Of a stretch of 44,575 nucleotides of DNA, positions 1 to 44,575 are shown in pieces. The stretch comes from an uncultured Pseudomonadota bacterium (lineage in GTDB: Bacteria; SAR324; XYD2-FULL-50-16), in contig CAZLTI010000001.1 of the NCBI GenBank assembly GCA_964562335.1, positions 1-44,575 on the forward strand, given 5' to 3'. Each line of letters begins with the position of its first letter. The stretch's first letter is position 1. Position numbers and translations under genes: made by a program. Under the pieces are notes generated by a model that searched no databases, was not told where the DNA came from, and saw only the letters and a program-made list of their open reading frames with translations.

Positions 1-34
1 TGCTCAAAGTATCGCAAATTCAGTGCGGGAATGA
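1..34 (+). repeat. Dispersed 34-nt repeat, copy 1 (tgctcaaagtatcgcaaattcagtgcgggaatga); its left side may be cut by the window edge
   Basis: 31/34 identical and co-oriented with 5310..5343. It ends in a GGGAAT half-site like the ATTCCC/GGGAAT hairpin family at 5255..5274. Confidence 0.8.
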
Positions 35-78
35 CGGTTCTGGGACTTTTTACCGGTTCATCAATTTTGGGGGTTCCT

Positions 79-354
79 ATGTCCGAAAAAATCGATGTTG
101 GGAAGGTTGCCAAACTGGCGAAATTGCGACTGAAAGCGGAAGAGGAGAAGTACTTTGCAGAAAAATTTGAAAGTATTCTGCAATATTTCGGTTCCATTTC
201 CCAAGTGGACACCGAAAACGTGAAAACGGATAGGGACGAATCCCTGCAAATCGTCAGCCACACCGATATTCACGACAAGTCCCCGGTTGCACCGGAACAG
301 TTCTCCGACAACGTCGAAAACGGCTTCTTCAGAGTGCCGAAGGTCATCGAATAG
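79..354 (+). CDS. gatC: Asp/Glu-tRNA(Asn/Gln) amidotransferase subunit C
   Basis: About 91 aa. The pattern MSEKIDVGKVAKLAKLRLKAEEEKYFAEKFESILQYF..VDTENV is typical of GatC. The ORF-track start at 31 lies inside the repeat, so the ATG at 79 is preferred. Confidence 0.85.
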   Translation: MSEKIDVGKVAKLAKLRLKAEEEKYFAEKFESILQYFGSISQVDTENVKTDRDESLQIVSHTDIHDKSPVAPEQFSDNVENGFFRVPKVIE

Positions 355-371
355 GCGGCCGTAAGGGCTAC

Positions 372-3852
<3,481 letters not shown>

Positions 3853-3856
<4 letters not shown>

Positions 3857-4983
3857 TTGATGTCGATAGGCATCAATATGGTTTTGAAGTTCTTCCACTC
3901 CTCGCAGAAAATGGAAAGGGGCAATGTGGACTCGGACAGATTGATGAGAATATGGTCGTCCGGACTCGAATCGAAAGCGGTCAATGCCTCCAACAGAAAG
4001 CGAACGTTGAGAGCCGTCTTGATCTCTTTTCCCGTATAGTCGCAGGAGATTTCATTGTCGCTCTCGCCGGAATCCAGCTTCTCGCTCTGTAGACATAGTT
4101 TTCCCTCCCGGAACGTAAGCTTGACAAAGGCGTGAGGCTTCTCTTCCGTCATTATACCGATAATCTTGATGGCGTTGACAAACTCCTCTTTGGGTATTTT
4201 TAGCGTTATTTCTCCAACACTGTCGGTCAGAGAGTTCAAATTTGGGAAGTCCGCTTCGATAAGCCTTGTTTTGAATTTGACAAACTGGGAGGTTACCTGA
4301 AACTCGTTTTCGTCGAATCCAATCTCTACGTCTTCCTTTTTGACGGCTAGAATTTTCCGTATGTCGGTTAGGCTGCCTTTTGGTATGATGATATTTCCCT
4401 TTGCTTCCGTCTCCCGCTCCAGTTCCGTGAAAAACTGGCTGATGCGAAATCCGTCGGCACCGATCCATCGAATTTTTTTGCCGTCTACCTTTTGAAGATT
4501 CAATCCCATCAGGTTTTTTCTTGCCTCGTTCTCTCCGATGGTGAAGAAGGTACGGTCGATCGCCATTTTTAGGGCATCGCCGGAAATCGATATCCGATTG
4601 GGCAATTTTTCGAATTCTATGACTGGGAACAGTCCCGAATCGACACTGGGGAGTTTTACCGTCGAACGTCCGCAGACCAAAAAGACCCAATTTTGCGGCG
4701 TCGAACTGATTTGAATCTCCGGTTCCCTGAACTCTCTGACCAAATTGAACAGCCGAGCCGTATTCAGGCAAAGTCTTCCCGGCTTGATGACGTTTGCTTT
4801 GAAGTTTCCCAGAAAGGATTTGTCGTAGTTTGTCGCCCTGATTCTGAAGTAGTCCTCTCCGTCTATCCGATTGGTTTCCAAAAGAGCGTTGTCGATGATC
4901 GGAGCCGTACTCGATTTTGGCGAAATGGAGACGATCAGCTGCAACGCTTCCAAGAAAACATCTCTTTCGATTGTTATTTCCAT
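3853..4983 (-). CDS. dnaN: DNA polymerase III beta sliding clamp
   Basis: 376 aa, the typical three-domain clamp length, immediately downstream of dnaA and upstream of recF. Confidence 0.93.
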
Positions 4984-5209
4984 AGTAGCAGTAGGTTCTT
5001 TGCAAACATTTGGCGAATTGCCATTGCAATGAAATTTTACGCAATAGGCGGATTCCGGAAATCTCCGCAGCGGATAGAAACTGTTGCGTTTTGAAGCGAA
5101 TGGAAGGCCGTTCGTTTCGAGTTGTGAAAAAGCATGCGGTTTTCAACAGGCAAATCGTTCGATGCGCACAGACGCGACACAGTGTTTTGGCGAAGCGGCA
5201 AAAAATCCC

Positions 5210-5274
5210 AAAACCGTCATTCCCGTGAAAACCGTCATTCCCGCGAAGACCGTCATTCCCGCGAAGGCGGGAAT
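5210..5274. repeat. Three tandem 18-bp units (aaaaccgtcattcccgYg) ending in the hairpin ATTCCC-gcgaaggc-GGGAAT
   Basis: Units at 5210-5227, 5228-5245 and 5246-5263, read directly. The terminal inverted repeat is at 5255..5274. It translates as the RGNDG / VIPAK pseudo-peptides seen in the spurious ORFs 4052..5284 and 5084..5335. Confidence 0.85.
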
Positions 5275-5309
5275 CTATAATCAACTGGTTTTATTGGATT
5301 CCCGTTCTT

Positions 5310-5343
5310 TGCTCAATGTATCGCAAATTCAGTAAGGGAATGA
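5310..5343 (+). repeat. Dispersed 34-nt repeat, copy 2 (tgctcaatgtatcgcaaattcagtaagggaatga)
   Basis: 31/34 identical to 1..34. An ATTCCC at 5298-5303 precedes it, so the unit is bracketed by ATTCCC...GGGAAT. Confidence 0.8.
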
Positions 5344-5356
5344 AAGTGCGTGCAAT

Positions 5357-6706
5357 TCAAGACAATTCCTTCAAAATCGTGCCGATTGTCTGTTTTATTT
5401 CCGGGTCGACTTCGATCCATTCTTTGGTTTTCTTGTAGGCCTGCAGCACCGTAGTATGGTTCTTTCCCCCGAAATGCCTGGCGATAACGGGATAGGAGAG
5501 TCCCGTGATCTCCCTTGATATGTACATGGCGATCTGCCGGGACTTGGAAATCTCCTTGTCTCTGCGGTCGGACAGAATATCGGATACTTTCACCTCGAAT
5601 TTTTTGCTGACCGCTTTGATGGCATTTTCGATCGTTTTGGGATTTCGCTCTATGTCCAGCACCTCTTTCAGTTTTCTTTTCGTCAGTTCGAGCGTAATTT
5701 CCTGGTTCATCAAAGACCAGCTGGCCTCCAACTGAACCAGTATTCCCAAGATGTCGCGAACGTTGTTTTTGACCGACGTTGCAATCAACGTGACGATCTC
5801 CTTTTGAAGGGGGAGTTCCATTTTCTCCACCCTACTTCTGATAATTGCGACTCTTGTCTCGAAATCGGGCCTTTCGATTCTGGCGACCATGCCGGAATTG
5901 AAACGGTTGACCAGCCTCTCCTCCAGATTCTTGATTTCTCTTGGATATCGGTCTGCCGTTAGAATGATCTGCTTTCGGTTTTGGATCAGTTCGTTGAAAA
6001 TGTGAAAGAACTCCTCCTGCGTACTTTCCTTATTTTCCAGGAATTGGATGTCGTCGACCAACAGAAGATCCACGGTGCGATACTTGTCCCGTACCTGCTG
6101 GCCCTTTCTGAATCTGATGCCGTTGATAACCTCGTTCGTAAACTCCTCGGAATTGGTATAGCGGATTTTTAGATGGGAAGAGGTCCGATGGGCTCTATTG
6201 CCGACGGCTTGAACCAGGTGCGTTTTTCCCAGGCCGACGTCGCCGCAGATGAAAAGCGGATTGTACTTGTTTTCCAAAACGTTGTCGCTAACCGCCTGTG
6301 CGGCCGCGTATGCTATGTTGCTGTTGCTTCCGTTGACGAAACTTCGAAAGTTGAGTTGGGGGTTGAGGCCGTTTTCGACGTTTCTCTCCCTGATCTCTCC
6401 TTCCGGCGGGGTTGTTGGCAGTTTGTCGTCCGGTTTCTTCTCTATTTGCAGGATGAGTTGAAAGTCCCCGTTCAGACCGGAGTCGGCGAAGACGTTTTCG
6501 ATATGGTCGTGAATCAGTTGATGGTGATGATCCTTAATCCAGTTGCAGAAAAATCGGTTGACTCCCCCTATTACCACTCGATCCGGTTGGATACTGACGA
6601 GCGTCAGTTTGTTCACCCACGCTTCGATTTCATCCGCTTCGAGAACGTTCGTCAGCAGCTCTATAACCCTGTTCCAGTTGTCTTTCCGATCGTTCGGTTT
6701 TATCAT
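5357..6706 (-). CDS. dnaA: Chromosomal replication initiator DnaA
   Basis: Walker A GDVGLGKTHLVQAVGN, Walker B LLLVDDIQFL, and C-terminal DNA-binding helix RQIAMYISREITGLSYPVIARHFGGKNHTTVLQAYKK. Confidence 0.97.
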   Translation of the reverse strand: MIKPNDRKDNWNRVIELLTNVLEADEIEAWVNKLTLVSIQPDRVVIGGVNRFFCNWIKDHHHQLIHDHIENVFADSGLNGDFQLILQIEKKPDDKLPTTPPEGEIRERNVENGLNPQLNFRSFVNGSNSNIAYAAAQAVSDNVLENKYNPLFICGDVGLGKTHLVQAVGNRAHRTSSHLKIRYTNSEEFTNEVINGIRFRKGQQVRDKYRTVDLLLVDDIQFLENKESTQEEFFHIFNELIQNRKQIILTADRYPREIKNLEERLVNRFNSGMVARIERPDFETRVAIIRSRVEKMELPLQKEIVTLIATSVKNNVRDILGILVQLEASWSLMNQEITLELTKRKLKEVLDIERNPKTIENAIKAVSKKFEVKVSDILSDRRDKEISKSRQIAMYISREITGLSYPVIARHFGGKNHTTVLQAYKKTKEWIEVDPEIKQTIGTILKELS

Positions 6707-6884
6707 TAAAGTTTTAGTTAATTCAATTCGTTAAGTCGTTCCATTGTACTTAATTGCCAAATGAGTTAAGACTACCGCAATCGATAGGATAAGTTAAGTG
6801 GCGAATTGAAAAATATCGTATCGAAAACGATCGTCCGAATTGTCTTCGCCAAAAGGACGCATATTCGGAAATGCAGGATAGTCA

Positions 6885-7316
6885 ATGACCGAAAACGAAA
6901 CCGTCGATTTTTTTGCCGGTTTGTATCCGGAGCGGCTGATGGGAAAGTCCGTCGGACTTGTCGGAAGCTTGGGATGCGGGAAGACGCATCTTGTGCGTTC
7001 CATCTTGATTCGGCTCTCGTCCGAGTTCGGATGGCAGATTGGCAGCCCGACGTACAATCTGTGCAATGTCTACCAAGCGGACGGAACAAGGGTGTATCAT
7101 TTCGATTTGTATCGTATCGAGTCGGAGAGGGAGCTGTACGACATCGGAATTTGGGATAGCATGGAGGAGAAGGACGCCCTGACTTTCATAGAGTGGGTCG
7201 ATTTGGTCCCGAAATTGAGGAGTCGGTGCGACTTGGTGGTAAGGATAGACGATTCGGATTGGACCGATCGGGAATATGGGATATCCGCAAAGGAAACGGC
7301 AGCCGGAGAAAAATGA
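6885..7316 (+). CDS. tsaE: tRNA t6A37 biosynthesis ATPase TsaE (YjeE)
   Basis: GSLGCGKTHLVR P-loop, SPTYNL and HFDLYR motifs. About 143 aa. Confidence 0.85.
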   Translation: MTENETVDFFAGLYPERLMGKSVGLVGSLGCGKTHLVRSILIRLSSEFGWQIGSPTYNLCNVYQADGTRVYHFDLYRIESERELYDIGIWDSMEEKDALTFIEWVDLVPKLRSRCDLVVRIDDSDWTDREYGISAKETAAGEK

Positions 7317-7888
7317 TGAAAATAGGAAGCTTGCTGATCGTTACGGGAAATTCCGGCAAAGCGGAAGAGTTGAAAGAGCTGTTGGCCGTTAGCAGCATTT
7401 CGATCGATTATAGGGATCTCTCTTTATTGGAAATGCAAAGTTTGAATATCAAGGAGATAGGCCGACGCAAAACGGCTTCCGCTTTGCGCCACAGGGAGGA
7501 GATCGCAGGCTACGACGCAGTTTTGACGGACGATACCGGTTTGATGTGTCGGTCGCTTAGCGGTCTTCCCGGTCCTTTGATCAAGTGGTTTTTGCAGACC
7601 GTAGGTACCGAAGGGTTGCTCGATATGCTAAAGGGCAAGGATCCGTCGGCTGTGGCTACCTGTCTGCTTACTTTGGGTATGGTCGAGGAGGGCTCGATAC
7701 ATCAGTTCGAAGGAAATGTGCCGGGGAGGCTTGTCGATGCGAAAGGAGCGCGCGGATTCGGTTGGGATTCGATCTTTCTGCCGGACGGATGTCGGACGAC
7801 ATACGGCGAAATGGATTCCAAAACAAAAAACGAAACAAGCCATCGTGCCCAAGCTGCCGCATATTTACGGAAGTGGCTGATCTCCTAA
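7313..7888 (+). CDS. rdgB: Non-canonical purine NTP pyrophosphatase (ITPase, HAM1/RdgB family)
   Basis: TGNSGKAEEL, GLPGPLIKWFL, FGWDSIFLP..TYGEM, and KNETSHRAQA. The ATG at 7313 overlaps the tsaE stop. Confidence 0.85.
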   Translation: MMKIGSLLIVTGNSGKAEELKELLAVSSISIDYRDLSLLEMQSLNIKEIGRRKTASALRHREEIAGYDAVLTDDTGLMCRSLSGLPGPLIKWFLQTVGTEGLLDMLKGKDPSAVATCLLTLGMVEEGSIHQFEGNVPGRLVDAKGARGFGWDSIFLPDGCRTTYGEMDSKTKNETSHRAQAAAYLRKWLIS

Positions 7889-7905
7889 AGACCGCTTCGT
7901 CCGAT

Positions 7906-8412
7906 TCAGGAAAAGTCCAGCGTCTTTTCGTAGTGACTCTCGATCATGTCTGCTACGGACGGCAGTACGTAGGGTCTGATGCTCTCCTGCACCTTTGCAA
8001 TTTGTCTCACCAAATTCGAACTGACCATAACCAGCTTCGAATCCGCCATAAAACAGATCGTTTCGATGGAGTCGTTCATGCCTCGGTATGCTGTGGACAG
8101 ATCCATCTCCAGTTGCAGGTCGTTGGTATTTCTGATTCCGCGAATGATGAATTTGGCCTCTTTTTTGGTGGCGTAATGAACCATGGAGCCCTGTACGCGG
8201 TCGACGGTTACGTTTTTTAACTTGTAATGGCGAACGTATTCCATCATCATTTCCAGTTGCAGTGGGACCGGAAAGTCGACTTTTTTGTCGGGATTGATGG
8301 CGGCGACCCAATACAGCCGTTTGAAACAGTAGGAGGCGCGCCTCATGATATCCGCATGTCCCAGGGTTGGCGGATTGGCGCTGATTGGGTATACTCCGAT
8401 GGAATGTATCAT
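7906..8412 (-). CDS. coaD: Phosphopantetheine adenylyltransferase (divergent N-terminal motif)
   Basis: 168 aa. TLGHADIMRRA (TxGH), IIRGIRNTNDLQLEMDL, ETICFMA and VSSNLVRQIA match the CoaD layout. Confidence 0.8.
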   Translation of the reverse strand: MIHSIGVYPISANPPTLGHADIMRRASYCFKRLYWVAAINPDKKVDFPVPLQLEMMMEYVRHYKLKNVTVDRVQGSMVHYATKKEAKFIIRGIRNTNDLQLEMDLSTAYRGMNDSIETICFMADSKLVMVSSNLVRQIAKVQESIRPYVLPSVADMIESHYEKTLDFS

Positions 8413-8415
8413 AAT

Positions 8416-8742
8416 TTAGGATTCTCTATGGGGTCTTGGAGCCTTTTGCTCGAATAGTTGGCAGAAGGTGCCCGAGGCGTTGTATACTACGGTGGAAGGC
8501 ACAGTCGCCGATTTGAAATTCCACTTTCTGCATCCGTATGGATAGCTCTTTTCCCAAGTCACGAAATAGTGACGGCACTGTAGGCATCTTGGTTGCTCCT
8601 TTGCGTTCATGAAAGGTTTTTTCGATGGTATATTCGGGAGAAGACTGTCGTGGAATGCATGGAGCCGTAGGGATGGCGTAGAGTAGAACAAAGTCGTTGC
8701 GAAAACAAAGAGTAAAAGAAATTTTTCCAACGGCTCCTTCAT
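8416..8742 (-). CDS. Small Cys-rich conserved hypothetical protein (CxxC..YGC core)
   Basis: Core CLQCRHYFVTWEKSYPYGCRKWNFKSATVPSTVVYNASGTFCQLFE. The long form has a hydrophobic N-terminus. The alternative start at Met45 (8610) gives 64 aa. Confidence 0.5.
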   Translation of the reverse strand: MKEPLEKFLLLFVFATTLFYSTPSLRLHAFHDSLLPNIPSKKPFMNAKEQPRCLQCRHYFVTWEKSYPYGCRKWNFKSATVPSTVVYNASGTFCQLFEQKAPRPHRES

Positions 8743-8844
8743 GTTTTTCCGAGGCTTCTTGGTATCCTATTGATATAGTGTGGAAAAAATATAGCATGGA
8801 ACAGGGCGGACATTTGCATGCCCGCCGGTTTTTTGGAGGAGAAC

Positions 8845-9819
8845 ATGTCGCTGTTTGAAACTGTCAGGCTGGGTAGCAGACGAGCCAAAAATCGAATTCT
8901 CGTACCTCCCTATCACGATGACATCGCCCAAAAGGACGGAAGAGTCTCCCACGCCATCTACGAACATTCGATGCGCCTCGTAAGGGAGGGTGCCGGCGTT
9001 GTGGTTTTCAACTCCTCGTACGTTACGAGACAGGGGAGGGCAACGCCGTTTCAGCTTGGAATTGCGGAAGAGGAGCACCTTGCCGGTCTGAAGAATTTGG
9101 TTTCCCACATCAATACCGAAGGGGCTATTGCAGGCATTCGACTCTCCCACGCCGGGGCCAAAACTTCGGAAAAGGTGTGCGGGGAGCAGCCCATCAGTCC
9201 GTCGTCCATAAATTTCGGCAAGGATTTCGATCTGAGTCGTCCGTTCGACGAGGACGACGTGGAGGAACTCTGCCTTTTTTATTCGCATGCGATCGAACGG
9301 GCGGAAGAGGCCGGATTCGATTTTGTCGAATTGAACGGTGCCCACCAGCAGTTGCTGGACCAGTGTCTACATTCGCGATACAACAATCGGGAAGACCGGT
9401 TCGGCGGAAAGCTGGAAAACCGGCTCCGCCTGGCCTCCCTGCTCGTCAAGGCAATGAAGGAACGGGTAAAGTCCAGGCTGATGGTGGGGTACTTCTTCTC
9501 CATTCACGACAAGCTGGAAGACGGATTTAATGCGAATCATCTGAAATCGATGATCAAAATATTGGAGAATGCCGGGGTCGATATATTCCATCCCATTACA
9601 ATCCATGTGATGAACAAGTTTTTCGATAGCGAAGAGACTCTGTTGGAGTGGGTCTCCAAATTTACCGACAAACACATCATCGTCGAGGGGAACATTAAGT
9701 CGACGCAGGTTTTGAAGGAGGTTCTGGCTATCGACAAATCGACTCTATACGGCATTGACAAGGCTCTGTTTGCGCGACCCAATTGGTATCAGTTTTTGCA
9801 GAAGAAGATCGCCGGATAG
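8845..9819 (+). CDS. NADH:flavin oxidoreductase, Old Yellow Enzyme family
   Basis: RLSHAGAKT and FVELNGAHQQLLDQCLHSRYNNREDRFGGKLENRLR match the OYE TIM-barrel signature region. A GGAGGA RBS sits 5 nt upstream of the ATG at 8845. Confidence 0.8.
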   Translation: MSLFETVRLGSRRAKNRILVPPYHDDIAQKDGRVSHAIYEHSMRLVREGAGVVVFNSSYVTRQGRATPFQLGIAEEEHLAGLKNLVSHINTEGAIAGIRLSHAGAKTSEKVCGEQPISPSSINFGKDFDLSRPFDEDDVEELCLFYSHAIERAEEAGFDFVELNGAHQQLLDQCLHSRYNNREDRFGGKLENRLRLASLLVKAMKERVKSRLMVGYFFSIHDKLEDGFNANHLKSMIKILENAGVDIFHPITIHVMNKFFDSEETLLEWVSKFTDKHIIVEGNIKSTQVLKEVLAIDKSTLYGIDKALFARPNWYQFLQKKIAG

Positions 9820-9866
9820 CTTCGGCAATTCCACATAGCACCGGGAGCCGTTTTCAACCGACCGTA

Positions 9867-11876
9867 ATGCTCCACCACTACTGCCTTTTCTATAAAAACG
9901 ACAAACTCCACTTCGGCTGGATTCGGGAGGTCCGGAACAACAGACTGATCGTCGTTCCGATACAGGGCAAGGAATTCGGCTGCTCCTCCAAACAAACCGA
10001 GTACATCTGGGAAGGCAGGACTCTAAACGAATCGAAGGAGGCCATCTCCTATCTTGCGCACGAAGCGGGCCGTGCCGTGCGGGAAGCCTCGCATCTGGAC
10101 GTTCCTACCATGCACGAGTTGTGCGAAGCGGGCCGCGGATACACGATCGACGACCTGGCGGAGGATTTTTTGGGCAGTCGGAGCGACGGGTGGTCGAAAG
10201 CGGCGCTGTTGCTGGCACTGAAGGATCACGGCATTCTATTCCAACGGAAAAGGTTCCTGTACTATGCGAGAACTCGGGAGGAGATCGAGAAGATAGAGGA
10301 GCAGGAAAAAAGGCGTCGGGAGAAGGAGAACCTTTTGGTTTTGGAGCGGGAATGGACCGACGCTCTATTGCAGGGGTGCCTTCCGGACGTGACGAAAGGG
10401 GAGGAAAAACTCTGGAAGCGGTTTTTGAATAGAATGGTCGATTTTGTCGTGCGCCTTGGACTTTCCGACGAGAAGGAGCATTTTTGCTCTCTGTTTCGCT
10501 GCAGTCTCAGGGAGCCGGAAGTGGTCGAACGGACGGCGATCGAATGTCTCAACGTAGCGCAGGTTCCCATTTCCTGGGGACGCGTGATGCTGAAACGCGC
10601 TTCCGTGGCGATCGGGTTCGAAGAGGGGGAAGTCGCTTCGTCGGAGGAGCTGGTCGGGAACGACATTTGGGAAACGCCTTTTGGTTTGGAAACAAGAGAC
10701 CATCGGGACAGGTCCGTCTTCACCGTCGACAATCCGGAAACGAAGGATTTCGACGATGCCTTGGGATGGGAGGAGAGGGATGAGGGAACGATTTTAAGAA
10801 TATACGTAGCGGACGTGGCTTCCCACATATCCTCCGGCAGTCCCCTGTTCGACAGTGCGGCAAAGAGAATCTCTTCTCTCTATACCGTCAAAGGGGTGTT
10901 GCCCATGCTGCCTCCGGTCCTGTCGGAAAACCTGTTTTCCTTGATCGAAGGTCGGGACCGTGCCGCCGTGACGTTCGAAGTCCGAATGGAGCGGGAGGGA
11001 GCGGAAAAGCTATCGGTGTATCGATCCGTGATCAATGTCGAAAGAAATTTGTCCTATCGGGAGGTCGATCGGCTGATTGCGGACGGAGAGGGAAGATGGC
11101 CGAATTTGTGGCAGTTTTGCCAGTCGCTTAAAGACGGAAGGATTGAAAACGGATGTCTGGATCTCGATCGTACGGAAGTCAAACTGGACATTTCCGATCC
11201 GGAGCATATTGCCATATCCGCCGTAAGAGAGAAGACGCCTGCCGCCGTAATGATCGAGGAGCTGGCGATTCATACCAACTATCTTGCCGCCCGATTCTGT
11301 CGGGAGCGCGAAGTTTCGGCCCTGTTTCGCAACCAGCCGCCTTATGGCGTTCACAAGGGACTGGAGGAGAGCGAAAAATTAAAACTGAAGGACATCGACA
11401 TTCAGCCGGCCTATATCGACCTTCGGGCGGACGGACATTCCGCTTTGGGACTGGAGTGCTATATGCAGGTCACATCGCCTATCAGAAGATTTTCGGATCT
11501 CGTCAATCAGACGATTCTCATGTCCGCCCTGACTGGCAGGGACTCCGGTTTCTCGAACGACGAACTTCGTCTATGGGCCAAAACTGTTGAAGCGACGCAA
11601 AGAGAACGCGCTCAATTGGAAAGGAGGTTGCTGGACTACTGGAAAATGAAATACCTGGCGCAAAACAGGGACAGGACCTACCGGGCGCAGCTCGTGAGGT
11701 ATCTGAGGAACGGCAAGGCGCTGGTAAACATAGTCGAAGTGCAGCTGAATACCGTAGCTCGATTCGACGGCCTGCAGGAGGAGGAAGAGATTTCGGTTCG
11801 CATCGAATCGATCAGGCCGGAATACAATCGAATCGCCTTGCGACGCTCCTCCTGCAGCGCGTCCGTCAGTTCCTGA
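9867..11876 (+). CDS. RNase II/R-family 3'-5' exoribonuclease (VacB-like)
   Basis: RNB-domain motifs DNPETKDFDDAL, IYVADVASH and VTSPIRRFSDLVNQ. The tail is S1-like. The start is chosen as the first ATG after the upstream gene's stop. Confidence 0.85.
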   Translation: MLHHYCLFYKNDKLHFGWIREVRNNRLIVVPIQGKEFGCSSKQTEYIWEGRTLNESKEAISYLAHEAGRAVREASHLDVPTMHELCEAGRGYTIDDLAEDFLGSRSDGWSKAALLLALKDHGILFQRKRFLYYARTREEIEKIEEQEKRRREKENLLVLEREWTDALLQGCLPDVTKGEEKLWKRFLNRMVDFVVRLGLSDEKEHFCSLFRCSLREPEVVERTAIECLNVAQVPISWGRVMLKRASVAIGFEEGEVASSEELVGNDIWETPFGLETRDHRDRSVFTVDNPETKDFDDALGWEERDEGTILRIYVADVASHISSGSPLFDSAAKRISSLYTVKGVLPMLPPVLSENLFSLIEGRDRAAVTFEVRMEREGAEKLSVYRSVINVERNLSYREVDRLIADGEGRWPNLWQFCQSLKDGRIENGCLDLDRTEVKLDISDPEHIAISAVREKTPAAVMIEELAIHTNYLAARFCREREVSALFRNQPPYGVHKGLEESEKLKLKDIDIQPAYIDLRADGHSALGLECYMQVTSPIRRFSDLVNQTILMSALTGRDSGFSNDELRLWAKTVEATQRERAQLERRLLDYWKMKYLAQNRDRTYRAQLVRYLRNGKALVNIVEVQLNTVARFDGLQEEEEISVRIESIRPEYNRIALRRSSCSASVSS

Positions 11877-12678
11877 GACCTCCCAACTCGATGGACCGGC
11901 GATGGGCGATTTTGTATCCCTCCACCATAATTTCCATCAGGCGGTTCTCTTTGTAGTATTTCATGGCAGCTTCCGTGGTCCCGCCGGGAGAGCTTACCTT
12001 GCGTCTCAACACTTCGGCGGAATCCTCCGATTTGTGCAGCAGATTGGCTGCTCCCAAAAGCGTTTGGTTTGCCAGGATGTCCGCTTCGTCCCGGTCGAAT
12101 CCCATTTCTACCGCACCATTTTTTAGGGACTCCGCCAGATAAAACAGATAGGCCGGCCCCGTACCGGAAATGGCTGTGGCCGCATCGACCTTTCTCTCGT
12201 CCTTTACCTGTAGAGCCACTCCCATGGCGGAGAAAATTCTCCCGGCAATTTGAAGAGACTCCTCGTTCACCTCCCTATGACCGCAAAAAACCGTCATCCC
12301 CAAAAGCATGGAGGCAGGAGTGTTGGGTATGGAGCGAATGATCTGGTTGGTTCCCAAAACGGAACTCATATCGCTGATGAGAATTCCGGCCATCAACGAA
12401 ACAATCAGAGAATTCCGATCGATTTTCGGTGCCATATCCTGCATCGCCTCCAGGGCGAATTGGGGTTTTACGGCAAGAATGACGGTTTGAAATTCGTGTT
12501 GGAATTTTTTGATGTCGTCCAGAACGAGGCAATTGTTCGAGGCGAAACTTTCGGTGTAGGCATTGGGCTGTTTTTCTATGATGATCAGCTCCTCTCCCGA
12601 ACAGATGCCTTTGTCCAGCAAAGCCGTAACAACGGCGGACCCCATATTCCCGCATCCGATAATGGCAATGGATTTCAT
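11866..12678 (-). CDS. proC: Pyrroline-5-carboxylate reductase
   Basis: Rossmann IAIIGCGNMGSAV, and the conserved SSPGGTTEAAM near the C-terminus. 270 aa. Confidence 0.9.
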   Translation of the reverse strand: MKSIAIIGCGNMGSAVVTALLDKGICSGEELIIIEKQPNAYTESFASNNCLVLDDIKKFQHEFQTVILAVKPQFALEAMQDMAPKIDRNSLIVSLMAGILISDMSSVLGTNQIIRSIPNTPASMLLGMTVFCGHREVNEESLQIAGRIFSAMGVALQVKDERKVDAATAISGTGPAYLFYLAESLKNGAVEMGFDRDEADILANQTLLGAANLLHKSEDSAEVLRRKVSSPGGTTEAAMKYYKENRLMEIMVEGYKIAHRRSIELGGLRN

Positions 12679-13164
12679 GATGACTCCAGTGTGAAGTTGA
12701 CCGAGTGGTAGTCTTTTCGTTTTCGCTATTGCGTGTTTATCGCCTTCCCGGGCGGTATCGGCATAAAATTTGGGGACACTCTACCTCCTTGTATTGGCCG
12801 TCGTATTCCGTCGAAAGGGAGCAACCCTGCTCCGGCCGATGCTTTTTGTCTCGGACTGCTATTGTTGATCGGAGGGATTCGAGAGGAAACGGGAAAAAGG
12901 CCGATTCCAGCATGGGATGCCGATTCGTCTAGGAGCTGTTTCGCCGGCTTTGCGGGTATCGAGTTGGCATTTTTCCGTAGGTTGGGGTGTGTATTGGAAG
13001 TTAGCGTAGTCGAACGCATGGTGAAGGGCAATCGAAAAAGATCGTTCCGGTGTCTATTTTTTGTTTTGCACGGCAGCCCCTCCCTTTCGCTTGTCACCGC
13101 TCTGCTCTTGTGCTAGGGCTGTGGATCGAATTCGCCCCTAGGACACAGCATTTATGGAGAGGGT

Positions 13165-13911
13165 ATGATGACAAAAGTCGGCATTATCGGCGGCTCCGGC
13201 CTTGACGATCCCGAACTTATCCAAAATCCCGAGGAGATCGAGGTCGATACGAAATGGGGAAAACCCTCCTCCGGACTGACCGTGGGCCGAATCGGCAGCA
13301 GGGAAGTGGCGATACTGGCGCGACACGGCAGAAAACACCGGATCAGTCCGACGCAGGTCAACAACCGCGCCAATATTCAGGCATTAAAGGATATTGGCGT
13401 GTCCCACATTGTTGCCACTACGGCGTGCGGAAGCCTGCGGGAGGAGATTCGGCGCGGCGACTTTGTGGTCGTCGATCAGTTTATCGACTTCACCCGCTTT
13501 AGAAAAAACACCTTTTTCGACTCGTTTGCCGACGGTATACAGCATGCTCCCATGGCGGATCCCTTTCATGCAAAACTTCGGGCGATTTTGACGGGAGTTG
13601 CGCGGGAATTGGGCTTCGGGACTCATGCCGGGGGAACTGTCGTGACGATCGAAGGGCCGCGCTTTTCCACCGTCGCGGAATCGCATATGTTTCGTGCCTG
13701 GGGAGCGGACGTCGTCAATATGTCTACGGCCCCGGAAGTCATTTTGGCCAACGAGGCGGAAATTCCCTATGCCGCGATTGCCATGTCTACCGACTACGAC
13801 TGTTGGAAAGAGGATGAAAAGCCTGTTTCCTGGCAGGATGTTTTGGCAGTGTTTCACAAGAATGCGGACAACGTGAAACGAATTCTGCTCGATACCGTAG
13901 GCAGAATATAG
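13165..13911 (+). CDS. mtnP: S-methyl-5'-thioadenosine phosphorylase
   Basis: IIGGSGL, LARHGRKHRISPTQVNNRANI, TTACGSL and VNMSTAPE are typical of the MTAP/PNP family. Confidence 0.9.
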   Translation: MMTKVGIIGGSGLDDPELIQNPEEIEVDTKWGKPSSGLTVGRIGSREVAILARHGRKHRISPTQVNNRANIQALKDIGVSHIVATTACGSLREEIRRGDFVVVDQFIDFTRFRKNTFFDSFADGIQHAPMADPFHAKLRAILTGVARELGFGTHAGGTVVTIEGPRFSTVAESHMFRAWGADVVNMSTAPEVILANEAEIPYAAIAMSTDYDCWKEDEKPVSWQDVLAVFHKNADNVKRILLDTVGRI

Positions 13912-13961
13912 GCGCATGCGGAAAGAGAGGAAAGGGACTTGGTCGGTTCGTCAAAAAGGGA

Positions 13962-15560
13962 TCAATAGACGATTTTGAAGTTCTGTTTGCGCTTTACGGC
14001 AAGATGCTGTTTTTTCCGCAGGTCGGCTATCAGCAGGTCCGTAATTTTGGTCGAAAAACCGATTTCGATCTGCTTTTGCGAAAACATATCGTAAAAGGTT
14101 CCTTCGGCCCGATAGGCGGTAACTGCGACCCTTAGCCGCTTTCCATCCGGAATCTCCCTTCCTCCCTGCTTCAGCCGCGAGAGCCGACTGCCGATTTGTC
14201 GCCTCAGGTCGAATTCGTACTCGATGCCATGCCACATGTCGTAATCGTTGCAGCGGATTTTGAACCTGCTCCAGTCGGGATGAATGCCGGGCCTTTTTTC
14301 TCCGTTTTCTGCCGTCTCAAGCACAAAGAAGCTCGCCGCCCGTTCCAGAGCCTGTCTGAGAATTTTCCCTGTGATACCGAGTACGCAGACGGTATTGGCA
14401 TAGCGGAAATTCTCCAGTATGTCCCTCCTTCTTACATTGCGTGGCAGACCGGACATTTCCGCCTCCGGCAGCGATGTTGCGGATATGTCCACATTCGCAT
14501 GTCGGCAGATGACCTCCTGGACCCACTGGATGAACGGATGCCTTTTCAGCCAGACCTCCCTCATGGGGTCGTGGATGGCAAATTCGTCCCCTGCCGTCCC
14601 GACGAACTCTTCCAAATATCTTTCGACGATACGGCAGTGCTCTGCGAAAAAACCGGCAAAGGCTCTGTCCGGTCGCTCTTTGCTGCCGTCCACCAGCATA
14701 CATCGGTCGATGCGAAGTTTCGAGCCGACTTCGTCCCCTTTTGTTGCGTCCGTCAAAATGATGTGTCCCCACAAGCGGCCTTTCGCCCCGGCCATCAATA
14801 GAGGAGCCTTTTCTCGTTTGGGGGAGTCGAGCAGCATGCTTTTGTGCTGATGTCCCAGCAAAAGAAGATCGATTTCCGGCAAGTTGTCCCAAAGTTTCAC
14901 TCCCTGGTTTTCGGCCCTGTTCGTACCTCGAATGGGTTCTTTCGTTTGCGGATCTCTTTCGATCCCTCCGTGGTAGGCGACCACCAGAAAGTCGCACTGC
15001 CTCTTAATTTCCGGTATGAGCGTTCGTGCGGACTCGAAGGCGTCGAGAAACGTTATGCCGTCGAGCGACCTTCCCTCTTGCCAAAAGGGAATGCGTTCGG
15101 TCGTCAAACCGAGCACGCCTACGACATATTCGCCGAATGCAAAGAGTCGATAGCTGCGGAAATAGGGCTTTCGGTCTTTTGCCTTCACAATGTTGGCTGC
15201 CAGCCAGGACAGGTTCGACTCCCTGTAAAGCTGATCGAGCCGTCGCTTGCCGTGGGTAAATTCGTGATTCCCGACGACGAAGCAATCCACTCCCAGTTCC
15301 CGGTGGGCGATCGTAATGGGATGCTGCAAAGTTTCGAGTTCCGGTATTTGGCAGTCGAAGCAGTCCACAAGGTGGCTACCCTGAATCGAGTCTCCATTGT
15401 CGATCAGCAAAACGCGTTCGTTGTTTCTCCTTAGTCGGTCCAGGTAGCCTTTTAGTCGGTCTATGCCGCATATGGGGGATTTTCCTTCATTTTGCTCGGA
15501 TATGATGCGGCCGTGCAGATCCGTATAGTAGACGATATGCAGACGAAAGGAGTCGTTCAT
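13962..15560 (-). CDS. Bifunctional metallophosphatase/5'-nucleotidase family protein (no signal peptide seen)
   Basis: Calcineurin-like motifs YTDLHG, DNGDSIQG and GNHEF, followed by a C-terminal 5'-nucleotidase-like domain. 532 aa. Confidence 0.8.
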   Translation of the reverse strand: MNDSFRLHIVYYTDLHGRIISEQNEGKSPICGIDRLKGYLDRLRRNNERVLLIDNGDSIQGSHLVDCFDCQIPELETLQHPITIAHRELGVDCFVVGNHEFTHGKRRLDQLYRESNLSWLAANIVKAKDRKPYFRSYRLFAFGEYVVGVLGLTTERIPFWQEGRSLDGITFLDAFESARTLIPEIKRQCDFLVVAYHGGIERDPQTKEPIRGTNRAENQGVKLWDNLPEIDLLLLGHQHKSMLLDSPKREKAPLLMAGAKGRLWGHIILTDATKGDEVGSKLRIDRCMLVDGSKERPDRAFAGFFAEHCRIVERYLEEFVGTAGDEFAIHDPMREVWLKRHPFIQWVQEVICRHANVDISATSLPEAEMSGLPRNVRRRDILENFRYANTVCVLGITGKILRQALERAASFFVLETAENGEKRPGIHPDWSRFKIRCNDYDMWHGIEYEFDLRRQIGSRLSRLKQGGREIPDGKRLRVAVTAYRAEGTFYDMFSQKQIEIGFSTKITDLLIADLRKKQHLAVKRKQNFKIVY

Positions 15561-16414
15561 ACCGATATCAGGTCGCTTGTCGCTCTTTTTCCGTTGTTGG
15601 CTATACCGATTTGGGCATTGGGTTTTGTTGCCCCGTGAAAGTCCGACCCTGCGGAAATCCCCAGATTCATTCGCAGCGCCAGGTTTCTGAATTCTTCGAT
15701 CCGCTTTTCGCTATGGGAGGGAGCGTACACTTCGATTCCATCCAGCCCCTCCCGACATAGTCGGTCTATGTAGCGGACCAGCCGATCTCCCTGTCGTTTG
15801 AGGCTGATCGGGTGCGCTACATAAGCCTTTCCGCCGGCATCGTGAAGCAGTTTGATCGTTTCTGCGGAAGAGAAAATCTCCTTTTCCACGAATGCGGCCC
15901 CGGTTTTGCCTAGATATCGCCGGAACGCTTCGTCCATGGTTGCCACAATGCCTCTATTCACCAGCAGGGAAGCGATATGCGGTCTGCCGGGACTGGATGT
16001 ATTTCGGTCGAACTGCCGCAGCTCTTCGTTTCCGATGGCGATGCCCAGGTTCCGCAGTTTTGCGACTATCCGATCGTTGCGTTGCCGTCGCGCTGCCTGA
16101 AATTCGGCCAGGCCGTCTTGCAGTGCTGCGTTTCCCACCTCTATTCCGTATCCCAAAATATGGAGTATGCCGTCGCTACATCGGGAACTGACTTCTATGC
16201 CGGCAATGCACTCTAGTCCCAGGCGGCTCGCCTCCTGCTGTCCTTCTTGGACGCCCTCCACCGTATCGTGATCCGTAATGGCAATCTTGCGGATGTTTTC
16301 CCGGCTTGCCAGTCCGACCAACTCCTTTGGAGAGAGCGTTCCGTCCGACTTGGTGGTATGCAGATGCAGGTCTACAAAATAGGAGGAGCCATTCGAATCT
16401 TTCATTTTCTCCAT
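15557..16414 (-). CDS. PHP-domain phosphoesterase (TrpH/YciV-like)
   Basis: VDLHLHTTKSDG, IAITDHDT and YVAHP. Its stop overlaps the downstream 5'-nucleotidase start by 4 nt. The start is chosen at the MEKMKD Met. Confidence 0.8.
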   Translation of the reverse strand: MEKMKDSNGSSYFVDLHLHTTKSDGTLSPKELVGLASRENIRKIAITDHDTVEGVQEGQQEASRLGLECIAGIEVSSRCSDGILHILGYGIEVGNAALQDGLAEFQAARRQRNDRIVAKLRNLGIAIGNEELRQFDRNTSSPGRPHIASLLVNRGIVATMDEAFRRYLGKTGAAFVEKEIFSSAETIKLLHDAGGKAYVAHPISLKRQGDRLVRYIDRLCREGLDGIEVYAPSHSEKRIEEFRNLALRMNLGISAGSDFHGATKPNAQIGIANNGKRATSDLISV

Positions 16415-16765
16415 GTGTTCCGTCCCCCCCTGTCGAGTGTCGAGTTGTATGCCGATGCGGACAATCGCCCGCGTAGCCGGCCAGGTCGGTATTCTTCGCA
16501 CCTGTTGGATCTGCCGAACATCGAAAAGGAGTTTCCGATTATAGACGAAGCCCGATACGGAATATCTCCAACCGTTTTGCGAAAGGAAGCAGTGTAGGGA
16601 ACCGGTTGCTTTACGACCGAAAGATATACTTCGCGGAGCCGAAGCACAGGATCGTCTCGGTCGATACCGGCAAGGAGATTCCGATTTTGGCAGCGGAGAA
16701 CGTTTGGTTCGACCCGAATGTTGAAGTCGGTTTATCCCCTGTCGCGATGGTTGCGGAATTGGCGT

Positions 16766-17674
16766 CTACAGCAGTCCAAGCTTAAACTTAAGGGACTTGA
16801 GAGTGTTCAGCATCAGCATGGTGATGGTCATCGGTCCTACGCCACCCGGCACTGGGGTGATACTGCCGGCAATCTCTTTGGCGGCATCGAAATCCACGTC
16901 GCCTCTCAGAATAGCAATTTTCCTGCCGGTTTTTTCGCTGATTTTCTCCCCGACTCGGTTTACTCCGACATCTACCACGCAGGCTCCCGGTTTGATCCAG
17001 TCGGGTTTTACCAGACCCGGCACTCCCGCCGCCACGATCAGGATGTCTGCGCGTTTGCAGTGCGACGCCAGGTCTCTTGTGCCGGTATGCACGACGGTAA
17101 CTGTCGAGTTCGCGCCCTCTCCCTTTTGTATCATCATATTGGCAATCGGTTTGCCGACGATGTTGGAGCGACCGACGACCACAACTTCCGCCCCTTTGGT
17201 TTCGACCCCGGCTCTAACGATCATCTCCTGGATGCCGTATGGCGTGCAGGGGGGGAATTTGCAGACGGACGGCCCGATGGAAACGCGCCCTACGTTAACG
17301 GGATGGAATCCATCCACATCCTTGTCCGGTTCTATGGCATTGATGATCTTGTTGTCGTCGATATGTTTGGGCAGCGGCAACTGCACCAAAATGCCGTTGA
17401 TGCTCTCGTCCTGGTTGTATTGGTCGATCAGGTCCAGAAGTTCCTGCTCCGAAATTGTATCCGGCCGATTCTCCTGCACCTCCTTGAAGCCGCAGCGGTG
17501 CGCCGTTTTGATCTTCAGCGAAACGTAGGATTGGGAGGCGGGATTTTCCCCGACCAATATCGTAACCAATCCCGGAACTTTGCCGTGCTTCTCCTTAATT
17601 TCCTGCACCTCCTCGATGATTTCCGCCAGTATCTCCTCTCTAATCTCAGAACCTTTGATTAACTTAGCCGACAT
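16766..17674 (-). CDS. folD: Bifunctional 5,10-methylene-THF dehydrogenase/cyclohydrolase
   Basis: LVTILVGENPASQSYV, GILVQLPLP, VVVVGRSNIVGKP and PVPGGVGPMT. The ATG at 17674 has an upstream GGAGGAGAA RBS. Confidence 0.93.
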   Translation of the reverse strand: MSAKLIKGSEIREEILAEIIEEVQEIKEKHGKVPGLVTILVGENPASQSYVSLKIKTAHRCGFKEVQENRPDTISEQELLDLIDQYNQDESINGILVQLPLPKHIDDNKIINAIEPDKDVDGFHPVNVGRVSIGPSVCKFPPCTPYGIQEMIVRAGVETKGAEVVVVGRSNIVGKPIANMMIQKGEGANSTVTVVHTGTRDLASHCKRADILIVAAGVPGLVKPDWIKPGACVVDVGVNRVGEKISEKTGRKIAILRGDVDFDAAKEIAGSITPVPGGVGPMTITMLMLNTLKSLKFKLGLL

Positions 17675-17913
17675 TTCTCCTCCCTGTTGGAATTTGACGA
17701 ACCTAAGAGTGAAAATTCGCATCGTGATCCAGTTGACTGCGAACACGTGTCTATTTTCATGCGTTACGCACTTTAAAAAAAACGGACAATCGTAAAATAG
17801 AAAACCCACGGCGTCAATCAAATCAATAAAAACGGCTTTCGGTCACGCTGCAAATAGAGCCGCACGGAGACTGTTATGCCAGTACTACCTCGATGTATTT
17901 TCGGACATACCGT

Positions 17914-17943
17914 TTGACAAACGTCCGAAAAATATCCGATACT
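17914..17943 (+). promoter_or_regulatory. Candidate sigma70-type promoter (TTGACA-N18-GATACT) upstream of the repeat-protein gene
   Basis: TTGACA at 17914-17919 and GATACT at 17938-17943, about 40 nt upstream of the ATG at 17982. The -35 hexamer lies between a perfect 9-bp inverted repeat (17898-17906 and 17923-17931). Confidence 0.35.
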
Positions 17944-17981
17944 TTTCGCAAAAACTACGAACTCTCTACAATAGGAACACA

Positions 17982-18734
17982 ATGCCCCAAGCAATGGAAA
18001 CGCAAAAAATCTACGACGGCTTGAAGGAAACCTTCCCGGAGGAGCAGGCACACAGTCTCTCCCTGATGCTTGCGCAGGCGGTGGAAAGAACCGTCGATCG
18101 CCTGTCTGCCGACACGAACAGTAAAGATCTCGATCACAAAATAGCCCAGATACGAAAGGATATCAAAGAGCTAGATTATAAGATAGCCCAATTGCGGAAA
18201 GATGGCGAGGAGTTTGCGGCCGAGACCAAAAGGGAGATCGAAAAGCTTAGATCCGAGACCAAAAAGGAGATCGAAAAATTTAAATCCGAAGTCAAACAAG
18301 ATATCGAACAGCTTAAATCCGAAGTCAAACAAGATATCGAACAGCTTAAATCCGAAGTCAAACGGGATATCAAAGAGCTTGCGGCCGAGACCAAAAGGGA
18401 GATCGAAAAGCTTAGATCCGAGACCAAAAGGGAGATCGAAAAATTTAAATCCGAAGTCAAACAAGATATCGAAAAGCTTAGATCCGAGACCAAGCAAGAT
18501 ATCGAAAAGCTTAGATCCGAGACCAAGCAAGATATTGAAAATCTCAGATCCGAAATCAAACGGGATATCAAAGAGCTTGCGGCCGAGACCAAAAAGGATA
18601 TCAAAGAGCTCGATCATAGAATCGTCCGGCTCGAGGTGAAAATAGAGCAGATCAAAACCGATATACTGAAATGGGTGGGAGGTTTGTTGTTGGCACAGAC
18701 GGGAGTTATTGCCGCACTGGTCAAACTGCTGTAG
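17982..18734 (+). CDS. DUF1640-like coiled-coil protein with C-terminal membrane anchor, expanded by 11-residue repeats
   Basis: The C-terminus DILKWVGGLLLAQTGVIAALVKLL and an N-terminal helical region resemble the DUF1640/CCDC90 pattern as I recall it. The centre consists of 12 hendecad repeats. Confidence 0.75.
   Translation: MPQAMETQKIYDGLKETFPEEQAHSLSLMLAQAVERTVDRLSADTNSKDLDHKIAQIRKDIKELDYKIAQLRKDGEEFAAETKREIEKLRSETKKEIEKFKSEVKQDIEQLKSEVKQDIEQLKSEVKRDIKELAAETKREIEKLRSETKREIEKFKSEVKQDIEKLRSETKQDIEKLRSETKQDIENLRSEIKRDIKELAAETKKDIKELDHRIVRLEVKIEQIKTDILKWVGGLLLAQTGVIAALVKLL
18216..18611 (+). repeat. Twelve contiguous in-frame 33-bp tandem repeats (consensus peptide [RK]SE[TV]K[QRK][DE]IE[KQ]L)
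   Basis: Read directly as AAETKREIEKL, RSETKKEIEKF, KSEVKQDIEQL (x2), KSEVKRDIKEL, AAETKREIEKL, RSETKREIEKF, KSEVKQDIEKL, RSETKQDIEKL, RSETKQDIENL, RSEIKRDIKEL, AAETKKDIKEL. Confidence 0.95.
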
Positions 18735-18896
18735 TCTCCGCCGGAAAGAAAGCCTGTCTCCTCCGCCTGTCGTCTCTTTTCCCTCTTTTGCAAAGAAGGA
18801 ACACCCCCTCCTCGAATACTCTCCTCCGTTTTTTTGGATATTTTTTCATAGGTGTTTAGGAGCGTTTTCCCGACCTCCTTGGTCTTCGCTATCGCT

Positions 18897-19235
18897 CTAC
18901 TCTTCCGGTATCGTGAGGCCGAAAATGCTGTCGATGGGGAGCGAGACCAAAAAGCCCGGAGCCTTTCCCTCTTCGTCCCGCCCAAGATTGTCGAGTACTT
19001 CGGCCATACCTTGAACCATTTTCTCGTTGGTGACGGCAAGTATGATCTTTTTGTTCGGGCTGCTTCCGGCAAAGGCGTCCCGCAGTCCGGCGAAAATGGG
19101 GATGTTTTGGGAAACGATGTGTCCCATCCCGACCGAATCGATCACGGTGGCTCCGGAAAGACCGATTTCCAGGAAAAGCGAGAGAATCTCCTCCAGATAT
19201 TCCATTTTGTTTAGAAACAGGATAGCAAGTCTCAT
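18897..19235 (-). CDS. Small GlnB/PII-like superfamily protein (putative signalling subunit)
   Basis: 112 aa with a beta-alpha-beta-like pattern. GLSGATVIDSVGMGH is followed by a loop and a second half (KIILAVTNEKMVQGMAEVL...GFLVSLPIDSIFGL). It overlaps the EIIA gene stop by 4 nt. Confidence 0.5.
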   Translation of the reverse strand: MRLAILFLNKMEYLEEILSLFLEIGLSGATVIDSVGMGHIVSQNIPIFAGLRDAFAGSSPNKKIILAVTNEKMVQGMAEVLDNLGRDEEGKAPGFLVSLPIDSIFGLTIPEE

Positions 19236-19714
19236 TTTGTCGTTCCCTGAGAATCGATACTTTTTTCATAGGCTTCGAATTCGTCGATCACCTCCTCCGT
19301 CGTTTGGGCCCGCAGCAGTCGTTGCGCAAGCCCCCCTTTCAGCAGAATGCGCGAAAGTTTGGCCAATGTCTTCAACTGCAGCCCCACGTCGTCCTTTGGG
19401 AAGAGTATGAGAAAAACCAGTTTGACGGGTTTTTTGTCCAGCGATTCGAAATTCGTCCCTTCCCGCAGCAATCCCAAGGCAATGCAGATTTCGCGACAGC
19501 TATCCAGACGCGCATGGGGGATAGCCACCCCCCTGCCAATGCCGGTGGAGAGCACGCCTTCCCGTTGATACAGGCCTTCGATGGCCTCTTCCGCATCGAT
19601 CTCGGGATGGAATTTCAGCAGCAACTTGGCCAGTTCGCGAATCACATCTTTTTTGTCGCAACCCGGCACATCGATGCGAACGCATTCCTTTTTTAAAAAG
19701 TCGATGATTTGCAT
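19232..19714 (-). CDS. PTS EIIA domain protein, nitrogen/fructose type (PtsN-like)
   Basis: STGIGRGVAIPHARL with the phosphorylatable His, and VKLVFLILFP. 160 aa and stand-alone. Confidence 0.85.
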   Translation of the reverse strand: MQIIDFLKKECVRIDVPGCDKKDVIRELAKLLLKFHPEIDAEEAIEGLYQREGVLSTGIGRGVAIPHARLDSCREICIALGLLREGTNFESLDKKPVKLVFLILFPKDDVGLQLKTLAKLSRILLKGGLAQRLLRAQTTEEVIDEFEAYEKSIDSQGTTK

Positions 19715-19741
19715 GGCAGCCCCAAATGTTGTCCGTTGCGT

Positions 19742-20956
19742 CTATGATTTCGGGAGTTGTTTCGGCCTGCGGTCTTTGAATTGGGCCAGGATCAAACGGG
19801 GAGCGATCAATTCGTTTACGACTACCGAAAGGATAACGACCGTAATGAGAAAGTCGGCAATCTCGCTATGCAGCAGCCGAAAGCTGACGATAATGGCAAT
19901 TCCCAATCCCCCTTCGGAGAGAAGTCCCAATCCGATGGACGGAGGCAGGGCGTAAATCGGTCTGTAGATGCGAGTCGCCCAGTAGGTCCCTGCCAGTTTG
20001 CCCGTAAGCCTGACGATCCAGTAAACCGAGGCGAACAGTAGACTTTTGTCGAATGCAAAATTCCAGCCTGCGCCGACCAGAAGCAGGAGTATGATGTAGA
20101 TCGACTTTTCTGCCGTAATGGCGGTTGTAAGCGCTCTCACTCTATGGCGGCAGAAGTTGGCCGTAATCAGGCCGCAAATCAGTCCCGATATCAGTGGAGG
20201 ATGGTGGATTTGAAACGCCAGTCCGCCACTGAACATCACCGTTCCCACCACAAATAGTAGAAATTCCGCTTGTGTGAACTTCGTGTTGCTGATGACGATC
20301 AGTATCGACGCCGGAACCGCTCCCATCAGTATTGTTGCCAGGAGCCAGCGGAACGAGAGGAGAATGTCGGGTTCCGCGTGGCTTTGGCTCGGCAAAACGC
20401 ATAGGGCGATACTGAAAAACAGCAGAGCGAATATTCCGTCCACACTGGAGATATAGCGCAGCAGGTCGATCGGACCTCTGTTCCTGAAGTGGTAGTTTTG
20501 GTTTACGATGGCGATGGCCGACTGTGCGCTGCAGGATCCTACGCAGCCCAAAACGATGGAGGAGAGAATCGAGAGCGGCAGCGGAAGCGGCAGGAAAAAA
20601 TCGAGGAAAAAAAAGGTGGATGTCGCTACGATCAGGAAAGTGGTCGTTGACTCTACGGCGGTGATGGCAAAGTAGGATCGCGGCAGGTTGCGCAGTAGTC
20701 GAAATTCGAACTGAAGTCCAAACAGAAAGCCGATCCAGGCGAGTCCGAACAGCAGGAACGGCTTCAGGGCATCCAAAGATTCCGCGTCTATCAGGTCGAG
20801 TCCCTTTGTTCCCAGGATAGCGCCGATAAATATGTATTCGATGCCGGTCAGCAAGATGTTTCTGAAACCGATGGGAAGCCTGCGGTTCAGAAAGGTTACG
20901 CGCGTTCCGATCAAAGCAATAATCGCAATGACGACAATGGCGAACAGAAATTTCAT
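19742..20956 (-). CDS. Cation:proton antiporter (Na_H_Exchanger / CPA family)
   Basis: About 404 aa and highly hydrophobic, with multi-TM segments throughout. The start is chosen at MKFLFAIVVIAII. The 54 residues upstream in the ORF are basic and non-membrane. Confidence 0.8.
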   Translation of the reverse strand: MKFLFAIVVIAIIALIGTRVTFLNRRLPIGFRNILLTGIEYIFIGAILGTKGLDLIDAESLDALKPFLLFGLAWIGFLFGLQFEFRLLRNLPRSYFAITAVESTTTFLIVATSTFFFLDFFLPLPLPLSILSSIVLGCVGSCSAQSAIAIVNQNYHFRNRGPIDLLRYISSVDGIFALLFFSIALCVLPSQSHAEPDILLSFRWLLATILMGAVPASILIVISNTKFTQAEFLLFVVGTVMFSGGLAFQIHHPPLISGLICGLITANFCRHRVRALTTAITAEKSIYIILLLLVGAGWNFAFDKSLLFASVYWIVRLTGKLAGTYWATRIYRPIYALPPSIGLGLLSEGGLGIAIIVSFRLLHSEIADFLITVVILSVVVNELIAPRLILAQFKDRRPKQLPKS

Positions 20957-21342
20957 AAAGTGCTCGGCAAATGTCCGCCGAAAGCGGGAATGGATACTCC
21001 GTTTTTTTGCAGGCGGCTTTTGCACTAGGCTTAGCAGAACGGAAACAAAGCTCCAATGGCGAATTGTATCTATGGAGCTTTTTGGCTTGCGGTGGGATGT
21101 GCGGAGGCGGGAACGCAAAGGGGGGGAGCCAAATCCGCACTTGAATTACGGCATTATTGAATTGCGCGACAGGGTTTGTTCGGTCTACTAAAAAGAGTCG
21201 TTCCGTCGATTTGCAGAGCCGTTTCGACGTTATGCCGGGGCCTGCCTGCGCTGGAACGGCACAACAGTATCGACGATAGCACAGCAGCGTATCGAGTTTT
21301 TTCGGAGATGCCGAACCTGATAAAAGCAGAAACGGACGGAAC

Positions 21343-22362
21343 ATGAAACGGAAGATGATCGACTTGAGGAGCGATACGGTTACGAGACCCTCTCTCAAGA
21401 TGAGAGCTGCCATGGCGGAGGCGGAAGTTGGCGACGATGTGTACGGAGAGGACCCGACGGTGAATCGGCTGGAGGAAAAGGCGGCACAAATGCTGGGAAA
21501 GGAGGCATCGATTTTTGTCGGCAGCGGAACGCAGAGCAATCTGCTGGCCCTGCTATGCCACTGCGAAAGGGGCGACGAATATCTCGTCGGCCAAGAGGCG
21601 CATACCTACAAATACGAAGCCGGCGGAGCGGCCGTGCTGGGCAGTATTCAACCGCAGCCGCTTGAAGTCGAATCGGACGGCACACTGGACTTGCAAAGGG
21701 TCGAACGGTACGTGAAATCGGACGACTTCCATTTTGCCAGAACCAAGTTGCTCTGTCTGGAAAACACCTATTGGGGAAGGGCGCTGCCTATGCGCTATCT
21801 GGAAGAGGCGCATGCCTTTGCCGCCAGGCATGGAATCGGCATCCATTTGGACGGTGCCAGAGTATTCAATGCCGCCGTGAAACTGAAGGTGTCGGCTGCG
21901 GAAATCGCACGGTACTTCGATTCCGTTTCCGTCTGCCTATCGAAAGGGTTGGGTGCGCCCATCGGTTCGGTGCTGTGCGGATCCTCGGATTTTGTGGCCA
22001 AGGCGCGCCGATGGCGCAAGATGCTGGGCGGCGGCATGCGGCAGGCCGGCATCGTTGCGGCAGCCGGTATTGTCGCGTTGGAGGAGCAACCAGGAAGACT
22101 CCATCGCGATCATGAAAATGCTCTGCATCTGGCACAGGGGTTATCGGCCATATCGGAGATTTCGGTGGATTCCATGCATATGCAAACGAATATGGTGTTT
22201 ATTCGAGTCGGAGAGTCCGACGCGGACAAACTGCCGCGATACATGCGCGAGAGGGGGATTTTGATTCGCGGCGGTACGCATATCAGGATGGTGACCCATT
22301 TGGATATCGCGCCGGAAGACGTTGACGCGGCTCTTGCCGCGTTTAGGGACTATTGTCGCTAA
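21343..22362 (+). CDS. ltaE: Low-specificity L-threonine aldolase
   Basis: DLRSDTVTRP, GDDVYGEDPTVN, GTQSNL and CLSKGLGAP (PLP lysine). Confidence 0.9.
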   Translation: MKRKMIDLRSDTVTRPSLKMRAAMAEAEVGDDVYGEDPTVNRLEEKAAQMLGKEASIFVGSGTQSNLLALLCHCERGDEYLVGQEAHTYKYEAGGAAVLGSIQPQPLEVESDGTLDLQRVERYVKSDDFHFARTKLLCLENTYWGRALPMRYLEEAHAFAARHGIGIHLDGARVFNAAVKLKVSAAEIARYFDSVSVCLSKGLGAPIGSVLCGSSDFVAKARRWRKMLGGGMRQAGIVAAAGIVALEEQPGRLHRDHENALHLAQGLSAISEISVDSMHMQTNMVFIRVGESDADKLPRYMRERGILIRGGTHIRMVTHLDIAPEDVDAALAAFRDYCR

Positions 22363-22432
22363 CGGCTCCGCCACCGCTTTCGCACGAACCGAGAAAACAT
22401 GGCGAATGCGGCGACACAAAGAAAAGGACAGC

Positions 22433-22834
22433 ATGGCCGAGCGCCGAAAGGTTTTGGTGGTAGACGACGAACCGACAAACATTGAAATTGTTGTTGAGAT
22501 ACTCGAGGAAAACTACATCCTCAGGGCGGCGGCTTCGGGCGAGGAGGCTCTGCGGGAGGTGTATGCGTTCAGACCCGATATCATGCTGTTGGATATCATG
22601 ATGCCGGGGATCGATGGCTATCGAGTCTGTAGGGCCGTCAAAAGCGACGAAGCGCTAAGAGAGACAAAAATCGTTCTGCTATCGGCAAAGGCCATGGCGG
22701 AAGACATCGAGGCCGGTTTTGCGGCCGGAGCCGACGGCTATTTGACCAAGCCGTTTATGGCCGAAGAACTGAAGGGTCTGTTGGAGAAGCATCTGCATAC
22801 CGGGCGTAGCGTCGATAGAGCGGAGAGCGTCTAA
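22433..22834 (+). CDS. Single-domain response regulator (CheY-like receiver)
   Basis: VLVVDDEP, MLLDIMMPGIDG (phospho-Asp), LSAKA and YLTKPF. No output domain and no adjacent kinase. Confidence 0.85.
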   Translation: MAERRKVLVVDDEPTNIEIVVEILEENYILRAAASGEEALREVYAFRPDIMLLDIMMPGIDGYRVCRAVKSDEALRETKIVLLSAKAMAEDIEAGFAAGADGYLTKPFMAEELKGLLEKHLHTGRSVDRAESV

Positions 22835-23526
22835 CCGTCTCTTCTGATAAAGGCGGTGGAAAGATAGGCCCCGTCGCAAGGGGTTTTTTTCAACAGCAGA
22901 TTGTACACCGCCTCCCCTTCGAGTCCGATTTTCTGCGCCAGATAGGCTGCCTGCGGATGGGACTGCTCGATTGCCTCCATCAGTGTCGGAAGCTTTTTGT
23001 TTACTTTCATAAATACGGTGGTCGGATGGCGCCGTATCAACTTCACCGCCGTCGAAACGTCCTGAGGCATTTCGTACACTCCGAAGTTCTCTCCCTTTAC
23101 GCAGAGCGGCAGACCCAACAAAGCGGACGTTCCGTTCACGGTGTTGATTCCGGGAACGTTTCTGACGAGTACCCCCTTTTCCGCCAGTTTGACGGACAGA
23201 TAGTTGGAGGTGCTGAAAATTGTCGGATCTCCCATTGTGACGAAGGAGACTTTTCCGCCCCGGTCGAGAAGATCCAGAATTCGACCGGCCAGCCGTCCGT
23301 ATTTGCGGTCGAGTTCCCTGCTGTCGTTGTTCATGGGGAAATAGTACATCATCAGCTTCGACTCCTCTACGAAGTTCAATACGATCTCTCTAGCCACGCT
23401 TTTGCCCAAAACGTCGGACTGCGGCGTAACGATAATGTCCGATTCCTCCAGCAGGCGCTTCGCCTTCAGAGTGATCAGCTCCGGATCTCCCGGTCCGAGT
23501 CCGATCGAATGGATGTACTTTTCCAT
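22831..23526 (-). CDS. cobI: Precorrin-2 / cobalt-factor II C20-methyltransferase
   Basis: SIGLGPGDPELITLKA, VTMGDPTIFST and GINTVNG. This is the tetrapyrrole methylase fold at CbiL/CobI length (231 aa). Confidence 0.85.
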   Translation of the reverse strand: MEKYIHSIGLGPGDPELITLKAKRLLEESDIIVTPQSDVLGKSVAREIVLNFVEESKLMMYYFPMNNDSRELDRKYGRLAGRILDLLDRGGKVSFVTMGDPTIFSTSNYLSVKLAEKGVLVRNVPGINTVNGTSALLGLPLCVKGENFGVYEMPQDVSTAVKLIRRHPTTVFMKVNKKLPTLMEAIEQSHPQAAYLAQKIGLEGEAVYNLLLKKTPCDGAYLSTAFIRRDG

Positions 23527-23553
23527 GGATAGTGTATTGTATTCGAATTGATT

Positions 23554-23583
23554 CGGGAAAGGGTTGCGGAACCCTGCTTCCCG
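23554..23583. other. GC-rich imperfect hairpin between btuF-like and cobI (cgggaaagggttgcggaaccctgcttcccg)
   Basis: Arms CGGGAA/TTCCCG and GGGTT/AACCC, read directly. No T-run follows on either strand. Confidence 0.5.
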
Positions 23584-23636
23584 ATTGTATTGGGGAACTT
23601 CCGAAACACTCGATATTTTACCGCATGATAGTCAAT

Positions 23637-24455
23637 CTATTGCTCTTCCTGCCAAAAAATTCGATTCAATTGCACGGCAGCTTCAAATGCATTGATTCCC
23701 GGTCTGGAGAAAAGATACTGGTCGACCGATACGACTCTGCTTTGCAGCGGCCTGAAATAGGATCTGTTTTGCGGATGTTCCGGGTTTTTGTTCATCGGCC
23801 CCTTTTGATAGATATAATACTCCGGCTTCAGATCGATGATTTTTTCCGCCGATACGGGCACATGCTTTTTGTGCGTGGGGATCAGGTTTCTACCTCCGGC
23901 CGCTTCGATGATCGAAGTCATGATGCTGGAACTTCCCGCAACCCGCAGCGGCCTTTCGCTGATTTCGTAGACGACGGTGGGCACCCTCTCTAACTTTCTA
24001 ATCTCCAGCAGCTTTTCCGTTAGCCGCGCGACGATCGTACCGGCGGTTTCGCCGGCATCGAGCAGCTTCCCCAGCTCTTCGACGCTGCGCAACACATCCT
24101 CCAGGCGCAGGGGATCGAATCGGTGGAAGGCGGCTTTGAATTCCCTCTGCAGACTTGCGGGAAAAGCGCGTTCGGAACCGGTGATAATCAAATCGGGTTC
24201 CAAAGCTCTGATCAATTCGATATTCGGCCGCAGATGGGAACCGACTTTTACCGCCTTTTCGAAATTGCGGTCCGTCCGCGTCACACCGACTACGCGGCTT
24301 TTGCTCCCCAGCAGTTTCACGATGTCGCTGGCCGGAGCATATAGCACTACGATTTTGTCGAAGCAGTGGGCGGAAGCCCAAGGGATCGACAGAAAGGCTC
24401 CGACCAACAAAAGCGCTCTTCCTACCGATCCGGAGAGTTTTCTACGAAACCTCAC
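23637..24455 (-). CDS. ABC transporter periplasmic substrate-binding protein, BtuF/FhuD-like (cobalamin or siderophore class)
   Basis: Signal peptide, then IVVLYAPASDIV..LGSKSRVVGVT and PDLIITG, typical of the Peripla_BP_2 fold. Last gene of the BtuCDF-like trio. Confidence 0.8.
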   Translation of the reverse strand: MRFRRKLSGSVGRALLLVGAFLSIPWASAHCFDKIVVLYAPASDIVKLLGSKSRVVGVTRTDRNFEKAVKVGSHLRPNIELIRALEPDLIITGSERAFPASLQREFKAAFHRFDPLRLEDVLRSVEELGKLLDAGETAGTIVARLTEKLLEIRKLERVPTVVYEISERPLRVAGSSSIMTSIIEAAGGRNLIPTHKKHVPVSAEKIIDLKPEYYIYQKGPMNKNPEHPQNRSYFRPLQSRVVSVDQYLFSRPGINAFEAAVQLNRIFWQEEQ

Positions 24456-25215
24456 GACTGCCTCCGTCGGTATACACGAAGATTCCTTTGTCGCTTTTGA
24501 AAAACTGCACCCGAACGCCGAAAATCTCGGACAGCTGTTCCTCCCGCAATTCCTCTTTTTTTTTGTCGTACCTCAGTCTCCCCTTTTCGAAAAAAAGGAA
24601 GCGGCGGAACTCTCTGACGGCAAGCGCGATATCGTGAATCACAACCAATATGACGCGATTTCTGCTCAACTCCCTTAAAATCCGCAACGTTTCCAACTGG
24701 TGTTTGATATCGATGCCGCTCAGCGGTTCGTCCAGCAGTACGACGGGAGCGTCGCGGTTGATCAGGCGCGCCAGCAGCACCCGCTGCTTTTCGCCTCCGG
24801 ACAGTTCGTTGAAGGGACGGTCTCGCAGATGGCCGATATCGAACTTTCCGACGATATGGTCGGTAGCCTCCAGATCGGTTTTGGAGTATCGGTTCCCATC
24901 GGTATGGGGGAACCGCCCGGTCAGCACTACGTAAAAAACGTCGAACGGCATGCTTAGCGCGGTGGCCTGGGGCAGCAGGCCAATTCGACGGTTGCGGGAG
25001 AGGATGTCCACCGTACGAAAGTCCTTTTGTCGAATGCGGTAGAGGCCCGAATACTCCGTCAATCCCGACAGAACCGACAGGAATGTGGATTTCCCGCTTC
25101 CGTTGTTGCCCAGGACGGCCACAAAGTCTCTTTCCGCCAGATCGAGACGGTCCACCTGGAGGCGGAATTCTCCCCGGTCCGCAACGACATCCCGCAGTTC
25201 AATCAAAATAGGCAA
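24442..25215 (-). CDS. ABC transporter ATP-binding protein (BtuD/FepC-like)
   Basis: Walker A GNNGSGKST, signature LSGGEKQR, and Walker B VVLLDEP. Confidence 0.9.
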   Translation of the reverse strand: MPILIELRDVVADRGEFRLQVDRLDLAERDFVAVLGNNGSGKSTFLSVLSGLTEYSGLYRIRQKDFRTVDILSRNRRIGLLPQATALSMPFDVFYVVLTGRFPHTDGNRYSKTDLEATDHIVGKFDIGHLRDRPFNELSGGEKQRVLLARLINRDAPVVLLDEPLSGIDIKHQLETLRILRELSRNRVILVVIHDIALAVREFRRFLFFEKGRLRYDKKKEELREEQLSEIFGVRVQFFKSDKGIFVYTDGGSREVS

Positions 25216-26176
25216 GCTCCCTTTTTCGCTTTGTCAGCAGATAGAGAAAGAAGAGTCCTCCTATGGCGGAGGTGATGATTCCCACCGAAAGCTCCTGCCC
25301 CTCCGGCAGGAGGGTTCGTGCGATCAGATCGTTGCCGATCATGAAAGCGGAGCCGAACAGCATACTCAGAGGAATCAGGTCTTTCGCCTTGACGAATTGC
25401 GCCAGTCGGACGAGATGGGGAACAATCAGTCCTACGAACCCGATGATTCCCGCATAGCCCACGCTGACCGCCGTCAGCAGGGCCGCAAAAAAAAAGGCCT
25501 TGCGTCTCAGTCTGTTCGTATCGATGCCGCTGGATTGGGCGGTGGTATCGTCGAAGCAGATGATGTCGAGACTCAGGCAATCCCTGCGGGTGGATAGATA
25601 GGAAACGGTCAGGACGGCGAAAAGCACCGCCGCTTTTTTCGCCGACGCACCTTGAAATCCCCCCATCAGCCAGAAAATGATGGAAGCTACGGAGTCGTCG
25701 GCCAGATATTTCATCAGGCTGATCACGGAGGAGGCGAAGGTGCTGATCACGATTCCGGCAAGCAGCATGGTGATTGGCTGCACCTTTCCGCCGACGGACG
25801 AAATTTTGTAGACGGCCGCCAGTCCGAGCAGACCGCCGCCAAGGGCGAAGAGCGGCAGTACGGTGCCAAGTCCCAGCATGATGGCGATCACCGCTCCCAT
25901 GGCGGACGAGGCGGATACGCCGGTGGTAAAGGAGTCGGCCAGGGGATTTTTCATTACGTATTGGAACAGAACGCCGGCTAGCGTGAGCGACGCGCCGACC
26001 AATCCCGCCAACAGTATGCGCGGCAAGCGCACGTGGAGCAGAATATCCCTGTCGGTTTCCGACAGGTTCGCGAAATCCATATGGACCGCTCCCTTCAGCA
26101 GGGCCGCGAAAAAAACCGCCAGCAGCAGGCCCGACATCAGAAAAACCGCCGTTTTTTTGTTTTTTCGCATTCTCAT
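25199..26176 (-). CDS. FecCD-family ABC permease (BtuC-like)
   Basis: About 325 aa and polytopic. The C-terminal GIITSAIGGLFFLYLL pattern is typical of FecCD. The ATG at 26176 forms an ATGA overlap with the upstream gene's stop. Confidence 0.88.
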   Translation of the reverse strand: MRMRKNKKTAVFLMSGLLLAVFFAALLKGAVHMDFANLSETDRDILLHVRLPRILLAGLVGASLTLAGVLFQYVMKNPLADSFTTGVSASSAMGAVIAIMLGLGTVLPLFALGGGLLGLAAVYKISSVGGKVQPITMLLAGIVISTFASSVISLMKYLADDSVASIIFWLMGGFQGASAKKAAVLFAVLTVSYLSTRRDCLSLDIICFDDTTAQSSGIDTNRLRRKAFFFAALLTAVSVGYAGIIGFVGLIVPHLVRLAQFVKAKDLIPLSMLFGSAFMIGNDLIARTLLPEGQELSVGIITSAIGGLFFLYLLTKRKRELAYFD

Positions 26177-26943
26177 GCCTCGACCCGTTTGATCGCCCAG
26201 GTGGCAGTGCAGAAAAAAAGGACGGAACATGCCAGCAGAATCACCATGTCGGACAGGTCGACGACACCTCCCGTCAAAGAGGCGCGGATTGCTTTCGTCG
26301 AATAGGTGAGCGGAAGAATGTGGACGATGAGGTTGAAAATCCCCGGAAGCTTGTCGACGGGGAAAAAGGTGCCGCAGAGGAAAATCATCGGCGTTATGAC
26401 AAAGGTGTTGATCTGGGCTTGGCTGCCGTGGTCCCGAATCATCATCGATACCGTGACTGCCAGTGCGGAAAAGAGAAAGCAGTGCAGGGCCATTGCCGGA
26501 ACGAAAAGAGGATGGAACCGCAGGTCCACTCCGAAAAGAAATACGTAGCCGAATATCAGCGCGATGCTGACCAGGCTTTTGAACATGCCGTACAGCGTCT
26601 CCCCTGCGACGATTCCGGCGTATGTTACGGGCGCTATCAGATACTCGTCGAATATGTGAAAATAGAATCGGGCGATATTGAGCTCCTGCGCAATGCCGTA
26701 GCTTTGATTGAGAGTGGCCATGGTGAGCAGGCCGGGAATCAGGAAAACGATGTAGGGCAGTCCGTTTACGGATACCTCGTCGCCGAATCCCCAGCCGAAT
26801 GCGATCAGAAACAGCAAAGGCGATATAGAAGAGGCCAGCACCTGCTTTTTTGCCTTTTTTCGGTAGACGTGGACTTCGCGATACAGGACCGCTTGAATGC
26901 CGTTAAGCATGAATTCTCCTGCCTGTGCGGCTGATGACGACAT
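26173..26943 (-). CDS. ABC-2 type transporter permease
   Basis: 256 aa with six predicted TM segments. Translationally coupled to the upstream ABC ATPase. Confidence 0.8.
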   Translation of the reverse strand: MSSSAAQAGEFMLNGIQAVLYREVHVYRKKAKKQVLASSISPLLFLIAFGWGFGDEVSVNGLPYIVFLIPGLLTMATLNQSYGIAQELNIARFYFHIFDEYLIAPVTYAGIVAGETLYGMFKSLVSIALIFGYVFLFGVDLRFHPLFVPAMALHCFLFSALAVTVSMMIRDHGSQAQINTFVITPMIFLCGTFFPVDKLPGIFNLIVHILPLTYSTKAIRASLTGGVVDLSDMVILLACSVLFFCTATWAIKRVEA

Positions 26944-27829
26944 CCTCCAGCGTCACCTTTCTGACTTTGCACTCCTGCGTCTGATTCGCCAGTGCGTGCA
27001 GCGCCTTTCGTTTCGTTTCGTAGTAGGTTTCCGTAATACCCTCTTCGTGCAGGCTTTCCACGACATACTGTCCAAGCCCCGATTTTAGCCGTTCCGGAGT
27101 GTCGCCGGCAACGATCTCTCCGGCATCGATGATCATCACTCTCCGGCACAGCTTTTCCGCCTCTTCGATATAGTGCGTCGTCAGTAGAATGGCCGTCCCC
27201 CTTTTCTGGTTGACCTTAAGAATCAGGTTCCATAGGCTGCGCCGAATTTGGGCGTCCAGGCCGACCGTCGGTTCGTCCAGAAACAAAATTTCGGGGTCGT
27301 GCAGCAGTGCCCGGACAATCACCAGCCGTCTTTTCATTCCGCCGGAAAAGGTCTTTACCTGTCTGTATGCATATTCGGTCAGTCCGGCAAATTCGAGAGC
27401 CTCCCTTATCTTCGGTTTTCTCTGCCGCTTGGCAATACCATGGAGAAGAGTATGCAGATATAGGTTCTCGTAGGCGGTCAGATCTCTATCCAGGTTGCTG
27501 CTTTGCGGCACTACGCCGATCAGGCTTTTTGCCTGCCGCAGATTTTTTCGGAAGTTCTTGCCGTAGTAGAATATCTGCCCTCCGGTCGGTTTGGTAAGGC
27601 CCACCAGCAACTTGATAATGGTTGTCTTGCCTGCTCCGTTGGAACCGAGCAAACCGACAAACTCTCCCTTCGATACCGCAAAATCTACCGAATTGACGGC
27701 AACCTTCCTTTTGAATTTCTTGCTCAGCCGCACGGCGGAGAGAACGGGGCGTTCGGTGGCTGCGGTTGCGCGAGGTTTTGCGCCTCCGCAGGTTTCGCCT
27801 CTATGATTCGTCCCGATTGTTTCGACCAT
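26903..27829 (-). CDS. ABC transporter ATP-binding protein (ABC-2/DrrA-like)
   Basis: Walker A GSNGAGKTT, signature FSGGMKRR, and Walker B LFLDEPTVGLD. Confidence 0.9.
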   Translation of the reverse strand: MVETIGTNHRGETCGGAKPRATAATERPVLSAVRLSKKFKRKVAVNSVDFAVSKGEFVGLLGSNGAGKTTIIKLLVGLTKPTGGQIFYYGKNFRKNLRQAKSLIGVVPQSSNLDRDLTAYENLYLHTLLHGIAKRQRKPKIREALEFAGLTEYAYRQVKTFSGGMKRRLVIVRALLHDPEILFLDEPTVGLDAQIRRSLWNLILKVNQKRGTAILLTTHYIEEAEKLCRRVMIIDAGEIVAGDTPERLKSGLGQYVVESLHEEGITETYYETKRKALHALANQTQECKVRKVTLEDVVISRTGRRIHA

Positions 27830-28736
27830 TTTTTCGCTCGGCGGGATTGTATCGGGGGACGTCCGAAAGACGGCGAACGACCTCCTGAAGGTTGCCTATC
27901 CAAATGTCCACGTAGCCGTCGTATTCCGCCGTGCCTCGTAAAATTGGGATGCAGCGGACTCCCCGTTTGGTCAGGATCGTCTTCCAGGAATCCTCCGCAT
28001 CGCCTGCCATGTCGTTTATGGCGTGATCCCCGGCTACGGACATGAACGGCATCAGATAGACCCTTTTGATACTCCTTCTTTTCAGCAGTTCGGTTACCAC
28101 GTCGATGTCGGGGAATCCCTCCACTGTGCCTACGATTATATTGGGGTCCCTTAATTGAAGCTGGAACATCAGTGCCGCATAGAAGGCGTTCGAGGGATGG
28201 TGCGTGCCGTGTCCCATCAGCACGACCCCCTCCCCCCTTTTGCGGCCTTTGGGGATGCTGCTTTGTACCGCCTCGACGACCCGTTCCATACTTTGTTGCG
28301 TCGATAGCAGAGGCTGCCCCAAAACGATGGATTGAAATCCGCCGATTATACCGAATGCATCCACCGTTCGGGAAAGATCGTCGAACTCCGCGCCCCGAAT
28401 GGTGTGGAGAGACTGGACCGCCACATGCGTAAACTTCTCGTCCAGCATCTTGGCAAGTGCCGTTTCGGGAGAATCCCGGCGTTTTCCCTGCTTTGCCAGC
28501 TTCCGACGGATCATGTGCGAGGTAAAGGCCCATCGCACGGGAACTTCGGGAAACAGGCGTTTGGTTTTCCTATCGATTCTATCGAACGCCGTTTGTGCCG
28601 ACGCAATGCTGGAACCGAATGCGACCAGCAGAATTCCCACCTTTTTGGGAATCTCCCTTCGATCGTGGTGGGAAGCCGTACAGGGATCCGTAAATACCAA
28701 AACGACGGCAACTGCCAGAATCGGATATCTTGCCAT
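27801..28736 (-). CDS. cbiK: Sirohydrochlorin cobaltochelatase CbiK with N-terminal signal peptide
   Basis: VGILLVAFGSS, VAVQSLHTIRGAEF, VVLMGHGTHH and MSVAGDHAINDMAGD align with the CbiK layout. The N-terminus MARYPILAVAVVLVFTDPCTA looks like a secretion signal. The start is Met94 of the ORF-track ORF. Confidence 0.88.
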   Translation of the reverse strand: MARYPILAVAVVLVFTDPCTASHHDRREIPKKVGILLVAFGSSIASAQTAFDRIDRKTKRLFPEVPVRWAFTSHMIRRKLAKQGKRRDSPETALAKMLDEKFTHVAVQSLHTIRGAEFDDLSRTVDAFGIIGGFQSIVLGQPLLSTQQSMERVVEAVQSSIPKGRKRGEGVVLMGHGTHHPSNAFYAALMFQLQLRDPNIIVGTVEGFPDIDVVTELLKRRSIKRVYLMPFMSVAGDHAINDMAGDAEDSWKTILTKRGVRCIPILRGTAEYDGYVDIWIGNLQEVVRRLSDVPRYNPAERKNGRNNRDES

Positions 28737-28889
28737 TGTCTCTCCGTAGCGGGGCATAAAAGAGATGCACAATTTTAGGAATTGCAAAAAACGGAGCGTT
28801 TTGTGTTGCGGCGGCCTTCCGGTGGGCAATAATCGGCAGAACTGGGGGGTTGGGTTGCCAACGCCATTATCGCCTCCCTCGAGGCTTTC

Positions 28890-29035
28890 GCAATAGACCG
28901 GTATTCCGGCTTGGGGCAACCTACTTGTCCGTCTTCCCAGGCGAGTCCACCCGACCCAGTGACATGGTTGGACGTTCGTTCCCTTCACGGCTGCGGGGCA
29001 GCGGAGGCCTTTCACCTCGCTTCCAGAGTCTATTC
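28890..29035 (-). promoter_or_regulatory. Cobalamin (B12) riboswitch
   Basis: The minus strand reads GGAAGCGAGGTGAAAGGCCTCCGCTGCCCCGCAGCCGTGAAGGGAAC ... GTCACTGGGTCGGGTGGACTCGCCTGGGAAGACGG ... CCCCAAGCCGGAATACCGGTC. These match the GGTGnAAnnCC..CCCGC core, the GCCACTG..GGGAAG element and the B12 box. It lies 160-300 nt upstream of the cbiK ATG. Confidence 0.75.
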
Positions 29036-29245
29036 AACGTTCGTTTCGTGCGAACCGTTGCAGAAGATCACAGAGGACGGAAAAAGTCAATTCTCCAAAA
29101 CGGTTCCGAGCGAGCGGTTTGCCGCTTTGACTGGATCGATTGCGAATAGTAGCTTTGCAGGTAAAAAAGTTGCATCTATCCGAAAGAGCGGCACCGGTCG
29201 GAATAGGGAGTGCGCTTGTTTGGGAGAGGGTTTTTTTGACGGACG

Positions 29246-30763
29246 GTGGCAATGAGAAATCGATATTCCGCTGCAAAATGTCTGGCCGTACTGGGAACCG
29301 GTTCGGATGTCGGCAAAAGTATTGTGGCTGCGGCACTCTGCCGCATTTTTTGGGAGGAGGGATTTTCCGTGGCTCCCTTCAAGGCGCAGAATATGTCCAA
29401 CAACTCTGCGGTTGCGCGAACGGGCGGAGAGATGGGGCGGGCACAGGCGGTGCAGGCGCAGGCCTGCCATGTCGATCCGCATGTGGATATGAATCCGGTG
29501 CTTCTGAAACCGAACTCGGATACGGGTTCCCAGGTTGTCGTACGGGGAACGGTCATGGGGGACAGGGAGGCGGGTACCTATTTTAAAAATACCGACTACC
29601 TGTTCGGTTGTGCCAAGGAGAGTCTCGATCGTCTGCGCGAGAGATATTCTCTGATTGTGATGGAGGGTGCCGGATCGTGTGGAGAGGTCAATTTGGCACG
29701 TCAGGATTTTGCCAATTTTCGCATGGCGCAATATGCCGATGCACCGGTTGTTTTGGTGGCCGATATTGACCGAGGGGGCGTATTCGCCCAGATCGTCGGG
29801 ACATTGGCGGTTATTGCCGAAAGAGACCGAAATCGGGTAAAGGGACTGATCGTCAATCGGTTCCGCGGAGATCGGCAACTGTTCGAGCAGGGCATACGCT
29901 ACCTGAAGGAGAAGAGCGGTATCCCCGTTCTCGGTTTGATCCCCTACTATTCCCACATCCGGATCGACTCGGAAGACGGCCTGTCGTTGGATTCGGTAAT
30001 CGACACGCGCGTCGTACTTGACCCGGAGAGGATCAATATCGCCGTTTTGCGTCTTCCCCATATCGCCAACTTTACCGATTTTGCGCCTTTGGAGCAGGAC
30101 CCCGGCCTCAATCTGCACTACCTGCAACAAACCCGGTCTCTAAAGGGCTACCAGCTGGTGCTGCTGCCCGGATCGAAAAATGTCAGGGGAGACATGGCCT
30201 GGCTGAACGAAACGGGATGGAGCGATGCCCTGCGGGACTATGCGCAAAACGGCGGGCGACTGGGAGGGATCTGCGGCGGATATCAAATCCTGGGACGCCA
30301 TATCTCCGATCCGAACGGTGTGGAGGGACCTCCGGGCGATATAGCGGGATTGGGACTGCTTGACGTAGTGACGATATTGGAACCGGTCAAAGTATTGAGC
30401 AATTCGTCCGGCACGTGGTTGGAAAACGGCGAAAGGGTCGAAGGATACGAAATCCATATGGGCATCACCGAGCTGTCGGATTCGTCGACTCCGGCGATTC
30501 GTATGGAATCCGGGAACTCGATCCGCTCCGACGGGGCGATCGACGCTTGCGGAAAAGTTTGGGGAACCTATCTGCACGGACTTTTCGATAGGTCGGAGTT
30601 TAGAACGGCCTTTTTGCGGACGGTCGAAAAAAACTACCGACCGCCGGAAGGAGCGGTGTCCACCGATTCCATCGCCGCATTCAGGGAGGAGCAGTATCGG
30701 ATGCTTGGAGAGCACTTTCGTGCCCATATGGATGTGGAGCGACTGTTATCCTTTGTCCGCTAA
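29246..30763 (+). CDS. cobQ: Cobyric acid synthase
   Basis: VLGTGSDVGKS, MEGAGS, GATase GICGGYQILG and YEIHMG. 505 aa. Confidence 0.95.
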   Translation: MAMRNRYSAAKCLAVLGTGSDVGKSIVAAALCRIFWEEGFSVAPFKAQNMSNNSAVARTGGEMGRAQAVQAQACHVDPHVDMNPVLLKPNSDTGSQVVVRGTVMGDREAGTYFKNTDYLFGCAKESLDRLRERYSLIVMEGAGSCGEVNLARQDFANFRMAQYADAPVVLVADIDRGGVFAQIVGTLAVIAERDRNRVKGLIVNRFRGDRQLFEQGIRYLKEKSGIPVLGLIPYYSHIRIDSEDGLSLDSVIDTRVVLDPERINIAVLRLPHIANFTDFAPLEQDPGLNLHYLQQTRSLKGYQLVLLPGSKNVRGDMAWLNETGWSDALRDYAQNGGRLGGICGGYQILGRHISDPNGVEGPPGDIAGLGLLDVVTILEPVKVLSNSSGTWLENGERVEGYEIHMGITELSDSSTPAIRMESGNSIRSDGAIDACGKVWGTYLHGLFDRSEFRTAFLRTVEKNYRPPEGAVSTDSIAAFREEQYRMLGEHFRAHMDVERLLSFVR

Positions 30764-30828
30764 GCGTCATCCGTTGTTTGTTTCCAATGGGTATCCTGCG
30801 AGCGGACACTGCTTTTTCCGGCGGGATT

Positions 30829-31599
30829 CTAAAAGCGGTAATATCCCACGGCGTTGATCATGGCACCGCTGAAGTCGATCTCCACTTTATCCCCGCCGCT
30901 TTGGTCGAAGGGATCGTTGTTGGTGTCGGCGAAAGCCGTAATGCTGCGCAACTCCAATGTCCCGCCCCAGCGGGAGCCCATGGACAGTTGTATGCCGACC
31001 ATCCGCGAGTTTTGCATTCCGAAGAATGTAGTGTCTATATCGGTTCTGCCGTCTACGTCGGTGCCGTCGAAGTCTCCGCCGACGATACCCCAGCCCACTC
31101 CCAAATAGGGTTGAAGCTGTTTGTCGAACGGACTAAAGAGATACAGTTTCAGAGCGACCGACAATAGGTACATCTTCATGTCGAGATCCGGCACAGTGAT
31201 TGTACTTTCAGAGCCTTTATAGTAATTTTCCGAGGTTGCTGCAAAGTTGAGAAATTCGACTCCGTAGGAGTAGCCGCCCGGCATATCGTAGGCGATAGGC
31301 AAAAGACGGTCCCAGGTTATGCAGGGGAGAGGAATGTCGCCCGGAATCTGCCAATCGGCATTTGCGGCAAGAAAGGTCATCGGCAGTTTGCCGTCGTCGA
31401 ATTCGGCATATCCGGTAAATTTCGTATACACGGAATTTTCGAGTCCGTAGTTGTAGATGCCGGAACTGAACTGGTCCCGGTAGTTCGACCCTCCGGCAGC
31501 TTCCCGCTGCTGCGCGGCAACGTACTGGCGGCAGAGCAGTAGCAGCAAAACCGCAAGAGCAAGCCTGCCGCAGTGTGGAGATATTTTGTGCTGCGTCAT
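30829..31599 (-). CDS. Outer-membrane beta-barrel protein (family unknown)
   Basis: Signal peptide (LALAVLLLLLCRQYVAAQ), alternating beta-strand-like segments, and a terminal YYRF aromatic signature. Confidence 0.65.
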   Translation of the reverse strand: MTQHKISPHCGRLALAVLLLLLCRQYVAAQQREAAGGSNYRDQFSSGIYNYGLENSVYTKFTGYAEFDDGKLPMTFLAANADWQIPGDIPLPCITWDRLLPIAYDMPGGYSYGVEFLNFAATSENYYKGSESTITVPDLDMKMYLLSVALKLYLFSPFDKQLQPYLGVGWGIVGGDFDGTDVDGRTDIDTTFFGMQNSRMVGIQLSMGSRWGGTLELRSITAFADTNNDPFDQSGGDKVEIDFSGAMINAVGYYRF

Positions 31600-31626
31600 C
31601 GTTTCAGTTCCGCTATTTCGCCACCT

Positions 31627-32250
31627 CTACTTGAGGAGTGTGCCAATGCGCCCAAAATCGTAGCCGGCCAGCAAATTTCTGTGAGGGTTGTGGTTCCAGT
31701 AGACGATCACGCCCTTTCCCTGCACCTTTTTCTCCTCCACAAATCCCCAGTAGCGGCTGTCCTTCGAGTTGCGTCGGTTGTCGCCCATGACCCACAGTTT
31801 CCCCTCGGGCACCTTTTCCACTCTGTTTTCGGGAATCGAGTAGGCGCTCTTGTCGTGGTAGACATACTCTTGCGGCTCCAATTCGCCGTTGATGTAGAGG
31901 TTTTCCCCGATGATTTCGATCGTGTCGCCGCCGATTCCCACAACGCGCTTGATGAAGTTTTTGGACGGATCTTCCGGATAGGGAAACACGACGATATCCC
32001 CTCTCTCCACCTTCGACGGGAAGAGTTTCCTATCGGTGAAGGGAACGATCAGTCCGTAGGCAAATTTGCTTACAAACAGGTGATCGCCGATTTCGATCGT
32101 ATGGATCATGGATCCGGTGGGCACTCGATAGGGCGCAAAGATCCAGGTTCTAAAGATCAGGGCCACTATCAAGGCAAAAATAAGGGCCTCGACCCATTCC
32201 CGGACCGTTTTGTTTTTGATGAATCGTTCCAAATTGATGATTTTTTTCAT
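31627..32250 (-). CDS. lepB: Signal peptidase I
   Basis: PTGSMIHTI (catalytic Ser), KRVVGIGGDTI (Lys) and GDNRRNSKDSRYWG. Confidence 0.92.
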   Translation of the reverse strand: MKKIINLERFIKNKTVREWVEALIFALIVALIFRTWIFAPYRVPTGSMIHTIEIGDHLFVSKFAYGLIVPFTDRKLFPSKVERGDIVVFPYPEDPSKNFIKRVVGIGGDTIEIIGENLYINGELEPQEYVYHDKSAYSIPENRVEKVPEGKLWVMGDNRRNSKDSRYWGFVEEKKVQGKGVIVYWNHNPHRNLLAGYDFGRIGTLLK

Positions 32251-32314
32251 TTCCCGCAGCCTACCCTATATGTATTGATGAAACCGGAAAATTGTCCGTA
32301 ACGAAAGAGATCCT

Positions 32315-33895
32315 TTATATTCCTCTATCTTTTCCGGTGCGTTTTGTAAACAACCGGATCAGCGCATCCAACTCTTTGCTCTTCAAAACGTATGCCGTTA
32401 TGCCAAAGCAGGCGGCTCCCAACGGCAACAGCAGCGACAGGCGGGAGAGCGCGGAGAGCTGATGGAGCATCAGCTGCCGTTTGAGAGGAAACAGGAGCAC
32501 CAGCATTGCCAAAAAGATCAGCAGACTCTTCATGATCGGCTTTCCCAGGTCTTTCGAGACGAATCGCTTTACGGATATTTCTCCGATAAAACAGACGAGC
32601 AGTACCGCCTGTGCAATTTGGCTGACCGTATTGGCCAAGGCAATGCCCAGATGGCCGATAGATCGCGACGCACCGAACGCCAACAGGAGGTTGACCACCA
32701 TGACTATCGCGGAGACCTGCACGGTCCGTTTCAGTCGCTTTGCCGCCTGGTATCCGGTCAGAAGAATGCGGTTGCTGGCAATAAACGCCAAACCCAGGAT
32801 ATGAAACCGTAGCGCCCCGGCCGTTTTCACCATCGAATCCGTATCGAACCGACCCCGCATAAACAGAATCGTGACGATCTCTTCCGCTGCCACGAGAGTC
32901 ATTGCCGTCACCGGTAGAGTGACAAAGAACGAAACGCGGACCGCGTTTTGCAGTTCGATGCGGATCTCGTCCGGTCTGCTTTCGATAAAAAGATGGGAGA
33001 GTTTGGGGAGAATGACTGTCGCGATCGACACAATGAAGACCCCTAGAACCAATTCCAGCAGGCGATTGCTGAAATTCAGAGAGGATAGGGAACCCTCCTG
33101 CAGAGTGGTGGCGATCAATGTGCCGACAATGATGTTGATTTGATAAATTCCCACGCCGAAGAGAGTAGGCAGCAAAAGAGTCGCCACCCGTTTCAGGTAG
33201 ATGTCGTCGAAGCGCAGCGAACCGAGCAGCCGAAATCCGCGCACGTGCAGGAAGGGGAGCTGAAAGAGCAGCTGGGCGGCTCCTCCGATCAGTACGCCGA
33301 CCGCAAATCCGATCGTCGGATTCTCCAAATGCGGGGAGAAGAGCAGGGCGCATCCGACGATGCCGATATTCAGCAATACCGGTGTTGCGGCGGAAACCCA
33401 GAATACCGAAAAGGAGTTCAAGACTCCCTGACAGACTGCGGCCAGCGATATGAGAATGATATAGGCGAACATGAACCGCGTGAGAAAGACGGTAAGCCGC
33501 AGCGTTTCGCCGGCAAATCCCGGTGCGAAAAGGTATCGAACCAGCCAGGGGGCCGTCAGAACGAACGTCGCGCTCAGGGCTGTCAGCAGTATGGTGGAAA
33601 GCCAGAAAAAATGGCGGGAAAAGGCTAGGGCTCGGGAGCGGCCCTCCTTGCGCTGCACTTCGCAAAATACGGGGATAAAGGCGTTGGTCATCACGCCTTC
33701 GGCCGTGAGGCGTCGAAACAGATTGGGCAGACTGAAGGCCAGCGTGAAAGCATCGCTGTAGTAGCTGGTGCCCAGCAGGGAGGCTCGGACCATCTCCCGG
33801 ACGAGACCCAAAATCCGGCTAACTGCGGTAATCAACCCAACGGTGCCGATCGATTTCCATAGGGATTTTCGTTCCGGTTGGTTCGATGGACTCAT
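32315..33895 (-). CDS. murJ: Lipid II flippase MurJ (MviN)
   Basis: GLITAVSRILGLVREMVRASLLGTSYYSDAF N-terminus. About 526 aa with roughly 14 TM segments. The start is Met100 of the ORF-track ORF. Confidence 0.92.
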   Translation of the reverse strand: MSPSNQPERKSLWKSIGTVGLITAVSRILGLVREMVRASLLGTSYYSDAFTLAFSLPNLFRRLTAEGVMTNAFIPVFCEVQRKEGRSRALAFSRHFFWLSTILLTALSATFVLTAPWLVRYLFAPGFAGETLRLTVFLTRFMFAYIILISLAAVCQGVLNSFSVFWVSAATPVLLNIGIVGCALLFSPHLENPTIGFAVGVLIGGAAQLLFQLPFLHVRGFRLLGSLRFDDIYLKRVATLLLPTLFGVGIYQINIIVGTLIATTLQEGSLSSLNFSNRLLELVLGVFIVSIATVILPKLSHLFIESRPDEIRIELQNAVRVSFFVTLPVTAMTLVAAEEIVTILFMRGRFDTDSMVKTAGALRFHILGLAFIASNRILLTGYQAAKRLKRTVQVSAIVMVVNLLLAFGASRSIGHLGIALANTVSQIAQAVLLVCFIGEISVKRFVSKDLGKPIMKSLLIFLAMLVLLFPLKRQLMLHQLSALSRLSLLLPLGAACFGITAYVLKSKELDALIRLFTKRTGKDRGI

Positions 33896-33912
33896 GGCAG
33901 GTTCCGGCAAGA

Positions 33913-34332
33913 TTATTCCAGCTCCTTGCCTAAGGTTGTCATGGTCAGTGTCCCGTGCTTTACCCCTTTGGTGCCGATGAGCCGGTCGGCAAGCAGTTTG
34001 ATGTCCTTTGCCCTTCCTTTCAAAACTGCCACCTCCAGGCAGTTGGTGCGGTCCAGATGGACATGCAGAACGGACACAATGGAATCGTGGTGCACATGCT
34101 GACGCGCGTTCAATTTGTCGGAAAGCTCCCGCGTACGATGTTCGTATACCAGAGTGACGGTGCCGACGGTCTCCCGCTCTCCGTGTTCCCACTGTTTGTC
34201 TACGAGACTGCTCCTGATCAGATCCCGAATGGCTTCGGATCGGTTGGGGGTTCCTTTTGCGGCTATCAGGCCGTCGAACCTTTCGAGCAGCCTACGGTCG
34301 ATGGAAATTCCGAATCGTGCGGTTTGGGACAT
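33913..34332 (-). CDS. nikR: NikR-family nickel-responsive ribbon-helix-helix regulator
   Basis: [15 protein letters not shown] (RHH), and C-terminal ACT-like domain with [21 protein letters not shown] metal ligands. 139 aa with a GGAGGA RBS. Confidence 0.88.
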
Positions 34333-34373
34333 TAGGATCCTCCGCAAAATGCCAGCAAGGCACTTTTCCGTAC

Positions 34374-34679
34374 CTATTTGGATCGGATGCTCTGACCGAT
34401 CCTTTTTATTCGGTGTGAGTGAACAAATTTGTTGTACTCTTCGTGAGATCCGATCTAGAACCAGGTCATGGAATCGCTCTGCATCAATCCAAGGGCTCTC
34501 CAATTGCGACGAATGGATACGGAATATATCGGCCTGGTAGGGTGTATTTGCTTGAACCTCAATGCGGGAGCGAAGGGATCTTTTTTCCAAACTTTGTAGG
34601 CGGCTTTTGCCTCTTCTTGGATCGATATCGGCAGCTTTTTAAAACACTTTCGAAATCTTGCGTTCAACAATGATATCAC
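34374..34679 (-). pseudogene. RelE/ParE-superfamily toxin interrupted by an in-frame TAG
   Basis: The translation ...[23 protein letters not shown] stops at TAG (34455-34457). It continues in frame as [11 protein letters not shown]..., and the family's conserved C-terminus reads WFWIGSHxEY. Confidence 0.7.
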
Positions 34680-34984
34680 AACTCATCCCATCCTTTTGCC
34701 TTTAAGGTTCCTTTTTTTCTATCCTCTTCCGCTTCGCTTGCCAGATCTTCCAACACATCGACCGAGTTTGCAAAAGACATTTCCCAATTCTCATCGACCT
34801 TTTCTTGAGACGGATATTCTATTTCCGTTATGTAGAAGTAGGAACTGGGCTCTATAGGCGACATAGCTTCCGAGTGTTTTTGCGTTATGGTTCTCGGCTC
34901 GAAGAACACGGGAGTACGATTCGAATTTTCGTAATCGCGCCAGGTCTTCGGCCCGATTCGTCCGGAGTCATACCGATTTATCAT
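34676..34984 (-). CDS. Putative cognate antitoxin (assigned by position only)
   Basis: Its stop overlaps the toxin start by 4 nt. It has an acidic C-terminal tail, LEDLASEAEEDRKKGTLKAKGWDEL. The true start is uncertain, since internal Met residues exist. Confidence 0.4.
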   Translation of the reverse strand: MINRYDSGRIGPKTWRDYENSNRTPVFFEPRTITQKHSEAMSPIEPSSYFYITEIEYPSQEKVDENWEMSFANSVDVLEDLASEAEEDRKKGTLKAKGWDEL

Positions 34985-35354
34985 ATTCCCAACCGTTAAA
35001 GGTAACTTGGTCGTGTATTCCGTGCTGCACTACGCCTTGAGGATGCTCTATCCTTTGTCTGCTTAAAACCCCTTTTGTACAAAAGTAATGGCTGCCACTT
35101 GCTACACTCTCTATCAGAGCCTGCTTCATTACATATTTTTTCGACTGCGTAGCAGTCAGAATCGAATCGGGTGCATACGGTCGGTGCAATTCGAGTTCCG
35201 ATGCAATATCATCGTAAATGTTCCTATAGAGCTTATACTGCTCCATTGAAGGCATTCCAACTTTCAACCCGAGGCTTCTGGCCTCTCTTCTGAGTATCGT
35301 ATAGTCGTGACTACCCGATTCGCTGCAGAGAAAGTCGAGAATGTGTCGGATATT
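34968..35354 (-). pseudogene. 5'-truncated gene remnant of unknown family
   Basis: The open frame runs from 35354 with no ATG until 35255. The ORF-track 'M' at 35267 is a TTG. The translation NIRHILDFLCSESGSHDYTILRREARSLGLKVGMPSMEQYKLY... looks protein-like but has no recognisable start or RBS. Confidence 0.3.
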
Positions 35355-35661
35355 CTAAAGCGTGCGATTGCCGTCACTATCGGCCGACAGCGTCTGTGCG
35401 CTTGCATGCTGGGATCATTGTATCTTGTTGAATTGGAAGATATGTATGCCGGAAGAAAGCGTCAATGCTTTTTTCTGCCGTTCAAACGGGGATACTCCCT
35501 GTCGACTGAGGATCGATGCGACATTGGGCGTTTCCGGTCGGTCGCGTCCGACGATGGTCGTTGTGCCGTTTACAGGGATCGGAAAATCGGCTATGCAGTG
35601 GGGGTGTCGAAGGATGTTGTGGTCCGTTTTTGTATCGAATCTTTTCGTCGGGGAGTCGACC

Positions 35662-36354
35662 ATGGAATATTCAACGGAAGTGCAAAATATGAGGTGTGTT
35701 GTCAAGGGTCCCAAAAACGGTCCGTCGCCCATCCCGCAGGAGGGCAAATGGGTGCAGGCCAAGGAGGTAGGGGACATATCCGGGCTGACTCACGGTGTAG
35801 GCTGGTGCGCACCGCATCAGGGAGCCTGCAAGCTGACGCTGAACGTCAAGGAGGGCATTATAGAGGAGGCCCTGGTCGAGACCGTGGGCTGCACGGGAAT
35901 GACCCATTCCGCAGCCATGGCCTCCGAAATTCTTCCGGGGAAAACCATTCTGGAGGCGCTGAATTCGGACCTGGTTTGCGATGCCATCAATGTCGCCATG
36001 CGGGAGCTGTTTCAGCAGATCGTCTACGGACGAACGCAAACGGCCTTTTCCGAAGGGGGGCTTCCTATCGGAGCGGGACTGGAGGATTTGGGCAAGGGGC
36101 TGAAAAGTGTGACCGGCACCATGTACGGAACAAGCGCGAAGGGAGCCAGATATTTGGAAATGGCGGAGGGCTACGTGACGAAGATCGGTCTTGACGAGCA
36201 AGGGGAGATCGTTGGCTACTCGTTTGTCCACCTGGGAAAAATGATGGCGGAGATTGCCAAAGGCGAGGATGCGAACGAAGCCTTGAAGAGGGCGTCCGGA
36301 ACTTATGGACAATTTGACGCCGCCGCAAAGGTGATCGATCCCAGACACCAATAG
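35662..36354 (+). CDS. IscU/NifU-N-like Fe-S scaffold domain protein with about 100 aa C-terminal extension
   Basis: The Cys pattern GVGWCAPHQGACKL, VETVGCTGMTHSAAMASE and LVCDAINVAMRE parallels the three IscU cluster ligands. A GGGGAG RBS precedes the ATG at 35662. Confidence 0.8.
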   Translation: MEYSTEVQNMRCVVKGPKNGPSPIPQEGKWVQAKEVGDISGLTHGVGWCAPHQGACKLTLNVKEGIIEEALVETVGCTGMTHSAAMASEILPGKTILEALNSDLVCDAINVAMRELFQQIVYGRTQTAFSEGGLPIGAGLEDLGKGLKSVTGTMYGTSAKGARYLEMAEGYVTKIGLDEQGEIVGYSFVHLGKMMAEIAKGEDANEALKRASGTYGQFDAAAKVIDPRHQ

Positions 36355-36381
36355 TTCACTATCATGCAAAGGAGACCGTAA

Positions 36382-37380
36382 ATGGCTTTATTTGAGGGGT
36401 ACGAGCGAAGAATCGGTCAGATCTCCGCTGTATTGGAGCAGTATGGATTGAAATCGTTGGAGGAGGCGAAAACGGTCTGCAAAAAGCAAGGTGTGGATGT
36501 GGCCGGGATCGTCAGAGAGGTGCAGCCGATCTGTTTCGAGAATGCCTGCTGGGCATATACTCTTGGTGCGGCAATTTCCGTCAAAAAGGGGCAGACCAGG
36601 GCCGTAGACATAGCGGCAACTCTGGGAGAGGGACTGCAGGCGTTTTGCATACCGGGGTCCGTAGCGGACGACCGCAAAGTGGGAATCGGACACGGCAATC
36701 TGGCCTCCATGCTCCTGCGGGAGGAGACCAAGTGCTTTGCCTTCCTGGCTGGTCACGAATCGTTTGCCGCCGCCGAGGGTGCCATCGGTCTGGCCAAATC
36801 GGCCAATCGCGTCAGAAGGGAGCCTCTGAGGGTGATTTTAAACGGACTTGGCAAGGACGCGGCCCATATCATTGCCAGAATCAATGGCTTCACCCATGTA
36901 AAAACTCGGTTCGACTACACATCCGGAAAGATCGAAATTGTCGCGGAAACGGCCTATTCGGAAGGCGAGCGCGCAAAAGTGCGATGCTACGGAGCGGATG
37001 ATGTGCGGGAAGGGGTCGCGATCAACCACCTGGAAGGGGTCGACGTATCGATCACGGGGAATTCGACCAATCCTACGCGGTTTCAGCATCCCGTGGCCGG
37101 CACCTACAAAAAGGAGTGCAACGCACAGGGGAAGAGGTACTTTTCCGTTGCATCCGGCGGAGGAACCGGCAGAACTCTGCATCCGGACAATATGGGAGCG
37201 GGTCCGGCCTCCTACGGCATGACCGATACGATGGGACGAATGCACTCGGACGCGCAGTTCGCCGGCTCCTCCTCCGTTCCGGCGCATGTGGAAATGATGG
37301 GTCTGATCGGAATGGGAAACAATCCTATGGTCGGAGCCTCCGTAGCCGTAGCCGTAGCCCTGCAGCAAGCATGCAGCTAG
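36382..37380 (+). CDS. GGGtGRT-family protein (function unknown)
   Basis: The literal motif SVASGGGTGRTLHPDN is present. About 332 aa, the expected length for this family as I recall it. It lies 27 nt downstream of the IscU-like gene. Confidence 0.85.
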   Translation: MALFEGYERRIGQISAVLEQYGLKSLEEAKTVCKKQGVDVAGIVREVQPICFENACWAYTLGAAISVKKGQTRAVDIAATLGEGLQAFCIPGSVADDRKVGIGHGNLASMLLREETKCFAFLAGHESFAAAEGAIGLAKSANRVRREPLRVILNGLGKDAAHIIARINGFTHVKTRFDYTSGKIEIVAETAYSEGERAKVRCYGADDVREGVAINHLEGVDVSITGNSTNPTRFQHPVAGTYKKECNAQGKRYFSVASGGGTGRTLHPDNMGAGPASYGMTDTMGRMHSDAQFAGSSSVPAHVEMMGLIGMGNNPMVGASVAVAVALQQACS

Positions 37381-37521
37381 CGGCAGGAGCGGTTTTGCCT
37401 GCTTTGCGGAAATCCGTCGGGCAGCGGGAGGAGTTGCGCTGTCGATGAACCGGCAATGCTATTGCCTGTTTCGGGATGTTTCCCACGGGAAACCCCATCA
37501 TTCGCATTTACCGGACGGGAA

Positions 37522-38358
37522 ATGGAACTAGCTGCCGTGCTTTTTGGCGTCGCAGCCGCTTTAAGCTGGGGGGCCGGCGATTTCAGCGGCGGTATTGCCT
37601 CCAAAAGAAACTCGGTGCTGACCGTCGTTTTGGTTTCGCAGTGCATCGGATGGGCCGCTCTGTTCGGCGCTACGGTCGTCTTATCCCGCAACCTTCCTTC
37701 GCTCGAATCTTTGTATGCGAGCGTTTTGGCGGGTGCGATCGGCATGGGGAGCGTGGTGATTTTGTACCGGTGCCTTTCCCGTACCAAAATGGGGATCGTG
37801 GCTCCCGTCACGGCGATCACGAGCGTCGTACTGCCGGTGGCGGTCGGGATGATCCGGGAGGGAATGCCTCCGGGCCACAAACTTCTGGGGTTCGGATTCG
37901 CCGTTGTCGCGGTACTGTTTCTGACGGCAGGAGAGCGGCACGAAAAGGTTCGGGCGAAAGATGTGGTCATGCCGTTCCTCGCCGGCTGCGGACTCGGACT
38001 GTTCTATATCATCCTGGATCGTATCGTCGAAGAGGATGTATTGTGGCCTTTGGTGGCGATTCGCCTCTCCTCCATTCTGCTGCTGGCATCTCTTTTTCTC
38101 CTGCAGAAACGGAAGATCTCTCTGGCGGCAGGGAGCCTGACGTATGTCTCTCTGGCAGGCGTTCTCGATATCGGCGGCAACCTGTTTTTTGCGTTGGGGA
38201 CAAAATTCGGCCGTCTGGACATTACTTCGGTACTCAGTTCGCTCTATCCGGCCGCTACCGTTTTTCTGGCGCGTCTTGTCCTGCAGGAGCGGCTATCCCG
38301 CATGCAGTGGACGGGCGTTTCCCTTACCATGGTGGCTTTGACGCTCGTCGCTCTCTAG
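37522..38358 (+). CDS. EamA/DMT-family transporter
   Basis: About 278 aa with ten hydrophobic segments in two halves, and an N-terminal SWGAGDFSGG. The start is the ATG at 37522. Confidence 0.85.
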   Translation: MELAAVLFGVAAALSWGAGDFSGGIASKRNSVLTVVLVSQCIGWAALFGATVVLSRNLPSLESLYASVLAGAIGMGSVVILYRCLSRTKMGIVAPVTAITSVVLPVAVGMIREGMPPGHKLLGFGFAVVAVLFLTAGERHEKVRAKDVVMPFLAGCGLGLFYIILDRIVEEDVLWPLVAIRLSSILLLASLFLLQKRKISLAAGSLTYVSLAGVLDIGGNLFFALGTKFGRLDITSVLSSLYPAATVFLARLVLQERLSRMQWTGVSLTMVALTLVAL

Positions 38359-40049
38359 TCTGCTCTACTGCCCTTCACAATGCTTTCGATCTCCTCGTCT
38401 TTGATGTAGGCTCCTTGGAGTTCCGTCGTCTCGTTGAAGGAGAAGATCATGTGGCCGTTGCCGGTTAGTCTTTCCGCGCCGGTTTTGTCGAGGATCGTTC
38501 TGGAATCGATGTCGGATGCGACTTTGAGGGCGATGCGGCCGGGAATGTTGGCTTTGATCAGTCCGTTGATCACATTGACCGAAGGGCGCTGGGTGGCCAG
38601 AATGAAATGGATGCCGGCGGCACGCCCCTTCTGCGCGATGCGGACGATGTTTTCGCTGATGTTGGACTTTTTCATCATCATCAGGTCTGCGAATTCGTCG
38701 ATGATGGCGACAACCGACGGCAGGCGTTCGCGCTCGGAAATGTTTTCGTTGTAGGTCTTCAGCGTATAGCGGCCACTCTTTTTCAACAGGGCGTATCGCC
38801 TTTCCATTTCGTCGATCAGATCCTCGATCATCAGAGAGGTCGTTTCCACGTCCGTAATCACGTCGCATGCCAAAAAGGGCGAAGAGGAAAATATACCGAA
38901 CTCCACCAGTTTGGGATCCACCAGAATGATTTTCACTTCGTTGGGAGTGGATGCGCACAGGATCGACGTGATGATGCTTTTGACCAGCACGCTTTTTCCG
39001 GAGCCGGTCGTTCCCGCAATCAGGAGATGGGGAAGCTGCGCCAGATCGCAGCTGATCGGATTGAACTCCGCATCCACGCCGATCAGAATCGGAATCGCCT
39101 GTTTCTCGCGCTCCCGGCTTTTGAGAAAGCTCTTTGTCAGCGCGGAAAACGAAATGGGCGGTTTCCTTTTGTGGGGAAGCTCCAGATAGAGTTTGGCATC
39201 GAAGTCCTCCGACACCTTCACGTTTTTGATTCCCAGTGCGGCGGAAATGTCCCGATCCTGCACAAGCCGCTCGATCTCCCTCCTTTTTACGCCTTGTCGG
39301 GGAATCAGTTCGTAGCGTTCGGAAAAGGGGCCGTATGTCGATTTGCCGATCTCTATCTCCGTACCGAAGGAGGCGAATGCCTTGACTATCCGCGTTTGCT
39401 GTTTGCAGTGCCCCCCGGAGATTTTCGCTTCGCCTTTCGGCGGGGCGGGCGGCACGGGTCTTTCGTACCGATTCACTCGTCGGTTGAGATCGAACAGTTT
39501 TCGCATCTTTGTTGGCTTTCGTTCCGTTGCGTCGGTGGTCCTCCCTTCGTTTGGCGTGTCTCTTTTTGGCGGAGCCTTTCTTTTTTTAAGCGTCAACCTG
39601 GGAACCGCCTTCAACATTCGGGGTACGGGAAACAGCAGCAGACATCCGGCGAGCAGCAGCACGATTTCAAGCAATAGCGTTCCCAGTTTCCCCAGGTATT
39701 TGAAACTCGTTATTTTCAGAAGGCCGCCGATATTGCGTTCGGAATGGACATGCGCAAACGAATAGCTGTCGTCCGTTGCCATCAGGAGGGGAATCAACAG
39801 CAGAGTGAGCGCCAGAAGTTTTGCGAAGGGCGACCTCGCCAGGCCGGAAAACAGACCCGCCAGAATGAGATAGACGCCAAAATACCAGGCGGATCTTCCC
39901 CAATAGGGCTGCAAAAAGTACTCGTGGTAATAGCGTCCCGCCATTCCGGTGTCTGTCGGATGGAAGGCGGAAATGATCGTAAAGATGCCGGCAAGCGTCA
40001 GCAATGCGGGAATCAGTATGGAAATGCCTGCGCGCCTCTTTTTTGCCAT
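38355..40049 (-). CDS. FtsK/SpoIIIE-family DNA translocase lacking the gamma domain
   Basis: N-terminal TM segments, Walker A GTTGSGKSV, Walker B VVAIIDEFADLMM, and ATQRPSVNVI. The protein ends 12 residues after GAYIKDEEIESIV. Confidence 0.88.
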   Translation of the reverse strand: MAKKRRAGISILIPALLTLAGIFTIISAFHPTDTGMAGRYYHEYFLQPYWGRSAWYFGVYLILAGLFSGLARSPFAKLLALTLLLIPLLMATDDSYSFAHVHSERNIGGLLKITSFKYLGKLGTLLLEIVLLLAGCLLLFPVPRMLKAVPRLTLKKRKAPPKRDTPNEGRTTDATERKPTKMRKLFDLNRRVNRYERPVPPAPPKGEAKISGGHCKQQTRIVKAFASFGTEIEIGKSTYGPFSERYELIPRQGVKRREIERLVQDRDISAALGIKNVKVSEDFDAKLYLELPHKRKPPISFSALTKSFLKSREREKQAIPILIGVDAEFNPISCDLAQLPHLLIAGTTGSGKSVLVKSIITSILCASTPNEVKIILVDPKLVEFGIFSSSPFLACDVITDVETTSLMIEDLIDEMERRYALLKKSGRYTLKTYNENISERERLPSVVAIIDEFADLMMMKKSNISENIVRIAQKGRAAGIHFILATQRPSVNVINGLIKANIPGRIALKVASDIDSRTILDKTGAERLTGNGHMIFSFNETTELQGAYIKDEEIESIVKGSRAD

Positions 40050-40106
40050 GTCGTCCCTCTGCCGGTCTATTCGTGGTCAGCTTTCCGACTTCTTCGCATC
40101 GGACCC

Positions 40107-40340
40107 TTAAACGTGCCGAATGGCTACTCGGAGAACGCACTCTATGCCGTAGGGCTCTCTCGTTTCGATCAGTTCCAGCGCCTTTTTGTAGAGGGTTTCG
40201 CGTCCGGTCCGGTCGATTGCGTTCCCGCGCCGTATTTTTCGTTCGGCAGAAAAAAGTACGATCCTTCTTTCCTCCCTCGCCAAACGCTTTATATCCTCGC
40301 ACAAAGTTTCGGGAATATCCCTCACCGTTATGTTTGCCAT
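40107..40340 (-). CDS. Orphan ribbon-helix-helix (FitA/VapB-like) antitoxin-like protein
   Basis: The N-terminus MANITVRDIPETLCEDIKRLAREERR matches the RHH antitoxin pattern. The remainder is atypical, and no toxin gene follows. Confidence 0.4.
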   Translation of the reverse strand: MANITVRDIPETLCEDIKRLAREERRIVLFSAERKIRRGNAIDRTGRETLYKKALELIETREPYGIECVLRVAIRHV

Positions 40341-40898
40341 CGATATTTCCTTCGGATCTCCATCCTTTGGAGAGAGGAGTTGGCAGTTGCATTGGTATCA
40401 ATACGGAATCAATGGCTACAGAATATACGCTTCAAGAATAAAATCAACCGCCCTGATCCCAGTCGCTCTTTTATCCAAATTCGGGTATTGCCCATGGTTC
40501 TGTGCTATATGGACAAGTCGGGCACTTCCAGTGTCCCCGGCAACAGGTCGCATTTTGTGTCGGCGGGTCTTTCCGTCCCCATCCGGCACTGGAAAAACTA
40601 TGATCGAAATATCCGAGACATCAAAAGAAAACAGGATTTGGACCAAGCGGAGATTCACGCAGGCTGGATGTTACAAATCGCTTATCTTTCCGAAATCCTA
40701 TTTTGTCGAATGACATCTTGATTGATTTTTCTTCGATATGTAAAAGCTCTAGCCTAGAACGCGCTATTTCTTCTAATAAATCAATAACCTAATAAATTTA
40801 TAGATTGACTTTTAGCTGACGGATCTATATGTTGAGCCCGTATTCTTTTTTTTCAAGCTGCGAAATAGTATTATGTTAACAGTGAATGGGGATTATTT

Positions 40899-41186
40899 AT
40901 GCGAGGTAAAGAAAGTAACATACCAGTACATGGAAGTGTAATTCAGCGTAGCCTTATTCCGGAAGGGCTGGGTGCTGCTTTGAATATCGCTACTGTGCCA
41001 ATTAGTGAATTAGACAGTTCATGCTTATCACAAAATTCCGAACATGGTTTCCAACGTTTGGTTGGTCAAGTTCTCGGTATGCCTACAGAATCCATACTTA
41101 ATGATGGGCAGTATCGAAAACTGACTAAAATGTTCATAGATGGTGATATTTGGGAAGAGATGGCTATGCGAGCCATTATCCCTTGA
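40899..41186 (+). CDS. Hypothetical protein (island)
   Basis: An ATG-initiated 95-aa ORF in the AT-rich island with no recognisable motifs. Confidence 0.35.
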   Translation: MRGKESNIPVHGSVIQRSLIPEGLGAALNIATVPISELDSSCLSQNSEHGFQRLVGQVLGMPTESILNDGQYRKLTKMFIDGDIWEEMAMRAIIP

Positions 41187-41384
41187 GTTGCCTCCTGGCA
41201 GCGATGCATGGGTCAACGGAGAAGAAACGTGCGTAGCACTAGATTTTGGCTGTAATCAAAATCATGAGAATGATTGAAAACGATGTATTCACAGCTAGCA
41301 ATTCGATTAACTTCGCGCCTTCGGCGCCGGACGCAGCATGGCTGCACCGGTTATTGAGGCATTACACGGCTAAAGGAGAATTCA

Positions 41385-41981
41385 GTGAAAATCTACGGCG
41401 ATATACAGTCTGGAAACTGCTACAAAATAAAACTACTTGCTTCCTTACTCGATATTGAGCATGAGTGGGTTCATATAGATATTCTCAAAGATGAAACACA
41501 CACAAAGGAATTTCTTGAGAGGAACCCGAACGCAAAAATCCCTATTTTAGAGTTAGATGATGGACGTTTCATATCCGAATCAAATGCAATCTTGAATTAC
41601 CTGGCGACAGGGACAGAACTTCTATCAAGTGATTCCTATGAGTACGCTAAAATTCAGCAATGGCAGTTTTTTGAGCAGAACAGCCATGAGCCGTTCATTG
41701 CGGTAGCAAGATTCATTGCAAAGTATTTGGGTCTGCCTGATGAACGTAAGGCAGACTATGAATCTAAGCAGGAAGGTGGTCATAAAGCACTTCGGGTCAT
41801 GGAAAAGCAGCTACAACACACACCTTACCTTGCAGGCAATAAACTCAGTACAGCAGATATTTCGTTGTATGGTTATACTCATGTTGCCGACGAAGGTGGC
41901 TTTGATTTAGGTGAGTATCCAGCAATCATGAAATGGATGGATCGCATTCGCTCACAACCAAAATACACAGGCATGGAGTAA
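41385..41981 (+). CDS. Glutathione S-transferase family protein
   Basis: Thioredoxin-like N-domain with KIPILELDDGRFISESNAILNYL, and a helical C-domain. GTG start with an AAAGGAG RBS. Confidence 0.88.
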   Translation: MKIYGDIQSGNCYKIKLLASLLDIEHEWVHIDILKDETHTKEFLERNPNAKIPILELDDGRFISESNAILNYLATGTELLSSDSYEYAKIQQWQFFEQNSHEPFIAVARFIAKYLGLPDERKADYESKQEGGHKALRVMEKQLQHTPYLAGNKLSTADISLYGYTHVADEGGFDLGEYPAIMKWMDRIRSQPKYTGME

Positions 41982-42249
41982 TCGCCGTGTAACGCTTGGC
42001 TCAGGTGCGCCGGAGTCGAGCCTTGCTCGAACGACCTGTCACCCGCCATGCTATTCTCGCTCAGGACAGCATATCGTTCGAACGGAAATCCGCGATTTGC
42101 CATCTCGAGCAGGCCCGATCCAGAAAACCTCAGATTCAGCTCAACTCCGGGCGTTCTGTGGCTAAATCTTAATCATCCCCACATATCCATTTTTAACTTT
42201 TCAAAAATAGACCATTGATGTTTGGTTGCGTATATGACATCATTTGTTC

Positions 42250-42675
42250 ATGAAATCAACAATAGTAATGGATACTAATGTATTCATTTCTGCGTTGCTA
42301 AATCCATTCGGAGATAGTGCCAATATACTTGAGTTGTGTTTCCGGCGGCAATATGTGCCTTTGATGGGAACAACTCTCTATTTGGAATATGAGGATGTTA
42401 TCAATCGAAATGAAATATTTAAAAATTGCTTATTAAGTGAGGACGAAAGACAAAATGCCTTAGACGACTATTTAAGTATTTGTAAGTGGATTAAAGTTTA
42501 TTACACTTGGCGTCCCAATTTAAAAGACGAAGGAGACAATCATTTAATCGAATTAGCGGTTGCTGGAGGAGCCAACACAATAGTTACTGGCAATATAAAA
42601 GATTTTCAAAAACCTGAGCTGAACTTTCCAGAAGTATCAATCCTAATGCCGAAACAGTTAATAGAGGTAAAATGA
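42250..42675 (+). CDS. PIN-domain toxin (PIN_3 / TIGR00305-like)
   Basis: IVMDTNVFISALL, DEGDNHLIELAVAGGANTIVTGNIKDF. The ATG at 42250 is used because the ORF-track start at 42244 is a TTG. Confidence 0.85.
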   Translation: MKSTIVMDTNVFISALLNPFGDSANILELCFRRQYVPLMGTTLYLEYEDVINRNEIFKNCLLSEDERQNALDDYLSICKWIKVYYTWRPNLKDEGDNHLIELAVAGGANTIVTGNIKDFQKPELNFPEVSILMPKQLIEVK

Positions 42676-42944
42676 CTGCAATTACAATAAGGTTGCCTGA
42701 TGAAGCTCACGCTAGGCTTAAAGAATTAGCAAAACAAAGAAAAATGAGCTTGAACAAATTATTCGCAGAAATAGCGACAGTTACTTTGACAGAGTTTGAC
42801 GCCGAAACTCGATTCCGGTTGAGGGCATCGCGAGGATCGGCAAAACATGGGCTAGAATTACTGGAGACATTAAGAGAACGTCACAAAAATTCCGGAAAAA
42901 CATCAACAAATATTGGTACAACTCCCACAAAACAAAGCCGGTGA
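42672..42944 (+). CDS. Ribbon-helix-helix antitoxin encoded downstream of the PIN toxin
   Basis: MTAITIRLPDEAHARLKELAKQRKMSLNKLFAEI is a classic RHH N-terminus. Its start forms an ATGA overlap with the PIN stop. Confidence 0.8.
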   Translation: MTAITIRLPDEAHARLKELAKQRKMSLNKLFAEIATVTLTEFDAETRFRLRASRGSAKHGLELLETLRERHKNSGKTSTNIGTTPTKQSR

Positions 42945-42969
42945 AGGCTCTACTGCCTTCACTTTATTC
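42941..42969 (+). terminator. Rho-independent terminator candidate
   Basis: A perfect 8-bp stem GTGAAGGC / GCCTTCAC with a 6-nt loop, followed by TTTATT. It overlaps the RHH stop codon. Confidence 0.55.
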
Positions 42970-43103
42970 AATTGCTTCAGGAATTATGAATACTTCACGC
43001 GATATAAATGAAGCATCTATAAAATACCAAACCTATCTAGATAAAGATTAATCCTTTGAATTAATCAATGCAAAGCTAGACCAACTTGCCAATATGGTAA
43101 ACG

Positions 43104-43307
43104 TTGTTCGCGGGAGAGAAGAAAAGATGGTTTTTTTTTATCGCTGCACTTGTTATTATTTGGAGCAGGCAAAAAAAGGCAAATATATCAAAAGGCGAAA
43201 TATCGGAGGTTCTGGCAAAAGTTATGGCAGTCGCTGCGGGCCAAAAGCGCCTTCAAATGCAGGAGGTGATTGAAGGTTATGGTATTGATATTGAGTCATT
43301 CAACTAG
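43104..43307 (+). CDS. Small hypothetical membrane protein (TTG start)
   Basis: 67-aa ORF with one hydrophobic segment, WFFFIAALVIIW. It has no ATG start and only weak support. Confidence 0.25.
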   Translation: MFAGEKKRWFFFIAALVIIWSRQKKANISKGEISEVLAKVMAVAAGQKRLQMQEVIEGYGIDIESFN

Positions 43308-43424
43308 CGCTCTAACAAGAGCATGCAGACCGACAGTCCTCGCCGCTTCGCTATGAGTACTGCGACTAATGCATGACGCTAGCTTCTTGATGACAAATGG
43401 CATACGTTATGTTATTCTCTATGG

Positions 43425-43706
43425 ATGGAAACATATAATTGGAATGCAGAAAAAAATAATCACCTTAGAGAGCGGAGAAATATATCGTTTGAGGAGGTTG
43501 TTCTCAACATTCGTTTCGGAAACGAAGTGGATATTTACGATCATCCTAATCAACGGTGTTATCCAGGCCAGAAAATTTCCGTGGTTTTGATTGAAGGATA
43601 CGCTTATCTTGTTCCTTTTGTAGAGAATGACGAAGGTATTTTTTTGAAAACAATCATTCCAAGTCGTAAGGCAACAAAACAGTACTTAGGTGACAAAAAT
43701 GACTGA
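43425..43706 (+). CDS. BrnT-like toxin (DUF497-like)
   Basis: NWNAEKNNHLRERRNISFEEVV and the C-terminal KTIIPSRKATKQY resemble the BrnT pattern. It is paired with a BrnA-like antitoxin. Confidence 0.7.
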   Translation: METYNWNAEKNNHLRERRNISFEEVVLNIRFGNEVDIYDHPNQRCYPGQKISVVLIEGYAYLVPFVENDEGIFLKTIIPSRKATKQYLGDKND

Positions 43707-43998
43707 GCTTGATTCCGAAGAAAAGGAAATCCTCGAGGCTTTTGACAAAAGGTTGCTTAAACGATCGAAAAATGTTCGACAGGAAATCGAGAAACACAAA
43801 TCCATAGCCGAAGCGACCTTCAAAAAAGACGCACGAATTAATATTCGTTTGTCGTCCCGCGATCTTCGTTCTCTACAAGCCAGAGCATTAAGAGAAGGTA
43901 TTCCTTATCAAACGTTGGTTTCCAGTATTTTACACAAATTTTCCGAGGGGCGATTGGTAGAAGTATCAGCTGACAAAGTGCTCGACATAGACCGTTAA
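43699..43998 (+). CDS. BrnA-like CopG/RHH antitoxin
   Basis: INIRLSSRDLRSLQARALREGIPYQTLVSSILHKF is the characteristic C-terminal RHH of this antitoxin family. It overlaps the brnT-like stop. Confidence 0.8.
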   Translation: MTELDSEEKEILEAFDKRLLKRSKNVRQEIEKHKSIAEATFKKDARINIRLSSRDLRSLQARALREGIPYQTLVSSILHKFSEGRLVEVSADKVLDIDR

Positions 43999-44077
43999 CG
44001 CGGCAAAAAGCGCTACGTTAATATCTGGTTAGCTTAGTCGTTGGGATGAAAAACTGACGATATCGGAGAGGTTATGT

Positions 44078-44332
44078 TTAGTAGTTGAATCTTAATTAGG
44101 CTATTTTGATAGTATCTTTGTCGGCCCGATAAACAATACGATGTTCATCATTTAATCTTCGCGGCCAGTAACCAGACAAACTATGCTTCAATGGTTTAAG
44201 TTTGCCAATTCCTTCATACGATCGGCGTTGAATATCACGAATTAACGTATTTATTCTTTCAAGGATTCTTTTATCAGTTTTTCGCCAATATAAGTAATCG
44301 TTCCATGCATTGTCGGAAAATCTTCTATTCAT
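44078..44332 (-). pseudogene. yoeB: YoeB-family toxin with a premature TAA and a degraded catalytic C-terminus
   Basis: FSDNAWNDYLYWRKTDKRILERIN..PLKHSLSGYWPRRLNDEHRIVY aligns with YoeB. It ends IKIA-TAA-LRFNY-TAA where the family has IA(A/Q)CRYHY. Confidence 0.75.
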
Positions 44333-44575
44333 TCGATTAGCTCTTCAGCTACTCCTTCACCATTTTTCAGTTCAACAATGGACTCAAGAAGACGTTTTGC
44401 GTTTTTCGGACTACGCGACAAATAAGTTGTTTTCTTCCACCGCCTGATAATCTTCAAAAGACAGCATAACTACCGGGCGACTACTTCTTCTTGTGATAAT
44501 CAATGGATTATGATCATCGCAGACTTTTTCCATCGTGCTTGCTAAGTTTTTTCTGGCTTTAGTATATGAGATAGT
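44329..44575 (-). pseudogene. yefM: YefM/Phd-family antitoxin, frameshifted and 5'-truncated by the window edge
   Basis: Frame A reads TISYTKARKNLASTMEKVCDDHNPLIITRRSSRPVVMLSFEDYQAVEENN, then stops at 44411-44413. Frame B continues YLSRSPKNAKRLLESIVELKNGEGVAEELIE. One extra T near 44425 separates the frames. Its stop forms an ATGA overlap with the yoeB start. Confidence 0.75.

Follow-up and report, generated by a model that had tools for sequence, protein, structure and literature searches.

A PTS EIIA and a divergent PII-like protein as candidate regulators of paired CPA-fold membrane proteins

How might a cation/proton exchanger be controlled when it carries no regulatory domain of its own? 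Antiporter regulation is understood for only a few models, namely Kef (glutathione, KTN), KhtTU and CpaA (c-di-AMP) and YcgO (PtsN). The question is raised by a stretch of 44,575 nucleotides (the window; contig CAZLTI010000001.1 of the SAR324 assembly GCA_964562335.1), for which a preliminary description made from the sequence had proposed a CPA-type antiporter regulated by two small sensory subunits, one an EIIA(Ntr)-type protein reading phosphorylation state and the other a PII-like protein reading a nucleotide or metabolite. We asked whether these genes form a unit, what the proteins are, and how they might work together.

All three open reading frames are present where that description had placed them, co-directional on the minus strand. 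CPA-A (19742-20956) encodes a CPA-fold membrane protein of 404 aa, starting at an ATG at 20956 and reading MKFLFAIV; an alternative longer frame with a TTG start extends to 21118. It is followed by the gene for a type-2 PTS EIIA of 160 aa that contains the motif GVAIPHAR (19232-19714), and then by the gene for a divergent PII-fold protein of 112 aa (18897-19235). The EIIA stop and the PII-like start share an ATGA, read in the sequence at 19232-19235 of the minus strand. Thus, the translational coupling first proposed for the whole trio holds for the EIIA/PII-like pair, while CPA-A and EIIA are separated by a 27-nt spacer (19715-19741, minus strand) that is just tight. A scan of 18600-21500 for promoters and terminators gave no signal exceeding that expected from shuffled sequence, and it placed no promoter ahead of CPA-A.

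That 27-nt spacer lies where most relatives carry a further gene of 1.3 kb. In 80 loci from other genomes, the usual composition is CPA-A, a second CPA paralogue (CPA-B), EIIA and the PII-like protein, arranged as A-B-E-P in 35 loci and consistent with E-P-A-B in 32. These loci come from SAR324, Aminicenantes/Acidobacteriota, Thermodesulfobacteriota, Nitrospirales, Myxococcota, KSB1, Leptospiraceae and others. CPA-B lies within the operon in about 67 of the 80, and the EIIA gene is directly upstream of the PII-like gene in 74, across many phyla, a linkage that goes far beyond chance. The junctions are tight, with medians of -4 nt for A-B, 2 nt for E-P and 4 nt for P-A, and many of the 74 E-P junctions are at -4 or -1. 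Among 61 relatives, 13 have the PII-like gene and 14 have CPA-A; all 13 that carry the PII-like gene have CPA-A on the same contig, a few kb away. The census and the relatives therefore agree that the trio is co-conserved and a genuine unit, although the full system has four parts rather than the three first described. The window trio is a trimmed copy of this four-gene cassette.

A tblastn search of GTDB species-representative genomes confirmed 301 relatives of the PII-like gene, and there are 255 protein clusters (50% identity, E <= 1e-10). EIIA-PII fusion proteins also exist, and the genes encoding them adjoin Na_H_Exchanger genes; one such fusion is found on 5 contigs, the three places listed being from three separate samples. 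The module can evidently do without the EIIA in some cases, since loci L024 and L035 have the order A-B-P without it, and PII-like family members without any EIIA occur in L024, L035, L054 and L080. Relatives of the PII-like gene also adjoin V-type and F-type ATPase genes, again without an EIIA, suggesting that the target may extend beyond CPA proteins. When the flanking ORFs of the 80 loci were clustered, no further conserved partner was common to both operon orders. The flanking clusters reflected clade-specific synteny only. Hundreds of uncultivated species carry the module, and it occurs in phyla that have almost no cultured members.

What became of CPA-B in the window genome? It is encoded on another contig (C5), and in a same-genus relative (L001) it occupies the position of the window's spacer. 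In the tree, the window genome's CPA-B groups with the operonic CPA-B of this relative, and an unlinked CPA-B is also present in all three other genomes with an A-E-P operon. On the tree grouping and these three genomes, we rejected a separate acquisition or a binning artefact. CPA-B proteins score 78-100 bits on PF00999 and always keep D196 and R354. The window copy is a case in which the second transporter gene has left the operon and is yet retained.

Next, we analyzed CPA-A, whose window copy gave no match to PF00999 at E <= 1; the profile is matched by 20 of 30 members of its family, with a best E-value of 4e-18. A search of the PDB by sequence gave no match for the CPA-A profile and only a chance match for the single sequence, so we turned to a comparison of folds. 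The AlphaFold2 model (pLDDT 82.6) has helix breaks at 142-145 and 346-349, and Foldseek matched it to NapA, NHA2, NhaP (MjNhaP1), SOS1 and KefC with TM-scores of 0.6-0.69 and E-values of 3e-8 to 5e-6. As modeled, CPA-A has the 13-TM fold of the CPA superfamily, with broken TM4 and TM11 crossing in mid-membrane. An hhalign comparison of the CPA-A and CPA-B profiles gave a probability of 99.1%. The assignment of the roughly 404-aa protein to the CPA type is therefore borne out by the fold matches and by the PF00999 matches of its family, antiport itself being a prediction. Both CPA-A and CPA-B are without an RCK (KTN) regulatory domain.

The window CPA-A keeps D173 in TM5, E348 in the TM11 break, and R316 and K320 in TM10; of these, D173, R316 and K320 recur in 38-40 of 40 group-1 CPA-A proteins. 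The assignment of D173 as the TM5 aspartate is uncertain by one position, because hhalign places it one residue before the invariant D196 of CPA-B. In the E-P-A-B group, D173, E348 and K320 have been lost together, and the gene is still conserved beside CPA-B.

The 112-aa protein had been described as GlnB-like on the basis of its secondary-structure pattern. It scores 17.8 bits on PF00543, under the cut-off of 25, while 29 of 33 family members match this profile at E <= 0.01 (best E-value 1.1e-6). Its AlphaFold2 model (pLDDT 77.8) runs E2-10, H12-23, E30-33, loop 34-60, E61-69, H71-83 and E94-100, and the top 50 Foldseek matches in the PDB are all PII, GlnK, SbtB or PotN (TM-score 0.55-0.62). 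The modeled structure is thus a PII superfamily fold, a ferredoxin-like beta-alpha-beta-beta-alpha-beta core in which a long T-loop joins strands 2 and 3, in agreement with the GlnB-like description. The T-loop is hydrophobic and is the most conserved part of the family, with the invariant pattern G36-M-G-x-I...P46-I-F-A-G-L51...F55-x-G-S-S-P60.

The ligand residues tell a different story from the fold. In the HMMER alignment to Aquifex GlnB, I40, an invariant residue, stands in the place of Q39, and K58 corresponds to position 61, which varies within the family. The canonical B-loop motif T-G-x-x-G-D-G-K is not conserved, and the B-loop region is the most variable stretch of the family, which also is without the C-terminal Arg pair (R101/R103). 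Kept are G27/T29, G35/G37 and P57, and also the T-loop base and the G-x-T-V motif of the pocket. We rejected a canonical GlnB/GlnK, both on score and on the ligand residues. Since the residues for ATP/ADP and 2-oxoglutarate are not conserved, the sequence gives no support to the earlier suggestion that this subunit reads a nucleotide.

The EIIA is a clear member of its family (PF00359, 110.6 bits, profile positions 2-142 of 144), as had been proposed from its conserved histidine. Its phospho-acceptor His67, within GVAIPHAR, is 99% conserved among 75 PII-linked EIIAs, in which R51, E52 and R122 are invariant. We rejected its identification as PtsN because it scores under the NCBIfam equivalog cut-offs (TIGR01419, 87 bits against 138.7; NF008145, 66.6 against 221); the FruA model is also below its cut-off. 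The window genome encodes an Enzyme I (486 bits on TIGR01417), without the GAF domain of PtsP, and an HPr (92 bits on TIGR01003), as well as a second EIIA. No sugar EIIC was found in this genome, which is 90% complete, and HprK is absent from it. Of 30 cassette-bearing genomes, 27 encode an HPr. As regards the label EIIA(Ntr), an Enzyme I and an HPr without a sugar permease are compatible with a sugar-independent phosphorelay, but the PtsN scores and the missing GAF domain speak against it.

Taken together, we consider it fairly probable, from sequence and by analogy, that these genes belong to a four-component module in which a PTS-phosphorylated EIIA and the PII-like protein jointly gate an RCK-less cation/proton exchanger. 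Phosphate from PEP would pass via Enzyme I and HPr to His67 of the EIIA, the parts of this relay being present and the transfer itself predicted; if so, the phosphorylation state of the EIIA would report carbon or energy status. The module would probably tie ion and pH balance to the carbon or energy state of the cell, with K+ or Na+ as the candidate ion exchanged for H+. All the proposed interactions among its proteins draw on gene order, on fusions and on conservation. By analogy with PtsN-YcgO, SbtB-SbtA and GlnK-AmtB, the EIIA and the PII-like protein would act together, the T-loop being the likely point of contact through which the exchanger is opened or blocked on its cytoplasmic face, and the pair would replace the RCK or CorC regulatory domains of other regulated CPA transporters. 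A symmetric "plug" is not obvious here, because CPA transporters are dimeric and PII proteins trimeric, whereas AmtB and SbtA are themselves trimers. With less certainty, we suggest that the two CPA paralogues probably function jointly, perhaps as a heterodimer. A broader proposal, which we hold only tentatively, is that the EIIA joins physically with the PII-like protein into a single two-input switch, a PTS-linked branch of PII signaling not described before, which would gate ion/proton machines of unrelated build in many uncultivated phyla: the paired CPA proteins as an obligate A-B heteromer, and perhaps V-type/F-type ATPases.

Could the genes simply be neighbors by chance, encoding functionally unrelated proteins? 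This can be practically dismissed given the conservation of gene order across many phyla, the matching presence and absence among relatives, the overlapping start and stop codons and the gene fusions. A more serious alternative concerns the two paralogues, since CPA-A and CPA-B might each form a homodimeric exchanger of its own, differing for instance in the ion or in the pH optimum; the EIIA/PII-like pair would then control one or both, and there would be no heteromer. We regard this as possible but rather doubtful. All structurally known CPA transporters are homodimers, the Foldseek matches included; CPA-B has left the operon at least two times and the remaining A-E-P operon persisted; and the window group keeps the candidate ion-site residues in both proteins (CPA-A D173/E348/K320, CPA-B D196/R354). 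However, the reading frames of A and B share 4 nt in most loci, CPA-B is retained in every A-E-P genome examined, and the E-P-A-B group conserves beside B a CPA-A without D173/E348/K320, which fits a non-transporting partner subunit better.

The same charge-depleted CPA-A, together with the window genome's second EIIA and its sugar-less PTS as a potential signaling hub, would also suit a signal running the other way, where the membrane proteins sense ion or pH and the EIIA/PII-like pair relays this to the PTS or to other targets. We consider this very unlikely, as CPA-B always keeps D196 and R354, group-1 CPA-A retains its charged residues, and the neighborhood contains no output domain or extra conserved partner. 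Of the PII-like protein itself it may be asked whether it binds a ligand at all, or is a fixed adaptor docking the EIIA onto the membrane protein and leaving EIIA phosphorylation as the sole input. The unconserved ATP/ADP and 2-oxoglutarate residues, the variable B-loop region and the occurrence of EIIA-PII fusions lend this idea some credit, but we give it the smaller share of our confidence: PII-like proteins with altered pockets, such as SbtB and PstA/DarA, still bind nucleotides (PMC9974498, PMC4316997), four loci encode family members without any EIIA to dock, and the T-loop base and G-x-T-V motif are retained. Gating of the exchanger by the EIIA and the PII-like protein is thus the reading that we carry forward.

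If this gating is correct, a PII-fold protein paired with a dedicated EIIA would join the known regulators of antiporters. The module also suggests that a CPA transporter may be heteromeric. It would extend PII signaling beyond nitrogen and carbon transport and show a role of the sugar-less PTS outside proteobacteria. Were the two-input switch to be true, PEP/energy status would directly control cytoplasmic pH and ion balance. The trio had been noted as matching no described system, and the searchable literature yielded neither such a combination nor a description of the four-gene cassette; a preprint on the PII "valve plug" makes no mention of antiporters or EIIA.

Among known systems, the cyanobacterial PII-like protein SbtB gates the Na+/HCO3- symporter SbtA, and in both SbtB and GlnK the T-loop makes the contact by which the transporter is blocked on the cytoplasmic side. 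As in the module, the genes of SbtB-SbtA and GlnK-AmtB place a small PII-fold protein next to a transporter, and the best structural matches of the module's PII-like protein include SbtB and GlnK. In contrast, SbtA and AmtB are trimers matching the PII trimer whereas CPA proteins are dimeric, the residues through which SbtB and GlnK bind adenine nucleotides are not conserved in the module protein, and no EIIA is involved in those systems. PotN, from the pot ABC-transporter operon of Lentilactobacillus (PDB 7o4x), is likewise a divergent PII-like protein encoded with a transporter, and it matches the module protein weakly in sequence and also in structure; its partner is an ABC importer, its T-loop is different and it has no EIIA.

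In E. coli, PtsN in its unphosphorylated form inhibits the CPA1 K+/H+ antiporter YcgO/CvrA by binding to it (PMC11808508; bioRxiv 10.64898/2026.08.14.744764). This resembles the module in linking a type-2 EIIA to a cation/proton antiporter, predicted in the module, as the target; the sugar-independent phosphorelay and the direct binding of the E. coli system are proposed here. The two differ in that PtsN binds the CorC domain of the YcgO cytoplasmic tail, where an RCK domain also lies, while the module proteins are tail-less; that the E. coli system has no PII-like partner; that ptsN is not encoded with ycgO; and that the module EIIA is below the PtsN cut-off, its genome's Enzyme I being without GAF. 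Finally, the CPA2 systems KefC-KefF, KefB-KefG, KhtT-KhtU and AmhM-AmhT, each of two components, share with the module a CPA protein and a separate soluble subunit in the same operon. Their regulators are KTN/RCK or quinone-oxidoreductase-like proteins (glutathione adducts, c-di-AMP, NAD(H)), whereas the module has an EIIA and a PII-fold protein as candidate regulators, and two CPA paralogues.

The open reading frames were re-derived from the sequence, and the coordinates, lengths and junctions in the preliminary description were all right. The minus strand carries three consecutive genes in the same orientation: CPA-A, encoding a 404-aa membrane protein (19742-20956; ATG at 20956, MKFLFAIV), the EIIA gene, encoding 160 aa that contain GVAIPHAR (19232-19714), and the open reading frame of a 112-aa PII-like protein (18897-19235). 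A 27-nt spacer separates CPA-A from EIIA, and the EIIA and PII-like genes overlap in ATGA. The genes on either side are not related to the trio. Past its 5' end lies a divergent gene for a low-specificity threonine aldolase (21343-22362, plus strand); past its 3' end lies a convergent, repeat-rich coiled-coil gene (17982-18734, plus strand), with folD further on. The 250-aa coiled-coil product consists of near-identical 11-residue repeats (EIEKLRSETK.., DIEQLKSEVK..) and has a hydrophobic C-terminus.

In the window, a widespread four-gene regulatory-transport module is present in a derived form with three genes; the fourth member, CPA-B, is a second CPA paralogue. Scanning the GTDB species-representative genomes for the PII-like gene confirmed 301 relatives, and we analyzed the loci of the best 80. 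The order CPA-A, CPA-B, EIIA, PII-like (A-B-E-P) was found at 35 loci, two of them with a frameshifted CPA-B, and E-P-A-B, or an arrangement consistent with it but cut by a contig end, at 32. Three loci had A-E-P, as in the window, two had A-B-P with no EIIA, and the remaining few had other orders. The genes are tightly packed, the median junction being -4 nt between A and B (63 loci), 2 nt between E and P (74) and 4 nt between P and A (32), and no further gene was conserved in both main orders among these 80 loci. The taxa include SAR324, Aminicenantes/Acidobacteriota, Thermodesulfobacteriota, Nitrospirales, Myxococcota, KSB1, Leptospiraceae, Gemmatimonadota and Calditrichia. A search with the PII-like profile against proteins clustered at 50% identity matched 775 clusters at E <= 1e-3, with 255 still matching at E <= 1e-10. 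Co-conservation in related genomes had been set beforehand as a test that could refute the grouping. In a set made up of the window's genome and 60 relatives, the PII-like gene occurred in 13 and CPA-A in 14, and in all 13 CPA-A shared a contig with the PII-like gene, within about 2-3.5 kb. The module is thus patchy within the family and behaves as one accessory unit. At two loci (L008:4251-5466 and L031:4121-5438), two to four reading frames share the CPA-B sequence, because the gene is a frameshifted pseudogene or because the assembly is faulty there.

CPA-A is a divergent member of its family. The single sequence had no Pfam match and its family profile matched no PDB sequence; 20 of 30 relatives matched Na_H_Exchanger. 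In the model (pLDDT 82.6), helices TM4 and TM11 are broken as in the NhaA fold, and TM-scores to NapA, NHA2, NhaP, SOS1 and KefC are 0.6-0.69. No cytoplasmic RCK (KTN) or CorC domain is present. CPA-B, of ~440 aa, is nearer the canonical family (PF00999, 78-100 bits) and homologous to CPA-A across the whole core (hhalign probability 99.1%, 17% identity). We compared CPA-A residues between the A-B-E-P and A-E-P loci (40 sequences, including the window's) and the E-P-A-B loci (31 sequences). In the former, D173 in TM5 is present in 39/40, E348 at the TM11 break is Glu in 35 and Gln in 5, and K320 in TM10 is present in 40/40; in the latter, these positions are mostly Ser, Ser and Tyr. R316 in TM10 (38/40) is mostly kept in the second group (R in 24 and K in 6 of 31). 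Because all three charged positions change together, this suggests that D173, E348 and K320 form one functional site, intact in the window's CPA-A and lost in the E-P-A-B group. D196 and R354 are kept in every CPA-B, and hhalign sets CPA-A D173 one residue before CPA-B D196, so that equivalence to the ion-binding Asp holds only to within one position.

The window's assembly (3.09 Mb, 366 contigs, 90% complete) encodes exactly one CPA-B, on contig C5 (21736-23091, minus strand), which shares 66% identity with a CPA-B from a SAR324 operon and adjoins no other module gene. In this stretch of C5 (20427-23091), an amidase-like gene comes next on the same strand, and its open frame overlaps the CPA-B end by ~90 nt. 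A same-genus relative (L001, genome G010) still has A-B-E-P, and in a maximum-likelihood tree the unlinked CPA-B groups with this operonic copy and a SAR324 CPA-B (support 97/91). This placement marks it as a relocated orthologue and rules out a foreign copy. The three other A-E-P genomes also keep CPA-B elsewhere; these copies fall into a clade of their own (100/100), an indication that relocation happened a second time, independently. Retention even when unlinked argues that CPA-B remains part of the system. Since, in addition, the degenerate CPA-A is kept beside CPA-B in a whole clade and the two genes overlap, we favour the inference that CPA-A and CPA-B work as a pair.

EIIA is a clear PTS EIIA type-2 domain (PF00359, 110.6 bits) that falls under the NCBIfam cut-offs for PtsN (87 versus 138.7) and FruA-IIA (93.6 versus 103.5). 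Among 75 EIIAs linked to a PII-like gene, R51, E52 and R122 never vary and His67 shows 99% conservation; the protein is phosphorylatable. The window's genome encodes a 579-aa Enzyme I (TIGR01417, 486 bits), whose PtsP match begins only at residue 172 and which therefore has no GAF domain. Also encoded are an HPr-family protein (TIGR01003, 92 bits) and, on contig C216, a second EIIA. Neither a PTS EIIC nor the HPr kinase HprK was found, both absences being provisional in an assembly 90% complete. Judged by this gene content, the PTS is probably regulatory only and sugar-less. HPr was present in 27 of 30 other cassette-carrying genomes versus 7 of 14 controls, and one of the three cassette genomes without it has a locus likewise without EIIA. 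At the A-B-P loci L024 and L035, no EIIA gene lies between CPA-B and the PII-like gene; HPr is absent from the L035 genome and lies within a 694-aa frame in that of L024.

The strongest indication that EIIA and the PII-like protein act together comes from EIIA-PII fusion proteins, which form three 50%-identity clusters. At L097 the fusion gene is flanked by two Na_H_Exchanger genes, and at L099 it lies directly upstream of one; the L099 fusion occurs on 5 contigs, the three places shown being from three different samples. Separately, two Calditrichia loci (L072 and L078, 4940-10934) carry two divergent EIIA genes plus a PII-like gene, followed by a Ser/Thr kinase-PEGA protein and, 3 kb beyond, a ClC-CBS channel; their closest CPA-B-like gene lies elsewhere and shares just 35% identity.

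The 112-aa protein matches PF00543 below threshold (17.8 bits versus a cut-off of 25), and this was the sole match for 29 of 33 relatives. Its GlnB-like fold was nonetheless borne out: the AlphaFold2 model (pLDDT 77.8, pTM 0.72) has PII topology, with a 27-residue loop separating strands 2 and 3, and its best 50 Foldseek matches in the PDB were all GlnK, GlnB, SbtB or PotN. The family's invariant columns (F21-L-E-I-G25, G28, T30, G36-M-G38, I40, P46-I-F-A-G-L51, F55, G57 and S59-P60) cluster in strand 2, the T-loop and strand 3, and the T-loop is hydrophobic and 4 residues longer than that of GlnB. In an alignment to Aquifex GlnB, Q39 corresponds to the invariant Ile40 and K58 to a variable position; the B-loop is the family's least conserved region, and the C-terminal Arg pair is absent. 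The canonical PII ligand residues are thus lost in this alignment. The strongest constraint falls on the T-loop, the likely partner contact. No canonical PII gene (PF00543) was found in the window's genome, provisionally given its 90% completeness.

The preliminary description had proposed a transporter regulated by two sensory subunits, one reading phosphorylation and the other a nucleotide or metabolite. The co-conserved unit, the PII fold and the phosphorylatable EIIA stand; the alignment lends no support to canonical ATP/ADP and 2-oxoglutarate sensing by the PII-like protein. Our model starts from what the analysis showed: the genes are conserved, inherited together and translationally coupled, EIIA is phosphorylatable and sometimes fused to the PII-like protein, the PTS is sugar-less, the T-loop is constrained, and the exchanger-fold proteins have no RCK (KTN) regulatory domain. 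PEP-dependent phosphorylation of EIIA would alter binding of the EIIA/PII-like pair to the exchanger, with the T-loop as gate or contact. The exchanger would carry K+ or Na+ and be either activated or inhibited by the pair, which would take the place that RCK or CorC domains have in other regulated CPA proteins. The dimer-versus-trimer symmetry mismatch between CPA and PII proteins speaks against a simple fit of the PII-like protein on the exchanger.

Some family members have other neighbors. At L054 and L080 (6001-6336), the PII-like gene (product 42-46% identical) has neither EIIA nor CPA beside it and precedes a V/A-type ATPase operon (V_ATPase_I, AC39, A subunit; to about 12300) by ~170 nt. 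In a Candidatus Zymogenus MAG (L059; 380-709, 1574-2987, 3161-5808), the PII-like gene lies beside genes for F-type ATPase a and c subunits, with a CPA-B/CPA-A pair on the opposite strand and no EIIA seen at the locus.

We found no description of the EIIA/PII-like pair or the cassette in the searchable literature, and the four-gene module, built from known kinds of parts, is apparently undescribed; that the window holds an incomplete example tempers the weight of the finding. On the EIIA side, the closest precedent is E. coli PtsN, which binds and inhibits YcgO (PMC11808508; bioRxiv 10.64898/2026.08.14.744764). However, PtsN contacts the CorC domain of YcgO, which the window's membrane protein lacks. 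For the PII half, the nearest precedents are SbtB-SbtA and GlnK-AmtB.

Follow-up and report, generated by a model that had tools for sequence, protein, structure and literature searches.

What does a gene pair do when one of its proteins resembles an iron-sulfur scaffold and the other, GGGtGRT, resembles nothing characterised? We addressed this question at one copy, located in a 44,575-nt stretch of DNA from an uncultured Pseudomonadota bacterium (GCA_964562335.1 CAZLTI010000001.1:1-44575; the window). An earlier note, made from this sequence alone, had described a tightly coupled two-gene module behind a long leader and had suggested a metallocluster system linked to nickel or cobalt. Comparison with related loci shows that the window carries an unremarkable representative of a gene pair that oxygen-avoiding microbes conserve very strongly, and the neighbours of this pair elsewhere point to lower glycolysis rather than to nickel/cobalt handling. 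The features of the locus are collected in Table 1.

Table 1. Features of the gene pair and its immediate surroundings, in window coordinates
Feature	Position	Strand	Basis
Upstream non-coding stretch	35388..35661	+	no credible ORF; kept in sister strains
11-bp hairpin	35450..35477	+	folding
Shine-Dalgarno sequence of gene A (GGGGAG)	35650..35655	+	sequence reading; 6 nt before ATG
Gene A, predicted NifU/IscU-fold protein, 230 aa	35662..36354	+	NifU_N match, PDB profile, Foldseek, family alignment
Shine-Dalgarno sequence of gene B (AAGGAG)	36369..36374	+	sequence reading; inside 27-nt spacer
Gene B, GGGtGRT protein, 332 aa	36382..37380	+	PF14057, 640.9 bits; invariant residues
Weak hairpin followed by UUUG, directly 3' of the gene B stop	37382..37399	+	7-bp stem including G-U pairs

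Universal pairing and extreme conservation

Two independent samples of loci, one from genomes and one from metagenomes, were compared; they cover more than ten phyla (Desulfobacterota, Myxococcota, Bacillota, Bacteroidota, Verrucomicrobiota, Spirochaetota, Planctomycetota, Acidobacteriota, Actinomycetota and Fibrobacterota among them) as well as Methanobrevibacter. A NifU-like gene (gene A) lies directly upstream of the GGGtGRT gene (gene B) on the same strand at 78/78 testable genome loci and, among the metagenome matches listed, all of which belong to the main clade, at 79/79 testable loci. Adjacency across genomes thus holds at 157/157 testable main-clade loci and at every divergent-clade locus, which bears out the two-gene module, and a reverse look-up from three NifU-like proteins always returned GGGtGRT as the next gene. 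The median gap between the two genes is approximately 21 nt, with spacers of 6-50 nt in nearly all relatives; in the window it is exactly 27 nt and unstructured on folding. Judged from this gene order, A and B very probably form an obligate pair or complex.

The median pairwise identity is 80.7% for gene B and 76.5% for gene A, and among 1.84 billion representatives the GGGtGRT family amounts to essentially a single cluster at 50% identity. Such conservation is at or above the level expected of translation factors. Among the relatives sampled, the pair is confined to anaerobes; its hosts include Bacteroides, Prevotella-type bacteria, Clostridia, Akkermansia, sulfate reducers, and rumen methanogens. 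The window's proteins are approximately 77-83% identical to the Bacteroidota members, and BT0173-BT0174 of Bacteroides thetaiotaomicron (B. theta), a PF14057 protein and a NifU-like protein, are likewise adjacent and likewise 332 and 230 aa long. Only the flanks differ (nikR, a toxin-antitoxin remnant and an EamA gene in the window), and none of these is conserved.

No conserved third gene was found in the main clade among approximately 740 ORFs of 80 loci; the apparent third-gene clusters proved to be antisense ORFs, ABC ATPases, and response regulators. The 121 genes flanking the pair carry 175 different Pfam families, and those that recur do not include aminotransferase class V. In the window, the GC3 of the pair equals that of the neighbouring genes and the pair is therefore not a recent import. 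The interval 35662..37380 is best read as a self-contained, co-transcribed two-gene operon. The hairpin behind gene B (fold of 37378..37460, z = -0.75) was not among the terminator scan results and is a possible but unconvincing terminator.

Anatomy of the two proteins

The deposited call of gene A is 246 aa long. Because all relatives are 230 aa long and start with the same M-x-Y/F-S N-terminus (64-100% identity), we preferred the start at 35662, and the deposited call is probably too long. In gene A, an IscU-like core (residues ~40-122) is followed by a Gly-rich linker that is conserved (123-170) and then by a small alpha/beta domain at the C-terminus (171-227); the extra C-terminal domain of approximately 100 aa reported in the earlier note is thus real, and it belongs to an extension of ~108 aa (residues ~123-230) present family-wide. 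The check with the Pfam NifU_N model (PF01592) gave a match that is marginal, at 22.6 bits with a cut-off of 22 (residues 55-102; profile 37-88 of 127), and the precomputed match is missing for most relatives. Scores against the NCBIfam IscU/NifU/SufU equivalogs (TIGR01999, TIGR03419 and TIGR01994) were 16-29 bits, with cut-offs of 92-273. A PDB profile search matched residues ~40-120 to IscU/NifU (E 6e-5), and Foldseek matched the gene A model to ISCU/IscU with a probability of 1.0 (E 4e-4), results that support gene A as a remote IscU/NifU-fold protein over residues ~40-120. The model of gene A is poor (pLDDT 54) and that of gene B moderate (pLDDT 71 overall, by AlphaFold2), and fold-based statements on either protein are therefore weak; a faint likeness of the C-terminal domain of A to that of lipoate-protein ligase was set aside as untrustworthy for a model of this quality.

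The three-Cys ligand pattern of IscU that had been read into gene A is kept only in part. C77 aligns with IscU C63, and C106 plausibly corresponds to IscU C106, although HMMER does not align it, but the column of IscU C37 holds Q53, which lies between the invariant C49 and C56. All four residues, C49, C56, C77 and C106, are invariant and are kept even in the 50%-identical partner of the divergent clade. The labile Asp expected two residues past the first Cys is absent (C49-A-P, C56-K-L), and the LPPVK co-chaperone motif occurs nowhere in gene A. Taken together, the Gln in the C37 column, the lack of Asp39 and LPPVK, and the fourth Cys would favour a stable cluster over a transferable one, and a permanent Cys4 metal centre is, from the alignments, somewhat more probable than a scaffold. 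Compared with E. coli IscU, A. fulgidus IscU (PDB 4eb5) and human ISCU, gene A would share the alpha+beta fold while having a shorter core, an additional 108 aa of conserved linker and C-terminal domain, and no desulfurase partner. SufU of B. subtilis (PDB 5xt5/6jzv), a zinc-dependent sulfurtransferase, offers another parallel, with an IscU fold, a metal held tightly by Cys ligands (predicted in A), and a dedicated partner, and by analogy with SufU-type proteins the four Cys of A could equally bind structural zinc. However, the partner of A is not a SufS-type desulfurase, the sequence match is at E 0.04-0.3, and no suf genes lie nearby.

Gene B matches Pfam PF14057 over its full length (640.9 bits, E 4.4e-193, profile 1-327/327; gathering score 27 bits). 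The literal GGGTGRT motif seen in the earlier note occupies residues 259-265 and is preceded by S258. Among 74 sequences from more than ten phyla, 138/332 residues are invariant, G259, G260, G261, G263 and T265 included, and the whole motif is invariant in alignments of 24 and 20 sequences that include the divergent clade. The N-terminal domain of the protein is helical, and after it comes a Rossmann-like alpha/beta domain that bears four conserved Gly-rich loops (GHES, GLGKDAA, TGNSTNP and SGGGTGRT). A segment rich in His, Asp and Met (257-313; pLDDT ~30) is ultra-conserved, and the C-terminus forms a helix. The Cys residues are not conserved in the family alignments.

No relative of GGGtGRT could be detected in any characterised family or solved structure, in agreement with the earlier statement that gene B resembles no characterised enzyme. 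There is no NCBIfam model, and neither sequence nor profile searches found a PDB relative. The phmmer search against 1.84 billion representatives and a Pfam search with four sub-domains (E up to 10) gave only same-family matches or noise. Foldseek against the PDB gave generic Rossmann-like matches (best E 0.035, TM ~0.2; none with E < 0.03). Kinship with the tubulin/FtsZ GGGTG[ST]G loop (hhalign against FtsZ, probability 0.1%) and with SIS phosphosugar domains (hhalign against GmhA, 0.6%, a 13-column local match) was rejected, with no Pfam match at E up to 10 in either case. Two further likenesses are resemblances only: a 'TGxT' phosphate loop as in flavodoxins, and a dinucleotide-type GxGxxA...D fingerprint at residues 151-178, the Asp of which varies in the divergent clade. 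'GGGtGRT' proteins of 390-517 aa, which might pass for natural fusions, are assembly chimeras, frameshifts or an internal duplication. That the family has no assigned function, as the earlier note had it, is stated explicitly in a 2025 paper (PMC12078515).

Lower-glycolysis neighbours and candidate functions

In the divergent GGGtGRT clade, all six sufficiently long contexts (6/6) hold phosphoglycerate-mutase-family genes in the same operon as the pair (ApgM-type, GpmI-type and/or His_Phos_1, once with a HAD phosphatase). An HTH regulator and a functionally unassigned membrane-anchored protein are also encoded in these operons, which have transposases and other genes resembling those of mobile elements nearby and could reflect a specialised function; as a candidate defence system they gave no PADLOC match. 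In the main clade, we found gap-pgk-tpi-gpmI-(x)-A-B at L043, pgk-tpi-gpmI-(x)-A-B at L074, where the record begins within pgk, and pgk-tpi-gpmI-65 nt-A-B at L162, with no terminator in between. The central glycolytic operon of Firmicutes is gapA-pgk-tpiA-gpmI-eno, and at these three loci the pair, on the same strand, occupies or adjoins the position usual for eno; it is not homologous to enolase, and eno itself adjoins the pair at three other loci (L007, L009 and L179). Furthermore, pgk-tpi lies 3 kb upstream of the pair at L143, pyk lies near it at L057 and at L092/L101, and a His_Phos_1 gene follows directly downstream at L044.

Across 160 loci, five glycolysis genes gave 13 non-self matches compared with two for seven control housekeeping genes, making glycolysis neighbours of the main clade approximately eightfold commoner. 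This main-clade signal is modest: it comes from 9/160 loci, several of them phylogenetically related, or approximately six independent events against approximately two expected (p ~0.01), and most loci, the window included, have no glycolysis gene by the pair. Comparison of A or B with PGK, TIM, GpmI, ApgM, His_Phos_1, enolase and pyruvate kinase gave hhalign probabilities of ≤1% each, and the suggested glycolysis link is one of gene order only.

Published data add iron and sugar metabolism to this picture. BT0173-74 of B. theta is 11- to 13-fold down under iron depletion (PMC10434189), and the GGGtGRT protein of C. pasteurianum is more abundant with iron, alongside rubrerythrin (PMC5395762). 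Expression of the protein is high in many anaerobes of gut and rumen (PMC11204068, PMC7035244); in those of the chicken gut it is accompanied by rubrerythrins (PMC11204068), and in the rumen it co-varies with cysteine synthase and O-acetylhomoserine thiol-lyase (PMC7035244). Transposon insertions in BT0173-4 relieve the glucose-dependent inhibition of the global regulator Cur, in a screen that also yielded pfkA (phosphofructokinase) and a peptidase acting through pyruvate kinase; the mutants grow normally, and the effect on Cur is only twofold (bioRxiv 10.64898/2026.04.10.717545). Because of the four invariant Cys of A and the iron-depletion repression in B. theta, a dependence of the pair on iron or Fe-S is plausible. 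This much of the proposed metallocluster system may stand; its cluster-maturing part is not supported, as no cysteine desulfurase, other Fe-S assembly gene, chaperone or A-type carrier is a conserved neighbour at 160 loci.

Based on gene order and conserved residues, the reading we tentatively prefer is that the pair may be an iron-dependent two-subunit enzyme at the phosphoglycerate/PEP node. A and B would be the subunits of one cytoplasmic, iron-dependent complex occurring throughout the anaerobic bacteria and in some methanogens. In subunit A, the IscU fold and the four invariant Cys would hold a permanent Fe-S (or other metal) centre and not act as a transient scaffold. In subunit B, the four Gly-rich loops at the C-terminal strand ends of the Rossmann-like domain would form a phosphate- or nucleotide-binding active site, and residues 257-313 of B together with the conserved linker of A would probably stay disordered until the complex forms or the cofactor is bound. 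The complex would act on or at the 3-phosphoglycerate/2-phosphoglycerate/PEP node of glycolysis and gluconeogenesis, as an abundant but dispensable iron-requiring enzyme that is shut off when iron is scarce. In short, we infer complex formation, metal binding, phosphate binding and a metabolic role; that this role lies at the phosphoglycerate/PEP/pyruvate node is suggested by the neighbours and is a possibility to which we give somewhat less than even weight. The reaction itself is a guess; a dehydration of the Fe-S type and a mutase-like step are two examples. A new-fold Fe-S enzyme of lower glycolysis/gluconeogenesis, such as a 2-phosphoglycerate dehydratase or other phosphoglycerate converter, seems unlikely as a specific assignment, and an isozyme of enolase or phosphoglycerate mutase less likely again. 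Organisms with the pair also possess ordinary enolase and phosphoglycerate mutases, and therefore no pathway hole demands it.

L-Serine dehydratase alpha/beta and class I fumarase alpha/beta are two-subunit, oxygen-sensitive Fe-S hydro-lyases of anaerobes. They offer a functional analogy only: like the pair, they have two small co-translated subunits, are abundant in anaerobes, show iron-dependent expression and have iron-independent alternatives for the same metabolic step, and their chemistry would suit a 2-substituted 3-hydroxy acid such as 2-phosphoglycerate. Three Cys ligate the cluster in these enzymes, whereas four are invariant here, and the pair has no sequence or fold similarity to any known family.

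The best-surviving alternative, which we consider unlikely, is a dedicated Fe-S assembly, carrier or storage system in which A would be a true scaffold and GGGtGRT an accessory factor suited to an anaerobic, sulfide-rich way of life, for example an iron/sulfide donor or a nucleotide-dependent release factor. The IscU fold and conserved Cys of A, its NCBI and JGI label 'iron-sulfur cluster assembly scaffold', the iron-responsive expression (PMC10434189, PMC5395762) and the rumen co-variation with sulfur-amino-acid enzymes (PMC7035244) all fit such a system. It is at odds, however, with the low equivalog scores, the altered ligand set and missing motifs of A, and the lack of assembly partners among its neighbours. 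Identity of ~80% across phyla and very high abundance would also be unusual for an assembly factor, and the recurrent glycolysis and phosphoglycerate-mutase neighbours would go unexplained.

A sensor or regulatory complex, in which an Fe-S or redox centre on A would adjust the flux through glycolysis, or a signalling metabolite, to the iron or redox state, accommodates the altered Cur output without growth defect (bioRxiv 10.64898/2026.04.10.717545), the iron response (PMC10434189), and the HTH regulator and membrane-anchored protein of the divergent-clade operons. We nevertheless regard it as improbable: very high abundance in many species is atypical of a regulator, neither A nor B has a DNA-binding, kinase or other signalling domain, and the conserved Gly-rich loops resemble a ligand-binding catalytic site. 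Slightly more improbable still is an oxidative-stress or iron-buffering pair (Fe-S enzyme protection or repair, iron storage) co-regulated with rubrerythrin-type defences. The co-expression with rubrerythrins (PMC11204068), the joint increase with iron in C. pasteurianum (PMC5395762), the restriction to anaerobes, and two DtxR-type iron repressors among the 121 flanking genes are compatible with it, but A and B lack ferritin-like, rubredoxin and peroxidase domains, the flanking genes show no synteny with oxidative-stress genes, and the phosphoglycerate-mutase operons again find no explanation.

Upstream stretch, local surroundings and significance

The 394 nt upstream of gene A (35268..35661) contain no credible ORF, as had been noted before; the ORFs listed there extend the N-terminus in frame, overlap out of frame, or run antisense. 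The suggestion that this leader holds a regulatory RNA or an operator was not upheld by the Rfam and comparative checks. The sister strains L083/L085 lack 35227..35387 (161 nt), which covers the 5' end of the leader. The remaining 35388..35661 is nearly identical in L083-L085, which are contigs of the same species, and is presumably where the promoter and 5' UTR of the pair lie. A 92%-identical relative, L081, shares only the last ~45 nt around the ribosome-binding site, and with L081/L082 only the ribosome-binding-site region and the start codon are conserved. Rfam gave no gathering-level match in the leader here or in 12 relatives (best permissive E 9.7), and the leader fold has a z-score of -1.84. 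Repeats and palindromes were short, chance-level matches, apart from one possible anti-Shine-Dalgarno pairing (35494-35505 with 35645-35656) that has no comparative support, and the scan found no sigma-70-like or terminator-like site on the plus strand. A weak hairpin with a T-run had been placed at 35455..35474; the hairpin is real and longer (Table 1), and its T-run is the 3' arm of the stem and not a tail. It is stable (35440..35490: MFE -16.7 kcal/mol, z = -3.08, 0/200 shuffles as stable) and not a canonical terminator, and comparison with L081 gave it no support. Nor is a long upstream spacer a family trait, the median being only ~184 nt, with 23% at ≥394 nt and the long ones of Clostridium simply containing a tRNA gene.

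As for nickel and cobalt, nikR lies 1.3 kb upstream of the pair on the opposite strand, and the corrin genes, corrin methylase included, make up an operon of their own on the minus strand, which follows a cobalamin riboswitch and is at least 6.6 kb upstream. Between nikR and the pair lies a toxin-antitoxin-like cassette in decay, which differs from one sister strain to another, and 0/80 related loci have a NikR homologue, or likewise a homologue of the EamA gene. Because no relative has nikR nearby, the nickel/cobalt link drawn in the earlier note is unsupported, and a nickel/cobalt-linked metallocluster maturation system under NikR and an RNA or operator in the leader, which the stable hairpin had seemed to favour, is very improbable, the comparison with relatives having already refuted most of it.

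All that the window itself contributes is one further ordinary copy of a pair that ranks among the clearest 'known unknowns' in the biology of anaerobes. The comparative data remove two misleading leads, nickel/cobalt and a leader RNA, and provide a new one, in that the recurrent neighbours belong to the phosphoglycerate-to-pyruvate stretch of glycolysis, in agreement with the sole published genetic phenotype. A new-fold Fe-S enzyme, if that reading were true, would work in parallel with the classical Mg/Mn enzymes in most strict anaerobes and be turned off under iron scarcity. If the preferred reading is confirmed, the central carbon metabolism of anaerobes would hold an undescribed iron-dependent step or isozyme, which would be relevant to the physiology of gut microbes under host iron restriction.

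Conservation and spread of the gene pair

In the window, the GGGtGRT gene (gene B) directly follows a NifU-like gene (gene A), and this arrangement recurs throughout the family. In a first sample of 80 loci from one-genome-per-species contigs (L001–L080), gene A was directly 5′ of gene B on the same strand in all 78 loci with enough upstream sequence, mostly with a gap of 6–50 nt; the 27-nt spacer of the window is unstructured. A further 80 metagenome loci, sampled independently among the matches listed, gave adjacency in 79 of 79 testable cases, and a reverse look-up from three NifU-like proteins always found a GGGtGRT gene. The pair is present in Desulfobacterota, Myxococcota, Acidobacteriota, Fibrobacterota, Bacillota (Clostridia, Erysipelotrichales), Bacteroidota, Spirochaetota, Planctomycetota, Verrucomicrobiota/Lentisphaerae, Actinomycetota (Eggerthellaceae), and the archaeon Methanobrevibacter. 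The window pair was not imported recently, as its GC3 equals that of the neighbouring genes. Both genes of the Methanobrevibacter loci (L073 and L078) are closest to Clostridia copies (84–86% identity), a resemblance that would fit passage of the two genes together from gut Firmicutes into rumen and gut methanogens.

Across 74 full-length pairs, GGGtGRT protein identity ranged from 71 to 99.7% (median 80.7%), with 138 of 332 positions invariant, and NifU-like protein identity from 63.5 to 100% (median 76.5%). HMMER, run exhaustively against 1.84 billion 50%-identity representatives, recovered essentially a single cluster and some fragments. Just one branch, comprising P0271 and P0395–P0411 (62–79% identical to P0271 and approximately 50% identical to the window protein), is truly divergent; it retains the partner gene, the two reading frames overlapping. 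Many of the long "GGGtGRT" representatives of the public protein clusters (P0241, P0242, P0251, P0278, P0301, and P0309) are artefacts, among them chimeric assemblies whose N-termini are unrelated, one read-through, and one internal duplication, all easily misread as domain fusions.

In the main clade, the bulk of the family to which the window copy belongs, the pair has no constant companion gene: clustering of approximately 740 flanking ORFs gave generic families and antisense artefacts, and the 121 immediate flanking genes represent 175 different Pfam families. The commonest immediate neighbours are phage-integrase-family genes (6 of the 121), and DtxR-type iron-dependent repressors flank the pair twice. 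Long antisense ORFs span both genes and "cluster" in 20 relatives simply as a by-product of the strong sense-strand conservation, which can mislead naive gene callers.

Sequence and predicted structure of the two subunits

Family alignment and a Shine-Dalgarno sequence of its own place the start of gene A at 35662, and nearly all relatives are 230 aa long and share the same initial Met. The 246-aa version in the public record (extra 35614..35661) is probably an over-extension judging by this alignment; a further listed ORF reaches 330 aa from GTG 35362. The protein is a remote IscU/NifU relative only, scoring 22.6 bits against Pfam NifU_N (cut-off 22) over one third of the model and 16–29 bits against the NCBIfam IscU/NifU/SufU models (cut-offs 92–273). 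Its family profile retrieves IscU structures (E 6e-5), and although its AlphaFold2 model is poor (pLDDT 54), Foldseek still retrieves ISCU/IscU with probability 1.0. The earlier note had recognized the two genes correctly, but its statement that the three IscU-type cysteines are kept needs correction: C77 occupies the IscU C63 column and C106 is probably the counterpart of IscU C106, while the C37 column holds Gln53, between invariant C49 and C56. An Asp39 equivalent and the LPPVK motif are both missing. These four cysteines are kept even in the divergent-clade partner, which is just 50% identical, whereas the cysteines of GGGtGRT proteins are not kept across the family; any cluster or metal centre therefore belongs to subunit A.

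Gene B carries the literal GGGtGRT motif at residues 259–265. NCBIfam has no model for it, and no PDB relatives were found by sequence or by profile. The AlphaFold2 model is of moderate quality (pLDDT 71, pTM 0.75), and its best Foldseek match in the PDB reached only E 0.035 with a TM of approximately 0.2. Gly-rich, nearly invariant loops follow four strands (GHES, GLGKDAA, TGNSTNP, and SGGGTGRT); their modelled position at the C-terminal edge of the parallel sheet would be typical of a site that binds phosphate or a nucleotide. Both proteins contain a highly conserved stretch that fails to model alone (A 123–170; B 257–313), which may fit a heteromer with intertwined subunits or a site wrapped around a cofactor. 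Neither protein is a divergent glycolytic enzyme, with hhalign probabilities of at most 1% against every glycolytic family compared (PGK, TIM, GpmI, ApgM, His_Phos_1, enolase, and pyruvate kinase).

Coordinates of features in the window, its two proteins, and related loci
Feature	Sequence	Position	Strand	Remarks
Corrin/cobalamin cluster	window	22831..28533	-	two ABC ATPases, ABC-2 permease, FecCD permease, periplasmic binding protein, tetrapyrrole methylase
Cobalamin riboswitch	window	28879..29073	-	Rfam RF00174, 71.9 bits
nikR	window	33913..34332	-	real gene
ParE-like toxin	window	34455..34679	-	between nikR and pair
102-aa gene	window	34676..34984	-	overlaps ParE-like toxin gene
99-aa ORF	window	34968..35267	-	third member of toxin-antitoxin-like cassette
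Shine-Dalgarno, gene A	window	35650..35655	+	GGGGAG
Gene A (NifU-like)	window	35662..36354	+	ATG start; 230 aa; start fixed by alignment with relatives
Antisense ORF	window	35671..36369	-	
Shine-Dalgarno, gene B	window	36369..36374	+	AAGGAG
Gene B (GGGtGRT)	window	36382..37380	+	332 aa; Pfam PF14057 over whole model, 640.9 bits
Antisense ORF	window	36838..37368	-	
Gly-rich linker and small alpha/beta domain	protein A	123-230		conserved; in all relatives
N-terminal helical domain	protein B	1-112		AlphaFold2
Rossmann-like alpha/beta domain	protein B	118-258		AlphaFold2
Conserved segment	protein B	257-313		pLDDT ~30, yet most conserved part: SGGGTGRTLHPDN...SYGMTDT.GRMHSD.QFAGSSSVPAHVEMMG
C-terminal helix	protein B	protein end		modelled confidently (AlphaFold2)
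Membrane protein, 317-332 aa	L086; L089; L094; L096	6992..7972; 8005..8958; 3808..4770; 2067..3065		divergent clade
Spacer tRNA genes	L015; L067; L072; L182; L183	4770..4853; 4346..4426; 4351..4429; 4608..4691; 4610..4693	-	

Local neighbours and the upstream region

A link to nickel or cobalt had been proposed from the nearby nikR and corrin genes. Homologues of NikR or of the downstream EamA protein are absent from all 80 related loci, and the corrin genes form a separate minus-strand transporter/methylase operon downstream of a cobalamin riboswitch, unrelated to the pair; neither connection is supported. In sister-strain contigs of the same species, the toxin region carries a 1-nt insertion and a 161-nt deletion takes the start of the 99-aa ORF, a loss that indicates that the toxin-antitoxin-like cassette is decaying.

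The earlier note also read 35268..35661 as a leader that could hold a regulatory RNA or operator; a regulatory RNA there is not supported. The region has no Rfam match at gathering or permissive thresholds, and in 12 relatives no Rfam leader family lies upstream of the pair, just opposite-strand tRNA genes in Clostridium loci. The nearest different relative (L081/L082, 92% protein identity) shares approximately 45 nt with it, around the ribosome-binding site only, and 161 nt of the window (35227..35387) are absent from the same-species contigs L083 and L085, which makes the 5′ third dispensable. The fold of the 278-nt core is no more stable than expected (z = -1.84), and simple scans found no promoter or terminator on its plus strand. 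The hairpin at 35450..35477 is real (z = -3.1); its T-run sits within the stem, however, and comparison with relatives gives the hairpin no support. The length is also unremarkable, since 23% of the relatives' upstream spacers (median approximately 184 nt) are at least 394 nt, and the long Clostridium-type spacers are explained without a leader RNA by the opposite-strand tRNA gene inside them. The stretch 35388..35661 presumably contains the promoter of the pair and perhaps an operator.

Association with lower glycolysis and a proposed function

The divergent clade, unlike the main clade, sits in a conserved operon. In L086, L089–L091, and L094 the order is HTH regulator, ApgM-type mutase, NifU-like, GGGtGRT, membrane protein, and His_Phos_1 mutase/phosphatase; the regulator is not seen in L094, whose record begins just upstream of ApgM. 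ApgM-type enzymes are cofactor-independent phosphoglycerate mutases, and the L089 gene scores 517 bits on NCBIfam NF003104 (cut-off 489). L096 and L097 add a GpmI-type mutase directly 3′ of the membrane-protein gene; His_Phos_1, ApgM, and the HTH regulator are on the opposite strand in L096, and the shorter L097 record ends before that region. L098 has a HAD phosphatase gene inserted after ApgM, ahead of the pair. Phosphoglycerate-mutase-family genes, one or more per context, are present in six of six divergent contexts long enough to judge. Found immediately after GGGtGRT and restricted to the divergent clade, the membrane protein combines two membrane helices at its N-terminus with a cytosolic domain that carries motifs such as GALQADD and RNLFGFxCVE; it is without a Pfam, NCBIfam, or PADLOC match, and its copies are mutually 44–59% identical. 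The flanks of L086 and L089–L091 contain IS66 and mutator-type transposases, an SSB-like gene, YodL, and small unknown genes, which suggests that these operons are carried on a mobile element.

Glycolysis neighbours also recur in the main clade at low frequency. The order gap-pgk-tpi-gpmI, one or two small genes, A-B occurs in L043 and, from pgk onward, in L074; in L162, pgk-tpi-gpmI is followed by A-B after approximately 65 nt without terminator or promoter consensus. Elsewhere pgk-tpi lies 3 kb upstream of the pair (L143), enolase adjoins it (L007, L009, and L179), pyruvate kinase lies less than 6 kb away (L057 and L092/L101), or His_Phos_1 is directly 3′ (L044). Across 160 loci, five glycolysis queries gave 13 non-self matches, compared with 2 for seven control housekeeping genes (MurJ, FtsK, LepB, IspH, TopA, ArgH, and Asd). 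A rough Poisson estimate, without phylogeny correction, is p ~2e-4 for 9 loci, or ~0.01 if just ~6 events are independent.

Published data agree with this lead. The Bacteroides thetaiotaomicron pair BT0173-BT0174 is 11- to 13-fold lower under iron depletion (PMC10434189), and in Clostridium pasteurianum GGGtGRT is more abundant with iron (PMC5395762). A transposon screen for lost glucose-dependent Cur inhibition recovered only pfkA, the mdpA peptidase locus, and BT0173-4; the mdpA peptidase works by controlling pyruvate kinase abundance, and BT0173-4 had a 2-fold Cur effect with normal growth (bioRxiv 10.64898/2026.04.10.717545). Strong expression of GGGtGRT and "NifU" has been reported for a range of gut and rumen anaerobes (PMC11204068, PMC7035244). 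No function was assigned to GGGtGRT in the papers searched, and its function was still termed unclear in 2025 (PMC12078515).

We propose that the pair may be an obligate two-subunit, iron-dependent cytoplasmic enzyme that works at or beside the phosphoglycerate/PEP node. The metal centre would be on the modified IscU fold of subunit A, and subunit B, from a new family, would supply the substrate site through a phosphate-binding Rossmann-like domain. Overall, we regard this assignment to the glycolytic node as tentative, plausible but somewhat short of probable; the closeness of the divergent-clade operons to mobile-element genes and the imperfect monomer models of both subunits count against it. 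The main rival, a specialised Fe-S assembly or carrier system, appears unlikely: scaffold hallmarks are missing from gene A, the glycolysis synteny counts against it, and neither the approximately 740 flanking ORFs nor the 121 immediate neighbours link a desulfurase or any other assembly gene to the pair. The cluster-maturation role suggested in the earlier note is likewise not supported. Returning to an enzyme at the phosphoglycerate/PEP node, its abundance, dispensability in rich conditions, and repression under iron limitation would fit an iron-requiring isozyme parallel to an iron-independent classical enzyme. Fe-S-type dehydration of 2-phosphoglycerate, by analogy with Fe-S serine dehydratase and class I fumarase, would be chemically attractive, but as a guess it is a long shot.

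The window copy is a typical member of a catalogued, uncharacterised family, and the instance itself is not new; the NifU adjacency was already visible in the published B. thetaiotaomicron annotation. The two unsupported ideas, nickel/cobalt and a regulatory leader, are replaced by a testable link to lower glycolysis, and the interest lies in the family, which combines breadth, conservation, and abundance without a known function or fold.
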